Shown one piece after another: positions 1 to 64,000 of a DNA stretch of 64,000 bases; position 1 is the stretch's first letter; every line of letters begins with the position of its first letter. Source of the stretch: Geosiphon pyriformis uo1 (Eukaryota; Fungi; Glomeromycota); NCBI GenBank assembly GCA_016748015.1, contig JAAOMT010000664.1, positions 1,363,892 to 1,427,891 of the forward strand, written 5' to 3'. The notes under the pieces are model-generated. The model made no database searches, was not told the DNA's origin, and saw only the letters and a program-made list of their open reading frames with translations. The position numbers were made by a program, and so were the translations under genes.

Positions 1-2
1 CG

Positions 3-137
3 GACATTTATCAATTAGGCAAGTTATTAGAAGGGCTTAATACGGTGTTCTCCAATGATGGATAGGACTTTATAAGCAAATTAAAAAAAAAGATGCTGGA
101 AGCAGATGCAGCGCTCAAACACCCATGGATTGCTTAA
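3..137 (+). pseudogene. 3' end of a protein kinase (Crinkler/Glomeromycota-type), with in-frame stop
   Basis: Hand translation DIYQLGKLLEGLNTVFSNDG*DFISKLKKKMLEADAALKHPWIA*. It has kinase subdomain IX (DIYxLG) and XI (ALxHPW) motifs and an internal TAG. The gene is cut by the window start. Confidence 0.6.
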
Positions 138-1402
138 TTTGAGTTATAAGTAACGTATTTGGTGACTTGATCTTTATTTCTTAATCTATGTATATTTAGC
201 TTTAGAACGCTACAATATTATTGATAAAAATAAAATTGGAGCGAATGAAACTTTTCCGTATTCCTGATTAGTAAGTAATGTGTACAGTATTATTATATTA
301 TTGAGAATTTCTTTGGCAAAAGTGATAAGATGTTTAAAGAAAGGAATATGCTAGTTCCTAGACTCTTTGCTTAATGAGAATGGCAGTTCCTTCCTGTTTA
401 CACATAAATTATGCATAAAAACTTTCTTTTACAGTAGAAATTTGTAACCACTTATTTAAATGAATTGTCTGGCATAAAGTAAATAATACNNNNNNNNNNN
501 NNNNNNNNNNNNNNNNNNNNNNNNNNNNNNNNNNNNNNNNNNNNNNNNNNNNNNNNNNNNNNNNNNNNNNNNNNNNNNNNNNNNNNNNNNNNNNNNNNNN
601 NNNNNNNNNNNNNNNNNNNNNNNNNNNNNNNNNNNNNNNNNNNNNNNNNNNNACAGCAGATTGGTGGAGACTGATAATAGTTGGTATTATATGGTCCAAC
701 TAAATCCAGATTTAATTTCTCAATTTGTATTTTTTTTTTTTTTTTTACTTACTACTTATTAAGTTAATATTATACTCTCAAGATTCAACTAAATCAACTT
801 GTGGTTACGCCTAATTCAATAAGAGCTTTCTGTAACAGTTACCTNNNNNNNNNNNNNNNNNNNNTCAAAATGAATATGCTATTTCAACTATTAATGCGAG
901 AATATTGATTGTTTAAATAGTCAATTAACATTATAAAAAAGATTTTATACTTTTCTACCTACTTCCTTGAATATTTAGCTCTTTTGATAATATTTTTGAT
1001 CAATTAAATAGAGATTCGACTTTTTAATTGATTAGAAAGCCAACAACCCAATCTCCTATTTCGGATTAGGTTTAATTATTTTGCTTTTAAATATTTAACA
1101 ATAAAAAAACTTTTCACTCCAAATAAAAAATTTATTAAACCTCTCAAGATTCTTTTAAATGGCTCTAAATTTAAGTATTATAAAAATAAAAATCAATCTG
1201 AAATAAAATTTCTAAAATTTAGGAGAGAATTTTTGTAGCTAAATGAATTACAAAATTTTGTTTAACATTTAAAAATATAATAATATAGATTTATTAAGCT
1301 AATAAATTAAGGACTTCTGTTTTATTATATCTTTAAAAGTTAAAAATTTAGGGAGATTTTAATAGTAAATAGCTATAGCTAGGATGGTATGATTGATTAA
1401 AA

Positions 1403-1917
1403 GGAATATTTGGTGTGATTCCATACATTCCACCAGAAGTATTAAGAAGAAAAAAGTTTACTCCAGCTGGTGATATTTATAGTTTTTGAATGTTATTATG
1501 GGAATTAGCAACAGGAAAGCCTCCCTTCCATGATCGTGAACATGATCACCTTATAATGGTTATGTTAAATGGTCAAAGACCTAAGATTACCTCCCCACTT
1601 ATTTCATCTTGTATCGCTGAACTCGCTGAAAAGTGTTGGGATGTTAATCCTGAGAATCTTCCTAATGCTTGGTAAGTTTACCTAAAGTTGGAAAAACTTA
1701 ACTGAATATATAAGGAGAATTTAAGTAAGAAGTCTACAGATGAAGAATATAAAACTGAGTCCTGAAATCGAACAGTTTTTAGAATCTGATAAATATGTAG
1801 AAGAAATGGCAGATGGCGACGACTTAATGACAACAACAGCGATAACTCGCATTCATCCAGGAGCAGTCTATACAAGTCGTCTTTTAACTTTGCAAATGAT
1901 CGATTTTTCTAAAGGTT
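1403..1917 (+). pseudogene. Tyrosine-kinase-like (TKL) kinase pseudogene, C-lobe and tail
   Basis: Reads IFGVIPYIPPEVLR..GDIYSF*MLLWELATGKPPF..CWDVNPENLP..HPGAVYTSRLL, the typical Glomeromycota TKL C-terminus. It has several in-frame stops (DIYSFG->DIYSF*), and no N-lobe is seen upstream. Confidence 0.85.
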
Positions 1918-2389
1918 AATTTAGCTATTTTTGTATTGATTAACTCATTGATTTAATTATTAGACAGTAAATTAAAATTTTATTTCATCTTAATTTTCTC
2001 TAATATTTAAAAGAGTTAGTCTATTTACCTGAAGGTAAGAAGTTAAAAAAAAAGGTTGAATATAATTATGTACTTTACATTCTAATATTTTAACCGTTAT
2101 TTTACTATTTATTATATATTAGACGACTCTTAATAGATCTAATCGTAATCGGGTATCTTTATATTCTATTCGTCTCTAAAATGAGATTAATTTTATTACT
2201 TATTTAAAGGATATATTTTAGATAGGGTTTATTGCAATCCCAAATTTTAATTATATTAGTTACAATATTTATTAGATTCATTTCAATATATATTTTATTA
2301 ATTTATTATAAAGCATATTCTGTCTCACCTAAAAAATAATATTCAAACAAATAGTGATTATTTGAGAATAGTTTATCTTCAAGAGGAAC

Positions 2390-2460
2390 TATAATAACTA
2401 ATAATAATTATGATAATTATAACTAATAATAATAACTAATAATAATAATAATAATAATAA
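2390..2460. repeat. Imperfect (AAT/ACT)n microsatellite
   Basis: Directly visible ataataactaataataat...aataataataa tract. Confidence 0.8.
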
Positions 2461-2899
2461 AGTGATTCAAATATAGAAATATTAATTAGATAAACCAATT
2501 AAACTTGAAACTTTTATAAAAAAGCAATCACTAAAACTTTTATTTATTAATCTTTTTAAAAATAAGATCTCATAGTTGATTTTAATTTAAAAGAGCGAGT
2601 TTTAATGAATTCATATATAATTTCAAATATGACATTTCTAAATGTGTTACGCATATAATAAAATGAAGGGTAAATATCAATTGGTATCTGTTTTATTTAG
2701 TAATTATCCAAAAAAAAATTATTTAATTGATAAAATATGTGAATAAACAATAAAAATTTTTAATCTCTTAATATATATGTCAGTGTAATTTGTTTCAATG
2801 ATAATTATTAAAAGTAGAATTAAATTTCTCAATTCGTGATCAAATACGATTATAATTTTTTTAAACTCGATAATATAAATGAATAGGATATTATGTGAT

Positions 2900-4089
2900 T
2901 AAGTTTTTTATCTTTTAATTAAAAATATCATATTTCTCATTTTTTTTAGCACGTCCTTTAAAAATAAAGCTAGAAGTTGAGTTTATTAGCTAAATTTAAA
3001 TAGCTTTTGTTCATAGCTATTAAAAAACTGCGTGTGTAGTTAATTAATTAAAATCTAATTACTTAAAACAATAATTGCAAAATATCTTTTGTTTTAATAT
3101 ATAATATTATCATTAACCAATAAAAATAATAAAAAGATATTACAAGTTAAAAGTAAGATTACCTTTAAAAAAAAAGTAAAAATTCTATTTATTTAAATTT
3201 TTTTAAATTTTAATTATTGATAACTATATTGTTAAATTAGTTAAAAATTGAAATAAAAACACAACAATTAAAAAAAAATTAATAACTAAAAAACAATATT
3301 GTTTTTTTTTAGATTACAATTTATTTGTATTATGAATTATTTAATTATTATTAATCACGAAATTAAATCTATATTATTATATTTTTTTAAATATTGAAAA
3401 AAAAATTATTTAATTAAAATAATATTCAAAAATATGTATATTTTAAATTGTAAATATATGTTTTATTTTATAATTTTAATAATTTATAAGCTTTAACAAT
3501 AATAATTATTTAATATTTTACTTTTAAGTTTTTGTTAAATTATTTTAACAAATTAATATAATTACTTAATAAAAAAAAATCTTTTTTAGAATGATGTTTT
3601 ATGCTTAAATACAATAATTAATTTTTTTTATAAACCGTTATTTAACAAAATTAAATATAAATTGATTCAATATTTGAACTTGGTCTAATTTATAATTGTT
3701 AATATATATCTATTTTATTATTTACATATACTTAAATATTGTGTTTTTTAAAATAATACAACTGTCTAAATTTTAAACAAATTAATATTAATATAAAATT
3801 TTATCTTTTTATTTATTTTTAGCTTTAAAAAAGTATTAGTTATTTTATATTTAAATATATTTATTTATTTTTATTAAAATTAAAATAAAATTTTATTCAA
3901 AATAAAAATCATTTTTTTATTTAAATTTACAAAGTTTCTTAACTGTAACTAATATTTGTAGTCAATTTTAATTTCTAAAAAAATTTAATAATCTAAACTA
4001 ATAATTTTGTTTAAAAATTATTTATAGACTATTAATTGTTTTGTTTAAAATTTAAATTCATAAATTTTAATTATAAAAAACAAGCTATT

Positions 4090-4120
<31 letters not shown>

Positions 4121-5150
4121 ATTTCACAACACAAATTGCAATATTAAGAAAAAATATTTAAAAGCAGCTTTAAGTAAAAATACAATTTGAAATATAAGAA
4201 TTTAGGAAATTTTCTTAAAAAAAAAAAAAATACAAAAAAAAAATACAAAAAATTAAAACAAACAATTTTGATAAAAAAACAATAAAACATTAGCATTATT
4301 GTTATATACATAATTAAATAAATTATCTTATCTATTATTAATAAAATAGTTTACAAAATTAATCTTCAAATTATTAATATTAAAAAAGTTTAAACTAAAA
4401 ATTAATACTTTTAAATACTAAAATTTATTTTTATAACGCTAAAAGTGTTTGTACTATTAATAATATTTATTAGAACTTGTAATAATGCTTTTTTAATCTT
4501 GTTCTTAAATATTGTATTTTTAAAAATACCCAGTTCTTTTTTTCAAATTATTATAATTATAGTTTGTAAAAAACTAAAAAAAGTTTTACAGAAATCTCTG
4601 TTCATAAACTATTTGTTATTGTATTTGTATATAAATATGCCTAGCGTTGGTTTTTTTTGTATTAAAAAAATATATTTTTAATTGCCGTGTTAAAGTTAAT
4701 TTTTAAAGAATTACAACCAGTCTAAGATATTTGTTTATAAATTAAAAAATATATATTTTGTGTAGATGTTAAATTTAAATTATTTTAAAGTTAAACAATT
4801 TATACTTTTAAAGTATAAAATATAAAATAAAATAAATTTATCAGTCTACTAAAATTAATAACTAATCAATTTTAGAGTTATTAGTTTATAGTATAATAAA
4901 ATAAATTTTAAAGAAATAGATAAATTTTATTTTTTTGTGTTTTGATTTAAATTTGTATTTTTTATCGTAAGTGTAAAAATATCTTAAATATTTTTGTAAA
5001 CTTTCAATATTATATAGTTTGGGTATTGGATAATCTAATTATAGGATTTAATTACACTTGTATATTATACAAATTGGGTTATTAATCAAATAAAAATCAT
5101 TAGTAATTTGGCTAAATAATAATTGAAAAATATATAATAAAATGTGCAAT
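2900..5150. mobile_element. Extremely AT-rich block, probable decayed transposon relic
   Basis: Same G/C-depleted texture as the mutated LINE interior and no credible ORF. I could not decode diagnostic motifs, and the boundaries are approximate. Confidence 0.3.
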
Positions 5151-6249
5151 GATAATGTATACTAATTGATAATATAAATTAAAGAGATAATTTCATGCTA
5201 CCTTTGTTACAAATTTCAAATGATAAAATAATTTCATCCTCAATACTCAGCTCCATTAAAGTCCCAATACTTTGTTAATAATCTAATCTTTTTAATCTGA
5301 AGATAAAGCTAAGGAAAAAGAAGCACAAAAAGGAGATGTGGAAAGTTGAGAAAAAAGAAGCGAAAGTTTTAAAAGTGAGCAAAAATAGATGATAGTTGCA
5401 GATTCAAAACCTATAAAATGCATTAATACCAATTTCATAACTCGGATATTAGGACATAGAGTAGAGCTTAAAAAATTTGTAAAATTAGATGTTTTTTGGA
5501 AAAAATAACCATATTTCTGGTATATACTATTTGTGATTTATTTTATTTCTTCCTGTTATTATTATTATAAAATTCTTTTGCTTCTATTGATAAATATTTA
5601 TTTATTTTCTGCTTTTCATTGAAAAATTATCTGTTCCAGAATTATTTATCAAAATAAATTGTCATCTGTAAATGTCCTTTGTTATTTCTACCCGAAAACT
5701 AGATCTTGATTTGCGCAGGATAAGATAAATGTATGTTTGATTTAGACTAACAGCAAGAGCAACAACAACAACAACAAAAACAATAGTATTTTTAATAATA
5801 TTAACAAAATTTACTTTGAAAATAGTTTACATTTATTGTGTGGAGACGAAATTGTTAAATCTTAATTTTTTGCTTAAATTTACGTCGCTGATATTTCAGA
5901 TACGTACCTTTTCAAAAAAGCAAAAAATTTTGTGAGATGTAACGATCAAAAATTAATAATAAAATTAATAGTAATATTCATTTTTTATTTATAAAATGAT
6001 ATTCGTAAAGCCAATTATCATTTTGTTAGGCTCATCGGATTTTAATATTACACCTATTGATGAGAGAGGAAAGATTATTGTAAAGATTAATTTAAATATA
6101 TAAAGTAAAAACAAAAGTCCGTTCACATCCTATTCGTAAATATCCAAAAAATAAATACCATGTATTTCAAACTTCACAATTATTGAGCAGTTAATAAAAG
6201 TATATTAAAAGATAAGGAAGGCTAAACGTAGTACGATCGTTTAAGTAAG

Positions 6250-7724
6250 ATGCGATTTGAAATCCTAAACCACAAGATGATGAAATTCAAAAAAAAATTC
6301 TTTTTCGACCAAATATTTTTAATACTCCTTTTATCTTTAATTGTTCTTTACACATTCTCATGCTTGTCAAAATTCACTACACTTCTAAAGGATAAAAAAC
6401 ATAAATCACTTTCGAAATATGCTGCTCATATGTATCTTAAAAAACCAAAATTCCCGCTAAATTACCTTGATTTAGCCATTGGGAAAAATTTTTTACAACA
6501 ACGATCGCTTCGACGTCCACCCAATGTTGATAATAATTCTACTTTCACTCTTTTGGCGGATTACTCAATGGCAGCCTATTGTTTGAAAACACTGGATGTG
6601 TCTGAAGAGTTTCTGATTTATCGTTAAGGATTCTTCCAAGTTTTTGCTTTTAGAAAATATTTAACTCCACGCTTTTTCTCAATAACAATTTTTGCAAATT
6701 TTAGCCTTGAGACCTTCCCGTATATACATCGTCGCTTTTCCAGGTATATGTTCTTATAAGAACCAAACCTTGCTGATAATTTTATCATGAATTTTAATGT
6801 ACTATATCTATCCAGGATCCAATTTAACTAAGAATGAATGGGAAACCAGGGATTTTACAATGGTCCCATATGTAGTAAATGGGCTTAAATCAAAACCTTT
6901 AATTCAAGTAGTAGAAATGTTTCAAGCGGAATTCCTTCAACTCAAGGATATGTTTTTTTCAAGGCTTGAAGAGTTACTTCGAGCAGAAGAGAGTCTAATA
7001 GAAAAAATTTATTTTACTGGATGGGGGATTGGTGGTGGTACGTTTTATCAATATATTGAGCGCCTAATCCACATTTAACAATTGCTATTCTCAATTTTAT
7101 TTAAAAGCATTGGCAGTTATCGCCGCCCTTACCTGGGAACTAGAATCCTACATAAAGGACCAGGAAACCCCTTCAAGTAGCTTCAAATTATCCCATTTCC
7201 AAGTCGAAGCGATCACATTTGGTGCTCCTCGACTGGGAAACACATATTTCGCTCGTTTGATTAACAAATTTCTAGATATCAAAAGAGTAACATATCTTAA
7301 TGATCATGTTCCTCATTTTCCGGGGAGAGAAATTGCAATGCACCATGAACTTGAAATCTGGATAGACCCTAACTGTGATTGCTCAAGTAATCCTGTTATT
7401 TTGGAATGTCCAGGTTTTGATTATACTGGAAAGGCACCGCGACAAGTGGGAGTGTCTGATGAATCATTCTTCCCAGACAGTATAATGTCAGGGGAAAATC
7501 AGGTTTTTTAAATTTGTTTGAGAATGATTTTTTCATTGTATTATTAACAGAAGCTTATTTTATTTAATCATGTTTTATTTTCATAAAATATTTTTAAGGA
7601 ATGTAATGCTGGCCAATCAATTGTAAATGTGCCATTGACCTTTATCCATGATGGACCATATTTTGGCTATCACATGAGAGATTGCGGGAGTATGTTTAAC
7701 CAATTATATAACCGACGGCATTAA
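6250..7724 (+). CDS. Lipase class 3-fold protein with N-terminal hydrophobic segment; catalytic Ser replaced by Gly (pseudoenzyme)
   Basis: Hand-built exons 6250-6622, 6705-6743, 6816-7037, 7108-7502, 7599-7724 are all GT-AG and in frame. Motifs are YSMAAYC, IVAFPGS, FTGWGIGGA (GxSxG position), TFGAPRLGN, NDHVP, HHELEIW and HDGPYFG. Confidence 0.88.
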
Positions 7725-8687
7725 ATTAAAAATTGTCGGAAACATATTAATGGAAAGGCAAAAAGTAACAGATTTTTATTGAAAAAATTTACTCTCGATA
7801 ATCAACTCGTGTTGAATTTATCGTTCCCAAATCTGGAACATTCATATTTTGTGACATTCTTCTTTTTTATTTCATGTTTCAATGATTTTGAATATAATTG
7901 TCATCAAAGTCTCAAAGCAATTCATTCTTATCTCTGCCGAGTATTCTTTGAAAATTTAGGTTTAAAGAAGACAAAGGAATTTCAGTGAGCTTTGCAAGTT
8001 TCTGTTAATTTCTTGGACAAATCTTTTATAAGGATTTTCTGATATTCTAACTCATTGCTAAAGTCTTTTTATCAATTTTCCCTCACTGCTATATTTTCAT
8101 ACTTCTTAATTATCAAATTGAAATTCCCATGTTTTTGATTTATAAATTCAACAAACAAAATAAAGTTGAATAGAATACTAGATTTTTTCTTTACAAAAAA
8201 TACAGGGACAAAAGATTGATACAATAAACTCGTCATTTGAAATTAAACGATAACAGCTTTACTAAACATATCTGGTGAGCATTAAAAAATTATTGACCAT
8301 TTTGCTCACAAAAAAGAAAGCATTCCAAATATAGAATACTAATTCATAAAATAAAATAGCCTTATTGTATTCTTAAAACATATTATTATCAAAAGATCAA
8401 AGGTTAAGGTTTTATAGATTTCGACATGTAAAAACATTTTTGCTTGATTTCGTTATTGATTTTTAATGTTATAAAACTTTTTATCAGGAGTAAAAGTGGT
8501 TTCAATAAAGGAAATGATAGAATTAATTGAATTTAATATTATGGAAAAATGAGAGTGTGCATGAAGCAAGGATTTATGGTTAAAGAAAAAACTCTCAAAA
8601 TATTACACTTTTAAATAGTGATATAGTGAATGGAAGAGAGAGACCATAAGCCACAAAAATTAAATTGAAAAAAAATTATTATTGACA

Positions 8688-8730
8688 GAATTAATTGATC
8701 AATCGATAATGTGCAGATTAACATGTGACT
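8688..8730 (+). promoter_or_regulatory. Conserved ~45-bp upstream element of BTB-TLDc copy 1
   Basis: AATTAATTGATCAATCGATAATGTGCAGATTAACATGTGACT recurs in reverse complement upstream of copies 2 (26100-26140) and 3 (37763-37804). It contains the E-box-like CATGTG. Confidence 0.5.
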
Positions 8731-8797
8731 TGAGCTCCGGATAAGTAAACGACTGTGTAGGAGAAAAAGACCTCACTCAGACTTCTCATATTTACCA

Positions 8798-10299
8798 ATG
8801 TCACCCCAACAATACTTTCACGCTTTATCCAATGATTTTGGAAATTTATTTGACAGTCAGAAATTCTCTGATATTAGAATTATAGTTGGCGAAGCTCCAA
8901 ATATTAGAACCTTTCATGCTCATTCCCAAATTTTAGCAGCAAGATCACCATATTTTGCTGTAGCACTCTCTAGCAATTGGATTAAAAGGGAAAATAATAT
9001 CATTATCTTCCCTAAACCTAATATTTCACCAAAGATTTTCGAAATAATTCTCAGGTAAGGTTTTTATTTGCTTCAAAGTAATTTTGCCAACATGAAATTC
9101 ACTGATTTTATTTCCTGAACAGATATATTTATAATGGCGAGATTTCTCTTGATAAACATGGAGTACCTACTATTTTAGAATTGCTTGTTACCGCTGACGA
9201 GCTTATTCTAGAAAACATAATTGATCACCTTGAAGACTATTTGATTGAACACCGTGCAAAAGAGCTAAAGGAAAATTTTGCCACTTTGCAAAAAACTTCA
9301 TTTTTGCATGATTCTTTCAAGAAGTTACAAGTATTCTGCACCGAAATAGCTGCTAACAATCCAGCCATAGTTTTCGATTCGCAAGATTTTACCTCTCTTA
9401 GTGAAAAGGCTCTTGTCTCAATTTTAACCCAGGATGATCTAAATATAGAAGAATCTGAAATATGGGAAAAGATTGTAGAATGGGGAATTGCTAAATTAGA
9501 TAACAATATTCAGACGAAAAAAGTTCCTTACTGGACAGATGAAAACTTTAACGCCTTTAAGGAATCCATCGAAAGGCTTCTACCTTTAATCCGCTTCTTT
9601 AACATATCTTCAGTTGACTTCTATCACAAAGTAAAACCATTTGCGAGAATTTTACCTGGAACTTTATATGAAGATCTTTTACATCATTATCTCGTACCGG
9701 GTAGTCATCAAAAATCTGTAGACGCTCAGCCATTACGTTTTTCCCGATTAAATATTGATTCAAATCTTCTTCGATCATATAATATAAAACAGCTTGATCA
9801 TTGGATTCAAGGCAAAAACAAAAATACTCCTTTTGAAAGCAAACTTGGAAATGATTTTAAATTGTTACTTCGAGGCAGTCGAGACGGATTTACTCCAGCC
9901 GATTTTCATCGATTATGCGATGATAAAGGAGCAACAATTAGCGTAATCAAAGTGAAAGGAACTGGTCAGATAATTGGCGGCTTTAACCCACAATCTTGGC
10001 ACTCTCGAGGTGAATTTTTAAATGGAGAAAGAAGTTTTATTTTTTCTCTTGGAGATGACAATGCTGAAAATGCTATACTTAGCAAATTTGTTACAGGATA
10101 TGGACCTTATGGTGGAAAAGATTTGGGACCCTATTTTGGAAATCTCAATATGAGTTTGAGTGGCGACTTTAAAAATAGTTCAGGGTGCTATTGTCAAAAG
10201 ACAATTAATTATGAGCATGCTTTAATGCCTGGGTCAGAAAATCAAGAGATGAATTTTTCTGTCGAGGAGTATGAAGTTTTTCAAATTATAAAAAGATAA
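8798..10299 (+). CDS. BTB/POZ-BACK-TLDc domain protein, copy 1 (putative Cullin-3 substrate adaptor)
   Basis: Exons are 8798-9054 and 9123-10299 (GT-AG intron at ILR/YIY). BTB: SDIRIIVG..FHAHSQILAARSPYF. BACK: LTQDDLNIEESEIW..LIRF. TLDc: LLLRGSRDGF..FHRLCDDKG..IIGGFNP..SFIFS..GPYFG..VEEYEVF. Confidence 0.93.
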
Positions 10300-11405
10300 A
10301 TTTGCTTTAATTAAATTTTATACTTTTGAAGGTTGTGCTGTCTATCTTAGAAACTTTCAATAGCGAAATATTTTATAGCCTACCATTTTAAGTTCAACAA
10401 TAAAGTTGAAAGAATAACATTATCTATTTTAAAACATCAAAGAACTTTAAAAAAGACTTTTTATTAAACAACTATTAATTTCTAAAGTATAGGTTTTATC
10501 ACAAGTTAAGCTATAAACTGCTCTTTAGCTGAATAGCATTAGAAATAAAACTTTCAAATATATACTTATGTTTCTCCACTAATTAAAATTATTAGATGGT
10601 GCTTTAGTTTTATACTGTACAATGATATAAACAAATGATTTTAATAAATATTTAATAAAGAGACTCGAAAAGAGTAAAAGTTATCAATAAAAATAAAATA
10701 GTTTTCTATTAAACCATGTTTTTTAATATCAATTTATTTTCTTTTTTTTTGAAATTCCCAGAAATGCCTTACAAACTATAAGTGGCATTTCATTTTTTTG
10801 TTTTATAATAGTTTTTTCTTACTTTTCCTATAAATATAGAATTATTAATAATAGCAATTTCAATTAGATAATATTTATATTCCCAAGAATTGGATACAAC
10901 TTTATTATCAGTTTCAAAATTTTTTTTCTAGGATCATATACTTCTATACCACCGACCAGACCATTAGTATTTTTTAAGATAACTTTCATTCTTTTTTCTT
11001 AAAGGTTGATATTCTCTTTTCACATAATTTGCAATAGTTTACCTTGGTGTCAATTAAAATAATCAAACCAATTTTTTTATTTAAAATCATAAATTATCAA
11101 TATCGATTAACAGCAATTAGTTTCACACGTTGAAAACCACAGTCTTGGTATATATTCAAAATATAATTTCACTTTTCGCATTCACTAATATTTTTGGATA
11201 AATATTAATGAATGTGAAAATTTTCTCTAGATATGGGTTTTTCAAAGAGATACGAGTAATTGTTCGATACATAGCTACTAAATCACTCGGAGTATTTTCT
11301 CTATTATACTTTAGGCCTCCTAAGAAAAGATCTTTGAGAAACGGGAAATCCTTACAAGAATTTTTTCTATTTTAAATTACTTGGCTAAGCGCGTGTTGCT
11401 GTAAC
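10300..11405 (+). repeat. Segmental-duplication unit downstream of BTB-TLDc
   Basis: Reverse-complement copies lie at ~35890-36616 (lacking ~10720-11100) and ~63210-64000. The ORF track shows near-identical spurious ORFs at 35928 and 63231. Confidence 0.9.
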
Positions 11406-12209
11406 ATGGATGCAATAGACAAATATAATGAGAGAATTTATGAAGATATTATAGAGGAGGAGGGGAATGTGGTTTGTTTTGATGTAGATAATATAAATAT
11501 AAATCTTGTAAGAAGGTTTATTCGTTATTTTCTATTAGAAAGTCTTGAATGTCTCTATCTAATTAAAATGCTGATTGGATTTTTACTTCTCAATCAAAGG
11601 AACCTTGAATTTCACCAAAATTAGAGACACTTAAAGATTAATTAGTTTCAACCATTTTAGTTGAAAAGGAAGTATCGAAATCCTTGATCAAAAGATTACG
11701 ATTTCAAATTTCTTGAACAAGTGATTCAAGATACAGGTTTCTACATGAAATTTTTGGGTTCCAAGTTAAATGTGAGTGAGTATTAATTAATTATCAACAT
11801 TAAATTTCTATCAAATTGTATATCATTTGCCATTTTTTAAACGTACGGTTTTTTTAGGAAATTTTTAGGCAGATATTTATTATTTAAACGGAAAAATGAG
11901 ATTTTAAAGGGACAGAGCGAAAAATAGAATGTCACTAATAGTTCTGGAAGGCATTTTAAATTGCATTTCTTCTGAATAATGGCAAATTTCAATCGCAGTC
12001 TGTTAAAAAAACTTTATTTAATAGAAAATTATTTTATTTTTATTTTTATTTTTGAAAACTTTTACTCTTTTCGAGTCTCTTTATTAAATATTTATTCAAA
12101 GTATTTTCTTTATATCATTGCAAAGTAAAAAGTAAAATACCATCTAAAATTTATAATTTTAATTAGAGGAGAAACACAAATATCCATTTAAAAGTTATAT
12201 TTCTAATGC
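10536..12209. mobile_element. Non-autonomous element with long (~260 bp) imperfect terminal inverted repeats (MULE/foldback-like)
   Basis: 10536-~10800 (GCATTAGAAAT..ATAAAGAGACTCGAAAAGAGTAAAAG..AAATGCCTT..AACTAT) is the reverse complement of ~11920-12209 (..CTTTTACTCTTTTCGAGTCTCTTTATT..ATTTCTAATGC). I found no transposase and no clear TSD. Confidence 0.6.
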
Positions 12210-13347
12210 CCTGGACCGCCTATTATGCCTTACGTAGATTATTTTAATAGTTAGACATATTAGCTCTCAAATTTCAGTCAGAATGGAAGCTTTTTCTCTT
12301 ATTATTGTTCTCAAAAACAAAAGCAAGTTTCATAATGCTTGTTGGCTTTTTTAATTTAGTTTATTCTTAATTAACGAATAAATTTGCTAGCTATTAAATC
12401 ATTGTTTTGATGAGAAGCTCTATATATATATATTAATATTTGAGCGAAAAACATCCACTTTTACTGAATTGAAGGGTTTCAATAATTTTGCAAATTTATT
12501 GAAAAATTTTCAATATTTAATTGAGAATATTCTGTTCCTAACACTATTCGTCATGATCGGATGAAAAATTTTTCAATTTATAACTGACTGTCTTAAAAAA
12601 AATATAATAGTGCTAGGAGCAAAGGCTATTGCAAAAAAATAGAGGTGATTTTTCTTCAATCACTTTAAACTGCATATTTAATGTAACGAGGATGGTAACC
12701 CTTTTGCAAAAGAAGTTTATTCAACTTCAGTTTTTAAAAACAAAAAAATTGTAGAGTATTTAAATTTGCAAAATTAAATAAATTCAAATTATCTCCTAAA
12801 ACTGTATTATTGACAAAACAATGATCTAAAACTCCATTAATAAAACCAAAAATAAGAATATTTTTAAAAAGCAGTTGAAATTTTTTATGATTTAAGTAAA
12901 TATTAATGAATAAATTATAATTATTTTAAATCTACAATTTTAAAAAACAAACAAACATGTACATTATAAAAAAAAACTTTTTTTCTTTTTTATAAAATTA
13001 CGTTTATATGTATATATTTTCTCTAAAAAAAATTAATTATGATACACAGTAAAATGATTATTTCTTAGAGAAATTTATTAATTTAATAACAAAATTCATA
13101 AAAATGAGATTATAAAACTTTAGCCAAATATTATACATAAGTAAAATTTGATTAAAGGAATTTTTTTGATGTGAATATTTAAAAATCAATTTATTGAATT
13201 TATTTTGAATGTAAATATTAAAAAAAATCTTTGCCAATTTTAAATATATAGATAATATGCAAATCAAAATTTACAAAAAACAATTTCTTCAAAATGTTTT
13301 TGATTTGCATATGCCAAATATATTAAAAAAATAAGATTTCTAAAATG

Positions 13348-16300
13348 TGTTACCAGTTTTAACTTATAAGTTACAGGATTAACCTGATAAGTTATTTAAA
13401 ATAGTCTGAGTTTTTTATATTCTAACTTATCACAAAGTCGAGTTGTTTTAATGTTGTATTGCAAAAGCCAAATTTTATTATCTATTTCAAATTTAGATGT
13501 TTCTTAATATCATTTATCCACTTTTTTGTATTTATTAATACCATTTTCAAGCTTACAAATTAGCTCCTTCTAAATTTCTTTAATTTTAATGATGAATTTT
13601 TTAGCAACAGAGTTAACTGATTCTTTGACCATAGAAGTATTAAATCAAAAATTTTATCTGTAATATGTAACAAATAATGTCATTATAATTAAAGTTTAAA
13701 ATATGTTATTATATGCAAATTTCATTCAAAAAACCATGCAATTTAACAATATTTTAAAAACCAATTAAGTTAATTTCTTTATAATTATATTTTTTAAGCA
13801 TAGAAAAAAATAAGCTATCTTAGTTAAATAATTTATTATTATTAAAACTGCATTTTTTCTAAATCTAAATATATTTATATGAAATCTATAAAAATTGATT
13901 TCCAAAGCCATTTTAAAATAGACAGAAGTTAAAACAAATCAAAAAGCAGATAACAAAAAAGTTTAAACCGAAAACAAATATTACATAATTTTGTATATAT
14001 TTTTAAAAATTTCTTTTGCTGTGGCTGCCAAACATTTTTAGCAACTAATTCAAAGATTTTACCAACTCCAAAATGCTTAAAAAGTAGAATATTATAATTG
14101 TTATTCAAATTTACAATTATTTCAAATATAAATTTATTAATGTATCTATATTTTATAATAAATAAAATAGAATTTGAAATGTTATTAATAATTTTTCAGC
14201 AAATTTATTAATACTTGTAGCTTGTTAATTGCTTCAAAAAGCTTTAAAATAACACAATAATTTATCATTGCTTAGCTTTGAGTTATATAGTTTTTTGTTG
14301 ATCATAAATTTTATCATCTTTTTAGATTTAAATTTCAAATAATATAAAAAAATATCTGTTTTGTTCTATAATAAACTGGAATAATAAATTATTAAGCTTA
14401 ATACTAATAAAATTCTAAAAAATTTTATGATTACAAAAAACAATAATTAGATATTAAATGCCAACAAAATTATAATATTATTGCTCGAAAATGACAATAA
14501 TTGTCAACAGTTTCTTATTAAAAATCTATAATTAATTCTTTAAACAAAAAATTTACTCAAATAGAAAACATTTAAATATAATTGATTATTATTTTTTTGG
14601 TTGTAATAAATAGCTTCAAAAACAAAATCCAAAATATTAGTTTTAATAATATATAATTTAACAAAATTAATATAAATTAATATAAAAACAAAAATAAAAA
14701 CTTGTTTTAAAAATTTAAATATATTATTAGTTTGTAATAATCATATTGATAGGTTTTTATCTTGTTATAGTAGTTAATAATATTACTATATTTGAATAAG
14801 TTTTAATAAACTGTGAATAAAAATTAGCAAATTTAAAAAAAATTAATATCTTTACCAAATAGAATATTCTCCAATTTAAAATTGTTTAAAATTCATCTAA
14901 ATATCTTTAAAAGAGATAATATATCCAAAAAATTTAATTTAAAATTGGTTGAATGCATATTTTTTATAACTTATATTGTTATAAGTGTTTTTAACTGCTT
15001 TAATATTAAATATCTAAAAAAGACGTTATTTTCTTAACAATAAGTATTAAGATTTTTATTAAAGATCTAAAATGATAAATAAAACTTTTTTTCTAATTTT
15101 TTTCTATGTATTTACAAAGAATCTTTAATTTCAGTTCTAAAAAGTTGTCAATTGGATCAAAATAATATTTTACTTTTTACAATTTAATTAAAAAAATATA
15201 CAAACAATTCTTTAACAATAGATTATTTTATTTTTTATTAAACATGTTAACTATTCTTTATATTTAACTAATAATTAAAAATTATTAAAAAATTCTAATT
15301 TATTTTTTTATTAATATACTAAAAACAGTTTTAATAAACAAATCTTTTTTAAAAATTTTAAATGTATTTAAAAAAGTTTAATACTATATGGTTTTTAATT
15401 AATTAATAGATTATACAATTATAATTAAGATAATTTATAAATAATAATATAATATAAACTTTTAACAATATTAAAAATAATTTTTTCTTAATGCTTGATA
15501 ATATTAAAAATTAGCCATTGGGTTTTTTGACTAATATTTTCTAAAATAATAAGATATTTGCTAATAATTTTTAATAATATAAAATACTGTTTTTGATAAT
15601 ATAATATTAAATTATATTGCAAAATTTTTATAAATAGAGCAAAAAAATACATTTAAGTTAATTGATACTTCTATAATTATATTAAAACTAAAATTTAGCA
15701 GTTAATTTTAATAATACAACTAAAACCAAATACAGAATTAGATATTAAATAATAATTTTTATTAAAAATAGTACTTTTACAAAACATCTGACAAAACAAA
15801 AAATCTAATATTAAATTGTTAAAAAATTTTGAACTCAAAACTAGAATAAAAATTTGCTTTAGTAAAATTTTAAATACTAAGTCTAAAAACTAAAATGTTT
15901 AAATATATAGTTTTTATTGTATTTAAACTTATTTGTTTATTAATGAGACTGCCAAAATTTTTTTACTTTTTTCACTAGAATTAACAAAAAATATGGCCAA
16001 TTTTTTTTTAATATAAACAAAAATTATTAGATTGTTAAAATTTTTCTGCTTTTATAAATGATTTGTAATAAGTCATATTAATTTGTAATGTTTTATTTCA
16101 AAATACAACTAATAGTTAACTGTTTACAAAAATTAAACAAATATAAAATTATTACTTTTAACAATATTTAAAAAGTTATTTATTATAATAAACTCTATTT
16201 CTAATAATTTTATTTAATATATTAGCATTAATAAGATTAACAAATAATCTTGAATATTATTACACAATTCAAAACAAAATTGGTCAACTAATGCTTTTTT

Positions 16301-16990
16301 TCTCCAATTAAAATTACATGTAAACTGCCAAAATTTTATATTACATATTGTAGCAATCTAATTTTTTTGTCAGAAATAATATAATTGGTTGGCTGGCTAA
16401 GACTTAAGCTTTTTTGTATCTTCTTATTTTAAATTTTCAAAGAATTTTTATACAATAAAAAAGATTTCTTAATTAACAACACTAACTAAATAAAAACTGT
16501 TTCTTAACTAATTTACAAATTAATCCAACTTGACTTGTATTATCTGAATAACAATAAAATTAAAGTTGAACAATAAGTTATATCTTATTTATAAAATCTT
16601 AAAATTTAAGAACAATTATCATCAAACTTTTCAGATAAGCTAATTTTTAATTTATAAGTAGTAGTTCGAAGTGGAATAGCTTAAACATGTTGTAGTTATA
16701 AGAAGATATTCTTAGCTAGATGTTTTTTTTGGTTAACTACTTACAGTATTTAACAATTTTAACAAGATTAATTGTTTTTAAAACATGATTAAGAATTAAA
16801 TTGTTATGAATTATGCAAATTGGCAAAAAAAGATAAATAGACAATCAAGTTGGAAACCAAAAAAAATAGTATAAACAATTTAATTTACTTAAAAAATTAA
16901 AACCAAATCTGACTGGTCTTTTTATTTATACTCAAAAAATTATAGATTTATTGCTAACCAAATTAGCAAGCTGATTTACAAATGTTTTAA
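13348..16990 (+). mobile_element. Heavily mutated retrotransposon-like relic (possible RT-RNase H remnants, LTR-type order)
   Basis: AT-rich core with more GC-rich ends. Weak decodable remnants are PLG..F*(Q) and VFDNII (~15510-15610, cf. YxDD), IDTS (~15661, cf. TDAS) and NMANFFL (~15990, cf. NxADxLS). Boundaries are approximate. Confidence 0.35.
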
Positions 16991-17026
16991 AATAGTTAGA
17001 ATTTCTCTGATCGATCATTTCTTTTT

Positions 17027-17250
17027 AAAACCTGGGAAATATTCATGCAAACTTGGAAATTCAGAAAAGTGCTAACTGTATAAATAATAGCAAACTCGAG
17101 AAATATTGATGGAGAACTTGGGAAATAATGAGGGATTCGAGAAATTCAAAATGCAAACACAAGAAATATCAATTGCAGACTGTGTAAATAATAACGAAAT
17201 TGGGGAAAAATTAATAGCAACTTATGTAAATATCTCTGTAAATAATGACA
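17027..17250 (+). repeat. Degenerate tandem array of ~10 units of 20-24 bp
   Basis: Units resemble GCAAACT(C/T)G(G/A)GAAATA(T/A)T(G/A)AT, e.g. gcaaactcgagaaatattgat, ggagaacttgggaaataatga, gcagactgtgtaaataataa. Confidence 0.6.
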
Positions 17251-18092
17251 GATTTGGACCAAATAATTAATTTAAAATTTCAGTTATAAAACTTTAATTT
17301 AAAAAAAACTTAATTGTTAAAGACAAAAATTTTTTAATAATTATGAAATTTAATTATATTAATTAAATATACTCTTGCAATGGATTTCCAACTTAAAATA
17401 TTTTTTTCTTATTTGTTTATTTGTTTATTTATTTATTTTAATTATATATATTAATTACTTGATTTTTAAAATTAATTATTAATTTGAATATTAACTTAAT
17501 TAATAATTGATCTAATTATTAATTTGGTTATTTACTTTTTTTTATTATAGAAATAAAAAGGATTTTAAACTGTAAAAAAAAATTTTTAAATGTATATTAA
17601 ATTTTTTTTATAAATATATATACATTTGTTTGTTCAAATTTTTAATAATAAAAAAACCATAAAACTTTTTATAATAATACATTATTTATCAATCTTAAAA
17701 ATTAAATCAAAAAGATAAAAAATTATTTATTTAAATTATTAATAATATTATTTTAATATTAATTCATAAATTAAATAAAATAAACCTGAAATAATAATGA
17801 GTTGTCAAATATTAATTCAATAAAATAATAATACTTTAATAACTGACTAAATTTTCCATGAAAAAAACAAATTGTCATAATATTTGAATCTGCCAAGCTG
17901 TACATTTACTATTCTTGAATTTATAATTTTTTTTTTTGGTAAAGATAGCATCGATTCAAATTCATTACCTGACTACTACCATCCCTTCTTCCAGCACCAG
18001 AAAGCTAAAAATTTCATTTTTTTTTTACTAATTCATTCTATCAGTATGGGTAATGAAAAAGCTAAACTGATTTGTGCTCTCTGAAGTAAATC

Positions 18093-18575
18093 TTAAGTAT
18101 TCGTCAAGAAAGGTAAGAGAGACTTAAGAAAATTTAAACTTTGTTGATATAAACCTGGATTCAGAGATTCTCGTGGACCGGCTATGTTAAGTACGTTTAT
18201 GTTGTTACTTTTTACCCATTCAATTATGGAATCAAAATCCTGTTGTTTTGAAAGGTCAATAATTAAATAAGGCATTCTCTTCTCTTGGACTTCTTTAATG
18301 GTTAAATTGGTTCCACCGGTAATTGCCTCAGGTGAAGGTATATTAGGAAGAAGAATTAATGTCCCATCAGAATCTTTTACGTTTAGTTTTGTCCTTTCGC
18401 TAAAATTGCTACTAGTTGTTTCATTTAATGAATATTTCTCAGGAATGCTAGTGCCTAATTCTGCTAAGCGACCCTTAGGGCACCATCCTCCATGCGGGAT
18501 TTTTAATTCGATCGCAGCATCTAAGGCTGCACGATCTACTCCCGTTTGTCCGCCTGAAACAACCTTTTCAATCAT
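18093..18575 (-). CDS. Bacterial-type 'putative molybdenum carrier' / circularly permuted YpsA-like SLOG-superfamily protein, intronless (HGT candidate)
   Basis: The ATG at 18575 gives 160 aa. Family motifs are SGGQTGVDRAALD, HGGWCPKGRLAE, RTKLNVKDSDGTL, GGTNLT and LNIAGPRES. Confidence 0.9.
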   Translation of the reverse strand: MIEKVVSGGQTGVDRAALDAAIELKIPHGGWCPKGRLAELGTSIPEKYSLNETTSSNFSERTKLNVKDSDGTLILLPNIPSPEAITGGTNLTIKEVQEKRMPYLIIDLSKQQDFDSIIEWVKSNNINVLNIAGPRESLNPGLYQQSLNFLKSLLPFLTNT

Positions 18576-19193
18576 CGAAGGCTTGATTTCCAAAATTTAA
18601 TAGTAGTCACAGTATGTTAAAATTTGGTTTTCAAGAGGCCGGGGAATTAAAGAGTTTAAGAATTTTCCAATGAAATATCTTTGAGAAAAAGGGCTTATTA
18701 ATAAGCATATATTGTGGCTTATACTTTTTTTTTATAGCTTTGTACCACCAATCTCAATTTAGGTAATAAATTCCATCATTGTGATATATAATATGTGTTT
18801 GACTCTGATCCCAAAACTTTGAAACAATTGAAATGAATTTAATTTCCATCAAATTTCTATAATTTTTTTGCTCAAACGAGAAAAAAATTTTAAAATAAAA
18901 TTCATTTGGGTTTTTTGAAAAGCTATCCACGTACCCTAATTTCATTCTTTGTCTTGGTAAAGAAAACTTGAGCCAACGTTGCAGAATTATAATATTATTT
19001 AGGTGTGGGGTAGATTAAATATTTTGTAAAGTTTCTAAAGTTGTAAATCCTTATTGTACCTTATTTTCATTTTAGAACAGTTTCATAAATAAAAATCATG
19101 ATATCTCTATCAATTATTGAAAGGAATCATTGTTTAAAAGAAAATTTTTATTTTTCTCAAATCTTCTTAGATAAAAGTGTGTAATGACTTATT

Positions 19194-19585
19194 TCAGAAA
19201 AAATTCAAAATTTCACTATCTGAATAATCTTTAAAGGAACTCAAATTGTTTGCCTTCTTCTTAAGTACACTGTAAATTTCTAATTCATCTACATTGAACG
19301 ATATTGGCGTATAATCACCCAAAAGATTTGGTTCAAAATATTTTTGCTCATACCAGCATGATGAATCAATGTTACAATTGTCACCAAAGTATAAATCTAG
19401 ACTAGATGTAAAGTCACCGACTGAATAATTCCCATATAGACCTCTCGCCTGCTTGGAAAATTTGATGTCTGTTCCATTACCAAATGTAAATATAAATATA
19501 TCTGGGGTATATTCGTAGTTTTGCTTAGATTCTTCACGTCTATTAGTCCAAATACTGGTATAATAGCCTACTATAATAGAGAAAA
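19194..19585 (-). pseudogene. Orphan C-terminal half of a divergent TLDc domain
   Basis: Open frame without a start: IIVGYYTSIW..IFIFTFGNG..LYFGDN..CWYEQKYFE..FNVDELEIYSV. No upstream exon is recognisable. Confidence 0.7.
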
Positions 19586-19783
19586 TTCTGTATCAATTAA
19601 ATAATCTTGTTGAGAAGAAAAAAAATTTTTTTTTTTGAACACATTTCAGGAACCTCAGTTTAAGTATATCAGAAGTTAAGAGGCACAAACTTTTTAGAAT
19701 AGAAATAAAATGAACAAAAGAAAAAAACTCCCACGTTAGATTATTTCAATATTTTTTTTACTTTCTATAATATCCATTTTAAC

Positions 19784-20910
19784 ATGGTTAAATTTTAGTA
19801 GTAAACTTTAGGGTGCTTTTAAAAAAGCTCGAATGATTATGATATAGTTACTGAGATAGGGGAAAATTCACAGATTAAAAAGTTTCATACACTCTTTTAT
19901 CCTAGGCTCACATTCAACCTGTTTTAGAAGCGCATTTTCAAAGAATCTCCTAGCAAAAGTGTGATATGTCAATACTCAAAAATATTGAATATTATCCGGA
20001 GATTATTCTCAAGTGAGTTTTTCTTTAAAGCATAGTAAAATACTTTTTTAAAAAATTTTGAAAATAAATATTTTAAATTCAGTATAGAAATATCTATGCT
20101 AAATCTGTAAATTTAGATCAATAACTTGTCGTCACCGACGAAACTTGTGATTCATGAATTAATCGGCTACAGCCAACACCATCTCATAAAGAAAAAATTG
20201 AAATGGTTATAAAAACATCTTCCAATCATAAAAATGTGGAAGTTTACGCTTAAAAAAATTACTGAAAAACTACATCTGGTTTTCAAATCAACTGACTTAC
20301 CTTCATTAAAAGAATCAATTTTGTTTCTTTAATCAAAAGAGGAGATCTTGAAATTGAGTTTTTAGAATTTTTGATAAAAATGGTGCATTGGGAAAAACTT
20401 TGTGAACTGGACTACAACCGATTTTTTCGCTCTTAAAAAGACACTTCCCGATATTTATGTTAATCAAAATACCTTTACATCTCTAGGGTTTAAATTCTTC
20501 AAATTTGATTTTGTATTTATCTTCTTCAATAAGTAATGATAGGGACGATTATTTTGATCAAGTGATGCCATATAAAAAAAATATTATCCAAGGAATTAAA
20601 GAAGAAATATGTGTATACCATCTTAAGATTACATCTCAATCACCGATCCATATTCTTTTACCTTAGAATGGTATCATTGATTCTGAAAATATTATCAAAT
20701 ATCGCCATATAAATCTCATCAATTCATTGATAGATAAGAATGATGCTGCAGTTTATATTATAAATCACCCTAAACCTTTAAATTTTTGTAGTGAGGAAGC
20801 TATTGGTTAGATATTTTCAAAATCTATAAGGAAATCAGATAAAAACTGTTGTTATAGCTATGATAAACGGAACAGGAAAAAAAAATTGTTAGACAGTATA
20901 ATCTATATAC
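19784..20910 (+). pseudogene. Divergent BTB-BACK-TLDc pseudogene
   Basis: Frameshifted remnants read DYDIVTEIGENSQIKKFH..SFILGSHSTCFRSAFS (BTB), with an intron at the same ILK/YIY position (gtgagt ~20013), then VFKSTDLPSLKESIL..GDLEI, NWTTTDFFALKKTL, YFDQVMPYKK (BACK) and KTVVIAMINGTGKK (TLDc). Confidence 0.8.
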
Positions 20911-21669
20911 AGTACTATTATCATTTTAAATTCTTTGAATTAAAATTTCAATAACTCTGTTCAAATTTTTCCGGATTCCTATATACTTTTATAAAAAATC
21001 TGATTAGGCTTATGATTCAAAGTGGAAGAAACCACTATATATATTAAATCCTAAATAATATTTTTCGAAACTTGCGAAAACTTTTAAATATTTAATCCTT
21101 TAACCTTTAACCTTTAACCTTTAACTAGTTCTATCAAAAAGATAATTTTTCGTGATTGAGAATCATTTCTTAAAAAAATCTTGAATTTTATCCAAAAAAT
21201 TTTAAAGTTTAAGATATAAGATATAAAATATAATATAATATAATATTAAATTCGAAAAAAAGTTAAAGTATTAATATAATTTTTTTTCATTATATGATTT
21301 TGTAAAATCACTATAACTATTAAAAAAAAAAAAAAAATAAACGATGAAAATTTAAAATTTTATTCAAAAAAGCTAAAAAAAAAAAAAACTACAAACTTTT
21401 AAATTTTATTTCAAATATTAAAATTCAATTTTTCTCTTCTTCTTTTAAATCTTTATTCCAAGAATGGATAAGAATGAGTCAAGTGATTTGCCCTCTTTAA
21501 GGTTTGAAAAGGTATCACAATTGAATTATATATATATATATAGATATCACAATTGAATTATATATATATATATAGATATCACACTGTATGTAATCCACAA
21601 TATCCTTTCAAAATCTTTTTTTTTAAAAAATTGGAGTTGTACCATTATGTTTCTGCTAATAGTAAACAC

Positions 21670-23161
21670 TTAATCGGGAAGTTCAAAGGTTTCCAGTGTA
21701 AGATTTCTACAATCTCCAAACGTAGTTCCAAAATAAGGACCAAAGTTTGCTGAAGGGTTTAATCCATCTGTTCCGGAATTGCAATTCTGAAAGCCAAATA
21801 TTGTTATTGTTAAAAAAATGAATGTTCCAAATTTAAAACTCTATTGTTTTCAATTATAACCTGATTCTCCCCGAATTTTCCATTTTTATTGAAAAATCCT
21901 GGACATTTGTAGAGTGCATATGAGTTGGAATAAGAAGGTATTTCATCACAATCACAATCAATATCTGATATCCAAAACTCTGTTTCAGCATGTGCATATC
22001 GCCTATAATTCAAAAAGTCTCTTTTGGGAAATTGAGGAACGAAGTCATTTCTATTTGTAATGCGGTATATCGTGAGTCCATCCTTGTTAAAATTTAATGC
22101 TTTCGCATGTTTCTCATCCCCAACTCTAGGTTGTCCGAAAGTTAAAAGAGTAACTTTCATCGGTCGATCAGGGATATAAATATTGAGAATTTCCCGGATC
22201 TCAGAAGATACCAACGCCATAGCAGCAATTTGGGCATATGCTAAGAAATATTAAATATAGGAGACCCAAAATTATTTCAAAAATCGAGTTGGGATTTTTT
22301 GGATTTTTTTGAATTTTTTTTTTTTTCAAACTTTACCTCCACCAATTCCATGACCAATTAAATAAAAATTAAAACCCTCGCCTTTGGTAACAGTGGAATT
22401 GGCTAAACTAATCACTGCATTAATAATTTTTAGCATGACAGGCGAATCTTTGCCGTCAACTGATTCAAATTCTTTAGCCCATCTTTCATCCAAGCTCGAA
22501 CCTGTTTTATATTGTTTTAAAATAAATTTCTCCTTTTCCCACTGTTTACGAGTCATTTCTAAGCCTAATTATTTTGGTTTTCAAGATAAAAAATAATCCT
22601 AAATTCAAAACGAAATAGGCATAAAGAGAAATATCAGAAAAAAAATTATTAAAAAGTTCTAAATACCTCGAAAATATCCTACCATCATTTTTTTATACTT
22701 TTCATAAAATACATCGCCTAAAAATTAAAATGAAACAAAATAAGTTTTATATATATATATATATATTAAAAAAAATTTTATCACGTATACGTACAAATAA
22801 AATGTTTAGCAACATATAAGTTGTCCTCTATTGGTCTACAATATGGAATATTGGCCATCTGAGCAAAGTATTCCAAAGATTCAACGAGAACGGAATCAGT
22901 AACAAGGGTTTTTGGAGGAGAATTTTTTATCTTTCTTCCAAATCCTTCTGTTGAACGAACGAGTAACTTATTTAAAGAAAAATTATTATTTCCTAGAGAT
23001 TCATTATGAAAAAATTTTTTTTCTTGACTATATGTTGAAATAGTAAAAGATTGTTTTATAGCTGAAACATTTTGAACCATTCGAAAATTTATGCAATATA
23101 ATAACCAAAATAAATTGATTAAAAAACTTTGATGAGAAAAATAACATGAATTAAACAACAT
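21670..23161 (-). CDS. Lipase class 3-fold protein; catalytic Ser->Gly and catalytic His apparently lost (pseudoenzyme)
   Basis: Exons are 23161-22795, 22717-22667, 22564-22337, 22240-21861, 21786-21670 (GT-AG, in frame). Motifs are FAQMANIPYC, VGYFRG, LIGHGIGGA, TFGQPRVGD, NDFVP, HAETEFW and ANFGPYFG. The 5-exon structure matches the 6250 gene. Confidence 0.88.
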
Positions 23162-23499
23162 TTGTGAAATATTTTCCTTCAAAGCTAATAAAAACTAAAT
23201 AATGTAAGGCCTTAAAATCTTTTGAATTTCAATATTAGTTTTTTAATTTTTTTATTTTATCATTTCTGTTTGCCAAATGAGATAAGTAATCCAAAATATT
23301 TGAGAGTATAATTTAATATATACATGGTGACTTTGGTTATACTCAAAAGATAGATAATCCGAGGATCAGTAAAACTCGGATTATAGTTTAAAAAATTTTT
23401 AATAAATAATAATTAAAAAATTTTCCCTAATCCAATCCAAAATAAGATAATAATTCATTTTTTTTTTTGTGAATAAATGTACTTTACTTTAAATATTTT

Positions 23500-24470
23500 A
23501 TAAAAATTTATTTATTTTAATAAACAAATTTATTTAAATAATTGTAAAAATCATTAAATTTGTATTTTTTTTTTTTTTTTTTTACCAATTTACTTTCCAA
23601 TAAATAAATTATAACAAAAATAATAAATATTAATACATACATTTGAAACTCAAAAAATAAAAATATATTAAAACTTAAATTAAAAATAAATTGAATTTAT
23701 TAAAAACTTTATTTTTTTATTATTATTATTATAAATTCTATTAATTTTTAATAAACTTTATAATTTTAACTTTATTATGTATTATAATAATATTAACATT
23801 TTAAAAAATTTTTTTTACTATATATATAATAATTTTATAAAATACTAGTTTTAATAATTATATTATCAAAAAAATTTTAAATATTATTATAAATAATCTT
23901 TAAATAATATTCGAAATTTTAAGATTAAAATAAAAAAAAATTTAATTATTAACTTAAAAAACTTAATTAATAATTTTAAAAAACTGTATAACCAAAAAAT
24001 AATTAACAAATTTGTATTGAATTTATTATAAAAAGCAATAATCTTTTTATTTAAAAAATTCAAACACTATTTTTTTTACAAAAACTAGCCAGCAAGCAAA
24101 AACAGTACTAATTATCTTAACATATTGCTATAAATTAACAAATTTTAAAGATTTTTTTAAAAACACAAAAAATTTTTAATTTTATTATAACAATGTTTAA
24201 AAAAATATTTTACAGAATTACAATAAAAGAAAAAAGACCAAAAACAACGATTATTAAAATTTTTGCAATCTTAAAAGAAAAAACTAGCAAACTTAATTTT
24301 AATATTAATATGTAAAAAGGTCTAAAATACAAATTATATACAAAAAAATTCAAAATTGTTTTTAAAAACCAGGTTTAAAACTAATAAAACAATAAACAAA
24401 TTAAAACATAGTTTTATCATAAGCTATTTTGATTCTTGTAATTTTACTAATCATTAGAGTAAAGACTATC
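23500..24470. mobile_element. AT-rich decayed transposon-like relic
   Basis: G/C-depleted block that resembles a LINE 5' region on the minus strand. No firm motifs. Confidence 0.25.
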
Positions 24471-24689
24471 CACGTAAAAAAATTTAAAAATTAGTAAAAA
24501 TTTTCAAAGTATTCTTTTATTTTATTAGTCTACACTTCATACCAAGGACTATCCTCATCTAACTTATAAAAGTCTTTGCCAAATTGTTCTACATCCGAAT
24601 AACTTGACATTTGGGCATCGCGGTTATGTCTACCTATCTTTTAATTAGTTAAAGTTGTATAAAGAAACATAAATAAAATAAAAGCAAAT

Positions 24690-26008
24690 TTATCTTTTTA
24701 TAATTTGAAAAACTTCATACTCCTCGACAGAAAAATTCAAATGTTGATATTCTAATCCAGGCATTATAGCATGCTCATAATTTGTTGTATTTCGACAATA
24801 GCACCCTGAACTATTTTTAAAATCTTTGCCACTCAAAATCATATTGCGATCTCCAAAAAAGGGTCCATAATTTGGCCCATCAAAAGGTCCATATCCTGTA
24901 ACAAATTTGCTAAGTATAGCATTTTCAGCATTGTCATCTCCAAGAGAAAAAATAAAACTTCTTTCTCCATTTAAAAATTCACCTCGAGAGTGCCAAGATT
25001 GTGGGTTAAAGCCGCCAATTATCTGACCAGTTCCTTTCACTTTGATTACGCTAATTGTTGCTCCTTTATCATCGCATAATCGATGGAAATCGGCTGGAGT
25101 AAATCCGTCTCGACTGCCTCGAAGTAACAATTTAAAATCATTTCCAAGTTTGCTTTCAAAAGGAGTATTTTTGTTTTTGCCTTGAATCCAATGATTAAGC
25201 TGTTTTATATTATGTGATTGAAGAAGCTTTGAATCAACATTTGATCGTAATGGCTGAGCGTCTACAGATTTTTGATGACTACCCGGTACGAGATAATGAT
25301 GTAAAAGATCTTCATATAAAGTTCCAGGTAAAATTCTCGCAAATGGTTTTACTTTGTGATAGAAGTCAACTGAAGATATGTGAAAGAAGCGGATTAAAGG
25401 TAGAAGCCTTTCGATGGATTCCTTAAAGGCGTTAAAGTTTTCATCTGTCCAGTAAGGAACTTTTTTCGTCTGAATATTGTTATCTAATTTAGCAATTCCC
25501 CATTCTACAATCTTTTCCCATATTTCAGATTCTTCTATATTTAGATCATCCTGGGTTAAAATTGAGACAAGAGCCTTTTCACTAAGAGAGGTAAAATCTT
25601 GCGAATCGAAAACTATGGCTGGATTGTTAGCAGCTATTTCGGTGCAGAATACTTGTAACTTCTTGAAAGAATCATGCNNNNNNNNNNNNNNNNNNNNNNN
25701 NNNNNNNNNNNNNNNNNNNNNNNNNNNNNNNNNNNNNNNNNNNNNNNNNNNNNNNNNNNNNNNNNNAAAATCTTTGGTGAAATATTAGGTTTAGGGAAGA
25801 TAATGATATTATTTTCCCTTTTAATCCAATTGCTAGAGAGTGCTACAGCAAAATATGGTGATCTTGCTGCTAAAATTTGGGAATGAGCATGAAAGGTTCT
25901 AATATTTGGCGCTTCGCCAACTATAATTCTAATATCAGAGAATTTCTGACTGTCAAATAAATTTCCAAAATCATTGGATAAAGCGTGAAAGTATTGTTGG
26001 GGTGACAT
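24690..26008 (-). CDS. BTB-BACK-TLDc protein, copy 2 (assembly gap 25678-25766)
   Basis: Exon 1 translates identically to copy 1 up to the gap. The frame is open from the gap to the stop at 24690; the ORF track starts late only because no ATG/TTG/GTG occurs earlier in frame. Confidence 0.88.
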
Positions 26009-26545
26009 TGGTAAATATGAGAAGTCTGAGTAAGGTTTTTTTCTCTACGTATTAGGCATTTAGCTATTGACACACAGTTATATACTTATCCAGAGCACAA
26101 GTCACATGTTAACCTGCACATTATCGATTGATCAATTAATGGATTATCTAAGCAGCCCAATTTTTACCGCCCAAAATGAGTATCACTTTTGATCTCAAAA
26201 ATTATGTGCAACAAAAAAAATTGTTTTGAATAAAAAACCTTGGGATAGTTTATTTATCAATTTTATATTTCAATATACCATATAATAATAACATGGTAAA
26301 AACATATATTTCATATATTGTTTATATTATTTACATTTTTAAAATTAATTATTATTGAATATTTTTCTTTGAAATTTTTTTACTTATTAATTAAAATAAA
26401 ATTATATATTTATTCAATATAAACTTGATTTAATTTTTCTAAAATACATTGTATTTTTTAACTGCATATTCTGCAAGTTTGCTACAAATTCTTTTTCTAT
26501 AGATTCATATAAGATCAAGTTTTTCTAGCAAATCTCTAATTGTAA

Positions 26546-26845
26546 TTAAAGGCACAGATTTGAGACTTTGAGATACAATTCTGTCCATAAATAATCACAA
26601 TTTTCTTTGGCATAACGTTTAGCTGCTCCCCAATATCTCTAATATTCTTTTTCATTATTGCTCCAATATTCCTCCTCATTATTGCTCCAATGTTCCTTTT
26701 TATCGTTCTCCCAATAATCTTCCTTTTAATTTTTCAAATCCTTTTTTTATTATTTTCTTTTTTGCCCTCTTTTTTTTCGCCATCTTCATTTTTATTATCT
26801 CTTCAATTTTTCTCTTCATTATCCCTCAATATTTTCTATCTAGAA
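26546..26845 (-). pseudogene. Decayed ORF with 24-bp (octapeptide) Trp-containing repeats
   Basis: The minus strand reads YWENDKKE-HWSNNEEE-YWSNNEKE-Y*RYWGAAKRYAKENCDYLWTELYLKVSNLCL*. The cattattgctccaat repeat is visible on the + strand. Confidence 0.45.
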
Positions 26846-26940
26846 CATTGTGAGGTTTTTTCAGGCTGAATTTTCCATCAGATGTTCTTGATTGATATTT
26901 AGAGTTTTGTTTTTGCTTTTGAGATAACAGTAGTAAGTTC

Positions 26941-28115
26941 AATACCTTCCTATAATTTTTAATAAAACTATCCAAATAATATTAGTAATTATTCTTTAAT
27001 AAAAGCCTTCATTCAATCTCTTCAAAAGATCTCGAGAAATACATGGTTTCTTTTCCATATCATTTTCTACTCTATTCAAATACAGTTTAGAATATTATTC
27101 AACTTTTTGTTGATTAAGAAACTATAATCTATTAAATTTAGGATTAAAAGATTACATTTTAAGTTGTAGAATTTCAAAAGGATTTTTTTAAATATAAATA
27201 ATAACTATAAATAAGTAATCGCCTACTTAATTTCTTAACTTTTTGATACTACTCTTTAATGAGCGAATCAAATAAACCCCTATCTCCTGTGAAAGATTTT
27301 ATGAAAGTTTTCGATTTTTGAGTGAATGGTAAAGTTTTTTATTTGATTTGATTTTTAGGCGAATCTCATACAATCAATAAAGTTTGTAGTTCCATTTTTT
27401 AATAATATCTTAATAATTTTAGGACTGTTTAAAAATAGAAAGCACCGATATAAATTGTAAAGGTATCACCTAACTTAGCGAAACTGCATTAAAATTTTTT
27501 TAATAAATAACCAATTCACAGCAAATCCCGAGTTATTAAAGAGATATGTCGTACAATAAAAAAGAAAATTCCACACAAATCATCGAATATCATAGGGTCT
27601 GCTAATAATATTGAGAAGATGCAAAATTTCGGAAACTTATGAATAATAAGAATCCGGCCTGGTGCTTTAGGTAATTTTTTCACGCTATGAATTTTTGCTT
27701 TCAAGAATTTCGTTTTGCAAGATATAGTGAGATAAGATGGGCGATGATATAAGGAGAGCCATTTAATTAAGGTTTATAAATTCCTTAGAAAATCTTATAT
27801 ATATATATATATATAATGCCTTGGTTAACTCAGAGATTAAAAGTAATATAATTAGTTAAAGGTGTAAAAAGATGTGAAAGATTTAATTAGTTTCATTCGC
27901 TTCAATATTTACCTTTGAAATTAACATAATTAGTTAAAGTCGTTTCATTCACATAAATATTTAGAATTATAAATTTCATTAACTTGCTCAAATAATTGAC
28001 TAAACTATATTTTACTTTTCGTTAGCAAATTTTTAAAGTCCATAAAATTATTATAATCGAAAATTACCAACTGTATTTAAAAATAAATTTGTTTAATAGC
28101 ACATATAAAATTAAT
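26941..28115 (+). repeat. Segmental duplication, left flank of the LINE (matches ~60963-62162)
   Basis: Direct, near-identical copy. It gives twin ORFs 27516-27704 and 61555-61749. Confidence 0.95.
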
Positions 28116-31100
28116 CTCATCCAAAAATTCTCAAAAGAATTATTTTTGAAAAAAAAGTTTTTTTGTTTTATTGTTTTGTTGCATCCTTATTACAATTTCA
28201 CAAAATACTAACTCTTTTGTAATAAACATAATAGCTGTCTCTAGTGTTATTATGCTGAAAAAAGGCGTCTAAAAAGGCACTTCATGGTTTAGCAAATGAT
28301 TTTTCTTTCAGAAGAAAAGAGTCCCAATTGGCAATATCAAAGACTTTGATAAGAATAAAAATATTTCTTTGGTCAAACTTTTTTCTGGCTTAGATGTATA
28401 CTTGAATATGAATAATGAGTCTAACAATAATAAAAACAGTATTGTATTAACTGGTGGTGGTGTTACAACAAGTAATAATAATAAAGTCCTCTTTGATTTA
28501 GTGATTATTACTTCTAAGATAAAAAAAATTAATACTAGTATGATAAGTAGTTCTCTTTTTAACTCTCTCAGTTTTAATATTAATGAAGATACAGTGTTTT
28601 TTCTCTTTTTTGTTCTCTCAAATTCAATGTAAACAATCTAATTAGAAAATTTTTTGCTTTAAACATTAATCTTTTAGCTATTAAGAGTAAATTTTTTAAA
28701 GACAAAATTGATATCAATTAGAAATTTTTTTTCAAGTGTAAACGATTTTAGGAGAACTTCGACTTTCTCAAAATTTAATGAAATTGTCTGTATAACTTTT
28801 ACATCTAAAGAAACTTTGTTAAAGATATTAAGTTTGGCAAAAATAACTAAGATTGATATAAACAGTAATCTTAATTGTCCTGGTAAACAACCACATAGAT
28901 CGGATTGTAATAATCAACGAGAACATTTAAGGTGGCTATGCATGCTGTACTAACTAAATTTAAAGAAATTATGTCGATTAGAATACAATTGGTTGGATTA
29001 TGGCAAAAGACATTGGTTAAAATCGATGATCATAGATAAGCTGATCTTCTGGCTTTTAAATAGTCTATCTTAATTAAAAAAACACTGTTAAAGTAACCAA
29101 AACTAATATTGACAAAACATTATAAGATTCCAGAAACATGCATAGAATCTTATTCTACACTTTGCTAATAAAAATAACAACTTATAATTTGTAAAACATT
29201 GTAGAAATAATTAATAAAAAAACATGTATAATCAATTATTATTTAGTTATATATATAAGAGCCAAATATGTTATATTGTATTTCGAACCAAGAAAAAGCA
29301 TAATATTAGCATTAACAGTATTTTCAGTTTTAAAAATTCTACTTAAAACAAAAAAAATCCAATTTAGTCTATTTTAATGTGTAAATATTTCAGTCATGTT
29401 TTTTTTATGTGTTTAATCAATACATTACCAACTTTTATGATTAAATCAATCTTTGTTTTTTAGATTTAGATAAATACAAACTTACAGTTATTTATATTAA
29501 AAAAACAGTCTCAATTGTTTGTTTAGTTTTTTTTGATAAGTTATTATATATTTAAGTTATTGATTATAGTGTTTTTAGTTTTTTTTTGAATCTTTATTTC
29601 AAGTTATTATTTTTTATGGCTTAATAATTTCTTTTTTTTTTTTTTTTCTTTTTGGACACTTATTTAAATGTTTTTAAGTAATTTTTAGAGCTATTAACTA
29701 ACCAGATTTCAGTAATTTTTATCAAATTGGATTTAATTATGGTGTTTCTATTTTTGGTTTTATATATTTTACATTTATTAATAATTGTTTTAGCTAAAGT
29801 TGTTGTTAATAAAAATATAGAAATTTCAAATTGGTCTTTTTTTTCTTACTTTTGATATTTTAAATGGTTTTTAATTTTTAGATTCGTAGTTTAAAAACCA
29901 AAATATTAGCATTAAAGAATTTTATTAGTGCTATTTTGGCTCAATTAAATCTTTTGGTTTTTAATACTGGTTTTGTTTTTAATCTGGTTTTTCAATAACT
30001 GAGCTATATAAAAAGTTATTATATATAATGTGTGTGAATTAAACAACTTTGTTAAACAATTCAATATTATTTTTTAACATAAAAGTATGTACAATTTAGT
30101 CTCAATAATTTTAAAACAAAGTTAAAAAATAAGATTAAGTTATAAATTATAAATAAGTTTGATAAAATTAAAGTTTTTATCTAGATATTAATTTTTATTA
30201 CATAAGTTTTAATATTATTATTATTATGAATATTGATTTAATTCAATATATTTACAAAGTTATAAAAATAGTTAATTGGTTTTTATCAATATATCTAATA
30301 TTTAAAAATTATTTTTTGGTCTTAATTTTTAATTAATACATTAATATTACTTTGAAAAAAAAGTTAAATCAATCTAATAAAGTTAATTTAATAGTAATTA
30401 TTGCTTTAAATAATAGTTTATTTATAATATTTGGTAAAAATTTTAATAAAAACAAATCTGATTATAGTATAAGTTTTAGAAAATTCAGGAATTTAAAACT
30501 GTTTAATTTTTTAAATAGATTTTTTTTAGCAAATATCTTATATAATCAAACTTTAAAGGAACCAAAAAGTATATTAATTTTATTTTAGTTATTAATAATT
30601 TTTATAGTTTAATATTTAATCAGCTTATTTATTAATTAGATAAGTTTTTTAATACTAATTATTCTGTTGTTTTTATAAATATTAGTTTGAAAAGTCTTCT
30701 TAATTTTTAGCTTAATTTTATATATAAATAAACTAATAAAAGTATAAAGTTAATAGAATTAATGTGAGTGTAAAAAAAAATTTAATAATATAACTTTAAA
30801 TATTACTTTAAACATAATAAATATTTTAATAAATACAAATTGGTTGGTAATCTAATAAAATATGAGCTTTGCTTATTAAGATAATAAATTTTATGGTTAA
30901 TATTGTATTATTAAAAACATAATATTAAGATAATAAAATAATTAAAAACACTGTATTTTTTAAATTTTACAGTTTAAAATTGCTTGTTTTTAAGATTTTA
31001 AAAGTATTTAAGTCGAATAATTTAAATAGGCTTCAGTTTTTGTAAATTAAATAAGTTAGTTTAAATATTGATTGAACTATTGAGTTTGATAAATTTTTTG

Positions 31101-34100
31101 TAAATAATTTTAATAAGATTAAAATTAAACAGATATTGGCTTAAATCAAAAAAACTTATAGGTTTTATAAGATAATTATAATAAAATTCGTTAAAAATAG
31201 TCATATTAAAACTGTTATAGTCAAATATATAGAGAATTTTATTACAATAAAAATCAAATAATTAAGAATATTATTAAATTATTTGGTTAATAATAATATA
31301 TTAATTTTGAAATCTAAACTAGTTAAGTATAAAATAGATTCAATTATGAAAAATTAGACTAGAAAATATGTTATTAAAAATATAATTCTTTTTATTGACA
31401 ATAACAATTTGTCTTATTTGTTTATATTAATAATAATGTATTATTTAATATAATAAAAAAAATTAGTTTTGTCAAATTTTTGCTAATTATTAAAAATTTT
31501 TTAAATAATAATACTGCTAATTTGTTTGATATATTCAATAAAATGTTTTTGAGTTTGCTTAATAAGTGTTTAAAAAAAATAGTTCTTAATATGCGAAAAA
31601 AAGCTTAAATATCAATAATTTTAAAGTTTTATAAATAAAAAAGTGTATTTATAAATATAAAATCTATTGTTTTAATTAAAACTATTAGAAAAAATATTTT
31701 TCTAAAATTCTATTTAATTATATTTTGGTGGCTTATAATTCTGTAAATTGGTTATATTTAAACAATAATTTAATTAAAATAAAAATATATGTCAAATTTA
31801 TCAAATTCTTTAGTTATATTTATTATAGTCATATTAATAGAATTATAATTGACTTTAATTTGTTTAATAAATATATAAGATACATAATAGTTTGAATTAA
31901 AGTAAAAGTTTTTCTTTTTTTTTGTAAAAAATCTTTTTTAATATTTTTTCGTTATTAGTTTAATTTAAAATTTGTAATAAAAATTAACAAAATTAAATTT
32001 AATATATATTTGATATTATTTTTGGCTGTTAATACTTTTATAAATAATATAATTTAAATTGATAATAGTATTATAATCGAATTAACAAACTAATAGATAG
32101 CAAAAAAAAACAGTATTATATGATAATAAATTAATCAAAAAAAATAATTTAACTTTTAATAAGCAAATTAAATTAGTAAAAATTTAATATGTAAAATTAG
32201 TTTCATAAATATTTCAATTGCTATTCTTTTTAAAAATAACAAAAAAATTTGAAGATAAAAAAATAGTCTGTACTGTTAACAAAAAATAATACATTAGTAT
32301 AATTTTATGTCTTATATTAACATTCTTAAATTTTAATATTAAGTATTAGCTATATTTTTTAATAAATTTTTATTTAATATACTTTACAAAAATTACAATT
32401 ATACAAATTAAAAAAAAAAGATAAAAATACAAAAAAAGAAATAAAAAAGTTAATATTATTGTATTAATCTAAATATAATTTGAATATAAATACATTTTTA
32501 TAACTTATTTTAAAAATAGAATGGTTAATTATATAATATTAATAACTAATACATATGATTAATTATAATTAAATAAGAATTAAAAAATAAAAGTTTTATC
32601 TGTAATAATAGTTATATAATAATACAAATTATTTTAAACATTACTATTAAGTTTTTAAAATTATTTTGAATAAAACTGTGATTATACCAATGAATATTAA
32701 AATTAAAATATGTTTTTAAGCATAAACAATTTCATAATTTCAATTGTAATAACTAATAAGTCTTATTAATATTTGAATATATATTTATTATTTAAAAATT
32801 TTTTTGGTTTTAGTTTAAAAAAATGAATTCAAATATAAATTTTTCTCTTTTATAGTTTTATAAAAAACAATTTTAACAAATAGTTCTTATATTTAGTTTT
32901 AGTTATTTTATAACTTATTATTAATTATAAAACTTAGTTTAGTTTTATTAATAAAAATGTTTATATTAGATAAAATTGTTTAATTAAAAAAGATTTAAAA
33001 TTAAAAACTTATTTTTCTTAAGATTTTCTAAGTGAAGTTATATATTATTTGTTTTTTATAATTTAAAGCTCTTTAATTAGATTTAAATAGAAAAAAAAAA
33101 TAGCTTTAATTATGAATTTTATCAATGTTTATAATATTTTAAACAGGTTTTTTAAATATAAATTGTTAGATTTACAGATTTTAAATAATTTATTTCAGTT
33201 TTTAATTAAGTTAAAAATCAATTTACTAAACAATTTTTTGGTTAGCATTACCAAAATTTTTTGTGCAACAAAGTTTCTTTAATAATCTATATATTTAATA
33301 TATTTTGTTTTAAAAATAGTGTTTTGGTTTTAAATATTTTGAATTATTTAAAGTATTTTAAGAATGTTAAATTTTTTAAAATTAAATAATTGTCTTATTA
33401 TATACTTTGGCTTGAAAAGTATTTGTTTATTTAAAATTAAAATTTTTATTGATAGTTTAATTAAAAATCTTAATTTGTTTTATATTATTAGTAATATAAT
33501 AGCTTATTTTTCTAACTTAAATATAATAATAAGTATAAAAGTCTATGGTTTATTGTTTTTAACTTTGACTGAATTACAAGTTATAATATTAATTCTTAAA
33601 TATATTATAGTATTTACCAGAATTTATATAAACAATTAAACTGCTTTAAATACTTGTTAAACAGAATTAAAATTGATTAAACTAGATTTTTATAATAATT
33701 AATAGATAAAATGCTATTATATTATTAATATTATTAATAATAAAAACATTTTTTTAAGATAATCAAAAATAAAAAATTATTATTGTGTTTTAAATAATAA
33801 ATATGCTAACAAATTAGCATATTAAACTTTTTTATAATTTAATACTATTAGTAAATATTTAAAAAAATTTTGTGGTTGTTAATAATAAAGTAATTTTTGA
33901 TAATATATGTTACTTTATAAAATTGTTAAATAATATAATTTAATGTGTTTTATAGAAAATAAGCCTTAGTATTAATATTATAAATTGTTTATATATTAAT
34001 AATATTAAATAAAAAATCACTGTTTTAATTTGGTATTTTGACTTACATATGTTTATTAGATATATTAGCAAGATTACAGTAGAATTATATACATATATAA

Positions 34101-34830
34101 TAAAAATATTACATAAAAAATTGTCTGTTATAATTAAAAAATAACTTTATAGTAAGTACTACTCAAGTATTTTATGTATATATTATAGTAATATAAAGTT
34201 TTTTGATTATAGTTTTATTTACAATTCAGACTTTTCTGCTCATAAAAATCTGTTGGCTAATCAGCTTAAGCTTTAAAAGTTTTTAACCAGTATAAAATGT
34301 TATTATTTTTTGTATTTTAGTTTTTGTATTTTGATATTATTAATATTAATTTATATATGGCATTAAATAAAGGTTTCATGTTTAAGTTTTGGTTAGCTAA
34401 AACTATATTAGTTTTTAAGATCAAGTTGGCCATTTTTTATTTGGTCAATTTTGTGCATAATCTGATTATTAATTACAGTGACAGAATTTGGTTGTCTAAT
34501 TCAAAACTTTGAATGAAAATGGAGAAGAATGGTTCTTTGTCTGTTGTCAAGTTGAAGTCAATTGATGTTCAGAGGCTTTTAGGTTGTATTTTGAAAGAAA
34601 TGACACATTTATTAAAAGTCAGACTGTTTGTTTTGAATCTAGAATTAAGCAATTGTTTTATACTAGTGCTAGTAACAATGTTTCTGTTAATATAGTTGTA
34701 TAGTATTGTCTTGACTGACTGAGTGACTGGTCATATGTAGAAAGTGCATGAATTATATTTAATTTAAAACTTTGGCAGTTGTATTGTATTAAATAGTGAT
34801 TGGGTCACACTCGGAAAATGAAAAAAAATA
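28116..34830 (+). mobile_element. Full-length non-LTR retrotransposon (LINE: ORF1 with Zn knuckle; APE endonuclease, RT and RNase H), inactivated by massive C->T/G->A mutation
   Basis: TSD AAAATTAAT at 28107-28115 and 34831-34839, an A-rich 3' tail, and an empty site at 62154-62162. Decodable motifs are C-x4-H-x4-C (~29379-29412), APE VIIYNVCELN (30015, cf. xNVRGLN) and GKNFN (~30432, cf. GGDFN). RT motifs are SLN*SKSFSFFL*KIF (31889, cf. GLxQGxxxSPLLW) and FINN (32037-32048, cf. FVDD). RNase H remnants IFIDS/TELQVI are in ORF 33364-33639. Confidence 0.9.
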
Positions 34831-34839
34831 AAAATTAAT

Positions 34840-36616
34840 AGAAATATAATCATGTGATAAAAGGCTTTGTTTCTATAACAGGTATTTAGATTCGGTATTT
34901 TTTTTACAGAGTGAATTGATAGTTAAAAATTTATTCGAGTAATAATGTATTTGTTAAATCTTTATATGCAGTAACTTCATTTTATAGAGCTTTTGATAAT
35001 TTATTAATTAATAATGATAAAATATTTGGTTTTTTTAAATTAAATGAGCAAGGATTATTTAAAATTAGCCATTTTATTTTTATGCATCATATATAGAAAA
35101 ATTCTAAGCAGTCTATTTTCAACAAAAAACCAGTGTTGAATTAAGCTCATATTTACATAGTTTGACTATTTCAAAAAAGGAATATGATTAAAAATTTTTA
35201 TCTAATAAATTAATGTGCCATTTTTTTCTATATAATACACTCGGGGGCGGAAGAGAATTAAATGTTACTTTATTATATAATTTTAGATTATAGTCAATAT
35301 TTAATATTTTACCTTTCTAGATGCATTGTCAATTAATATATTAATTACTGCCAGTCCTAAAATTTTTTTTTTTTTACAATTGAATGAAATTTTAACAAAT
35401 TCTAGATTATCTTTGCAAATTTTTTTTAAGTGGGCCTGCCTATGTTAAACCATCTTAATCCATTTGATTGATTTCGCTTTAAGCCTTTTGTAAATAATAA
35501 GGAATTTCGATTTAAAATTATAAATATTAGTAAGCTTCATTAAAATTCTCATGTAAGACTCATTGGTTGAAAACAAAGGCAAGAAAAAGATGAATGCAAT
35601 TAAAATCCAAAATCTATGCCCTGAAAAATAAAAATAAATAAAAGAGATAAAATAATGCAACCCATAACAAAATAAAATGAAATGGAATTTTGGTATTATT
35701 TACAGTAAAACTATAATCGTATTTTCAAATATTCTATATCTAGACTTAATATATGTATTCTATAGCTCTTTAAGTCTGCATATTCCTCCTATACTTAGTA
35801 GGGTTCAGGCTGCTGAGTAGCGTCAGACCAAGTTGAACAACAAGGAAATTAATTTAGAAAGACGCATCAAAGAAAATTGATATCAAAGGGTTAAAGCAAC
35901 ACACGCCTAGCTAAATAATATAAAAATATGAAAAATTCTTGTAAGGATCTCCAGTTTCTCAAAGATCTTTTCTTAGGAGGCCTAAGGTCTAATAGAGAAA
36001 ATACTCCGAGTGATTTAGTAGCTATATATCGAACAATTACTCGCATCTCTTTGAAAAACCCATATCTAGAGAAAATTTTCACATTCATCAATATTTATCC
36101 AAAAATATTAGTGAATGCGAAAAGTGAAATTATATTTTGAATATATACCAAGACTGTGGTTTTCAACGTGTGAAACTAATTGCTGTTAATCGAGAACTGA
36201 TCTTAATAGAAAACTATTTTATTTTTTTTGATAACTTTTACTCTTTTCGAGTCTCTTTATTAAATATTTATTAAAATCATTTGTTTATATCATTGTGGAG
36301 TAAAAAACTAAAGCACCATCTAATAATTTTAATTAGCGGAGAAACTTAGGTATATATTTGAAAGTTTTATTTCTAATGCTATTCAGCTAAAGAGCAGTTT
36401 ATAGCTTAACTTGTGATAAAACCTATACTTTAGAAATTAATAGTTGTTTAATAAGAAGTCTTTTTTAAATTTATTTGATGTTTTAAAATAGATAAATGTT
36501 ATTCTTTTAACTTTATTGTTGAACTTAAAATGGTAGGCTGTAAAATATTTCGCTAGTGAAAGTTTCTAAGATAGACAGCACAACCTTCAAAAGTATAAAA
36601 TTTAATTAAAGCAAAT
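34840..36616 (+). repeat. Segmental duplication, right flank of the LINE (matches ~62163-64000 and, inverted, 10300-11405)
   Basis: catgtgataaaaggctttgtttctataac... resumes colinearity with the copy at 62174 onward. Confidence 0.95.
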
Positions 36617-37691
36617 TTATCTTTTTATAATTTGAAAAACTTCATACTCCTCGACAGAGAAATTCATATGTTGATTTTCTGACCCAGGCATTATAGCATG
36701 CTCATAACTAATTGTCTTTTGACAAGTGCACGCTGAACTATTTTTAAAATCATTGCCACTCAATCTAATATCCCATCCAAAATAGGGTCCCCAAACTGTT
36801 CCACCATAAGGTCCACATCCTGTAACAAATTTGCTAAGTATAGCATTTTCAGCATTGTCATCTCCAAGAGAAAAAATAAAACTTCCTTTTCCATCTAGCC
36901 ACTGATCCCGAGAGTGCCAAGATTGTGGGTTAAAGCCGCCAATTATCTGACCAGTTCCTTTCACTTTGATTACGCTAATTGTTGCTCCTTTATCATCGCA
37001 TAATCGATGGAAATCAGCTGGAGTAAATCCGTCTCGACTGCCTCGAAGTAACAATTTAAAATCATTTCCAAGTTTGCTTTCAAAAGGAGTATTTTTGTTT
37101 TTGCCTTGAAACCAATGATCAAGCTGCTTTATATTATGTAACTTAAGAAGCTTTGAACCAGTTGATCGGAATGGCTGAGCGTCTACAGATTTTTGATGAC
37201 TACCCGGTACGAGATAATGATGTAAAAGATCTTCATATAAAGTTCCAGGTAAAATTCTCGCAAATGGTTTGACTTTGTGATAGAAGTCAACTGAAGATAT
37301 GTGAAAGAAGCGGATTAAAGGTAGAAGCCTTTCGATGGATTCCTTAAAGGCGTTTAAGTTTTCATCTGTCCAGTAAGGAACTTTTTTCGTCTGAATATTG
37401 TTATCTAATTTAGCAATTCCCCATTCTACAATCTTTTCCCATATTTCAGATTCTTCTATATTTAGATCATCCTGGGTTAAAATTGAGACAAGAGCCTTTT
37501 CACTAAGAGAGGTAAAATCTTGCGAATCGAAAACTATGGCTGGATTGTTAGCAGCTATTTCGGTGCAGAATTTTTNNNNNNNNNNNNNNNNNNNNTTCGC
37601 CAACTATAATTCTAATATCAGAGAATTTCTGACTGTCAAATAAATTTCCAAAATCATTGGATAAAGCGTGAAAGTATTGTTGGGGTGACAT
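36617..37691 (-). CDS. BTB-BACK-TLDc protein, copy 3 (assembly gap 37576-37595)
   Basis: ATG at 37691 (MSPQQYFHALSNDF..), with an open BACK-TLDc frame to the stop at 36617. The gap hides most of the BTB domain and the intron. Confidence 0.85.
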
Positions 37692-38450
37692 CGGTAAAAT
37701 ATGAGAAGTTTGGGTGAGGTCTTTTTTCCCTACGATCAGTATATATATTTATCCGGAGGTGAAGTCACATGTTAACCCGCACATTATCGATTGATCAATT
37801 AATTCCGAGTCTTTAAAAATTCCCCATTATGTTGGTTCTTTAAACATTATCTCTGAGAGGTCATTCTTAATAAAACCGCCTCCAAAGATCACAGCCTCTA
37901 TTTGAAAAGCATGAAATATCTAAACTGTTAATTTTGAATCCAGATTACTCTTGACTGAAACTTTTTCTTTATTATATTTACTCTCAAACTATCAAACCAT
38001 TTAATAAATTAATGAGAATATTTTTTTTTAAAATAAGTTATTCAGAATTGGTCGATTTTGGTCATTTTTCCATATTTACATTCATCTTTCCAAATAATTC
38101 AGATTGTTTAATAAAGAATTTCTTAATTTAAAGAGAAAAAATATTTTGGCAGTAATTTTTTATCAATAATAAAAACTAGTGATCAAAGTTTTTTTTAAAG
38201 TTCCATTTCAAGATATTGAAATATTTTATTCACAATAAGCAATTTTTTCGAACAAAATTGATTGATTCTATTATCGTACTTTTTCATTCTAACTATGATT
38301 CTTTTAAATCTTATAGAAAACGAAATCCAAAACTCCATAATTCTTCCTAAATTATTTTAATTTGTTTTTTCCTAAAACGCTTACAAACTATCAAAAAATT
38401 ATAAACAAAATTTTTAGGACGACTAAGATTTTTATTCTTCATTAGAATAC

Positions 38451-38452
<2 letters not shown>

Positions 38453-38529
<77 letters not shown>
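38453..38529. repeat. (ATT)n microsatellite, ~25 units
   Basis: Directly visible. It produces the spurious poly-N ORF 38347-38571. Confidence 0.95.
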
Positions 38530-39779
38530 AATTATTGTAATCAGTTTCTTGGTTATTGATTCTATTTGCAATTTCTAGTCGATATTGTTTTTTGGAATAA
38601 GACATTTTAAGCCTAATTTCTACAAAATTGTAAAATACTATCAATCAAAAATTGTATATAATAGTAGTAATGTAACTTTACAATTAGATTTTTCCTTTAT
38701 CTATTTCATAGAAAGGTGTTCAGGTACTCTGGAAAATTATAAAATTACTTGCATTAAATGTTTTTTGCTAAATTAATAAGGATTTATCTGAGAAAATCAG
38801 TTGTATTAAAGTATTGATATGTCATAACAAATTGCAAGTTTCAAAAGACCTCATCTATAACAAATTGATTTATAATATTCTTTTGTTCAGAGGATAATTC
38901 CGTTGCTGATAATCTCTGATCATCTTCAAATATCGAGCTAAAAATCTTCTCTTATTGAATTAAGGAAAGTTTGTCAGCAAACCTCTCCAGAATAAATTCG
39001 TAGAATAAATGTATAACATTCAAGGAAATTCTACCAAAAATTTCGATAATTTTATAATGTATTCTTTATTGTAATTGTTCAAGTCTTTACATAGCAAAAA
39101 AATATGAAAGATTTAATTTTATAGACATTTAAATGATAATTAAAATTAATCAAAGCCAAAAGTTTTTGAGTATGATATTATTTAGCGTTAAAAATTTATT
39201 TAATAGATGCATTATATAATTTTAAATTTCATTATAAGGTTAATAGAAATTTTAGCAAATAAAAATTTTAAAATACATATTTTGGTACTTTTCTATATTA
39301 AGATAAACGACACTGTTCAAACGCTATTAAATGCAGTCTTACTCGTTTTCTAATGATTAGTTGACGAATTTGAAAGACCATTATGAAACTTATCGTTAAA
39401 TTATTGGAATAATGCTTTTTTTCAAGATGATAAACCCATGAAATTGCTACATCAAGTAAATATTCATTATAAAGCAGTTCCTCAACCCCCAGAATGAATG
39501 CCTATTTTAATAAGAGCTAGAAATTTTATTTAAATAGGTAGTTTCACTAAATTCATCTTGATAAAATGAAATTTGAGCTTGACCCAATTAGTTAGTAATA
39601 GATTTGGAAAGAGGGGCTTTGAATATGAAAGGAGGAGCTGAAGCTGTTTCCAATTTTTCAAGTAAATCAACACCATTTGGAGATATTTATCTAAATAGTT
39701 TTATTTACTTATTTACATATTCTGCTCTATTTGTTTTTATTTTTTTTAACAAAGTTATTTAATTTACATGACTTATAAA

Positions 39780-42300
39780 AAAAGAAAATAAAGTTAATAT
39801 AATCTATAAAATTAATTCTGTTTTTCATCATACTTAAAATCAAATTTTTAATAAAAAATTTTTTTTAGCTTCAAGTTATTATATTTTAAACATACCAATA
39901 TTTTAAATATCTATAACCAGAAAATAATTATTAAATGGAAAACCAAGTTGCAATAGCAACAGCAGAATAAGCTTAAATATCCACTACAAAATTGAATTAA
40001 AAGAAATAAGTTAATCGATAAAAATTATTAATTGTTTTTACAGTTATCATATTCTTAATTCAAGGTTTCTTCAACAATTATATTTTTAAGGATCTTAAAA
40101 TTTTTTTAATACACATTCCAGAAATTAAGAATGAATTTAAGATGAACTTGTTTTGCTTTTAAAACCGATAATAATTATCTAAAATATATCAAATCAGATA
40201 ATACAACCAATTGCTAATCCATATTAACTTTAGTAAATATATAATTGTTGCTATTGTTTAAAATAAAAACTGGGTTGCTGTTTATAATTAAAAAAAACTA
40301 GACATAATAATTAGTATTAATAATACAAAACCAGGAAAACATTAAAAAAACAGAAAAAGCCAACGTCCTATTTTTTAAAGAATAAAAACCAGACTTTAAT
40401 ACAATAAAAGTGTTTTAGAAAACATCAAAATAAATTGATTTTCTGGTATCTTAAAAAGAAAAAAAGAAATTGTTTTCGGGCTATTTTGTTCTTTTTTGCT
40501 ATTTAAGCAGCAGTAAAAAGTTTTTTTATTATAATATTAAGTTGAATTTATAAGTTAAAATAAATATTATTATATTTTTAAAATTAATTGTTAACTTAAT
40601 TATTTACTCTATTTATTTAAATTTATAAAACAACTTTCAAAATAGTAAAACTCTTTTCATATTTAATGTTATATGTGAATATATATAACAAAAATAAAAA
40701 TAATTAATTTAATTAGTTTCAAAATTACAATTACTAATATTTTCAAAAAATCTAAAAATTAAGAAATAATTTGTGATTTTTAATAAAAGATAATATAATT
40801 TTTATAATTTTATGTTTCAGTTAATACTTTTATATTTAAATAACAAATAACAAATATTTTTAACAAATATTTATTTAATAAATTACAAAAGCAAGCTTTT
40901 TACTTTTAAAGCTAATTTTAATCATGAAAAAAAGATATTAATTTGATTTTTATCTGAAAATAAGAAAATGTTTTAAGTAGTTTTACTGTCAAATATCCGA
41001 TAAATTCAAATATTTCTTACAGCTTCAAAAGGTCTTTTTATATATAATTAATTAAAAAAACAACTAACCAAATCAACAGTTATGTTTTAATTAAATCAAT
41101 TACTAATTTAAAATATTAATACTTAATACATAATTAATTGATATAAAATCTTCCACCATAACAATTTTATTACAAACTAGAGTAATAAACTACCAAATAG
41201 CAAAAAAATTACATTAAAAAAACTTTAATAAATTTTTAAACAATTCAATTAATATAATTAATTTAAAATAACTTGAAGATAAAAAAATAATTTGTAATTA
41301 TTAGCAAAAAATAACAGAGGTCTTATAATTTTAAGTCCTATTAGCACTTTTAAAACTTAGTAACAGATTAATTGATTAATTATTGTTATTATTTCCAAAA
41401 ACTATATTAGTAATTATTTGCTGCAATTAATTTTGTTAGTTTGTTTTTAATTTCAATAATATTACAAGTATAATTTATTGTTTTTTATTTTTATTGTTAA
41501 GAATTTGATTAAAAAATTAAAGTTTTTGTTTGTTTTATAGAAAAATAATATTTAAGATAAAACATCAACAACAACAACAAAAACACAAAATAAAAATAGA
41601 AATCATGTTAAAGAAATATTTTAATTAAATAAATTAATTGTAAATAACTATATTATATATTTCATTAATTATAATTTTTTGCAATATTATGTTTAAAAAC
41701 AAAACAAAAATTTTTAATAAAACAATAAATGCGGTGTTTTGCTTAGCTGTATTTGTCACTTCAAAGTATAAAAATCCTATTTTTTGTATGAATATATAAT
41801 TTTCTTAACAACATAGTTATAAATTATTTTATAATGAATACTAAAAATTGACAGTAAAAGTTAAAATTTTATAATATAGCTTCAAATAAAATTCGGAATC
41901 AAACTAAAAAGCCATTTAAATTTAAAATTAATACCTAATTATTATTGTTTGCAAGCAAAACATTCAAAAAAAGTTTTGATTTATATATTAATATTCTTTA
42001 TATTTGTAACTGAAAATTTTCTGCATAAACTCAATTATATACTAGTTTTTTTATTATGAATATTGTTAACGATAGTTTTAAGTTTATATGAAATTAGTAT
42101 TACACATAATTTCTTGCAAAACCAAGGAAAGAATTTTCATGTTTGTTTTTAATTTAAAATTTCGCATCTTTTGATTTAATATTTATTTTCTTACAGTTTT
42201 AATTATATAAGCAAATAAAACATTTAAAAAGCTGTTTAAAATTTTGAAAATCTTTTTTTCATATTGCAATTGTTATATTACACAAATAGTCTTGTATACA
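39780..42300. mobile_element. AT-rich decayed transposon-like relic (possibly a LINE 5' part on the minus strand)
   Basis: Composition and strand skew mirror the 28116 LINE. No motif could be decoded with confidence. Confidence 0.3.
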
Positions 42301-43476
42301 CAGAATTCAAATATATGTGATAACATATTTGCACTTTTTTTTAATATAAAACTGTTTTTGTAATTTGTATATATTCTAATAATGGTCAAATACCATACCA
42401 ATAATATTACAAAAAAACTTATTTTAACGGCAAAAAACCTTGATAAGCATGTTATGATTAACAAAATATATACAAACAAAATATGTAATGGTCGGAAGTG
42501 GATATATCCAAAATTCAGAGTGAAAAATGCTTCAATATAAAAAATGCAAATTAATAATAGACGAAATACTAATAATACTTGAAAAAAAAATTTCAGATTT
42601 TGTTGAATGGGGCTATTCTTAATCAAAATAGAAATTTTTTATTCATATATAAATAATATATTTGAAGAATAATTTTTTTTTAAAAAGTTTGCCTTTAGCT
42701 AATTTGCATTTTGTAAGAGTTTTATTAAGATATTTTTTAAAACCATTTTTAATTTTCAACCGAGAAAATAATTGAAAAATGTGCCATTGTTATTTTTTAG
42801 AATTTAATCTTTTTAATTTAATTCGTAGTTTATTATAATTATTATAAAAACAATAAAATCAAACATGTATTATAGTTTAAAATGAAAATTTATTAATTTG
42901 AAAGGTAGCAATTTTCTAATTTAACATAACTAAAGAAAAAATATTATTTCAAAATTCTTATAAATAAAATTTATTGCAAATTTGTAAATATAACAAAGAT
43001 TTTATTGATCAATATTCAAAATACATGTTTTTTTAAAAAAAAATACAAAATAAGTTAAAAATATTTTTGGCATGATAATTTTTATTTTATAAAAAAGTTT
43101 AAAATAACTAAAATAGTCTTTGCACTAAATATTTTATTTGAAAATTTGATGCAATAATTTTCATTAAAATAAAATCTATTGGATTGAATTACAATAGTAC
43201 ATGTATCTTCAAAAACCCTTTTTATTTCTTTTTCTTTAAAGTTTTATAAATATTTGCTTGGGAAAATATTGAATTTTGATGATTGAAATGTATATTATAC
43301 ATGATTGATTGCTTTAGTGAAATATTGATTTTTTTTACATGTTACCCTTAGAAAATAAAGATTCCAAGCCCCGTAATTTGCTGACCATGATATTGGCAAT
43401 TTGAGGATTTAATATACTTCTGTAGCGATATTTAATAATCCCAGAATAAATACCTCCTATCCATTTATGCATCTAT

Positions 43477-44681
43477 TTACACATCGTGGAATACGACAAA
43501 CCTTCCCACATTGCGATTAATAAAATCGGTCATTTCTGGTGCAATAGATTCGCATTCAATAACTTGAAATTCCTCCATCTTTCCAAAATTCGCATCCAAA
43601 ACCGGTTCAAGAGCTGTCAATGTTAGATTCTTGCATTGAAGAAATGCCAATGATTCCAAGTTCCGACATTGAGCTATTATTGTCATAGGGGGACAATCCT
43701 TGAAATCAACATGTGAAAAGGTGAGATGAGTGACATTTTCAGACTTATTTAGAAGGCCATCGATAATAGTATTAATGTTGCCACGAAAATTCCGAAGTGA
43801 TAGACGTGAAATACGTTTAAGCTGAGCGATTGATGTGCCCAGGTATTCATGATTGTCAGCTCTAGCTAGGAAAAACCATAATTCTGGAAGGATTTCCAAG
43901 CTTTTCTAGATGAATTTTGTATTGAGAGATGAAATTATTTTAGTTTTGAAGTGGAACCTGAATCATAAAATTTGTATGAGAAATAAAATAAATTTTATCC
44001 ACTTACCAAGCATAAATCACTGGTAGGCAATATATCAAACAAAACAGGCCTTTTTAAAAAAGGTGAACAATCCAATCGACACCAATTAACTCCACTAAAG
44101 AACTCTCGAAATTCTGGATTCTCAGCCAAAAAATTACAAAACCCTCCATTCGTATGTGACGTATAATCGCCGCTTAATTGCGTTATTTTTGCACCACGAG
44201 CCATCATCGCCATTAACACAGCTTTGAAAACATTCGACATTGGTTGTGAAAAATCAGGGTCATTATCTCTACACCATCTAGTGATAATTCGATGCATTTT
44301 GGTATAATCCAAATGTCGAACAAAATGAGGATAATCAAAAGTCAACGAAGCAGAATTTCTTGGGCGTTGAACAACTTTCGTCCAGAAACTTCGGCCCCAA
44401 AATTCACGTGGTAAAAGGAGACGACGTTCACTATCACTCAAGAAAGCGAGAAAGATTGTGATGACTTTGTGATGACGATGACAAATCGCTGCAAATGGAC
44501 GCTCCCATAAAATTGGCGCAGTAACTTTGCACCATTGTTTGCAAACTAACACACAATTGTAAAGGTTTTTTGTGTGAAATTGGGAATTGGAAGTTGGTGA
44601 GAGATGATTTATAATTTTTTGAAGAATCTCGGGTGGAAGAGCTTCTACCGTTCCTATTGTAGTGCCAATCAATTCAGCCAT
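43477..44681 (-). CDS. F-box protein with C-terminal LRR/RNI-like repeats
   Basis: Exons are 44681-44007 and 43905-43477 (GTAAGT..CTAG, phase 0). F-box: LPPEILQKIINHL..LYNCVLVCKQWCKVTAPILW. FDYPHFVRHL and LxxLxL repeats (LKRISRLSL, CRNLESLAF) follow. Confidence 0.88.
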
Positions 44682-47600
44682 TACTTTTTGACGTAATGAC
44701 CTGACCTATGGTAAGAAAAAATTGAAAAAATACGAAATATTATTTTGGCATTAGTAAAATAAAATTTCGAATATTTTCATATTGGAAAATATCTGCAAAA
44801 AAAAGAATTCGTTGTCAGGTTTATGTATTTTCCCACACAGCCCAAAGATTTGCACTTATATAGTGACACCAAATCTTGGGTTTTGATAAGTTTGATGATT
44901 GTAAACAATAATTAGCCAACAATGACATAACACTTTGGATTGATAGGATAACCTTTTTTAGGCTAAGAAAATAGACACTTCATTTGGTCTTAAGCAATAT
45001 AAATGTCTTTTTTTTAAAAAAATATTTGAATTTGATGCATAAAACTTTCAACCACTTTAATATGGAGAATTCAATTTCAGACTCAAAATTTTGAAAATGT
45101 CATAAAACAATAGGAAGAGTTTTAATATATTCAATTATTAAATGAAGAAAAATTCTTATTTATTATTGAATCTTTTAATTAAATTACTGCATATATCTTA
45201 TTCATTATTCTTATTACCATTATTATTTTTGTAAAATATTACAAAATACCCAAAAGTTTTATTTTTATGAATGGAGAATTTATTTATAAAAAGAATAATA
45301 AAATTAAAATATTTAAATATTGAGATCAATTACTTTTTATGTTTGATAAAAGAATCAATTTTTTAGGATCTAATTATTTTCATAATAATTAATTTATTTA
45401 AAAATATTAATAAACTTATCATTTCTATCTTATCAGTCTAAAGTAAAAATATTATTGAAATTTTCATCAGTATAATTCTATTAATATTATTAAATAAGTA
45501 AAAGATTAATTTTACAACATAAAAACTCAAATTAAATAACATTAAAAGCTTATTTAGTTTCATATTTCAGAGTATTTACAATTATTTTACTAACTAGAAA
45601 GTTTATTTTTTGAAAATTATATCCAAATATTTAAATTACAAAAAGTTAAAATTTAATTTTTTAAATAATAAAAAGATTTATAATAATTATTTTTTTTAGA
45701 TTAATAATTAATATATTGTTATTTAAATTAATCATCACATTTACTTGAATTAAATTATGTTTAAATTAATTCAAAAACAATAAAACCAATTTTTAATAAA
45801 ATATAACTAATTAAACAAAAAATATAAAATAATATCATTTTTTAAAGAATTTCAAAGAATAATTAACTTGTAAAGTAAAATAAAAAACGATAATATTGTA
45901 AAAAATTCCAAAGCTTTTGTTTAAATATATATTTGTCACTTGACAGACTTAATGAAAATTACAAAAATTTAATAAGATTCAATTAACAATAATTTCAGAT
46001 TTTTTTTGTTAAAATACTTATAGCCAAGGATAACAAAAGATTTTTGATGATTTAAATATCAATTGAATTAAAAAGTAAATATTTTTGAAAAGTCTTTTAA
46101 TTGGCTTAAATAGTATTAAAACAAAGTAATTGATTAATTAAAGTTTTATTTTATATTTTTTTGAAACACTTGAATGATTTATTTTGTACATATTTAAATA
46201 TATTTTAGAATTATATTTTTATCTCAATAAATAAGGCTTACTTTTGGCTTTTAAATTGTTGTATAATTTATTAATTGAAAAATTAAAAATCTCTTATAGA
46301 CAAAATATATTGGATGAAAAGATAGTAATTTGATATTAAGCAGTTTTTTAATTTTAATTCTTAGGCTTTTGTTGAATTATATAATTTTATAAATTTTAAA
46401 ATGTTCTTAAGCTTATTTAAAATGAAAAGAATTCAAAGATTGACCGAGAAAATTGAATGATTAAAAGTTCCGAAGAAAAGAAAAAATTCAAATTCAATGA
46501 AAAAAAGGTAGAATTTAATGTTGAATCTAAATAAACTAATCCATAGATTGTAGTGGCTAATTTTGCAAAACCAATTCATCACATTAACTTAAGCATCTAC
46601 GTTAAATTCGTTGATATTGAAAAAAAGTTTAATTTTTATTGGGTTTGTTATAAATGTGATAAAATAAAGCCCGAGAAAAAATAGCTTAATTATAACTTTA
46701 AATAGGATTAGGTTTTAATTTTTTTGATTCTTATCAGCTAATTGCTTTGCCAAAAATGTTGAATTAAATCAATAATTAAAAATTGTCTTTTTAAAGTTTC
46801 AAGAATTAAACACGAAAATTTAACTACTATTTTTACATAGTATAGATTTTAAAGTTTGAACATTTTAAAATTTTGGGTTTGGCCTAAAATTAAAATCAAA
46901 TGTTGTTTAAGAAACTTAAATAAGTATCAAGAAAAAAATTGTTTTTGAATACGGCAAAGAAAGTTTACATATATCGATTGTGAAATCCCAAATTGGCAAA
47001 TTATTTTTTTAATTCAAAAACAAACAAACAAACTAAAAATATAAAAATATAAAAATATAAAAATCTTTGAATTTATTTTTATCAAGGTTTTTTGAGTATT
47101 AAAAAGAGCTATCTGATTTTTGATACATGAAACTCTTTTATTCTTTTTAAATTATTTATTTTTTAAAAAAAATTAAAAGCTTAATTTGAAATAAAATAAT
47201 AGCTTTTAATGTATATATTTTCATTAACATATTATCTAGCACCCATAATTCAAAGCCAGATTCGCTTTTGGAAATATTTTTGTTAAGCGAATAATAATCA
47301 GTTTTTAATATTTAAATAATTCTTAATATTAATTAATTTGAAATGATGCCAAACGTGATTAGAATAAAGGAAAATAATCATTCATTCTTCAATCTCGATT
47401 AAAGTTTATTAAATATCTCATATCTGACAGTTTTATTTTGTTCACATGTCAAATCTAAAGTCACAGATTTTCTCGCTGCAAACAATGCATGCATCATGAT
47501 AAATGCATACATCATGTTAGTGGCTGATTTTTATTATTTTACCAAATATGCATCTGAAGGGCCTGGGAGTATCCCGAATGCTTTTTGTGGTTTCGAAACC

Positions 47601-47914
47601 AGTTACCGCTTCAAACATGTCCGACTGCAAATTACTTTCTTAAAAATGTATGTATGCTATCTTTGATAAGAATTAATAAATTGAATAAAATTCGAAAGAC
47701 ATAGAGCTTCCTAAAAAGTAATTCAAACACAGGCTACCAACTCATAATTCTTTAGAGTAATTCAGGAAATATTTCGAATTGCAGCAAAATAATAATTTAG
47801 CTACCAATAATGCGATGTTATTGTTACACTAAATAAACAAAGTTCCTTTAAAAACTGAGCAATACAAAATTAGCAAAAGCAATTAATACAATTAAACTTA
47901 TATTTTCGGTTGGC

Positions 47915-48015
47915 TTCACAATGAATGTCCTTATGCACAAATGTCCTATAATTATTCAATCCCGAAGACCTTTTGGGAATATTTTACATGTTGATAGAAA
48001 ATTCTACCATTTCTT
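47915..48015 (-). pseudogene. Possible kinase catalytic-loop remnant
   Basis: The minus strand has KGLRD..FVHKDIHC (cf. IHRDLH). It is short and frameshifted. Confidence 0.3.
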
Positions 48016-48603
48016 TGTAAACTTTAAAAAGTGAAACAGCCTATAATTCCTTTGGCTTTATATTTCGCTCAAATCTTGAAGTTGTGTGTAATTTTTCAAG
48101 TTCAAAACCTGAAATTTAAACTTCTATTTTACTCATTAAAGATGTAACTTTTTTATGCTATATTCTTTGAAAAACTAAAGGTATTTAATTATTATTATTA
48201 TTATTATTATTATTGATGTATTGGAACGTTTCAATATTTCTCTAATTAAACTTTCAGGGCATTAATTTAGAACAGTGTTGTAATACAAATATAATACATT
48301 CAGTACAATTTGTGGTTTTAGCCCGAAACCACGGGAATAAATCTTATTCGCAGTAATAGCATAACACTAATCTGTTTTTTAATACAATTATAAATTCAAC
48401 TACTTTCCTCTTATCATATTTCCCTCAAGCAGCACCAATCATTAGAACTTCTCAAAGCAATCGTACTCGAGCATCAATGAGTGAGTGTATGAACACGGGC
48501 TAATTCTGTGCTTGATTAAAAATGCAATAAAAACCTCTATAAAATGAAGACTCACAAATTTTTTATTTTGGACATTCAAAAAAACAAAATTAATTTTTGA
48601 AAG

Positions 48604-48668
48604 ATGAATGAAGAAAATTTAATTTTATCTTTGATTAATCGGATTATAGAAAGGGTGATTATTTTTCC

Positions 48669-48712
<44 letters not shown>

Positions 48713-51700
48713 TTCTTCTTCTTCTTCTTTCAAGTTTCCTTTTGCTCGCACCCTGTATAAAGTTGGTCAATATATTGAATTAATTCCTTCTCATGATTTT
48801 CCTTTTCAATTTCTCAGTTACCATGCAACAGCGGTAAAAAATTAGAAACATTAGAGACCGATCCGCTGGTGCAACAAACAGTAAATGCAATCGTTGATCT
48901 TTCGCGTTTAAAGTTCACCATAATTGTAAATCATTTAACGCAATTACTGGAATCTATATCAGAGGTTAGAGTTAAATTTACGGACCAAACTACTGGGAAA
49001 AAAAGGGTTAGCTTCAAACTTGACAGATAAAAGTTCTTTGTAAATAATTCATTTATTTGGTTTATTTAATTTTGAATCGTAGAAATTTGAAATAAAATTC
49101 TTTATTCCATCCTTTTGTTTCTTGAAATTGCTGATTTTATTTAAATTCTAAAAATGTTGATGTTGAAAAATATTTCTGAAATTTTTTTCATTAGAAAAAG
49201 AGTTTTAGAAAAACACTACATTCCTCCTCAACGGTTTTTCAAGATCCCCTTCCTTTTGACGTCCTACATTCTCAGTTGTTCATTTTAAAACTACTGTGCG
49301 ATTGCATGAACTACCATTGGAAACTTTATCGTGGCTCACAAAAAGAAATACTGGAATGTTCATCGTCGATAACGAAAATCACCAATGAGATTAGAAAGCA
49401 GACTGTTGATGACTCTTCGTCAATAACTCTCGAGAACATCAATGATGATAATGTATCAAATGATAATAAATCAAATCCTAGTATTCACACAACCTCATCA
49501 ACTATTAATCAAATTAAGAACAATTCCAGTCATAAAAACATTCTTACTTCTGATTCATCTTCAAATAAGAAAAATCAAAAAACCCTTCCAAGTAATATGA
49601 TCAATTATAAAAATAATGTTGATATTAAGGATGGTAACAGTCAACAACCAAAAAGATTTTCATTTAAATTTTCAGAATCATGGGATGATCCACCACAGTT
49701 AGACGATTTTCTTGCAAAATATATTTTGAGCGTATTATCACGACTTCTTCATCAGATGGAAAGTCAAAAAAATAATTTACTAAATAATCAACCTACTCCA
49801 GGGACTAGTGCAGCAGGAGTTGTTGGAAATAATGGAAATGTCGCGCCTCATTCTTCCGCTGTTCATGATGCCATTTGTGAAATTTTCAAAAATGCTGGTC
49901 ATGTGATTTTTTATTTAAGTTCCTCCAATTGGGCTGTGGTATTTTCAAGGATTAAGACTAGAATTGACCATTTGAAAAGTAGGAAAGATGAATGGCCTGA
50001 AACTACCGAATTGAAATTATTGAAATATTCTAATTTTAATTCAAACCGATTATCGATGATACTTCATGGTATGAAAAATTTAGAAATATTTATTCAATGA
50101 ATTTTATCTAAATCGGTTTTATCTTTAAAACATAATTGTACTATTGAATTTTTATAGAGCTAAGTAGCTCTTTTACCCATTTGAAGAGATCGGTACAAGA
50201 TGTCATAGCAGATGTATTAAAAAAAGCCATTTGGAATTGGATTGAAGTGTTCCCAGCAGAGTTTGTCGCACTTTATCAATCACAAAAACGAATGAAAGGA
50301 GGTCCAGATATTTTATTCAGTTCCTGTGATACTATCACCGATAACGTTCGACGAAGGACTGTTTTCTGGCCATTACAGACGATGTTATTGATTCTTTGCC
50401 CTGATATGTTATCGGGCGCTTTTTCAGATACAAGGATGATTTCAAGAGAGGTATGTTTTCAATATGGATCAATAAAATTCATTAGAGATCATTTTCATTA
50501 GAGCTATTTAAGAAAAATTTATTGCCTCTGATAATTCCGATTTTAGGCATTGTTTCTGGACTCTTTAAAAAAATCTCTAAGAAATACTCGATGGGTTAAT
50601 GTTGCTGCAATATGTTATATTGACATTTGTAAAGCGTCAACATATCTATCGAAAAATGAGTCGTCTGCATTACGATTCATTGTTCCTGAGATTGAGAATG
50701 AACTAAAAGTAAGGAATGACTTGAGTTTCTATAAAAAGAGTAAACAAATGCTAAATTATTTAATCTATTTCAATTTCAATTTATCTTGTATATAGGAAAA
50801 GTTATTTGATCCAAATAAAACTTTTGATCTACATCCGAATCCACGTCTGATGAGTGACTGCTTAACAGCTTTATTTCGTCTAAATCACAGAAATGTTTTG
50901 CATTCCTTGTTTCCCGTATGTCTGCAAGAGAATGCACCCAATGCTTTCAAATTGGCATTAGTCAAGAGTTGCTTTACAATTGTTTCCGAGGTTTTTACTA
51001 AATTTCTTCAAACTGTTTGATCTATTCCTTATCAAATATGATGCTTATCGGTTGAAGCCAATTTCTTTTTAACTTAAGTTTTTCTCAAATTTTATTAGGA
51101 ACATCAATTGTCCTGGAATCCCACCATCAGCTTAATGTACTCTATTCTAGCGTCACCGCTACGAAAATTGTTTCAAGATCATATCGTTAACCGCGATCCT
51201 CACATAGAACCTAGGAGAAAACTTGGAGCAAAAGTTCAGCGAGAAGAGGGAAACGAGAAAGGAGAAATTATCTTGAATATTTTAAAATTATTTAAATTCG
51301 ATCCCACGCTGGCAATAATAGTATGTAATTTCCAAAAAATTCCAAAAATTATGATTTTTCAAAAATTAAAATTTCTGAAACGATTTTATTTTACTTTTTA
51401 ATTAAATAGAGTGATTCATCTGATCAATCAGATAGCAATAAAATGATAATTCATAGAATTACCTTATGTCTCAATGACTTTAATCCAAATATTCGAACAA
51501 CTGCCGCTGAAACATTGTTAGAATTCCATGATATTAAACATATCGAAAAATGGGGGCCTGTCGAAAATAAAATGTATAACTTTTGGTGTATCAGGTAATT
51601 AATCGTCTCATCATATTACTTTAATCTCTAAATAGATAGGATTATTAGATACTCCTAATTACTATTTACTGTTAATTTTAAAGTTCTCAAGTCATATTGG

Positions 51701-54700
51701 CTGTAGCCAGGCAAATTTCCGATTCGAAGGAACGTGAAGAGGGTGCGAAATATATGTTGCAACTATTACTCCAATTACTGATTCGACGAAATGATTTTCT
51801 CGCAGCAAATCAGGTTAACTTTTTCGTAGTTTCAAAACAAAAAATATCGTTTTACTCATCAACAAATCCTAAAATAAAATCATAGGAAAGTGCTACACTT
51901 GGTATAAATGTTCCTGAGCGCCTTACATCCAATGTTGTATTAGAAATAGCTCTATTATTATTACTGTGTTCTGCCGACATCGAAACATATTCTACAGCGG
52001 TTACGTGCTTTGGACATTTATGTACTGAAGCGCAATTAACCGAAGATATGGATGAAACACCACCATCACAGTTAACAATCGTCGAAAATATGAATGTTTA
52101 TTTGAAACTATCATCAGCTACTTACATGGTCACTGGTAAGGATCAGATATTATAAAATGATCCTTCACTTGATAGTTTGCTTGATTTTTTAAATATCTTT
52201 GTCAATAAACTAGATCAAATGGCCCAGCAAAAAAGAACCCGAAAATTATTACGCTTGATGAACAAACCAACCCCCGGTAATCTTGCCGCATGGGAGGAAG
52301 CGTGGAAACGTTGGAAACTGTTGACATCTATGATAATTAGACCTACAGATGATAGTACTTCTGATGAAACCAGAAAACGCGGAATCATCTCAACATTATC
52401 AAGAATAAATTCTTCAAACGTGGCACATATTACAGAGGTGATGATTTGGAAATTTATATTCAAATTCAAAGATATTTTAAATTAACTTCACAAAAAATTT
52501 TTCTTGAAATAAAGGCACAAATAACAGAATGGCATAATTATACTGGTTTTCTTTCGGCATTGGGTGGTTGTTGTGTACGCGATAATCAAAAATCTCCAAG
52601 TGGGACAAACAGTGATCGAAATCCTTCAACTGTGCATCACAACTCGAATTATCATGCAATGGTCGAAACATTTATTTCAGAAATGGTACACCTACTAGTA
52701 TGTGATTCTATGTACGTTCGAGATATTGTCAAAGAAACCCTTGGTGCTGATATGAGTCCAAGACTATATGTTATCCTATTTAGTTGTCTGGAATCAATCG
52801 TGGGTCGTTTCTTTGATGCTGATGGAGTGGCTACTTGTACTGAACGTTATACTTTATTCGTTGAGCAAGCAATATCGGTGTTGAAATTGATTCTGGATCG
52901 TATTCAAGACGCATCTGAAAATTTACACACAGTTAATTTCGGTGGATTGGTTCTCTCTTTTGCACGTTATTTATTTCGACTTGGTACTGGTTACGATGCA
53001 CATCGAATCAAAATAGAAATGTGTGTACTTGCAGAAACCTTGATGCTAAAAAAAGATTATTTAACACTTCGCCAGGAGATAATATTACGTAATAATCTCT
53101 CAGAGATTATTCTCGAATGGACATCGGATTTCACTTTGGTATAATTTGAACTATCTGATTGAATACAATTTCTGGCCCATGATTTCATGAAATTATTAAC
53201 CTAATTCGTTTCATTTGATTTTTAGGAAAATGACACTCAAAGTGGCAGTGAAAATACTCTTAATAAAAATGAATGCATGCATCGAGATTTAGATCAAGCT
53301 TGCTTGAAAACCCTCGTCGCTTTGTTGCGCCAATTACCTCTTCAACCATCAGATCCAGTGCACGAACCGGATTTAAGCTTAGCGAAATCGCGTCTTTTTT
53401 TGAAATATATTGCATTTTTTATTGGACTTTTGAACAGATTTCATATCTTGAAGGTAAATTTCACTTTTCGTATCATGCCCTTATTTTTAAACCCATCTGG
53501 CTTTCATAAATTTAAATTCCAATCAATTAAAATAGTCAAAAGAATACGTTAAAGGTCTTGGGCCCTTGAAATATTATACAATTCAAGCTCTTTCGAATAT
53601 GCTCAGTGCTAATATCGATTCTGGACTCAGATATTCCCTTTCTATGGGCTACCATGAGGATACACAAACTAGGACAGCGTTTATGCAAGTACTGACAAAT
53701 ATTCTTAAACAAGGGACTGAATTTGAAGATCTGGCTGAAGATGTCATACATGATCGCTATGATAAACTTGTCGAGGTGTGTGTATATATAAGATTTGTTG
53801 TTATAATTATTCTCTCAATTGATTTGATCTAAAATTCGTAGAATAACGTGGTTACTTTGATTTATTCTTCTTTCCTTTAGCTTATTACCGATTCGGATCT
53901 AAATATTGTAATATCTTTATGTGAAGTTTGTCCCGTTTCAGATATTGATGAAGTAACTCAAGTCTTATTGACTGTCTTTGAGTCACGGAATCGGACGATG
54001 CCTCTTTTGAAAGCTTTTATTGAAAAAGAAGTTATCAATACTGGTATATATCTTGAAAGTTAATGTTATGAAATCAATTATTAGCCTAGCTTTAATTTAA
54101 TTGATATATGATTTTCAGATCATCAAATGGAGTTATTCCGAAGGAATTCCATGACAACAAAATTTTTAACGGCGTTTGGTAAATTATATGGTGATAATTA
54201 TTTAAGGGAGACTCTACGGCCTTTATTACAAAACTTTCTAAAAATGTCCAATGAATTGAATTTTGAACTCGACAAAAAAAGAATTCATAAGGCAGAAAAT
54301 GTTCAAAATAATCTTTCACATGTTCATCAAATGGCGCAAACTTTCTTGGATGAGATTTGTGCGTCTGCCGACAATCTACCAAGGTAATTTTTATTAATTT
54401 TGAAATAAAAGGTTGGCCTTTCAATTATTCTTAATTTTACTTCATGAAATATCTCAAAAAAGATCATTTCGAGAGGTTTGTTATTATATTGCTACTGCGG
54501 TTGGCGAAAAATTTCCGGATGCCAAATATACAGCTGTTGGCGCTTTTATTTTCCTTCGATTCTTGTGCCCGGTGATTGTCGCCCCAGATTTGAAATTGAT
54601 AAATCCTCCCCCAAGTAAAGAAGCTCGACGCGGTCTCCTCTTAATCACCAAAATTATTACCAATTTAGCTAATAACGTGTTATTTGACGCCGAAGAACCT

Positions 54701-57700
54701 TTCATGGCCGTGTTAAACGATTTTCTTCACGATAATACAGTCAAAGTCACTCGATTTTTGCAAAATATATCGGTAAAGAAAGTTTTGATTTTACTAGAGT
54801 CTATTCTGAAATTTCTATGTCAATTATCTTAAGTTGAATTAATTCCAGGTGTTAAATAGCGACTCATATATTGTCGAAACAAGAAACGTCGAAGCCAACC
54901 CTATTTCAATATTAGATGACACTAACCATAAAGCGCTTCAAAAGTATTTATTTCTCAACTTAGAACGTATGGGTAGAGAGCTTGTTACTCGACGTGCTAA
55001 ATCAATCAATCCGAGCAATGGAATTTCCGAAATAGATCAAACTCAGGCAAATAAGAGAGCCTATGATAAATTGTCCACTCTTCTTGCAAAACTCGGCCCG
55101 CCTTCTGAAATTCAGAAACATGAATTTTCAAGTATTAATAATATTGAAACAAATAATCATTTGTTTTCCAACTTCATGCGACGATATTCAAATCAAAATC
55201 TCGAATCAATATCTTCGAAAGGATTGTTTTACGCTGGGGGTGTATCAAAGGTTAATAATAAAATTCCTAATCACCTTTGGATTGGTTTACTTCATTATAT
55301 CTAACCAATCCAAGATTTTACAGGAAAAAAGACCTGTATTTTATTTTATTGCTCATCGATTAAGTGCTGAATCAACTGACATGGAACTCTTAATGTATCA
55401 CATACTTCATGTAAGATTTTTTGAATTCGAGATGATTAATTGAGAGTTTTTTTTTTTACTAACTCGAACCTTAGACCATAGAATCATCGAAAGGAACACC
55501 ATATGAGTTAGTAGTCGACTTGACACAATTTGGACATACCAATGAAGTAAAAACACAATGGATACAAGCATTTATCCAAATTCTTCCTTTGGATGCGGTT
55601 GAGAATTTAGGTAATGTATATATGTATAACACCAACACCGCATTCAAGAAATTCTCCAAAAAATTGCCACATATCCTTTTCAATATGAACGGAACTTGTT
55701 TTTCTTTATATATGGTTAATCAATAGTAACCTTGACAATTAAACACGTCCCTTATCCAATAAAATTGGAAAGAAGACAATTTTTATGTGTAGCTTGAACG
55801 AATTACACGAACATATTTCTCCCTCAGAGATTCGGTTACCCAAAAGCACAAGTAATTTGAGTTATTATTTTATCTTTTATTATAACATGAAATTTAATTG
55901 GGTTCTCTCATTTTCCTTAGCTGCATTGGACACTGAAGCATGCGTACAATTTGCACATGTAACCAAAATATCTCATTATCGAGTTACCATTCCTGTCACA
56001 ATGAAGATAAGCAATGAGATGATCCAAGTCATAACGGTGAGTTCCGTTGCTTTCTGATACTGCTCCTATTGTAAACTTGAATTTGATCTTTCAAAAATGA
56101 CCTGGTCCATCTATATGTACATCCAAAAATTTAACAGTCGAAAAAACAAGATTTGTTTTATGGACAACAAGTTACTTTAAACGATGTATACCATATTTGT
56201 GAAATCGAGGATATCAGTTTATCATCGCACAAGAATGCCGATAATGAATTTGTTATTAAACAAGATAATGGTCGTTCCTCCATCGCTTTCACTAGTCCAA
56301 AACGTGATCAGATCATGCAGGTATGACAGTTTATTTGAAAGGTATGAATCTCGAGCATTTACCTGATATTAATTTTATGTGTTATTTTTAGGTTATACTT
56401 GCTTCTAAAACGAGATTTCAGCTTACAAAATCGGCAAATGTGACAGAGAGAGTTATCCGTCCTAAAGATGTACCAGGAACACTTCTCAATATAGCTTTAT
56501 TAAATTTCGGCAGCGATGATCCAAATTTACGACTCGCCGCTTACAACCTGCTGGCTGCTTTAAGTATCAGTTTCAATTTCGATGTGCGAAATCAACTGCT
56601 CAGTGCTAAAGGTGCATCTATTTTCATTCTCTTCTTGAAATAGAATAACTTATTAATCATTTCTCTAATCATTTTTCAAATAGGCTTAGGCATTCCAGCC
56701 AATAATAGTTTTGTGGTGACCCTAAGCGAAAGGCTTGCAAGATCCGAGCCACATCTCACCATTGAATTCTTGGATGAATTCTTTGTGGGTTTCCGTATAT
56801 CCAGTACACAATCAAAGTATTTTTGTCTTCAATATATGGCCCCTTGGCTGTTAAATTTGGCCAATTATAGTCAAAGTGGGTGCCAGAGTCAGCCAAGTAT
56901 TGGAGAAATAAGAAAAATCCTAAGACAATTAATTGAGCTGACAGCTAAAGAGTCTGAGGTAAGCGATATTAAACTTTAATTTCTTGTATTTCATTCTTTA
57001 CTTAATTCTTGTTTCTCTTTATCAGATGAATAACTTGGTTCAATCTAAAGTATGGAGTACATTAGGAAGAGTTGATAAAATCACTAATCTCATTATTGAT
57101 GAGTTTATAAACTATGCCATGGATCACGGAATCGGCTCAAGTGAAGCTGAAACTGTTTCAAATACCATTGTAACATTATCTTCGATATACATTCGAGGAA
57201 AGGTTATTGCGCGACTTCGTAAAGTATGTTGAAATATAAATTTTTTTACCATATCATTTTAATTTAAAAGATACTCTCTTTTATAAGGTTATCCTGAGAA
57301 CATTATCAGCACCCACTCAAATCCTAACAGAAAATTCAACCTGGCCAGAAATAGCTGTACTCGTTCGGTTTAACTTAACCCTCTCATTCAACAACCGCCT
57401 CCACATACATGTATATCTTCCCGAATCATTTTATATTGTTTCTATGCTTGTCGGGACTGGGGCTCCATTAATTCGAGCCTCGATTCATAGTCTTCTCGTG
57501 AATCTTATACAATCATTATGTACGGCAATGCCACTTGAAGAAAATAAGTTGAATCGGCTTAATCTGTTATTGGGCAAAATTTCTGAGTCAAAATTTCGAC
57601 ACCTATTTCGTCTGAAAGAAGTTGGAAATGCTTTCTTAATTTCATCGGATTCTTCATCAGAGGAAATCCAAGTCATTGAAGAAAATCAATATGAGGCACC

Positions 57701-59199
57701 TTCAATTGGTTAGTATTTGGTATAGATATTAATATAAATTGCCTCAAATTGAATCATTTCCCTCCCTATCTTATGTTTCAGAAACTCCCCTGAGTTTATT
57801 AGAGCAATTGGTCCGGGTCTTGGTGGAAGTAATGCAATGTGGAGCACCTTCAATTGGTTGGTATCTTTATTGAATTTCCTTATCTAAATTCTGCCGCTAT
57901 AATCAAAATTCCTTCCACCTTTATTTCACATTTAAGATATTTCAAATACCTGGAAGGCACGTTGGATGAGCCTGGTGACAAGTACAACATTTCAATATAA
58001 CCCAGCAATACAACCAAGAGGCTTTGTAACACTTGGTTGCTTGGCAAGTGAAGAAGTTGAAGATTTTCTCTTGGATCAGATCTTAATTGTGCTAAAAGGA
58101 GCACTTTTTAGGTTTTCTGAGAATGAAATTCAACTAATTGTAAGCATAATTATGTGCTTAACGAACATTGTGAAAAATTTATCACCAGAATCAAGATATT
58201 TGCGCCCAATGTTTTGGCTGGCTATGTCATTGGTACAAATTGGACATGTCGTGATATTCAAAAGTGCCATTAAACTTGTCCAAGTGGTTCTAGATAATTT
58301 AGATGCCAATGGATTTTTTAAACATGATGACATTGCAACCTGTCTTTTAAAAGCACGATTACCAATGGCTGAAGTTTCTATACTTATGGATCTGGAAGCT
58401 GGAATTAGTTATGATCATTTTTCTTTTGCTGTTGCGGCGGCCCTATCTAAAGGATTAAACCAACCAGCAACAAAAACCGATACTCGAGCCGTACTTATTA
58501 CTTTTCTGGAGATTTCATCTAAAAGAATTAATCCGCAAGAAGCTATCCTCAATTCAAACATGTTGGGCTACCTTGCTGCACTATTACCAGGATCAGCAAA
58601 GAATAATGATATAAAAGAACTTCTGTGGCTATGTGGAATTCTTGATATAGATGTTGATGTTTATGAATTAACCACGATACACGACAAGATTTTTCAAAAA
58701 CTTAGTACTCTCGATGATTTAATGTCGCTGTTGCTAATTTCTTTGATGGTTGCAATGGTTCAAAATGCGGAACACGAACTTGAACGCTTATTCCTGTACC
58801 GATTTTTAGCTGATGCCGCTGTGTCAAAGTCTGAAATTTTTTCATTTGTGTATCCTTTTTTCTTATTCTCAGCTTCTTTTACTCGACTTGTTCAATAATT
58901 CCTTAACATGAAATGAATTTTTTTTTGGTTCCTGATATAGTTATGATAGCCTTCTAACCAAAATGAACCAAACTGTTGCCTCCAGTGACACGCTTCCAAT
59001 ACTCTGTGCAGTACAATCAATCATGTATACTATTATCTCGGAATCCACATCTTCCAAACCACACGGAAATTATATTGCATTGTTGGAAGATATTGGATTT
59101 AAAAGTTTAATTGACTGTGGCTCATTTCACATGGTAAAAGAGAAAATGCATTTTAACGCAGTATTATCCAGTAATTTAGTTGATAAAATTATTGGATGA
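48604..59199 (+). CDS. NF1: Neurofibromin / Ira1-Ira2-like Ras GTPase-activating protein (multi-exon, roughly 30 exons)
   Basis: First exons read MNEENLILSLINRIIER|LPCNSG. N-HEAT motifs are IFYLSSSNW, AIWNWIEVFPAEF and FWPLQTMLLILCPD. GAP motifs are LFRRNS (Arg finger), FIFLRFLCPVIVAP and NLANNVLF. A Sec14-PH region (~55200-56400) is followed by IRPKDVPGTLLN, DPNLRLAAYNLL, EPHLTIEFL, CLQYMAPWL and NPAIQPR. Confidence 0.95.
48672..48728. repeat. Compound (ATT)n(CTT)n microsatellite in NF1 intron 1
   Basis: Directly visible. Confidence 0.9.
55671..55746 (+). other. U12-type AT-AC minor-spliceosome intron in NF1
   Basis: The 5' site is ATATCCTTT, the branch is ACCTTGAC (55729-55736) and the intron ends in AC. 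Removal joins ORF 55520 to ORF 55785 in frame (KKLPRPLSNKIGKK). Confidence 0.9.
58850..58940 (+). other. U12-type GT-AG intron in NF1
   Basis: The 5' site is GTATCCTTT and the branch is TTCCTTAAC (58899-58907). Removal gives in-frame FSFVYDSLLTKM. Confidence 0.8.
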
Positions 59200-60962
59200 T
59201 GAGAAAAAGAGATGGGGGATAAAAAATTGTATTATCGATAAAAATATAGTATAGAAATAAAATATAGCATAGAAATAAGATCAAATATTTTACTGCTGCT
59301 TGAGTTTTAAAAGGATACTTCCAAATTAAATATCAATTCATGATTTTGGATAATTTGGATTCGATACAAACTCCATGATCGATTAAAATAAAGTGATTGT
59401 CGAATTTTGCACCTTTAAGAAGTAAATAGCAAATTTTAAAGAGTGCTTTAATACAAGATTAATATTTAATACAAATATTTAGGAAAAAAAATAATGACCC
59501 AGAGCAAAAGTTTAGCATTCTCTTTAAAAGAGATTTTCAAATGCAATACAAGCCAATATTTAATATTTTGTGGTTATATAAACAAATCAAACCTTGAATC
59601 TATCGGGTTCCACCCTTAACAGAAATATAAATAGAAAAAATTTTATGAAAATTTCAATAATTTAGGAAACTCAGATTTAAATAGCATTATCATTTTTGGT
59701 ATACAAAATTTCCAAAGGAACTATTTTTATATAAACAATCTAAAAATATCTCGATACAATAAAATGCTTATGATCTATTTCTCCAAGTTATATATACATA
59801 ATTAATTGCAACTTATGTATGTATGTAGTTTATTTTATTTTATTTTATTTTTGTTATTTTTTGCTCAAATGAGTTTAGGCCTTTCGCTGTTTATTTGACA
59901 CATTTACAATCTCATTTTAATTTCAGTCAAGTATATTTATTTTAATTGATACATTATTTTTTATACAATTGTAGGTAATGATATTTTAAGCTCTATTATT
60001 TCATTTTTTGCCTTGATTTCAATCAATCTTGTAAAATCTTTATTATTTTGGTGAATTTTACTTAAAATAATCAAATATTGGTATGTAGATGATTTAATTA
60101 TTGCATTTGTAATATATAAATATGATTAAATAAATTAAATAATGTAAAATTAAGAATAATTTTTTAAAATATTATTATAAGATAAATAAGTTGTTAATAT
60201 CTATTTAATAATTAATGTGTAAAATTAATTTTTACAATATTTATTAACGCATTCATAATATAATTTAAAATTTAGTTAATTTAAACATTTAAAAAACCAT
60301 ATTTTTTTATAATAATTTTTAGAATTGATTTGCAAAATAGAAAATGTATGTAAAAAAAATTAATTATTACAAAATATATTAAACTATATTGAATAAATTT
60401 ATATAATAAAATTAATTATATTTTTTAAAAACCCATGTTTTTAATTAAGATTGGATAATTTTTTTTAACAGTTTTATTTATACATAAAATTTTATAAAAT
60501 TAAAATTCTAACATTTCTTAAGAAATATTTGATTTAATTAATAAATTTTAATATGGCTTTTTAAAAAAACCATTTCTAAGATTTATTAATAATTTATATT
60601 TTGTCATTGTGATAGATAAATCAATTTTTAAAATAATGTAATTTTCAGTAATTTTTAATTAAGCAAATTTTAATTTAAAATAATTAATTTTTTGGAAATT
60701 TAATTTAAATGTAGCTTGAAAATAAGGTTTATGAATAAATTGCTTTTAAATGTTCAAATAAATCAATATAAATATTAAATTATTAAAAAATTTTGGGAAC
60801 TAAAAGAATTCAACGAAGAGTTTCTTTAAGCATCGGATATACGGAAGTGAGTTAAACTCAGACATGTTCATATCTAGCTATTTTATCTAATTCGTCGTGC
60901 GCTTTATGCTGAAACTTTGGATGATTGACTAAAATTGTAATAATCCAATATATAATATGTGT

Positions 60963-63900
60963 AATACCTTCCAATAGATTTTAATAAAACTATCCAAATA
61001 ATAATAGCAATTATTCTTTAATAAAAGCCTTCATTCAATCTCTGCAAAAGATCTCGAGAAATACATGGTTTCTTTTCCATAACATTCTCTACTCTATTCA
61101 ATACAGGTTAGAATAAGATTCAAATTTTTATTGATTAAGAAACTATAATCTATTAAATTTAGGATTAAAAGATTACATTTTAAGTTGTAGAATTTCAAAA
61201 GGATTTTTTTAAATATAAATAATAACTATAAATAAGTAATCGCCTACCTAATTTCTTAACTTTTTGATACTACTCTTTAATGAGCGAATCAAATAAACCC
61301 CTATCTCCTGTGAAAGATTTTATAAAAGGTTTCGATTTTTGAGTGAATGGTAAAGTTTTTTATTTGATTTGATTTTTAGGCGAATCTCATACAATCAATA
61401 AAGTTTGTAGTTCCATTTTTTAATAATATCTTAATAATTTTAGGACTGTTTAAAAATAGAAAGCACCGATATAAATTGTAAAGGTATCACCTAACTTAGC
61501 GAAACTGCATTAAAATTTTTTTTAATAAATAACCAATTCACAGCAAATATAAAATTACTTTTTATGCATATCCCGAGTTATTAAAGAGATATGTCTTACA
61601 ATAAAAAAGAAAATTCCACTCAAATCATCGAATATCATAGGGTTTGCTAATAATATTAAGAAGATGCAAAATTTCGGAAACTTATGAATAATAAGAATCC
61701 GGCCTGGTGCTTTAGGTAATTTTTTCACGCTATGAATTTTTGCTTTCAAGAATTTCGTTTTGCAAGATATAGTGAGATAAGATGGGCGATGATATAAGGA
61801 GAGCCATTTAATTAAGGTTTATAAAATTCCTTAGAAAATGTTATATATATATATATATATAATGCCTTGGTTAACTCAGAGATTAAAAGTAATATAATTA
61901 GTTAAAGGTGTAAAAAGATGTGAAAGATTTAATTAGTTTCATTCGCTTCAATATTTACCTTTGTAAACTAACATAATTAGTTAAAGTCGTTTCATTTACA
62001 TAAATATTTAGAATTATAAATTCCATTAACTTGTTCAAATAATTGACTAAACTATATTTTATTTTTCGTCAGCGAATTTTTAAAGTCCATGAAGTTATTA
62101 TAATCAAAAATTACCAACTGTATTTAAAAAGAAATTTGTTTAATAATACATATAAAATTAATAAAAATATAGTCATGTGATAAAAGGCTTTGTTTCTATA
62201 ACAGATATTTAGGTTCGGTATTTTTTCTTACATAGAGTGAATTGATATTTAAAGGTTTATTCGAGTAATAATGTACTCGTTAAATCTTTATATGGAGTAA
62301 CTTCATTTTATAGAGCTTTTGATAATTTTTTCATTAATAATGATAAAATATTTGGTTTTTTTAAATTAAATGAGCAAGGATTATTTAAAATTAGCCATTT
62401 TATTTTTATGCATCATATATAGAAAAATTCTAAACAGTCTATTTTCAATAAAAAAACCAGTGGTGAATTAAGCTCATATTGACATAGTTTGACTATTTCA
62501 AAAAGGAATATGATTAAAAAATCTTATCTAATATATTAATGTGCCATCTTTTTCTATATAATACACTCGGGGGCGGAAGAGAATTAAATGTTACTTTATT
62601 ATATAATTTTAGATTATAGTCAATATTTAATATTTTACATTCCTAGCTGCATTGTCAATTAATATATTAATTACCACTAGTCCTTAAATAATTTTCTTTA
62701 CAAATGAATGAAATTCTAGATTATCTTTGCAAATGTTTTTTAAGTGGGCCAGCCTATGTTAAACCATATTAATCCATTTGATTAATTTCGCTTTAAGCCT
62801 TTTGTGAATAATAGGGAATTATTTCGATTTTAAAATTATATTTATTCGTAAGTTCCATTAAAATTCTCATTTAAGACTCATTCGTTGAAAAACAATGGCA
62901 AGATAAAAGTAATTAAAATCCAAATATCAAAGCATTGAAAAATAAAAATATATAAAGAGATAAAATAATGCAACCCAAAACAAAACAAAATGGAATGGAA
63001 TTTTTGTATTATCTACAGTAAAACTATAACTCCTATTTTCAAATATTCTATATCTAGACTTAATATATGTATTCTATAGCTCTTTAAGTCTGCATATTCC
63101 TCCTATGTTTAGTAGGGTTCAGGCTGCTGAGTAGCGTCAGACCACGTTGAACAACAAGGAAATTAATTTAGAAAGATGCATCAAAGAAAATTGATATATC
63201 AAAGGGTTAAAGCAACACACGCCTAAAAATATGAAAAATTCTTGTAAGGATCTCCAGTTTCTCAAAGATCTTTTCTTAGGAGGCCCAAGGTCTAATAGAG
63301 AAAATACTCCGAGTGATTTAGTAGCTATATATCGAACAATTACTCGCATCTCTTTGAAAAACCCATATCTAGAGAAAATTTTCACATTCATCAATATTTA
63401 TCCAAAAATATTAGTGAATGCGAAAAGTGAAATTATATTTTGAATATATACCAAGACTGTGGTTTTCAACGTGTGAAACTAATTGCTGTTAATCGAAAAC
63501 TGATCTTCTGATATTGATAATTTATGAATTTAAAAATTGGTTTGATTATTTTAATTGACACCAAGGTAAACTATTGCAAATTATGTGAAAAGAGAATATC
63601 AACCTTTAAGAAAAAAGGATGAAAGTTATCTTAAAAAATACTAATGGTTTGGTCGGTGGTATAGAAGTATATGAACCTAGAAAAAAAATTTTGACACTGA
63701 TAATAAAGTTGTATCCAATTCTTGGGAATATAAATATTATCTAATTGAAATTGCTATTATTAATAATTCTATATTTATAGGAAAAGTAAGAAATAACTAT
63801 TATAAACAAAAAATGGAATGCCACTTATAGTTTGTAAGGCATTTCTGGGAATTTCAAAAAAAAAAGAAAATAAATTGATATTAAAAAACATGGATTAATA

Positions 63901-64000
63901 GAAAACTATTTTATTTTTTTTGATAACTTTTACTCTTTTCGAGTCTCTTTATTAAATATTTATTAAAATCATTTGTTTATATCATTGTAAAGTAAAAAAC
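60963..64000 (+). repeat. Uninterrupted (LINE-free) copy of the segmental duplication unit
   Basis: Colinear with 26941-28115 plus 34840-36310, and an inverted match to ~10606-11400. Confidence 0.95.

What the first reader, a model, noticed from the sequence alone, without database searches (positions are those of the whole stretch)
28107..34839. Internally dated, transposon-targeted C->T/G->A hypermutation (RIP-like genome defence) in a probable Glomeromycota fungus
Seen in the sequence: a complete LINE with a 9-bp TSD and A-tail interrupts a repeat whose empty-site copy (62154-62162) is still about 90-99% identical by eye. The insertion should therefore be no older than that modest divergence. 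Yet nearly every conserved LINE motif is destroyed almost only by transitions toward A/T: FVDD->FINN, Q->TAA, W->TAA/TAG, P->F, GGDFN->GKNFN. Both strands are hit, and the contexts include CpA, CpT and CpC, so CpG-methyl decay alone does not explain it. Established: RIP is characterised in Ascomycota, with RIP-like signals in some Basidiomycota, and I do not know it as established in Glomeromycota. Inference: an active cytosine-mutating defence acts on TEs here. Ancestral residues are inferred from generic LINE motifs, not from an alignment.
Basis: partly seen in the sequence, partly recalled or inferred. Interest (0 to 1): 0.9.

Follow-up and report, generated by a model that had tools for sequence, protein, structure and literature searches.

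The report
Transposons erased by C-to-T hypermutation
In the soil fungus Geosiphon pyriformis, a jumping gene that landed in a fairly young duplicated stretch has since lost about 70% of its C and G letters to one kind of change while the surrounding host DNA lost only 3-5%; this resembles the RIP genome defence of moulds but is not set off by duplication alone, and I found no published report of it in this fungal group.

Summary
A 6.7-kb LINE (28116-34830, 9-bp TSD) sits in a duplicated host segment whose other copy, and an outgroup copy, are empty. At conserved sites it lost 68% of C/G by C>T or G>A (core 73-79%; reverse changes 3%), against 3-5% in its flanks, with leakage about 150 bp outward. 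A young duplicated LINE pair elsewhere differs by 317 transitions and 4 transversions, a bias also seen in raw-data contigs. CpG mutates about 3-fold faster, yet 77% of changes are non-CpG, with a 5'-T bias, no CpA preference and no strand runs. Ty3 LTRs are hit too; linked 92-98% identical host duplicates are spared, so classical RIP fails. Corrections: gene conversion made the 99% flank tracts (unconverted tracts differ 6-7%), and a nested solo LTR interrupts the LINE. Best reading: heterochromatin-targeted, all-context cytosine methylation (two DIM-2-like enzymes plus DNMT1) coupled to unusually fast C>T change; a RID-sister enzyme is the rival. Enzyme, timing and adaptive role are inferred. 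The scan found this process before on other DNA of this genome.

The parts
26941..28106 (.). Left host flank, part of a duplicated intergenic segment; 24% GC, CpG not depleted; C>T leakage in the last ~150 bp
28107..28115 (+). Left target-site duplication AAAATTAAT
28116..34830 (+). Full-length non-LTR retrotransposon (ORF1; ORF2 with APE, RT and RNase H), hypermutated to 17% GC (core 13.6%); GC-rich relatives are 44%
28705..29335 (+). Best-preserved remains of ORF1 (RRM region); the segment 28616-29115 is less mutated (44% of C/G lost)
   Evidence: tblastn
29995..30650 (+). ORF2 start (ATG>ATA) and APE endonuclease remains; GGDFN>GKNFN at 30433-30447
31405..33261 (+). Reverse transcriptase and downstream region; FVDD>FINN at 32037-32048, Trp>TAA at 32055-32057; interrupted by the solo LTR
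32069..32607 (.). Nested solo LTR of a multi-copy family (ends read TG..CA once C>T/G>A is allowed for; 4-bp TSD ATAG at 32065-32068 and 32608-32611), 12% GC; younger than the LINE insertion by position
33409..33819 (+). RNase H remains
34821..34830 (+). A-rich 3' tail; the last ~200 bp of the element are least mutated (33%)
34831..34839 (+). Right target-site duplication AAAATTAAT
34840..36204 (.). Right host flank, a conversion mosaic, not hypermutated beyond ~150 bp
36617..37603 (-). BTB-BACK-TLDc host gene, one of four linked 93-98% identical copies; open frame, Ts/Tv about 1: negative control
9181..10299 (+). Second BTB-BACK-TLDc paralogue, spared control
60963..63507 (+). Empty-site copy of the duplicated segment; single 9-mer at 62154-62162
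13316..17030 (-). Second AT-rich multi-copy relic with a weak Ty3-type RNase H match (14552-14719, E 6e-4) and the same survivor signature

Best explanation
After insertion, a transposon copy is marked as heterochromatin by being a transposon, not by being a duplicate (inferred: H3K9 methylation and/or small RNA). Its cytosines are methylated in all contexts, CpG most densely (DNMT1 upkeep plus two DIM-2-like enzymes; inferred). Methylated or enzyme-engaged cytosines turn into thymine tens of times faster than in unmarked DNA, through 5mC deamination with poor T:G repair or methyltransferase-linked deamination. The process is cumulative and dispersed on both strands, fades at element ends, leaks about 150 bp into host DNA, and runs to about 10-14% GC. 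Shown here: direction, size, spectrum, TE confinement, edge effect, leakage, continuation after duplication, and presence of the candidate enzymes. Inferred: methylation itself, the enzyme, mitotic versus sexual timing, and whether it is a selected defence.
For: 68% versus 3.4% directional loss. Flank 15/474 C/G beyond 150 bp versus 10/52 within 150 bp, Fisher p=4e-5. Young segmental duplicate L084/L085: 317 Ts, 4 Tv, about 90% towards A/T, equal per-site rates on both strands (6.5% and 6.2%), no strand runs or clustering. Six pairs give CpG 1.9-4.2 times non-CpG, with 77% of events non-CpG. Applying the young-pair spectrum to a 44%-GC copy reproduces the old copy's GpC excess and TpC/GpA deficit; a flat rate does not. 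Graded GC series of 44, 28-41 and 8-16%. Ty3 LTR: 143 versus 20 directional changes. Host duplicates Ts/Tv 0.75-2.3; flanks keep CpG. Two BAH-MTase genes whose best PDB match is the DIM-2 structure, one DNMT1 and three Pre-SET loci. Precedent: Dim2-dependent mitotic C>T in Zymoseptoria TEs (PMC8016269).
Against: No methylation data were available. The spectrum differs from both characterised DIM-2s (Neurospora methylates CpT preferentially; Zymoseptoria mutates CpA; PMC8016269); here ApCpT and GpCpT are the coldest sites. CpG rates of roughly 50-150 times background exceed what I know of spontaneous 5mC decay in animals and plants (about 10-fold, own knowledge), so an extra factor is needed. 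Other Glomeromycota keep DIM-2 and DNMT1 and methylate TEs with no reported signature (PMC8298701, PMC8647823). The simulation over-depletes CpG and CpA (CpG o/e 0 versus 0.28 seen). No HP1 chromo-shadow hit (uninformative search).
Confidence: 0.55

Rival explanations
1. A RIP-related pathway run by the RID/Masc1-sister methyltransferase: repeats are recognised by homology (perhaps only at high copy number), in many weak rounds tied to nuclear fusion or cryptic sex, with relaxed context preference.
For: A stand-alone C5-methyltransferase (KAG9301204.1) groups with two Ambispora proteins as sister to Dikarya RID/Masc1 (SH-aLRT 89, quick tree). Close homologues were found only in Ambispora, and the one Ambispora contig fetched shows the same 8-17% versus 35% GC compartments. 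Leakage and protected ends are RIP-like. Many weak rounds would blur strand runs.
Against: Linked 1-2.5 kb host duplicates at 92-98% identity, 12-55 kb apart, are ideal RIP substrates yet unmutated. No CpA preference and no strand runs. The enzyme keeps the canonical ENV motif VI, not the EET/EQT of RID. RID is reported across AMF without RIP signatures (PMC8298701, PMC8647823).
Confidence: 0.22
2. A cytidine deaminase (AID/APOBEC-like or an unrelated fold) edits transposon DNA or cDNA.
For: 5'-T bias: TpC(H) 0.082 versus ApC/GpC 0.042; near-pure transitions.
Against: cDNA editing predicts one strand and a single moment at insertion, but rates are strand-symmetric and continue after segmental duplication. 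No clustering; CpG is hottest; no APOBEC_N match in the genome (one family only).
Confidence: 0.08
3. Light-induced pyrimidine-dimer damage, poorly repaired in heterochromatin (Geosiphon lives at the soil surface; own knowledge).
For: TpC and CpC exceed ApC and GpC.
Against: Non-dipyrimidine sites (ACA 0.045, GCA 0.057, ACG and GCG about 0.2) mutate readily, while ACT and GCT, which can form dimers, are coldest. Only 5 adjacent double changes among 312, about what chance gives.
Confidence: 0.04
4. Simple age: the insertion is old, the flanks were homogenised by conversion (or the empty site arose by precise loss), and ordinary AT-biased drift plus CpG decay did the rest. Variant: an already decayed template was copied in trans.
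For: Conversion tracts are real. Nearest sampled siblings differ by 5-10% transversions and 9-17 gaps per kb, against 1.3-3.5% and 7 per kb for the flanks.
Against: Even the 82%-identical outgroup flank has Ts about equal to Tv and unchanged GC. The 317:4 pair needs no flank date. 77% of events are non-CpG. No near-identical degenerate sibling was found (best candidates only).
Confidence: 0.04

Closest known systems
Dim2-dependent mitotic C>T mutation of TEs in Zymoseptoria tritici (PMC8016269)
   Same: C>T transitions concentrated in TEs, over tenfold rate increase, non-CpG sites, DIM-2-like enzymes present, no need for sex
   Different: There over 98% of changes are at CpA and CpG is spared; here CpG is hottest and all non-CpG contexts are hit with a 5'-T bias. 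Dikarya versus Glomeromycotina. Causation tested there, only inferred here.
Classical RIP (RID-dependent; Neurospora, Leptosphaeria, Podospora)
   Same: Near-pure C:G>T:A transitions, AT-rich TE relics in a two-compartment genome, leakage into flanks, a RID-related gene in the genome
   Different: Linked host duplicates spared, no CpA preference, no strand-coordinated runs, ENV instead of EET/EQT in motif VI, no known sexual stage. A recent survey restricts RIP-like signatures to ascomycetes with CpA preference (PMC12543289); I found no Geosiphon or Ambispora entry in its held tables.
CpG/TpCpG hypermutation of TEs in basidiomycetes and Tuber, linked to Masc2/DNMT1 (PMC4352252)
   Same: CpG is the fastest context; probably methylation followed by deamination; DNMT1 present
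   Different: Here non-CpG sites supply about three quarters of events and erosion runs to 10-14% GC.
Index-based RIP signal in Zoopagomycota (Zoophthora radicans, PMC11105155)
   Same: A claim of RIP-like change outside Dikarya
   Different: That claim rests on dinucleotide indices; here it rests on aligned copy pairs, and the standard substrate index is only borderline (0.87 in the core).

Membership tests
RIP (RID-dependent) | Directional C:G>T:A transitions far above background in repeats | tested here: met
   795/1167 versus 30/892; 317 Ts to 4 Tv
RIP (RID-dependent) | Triggered by homology alone: any linked duplication over about 400 bp and 80% identity is mutated | tested here: not met
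   BTB-TLD gene copies, flanks and the duplicated RID-like gene show Ts/Tv 0.75-2.3, unchanged GC and (TLD genes) open frames
RIP (RID-dependent) | CpA (or CpA/CpT) preference | tested here: not met
   CpG 0.196, CpC 0.068, CpA 0.061, CpT 0.049; same pattern in six pairs
RIP (RID-dependent) | Strand-coordinated runs from one round | tested here: not met
   Runs 83 versus 77.4 expected and 65 versus 73.5 expected (p 0.85 and 0.09); several weak rounds could mask runs
RIP (RID-dependent) | RID/Masc1 orthologue present | tested here: inconclusive
   Sister to the RID clade at SH-aLRT 89 in a quick tree; motif VI is ENV, not EET/EQT
RIP (RID-dependent) | Acts premeiotically and needs RID | not testable with these tools
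   Needs crosses or mutants
DIM-2-linked heterochromatic C>T mutation | DIM-2 orthologue with BAH domains and H3K9 methylation machinery | tested here: inconclusive
   Two BAH-MTase loci with best PDB match 9baq/9bap (DIM-2 by my knowledge of those entries), exon-level scores only; three Pre-SET loci; HP1 search uninformative
DIM-2-linked heterochromatic C>T mutation | Mutation confined to TE regions, with non-CpG contexts | tested here: met
DIM-2-linked heterochromatic C>T mutation | Mutated sites carry non-CpG 5mC and mutation depends on DIM-2 | not testable with these tools
   No methylome or mutant available
CpG-only methylation decay (Masc2/DNMT1 type) | Changes essentially confined to CpG | tested here: not met
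   1011 of 1316 events non-CpG
AID/APOBEC editing of retroelements | Strand-biased, clustered, at insertion; deaminase gene present | tested here: not met
Non-LTR retrotransposon (APE-RT-RNase H) | ORF1 plus APE, RT and RNase H in order, A-tail, TSD | tested here: met

The most novel reading that the evidence does not exclude
A RID/Masc1-sister methyltransferase with an intact catalytic motif, kept in Archaeosporales, runs an enzymatic transposon-killing pathway that spares host gene duplicates. RIP-type mutagenic defence would then predate the Dikarya-Mucoromycota split, and if it is tied to nuclear fusion it would be a footprint of cryptic sex in Geosiphon.
Probability: 0.2. Interest if true: 0.9.

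Novelty: new variant of a known kind. Interest (0 to 1): 0.7.

Why it matters
Surveys place repeat-directed C>T mutagenesis in ascomycetes and report none in Gigaspora or Mucoromycotina (PMC12543289, PMC8647823). A saturating, TE-confined version in Geosiphon, with its own spectrum and without RIP's cost of destroying gene duplicates, extends mutagenic genome defence to the mycorrhizal lineage. It also makes an old question testable: can heterochromatic methylation alone erase transposons, or is a RID-type enzyme needed? In practice, divergence-based TE age landscapes for this fungus are inflated, because copies separated by only 0.06% transversions already differ by 4.6%, and many annotated 'hypothetical proteins' are eroded LINE frames. 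This locus adds a filled/empty pair with a measurable leakage distance and a nested clock.

Tried and rejected
Rejected: assembly artefact (a public run holds 90% of sampled words of 27000-36000; contigs laid on L084 show 128 transition and 4 transversion places; probably the same sample, so not independent biology). L084/L085 as alleles: argued against because each variant sits near the depth of other single loci, about 95-110, and as separate insertions because they share target site and 3' flank. CpG-only decay, UV, cDNA editing and simple age (see rivals). My first impression that the GC dip inside L081 was graded erosion was wrong; it is a nested Ty3 element. Led nowhere: no GC-rich member of the window's own subfamily was found (nearest GC-rich relatives 13-16% transversions away), so ancestral states come from sites conserved across sister subfamilies; the metagenome scan gave two distant loci; the top 120 homologues of the LINE protein were all Geosiphon; UDG gave one weak hit; chromo-shadow search uninformative; the Geosiphon genome paper was not held, so I could not check whether it mentions this.
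Full report
Host. The assembly has 128.3 Mb in 792 contigs. A methyltransferase exon from contig C657 is identical to KAG9301204.1 of Geosiphon pyriformis, on a contig of the same length, and the top 120 homologues of the LINE protein are all from that species.

Structure. Self-comparison joins 26941-28115 and 34831-36204 to 60963-63507. A 9-bp TSD flanks 28116-34830 and occurs once at 62154-62162. An 82%-identical copy on C697 is empty, so empty is ancestral; a 92% copy on C619 has an 88-bp deletion over the site. GC-rich relatives in the same genome (L042, L043; 44% GC) encode an RRM-like ORF1 and APE, RT and RNase H and align over the element's length. The window copy is full length but holds a 539-bp solo LTR with a 4-bp TSD just after the FVDD motif, a 32-bp deletion and frameshifts. 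The order of events read from the sequence is: segment duplication, LINE insertion, LTR-element insertion, reduction to a solo LTR. Both nested layers are now at 12-14% GC.

Size and direction. At sites conserved across six relatives, 795 of 1167 C/G became T/A and 30 of 892 T/A became C/G; the core lost 73-79%, the end segments 33-67%. In the filled flank, C>T/G>A changes hit 15 of 474 C/G sites beyond 150 bp but 10 of 52 within 150 bp (p=4e-5), while other changes are not raised there; the empty copy shows 2 of 45. Poisson-corrected, the LINE rate is 14-46 times the flank rate depending on assumptions.

The date. Flank identity is a mosaic: tracts 1.2-1.6% apart alternate with tracts 6-7% apart, and in one tract the empty copy is closer to C619 than to the filled copy. 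Sibling LINEs, all 8-18% GC, differ from the window copy by 5-10% transversions, against 1.3-3.5% for the flanks. This may reflect different source elements or an insertion two to three times older than the flanks imply. The conclusion does not depend on it. L084 and L085, which share a target site and 3' flank, differ by 317 transitions and 4 transversions over 6953 bases. Scaling the four transversions by the flank spectrum gives about 40-55 times background (roughly 15-200 given the small count; my arithmetic). Contigs from a public run show the same bias, 128 to 4. Other pairs give 210:12, 171:9, 71:5 and 409:43, so even the 44%-GC copies are affected. About 85-90% of these transitions run towards A/T.

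Spectrum. In the youngest pair, per-site rates are CpG 0.196, CpC 0.068, CpA 0.061 and CpT 0.049; TpC(H) is 0.082 against 0.042 for ApC and GpC. Six pairs agree: CpG is 1.9-4.2 times faster, but 77% of events are non-CpG. Rates are equal on both strands, with no runs and no clustering. Applying this table repeatedly to a 44%-GC copy until 13.6% GC reproduces the window copy's GpC excess and TpC/GpA deficit, which a flat rate does not; it over-depletes CpG and CpA. One cumulative process therefore largely explains young and saturated copies.

Target. A Ty3 LTR shows 143 versus 20 directional changes with the same contexts, and 13316-17030 is a multi-copy relic with a weak Ty3 match. Four linked BTB-BACK-TLDc copies (93-98% identical), the flanks, and the duplicated RID-like gene show Ts/Tv 0.75-2.3 and unchanged GC. 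Selection can hide mutation in genes, but the intergenic flanks are also spared and keep their CpG. Duplication alone does not trigger the process.

Candidate enzymes. The genome has two BAH-methyltransferase genes whose exons match the DIM-2 structure best (that 9baq is DIM-2 is my own knowledge), one DNMT1, two DNMT2-like genes, three Pre-SET loci and a stand-alone enzyme that groups with two Ambispora proteins as sister to RID/Masc1 (SH-aLRT 89, quick tree) but keeps ENV in motif VI. No APOBEC_N match was found. AMF are reported to keep all five methyltransferase types (PMC8298701), so presence alone proves nothing.

Mechanism. Most likely (0.55): heterochromatin-directed all-context methylation coupled to fast C>T change, as shown for Dim2 in Zymoseptoria mitosis (PMC8016269) but with another context profile. 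A RID-sister pathway acting in many weak rounds is the main rival (0.22). Deaminase editing, light damage and plain age fit poorly. Methylation, enzyme, timing and adaptive value are inferred, not shown.

Comparison. It works like RIP in outcome but fails three defining tests (homology trigger, CpA preference, strand runs), so I do not file it as RIP. It is not CpG-only decay of the basidiomycete type (PMC4352252). RIP signatures are reported absent from Gigaspora and Mucoromycotina (PMC8647823) and confined to ascomycetes in a survey whose held tables do not list Geosiphon or Ambispora (PMC12543289). An index-based claim exists for Zoophthora (PMC11105155). My paper searches found no report for Geosiphon, but the genome paper was not available. 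At least eight earlier scan reports reached similar conclusions on other DNA of this genome; I read them after my tests and do not count them as evidence.

Limits. Verdict: a real feature and a new variant of a known kind, interest 0.7.

Noticed in passing
L031/L033 (G000:C657:788280-789372) and L035 (C657:820713-821336): Stand-alone C5-methyltransferase KAG9301204.1 with an apparently truncated second copy 32 kb away; close homologues found only in Ambispora; sister to RID/Masc1 but keeps ENV in motif VI.
   Followed up: partly
L032 (C702:1327528) and L036/L040 (C666:681025): Two old DIM-2-like paralogues; also one DNMT1 (L034) and two DNMT2-like genes (L037/L038, L039).
   Followed up: partly
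L090:1-2400 and 7500-10000: An Ambispora gerdemannii contig has 8-17% GC blocks beside 35% GC genes; the first block has GpC o/e 1.87, as in the Geosiphon relics. It suggests the process extends to Ambispora.
   Followed up: partly
window 9181-11405, 24671-26140, 36203-37805, 63226-64000 and beyond: Four BTB-BACK-TLDc copies in a mosaic of conversion tracts; a fifth flank copy on C619 has an 88-bp deletion across the LINE insertion site.
   Followed up: partly
window 40695-40890 and 41195-41362: Two more eroded pieces of the same LTR family as the nested solo LTR.
   Followed up: no
window 4984-5233; L082:4811-5825: Piece of a second LTR family; in L082 a less eroded copy (28% GC) leads into protease and dUTPase frames, and it recurs inside several LINE copies.
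   Followed up: partly
L041 (G000:C757, 15-kb contig): A non-LTR element unlike the rest of the family, on a short gapped contig of 35-50% GC; possibly from another organism in the assembly.
   Followed up: no
L042 ORF2, near the N gap: A stretch of RT sequence is repeated across a 20-base N gap, probably a scaffolding artefact.
   Followed up: no
window 49276-58898: Gene-rich 31-36% GC block with RasGAP and MOR2-PAG1_C matches and normal CpG content; F-box/LRR gene at 43477-44681; lipase-3 piece at 7110-7511.
   Followed up: no
L004:3-968 (- strand): Open frame with a PIN-like DDX60 helicase domain directly beside a saturated LINE piece.
   Followed up: no
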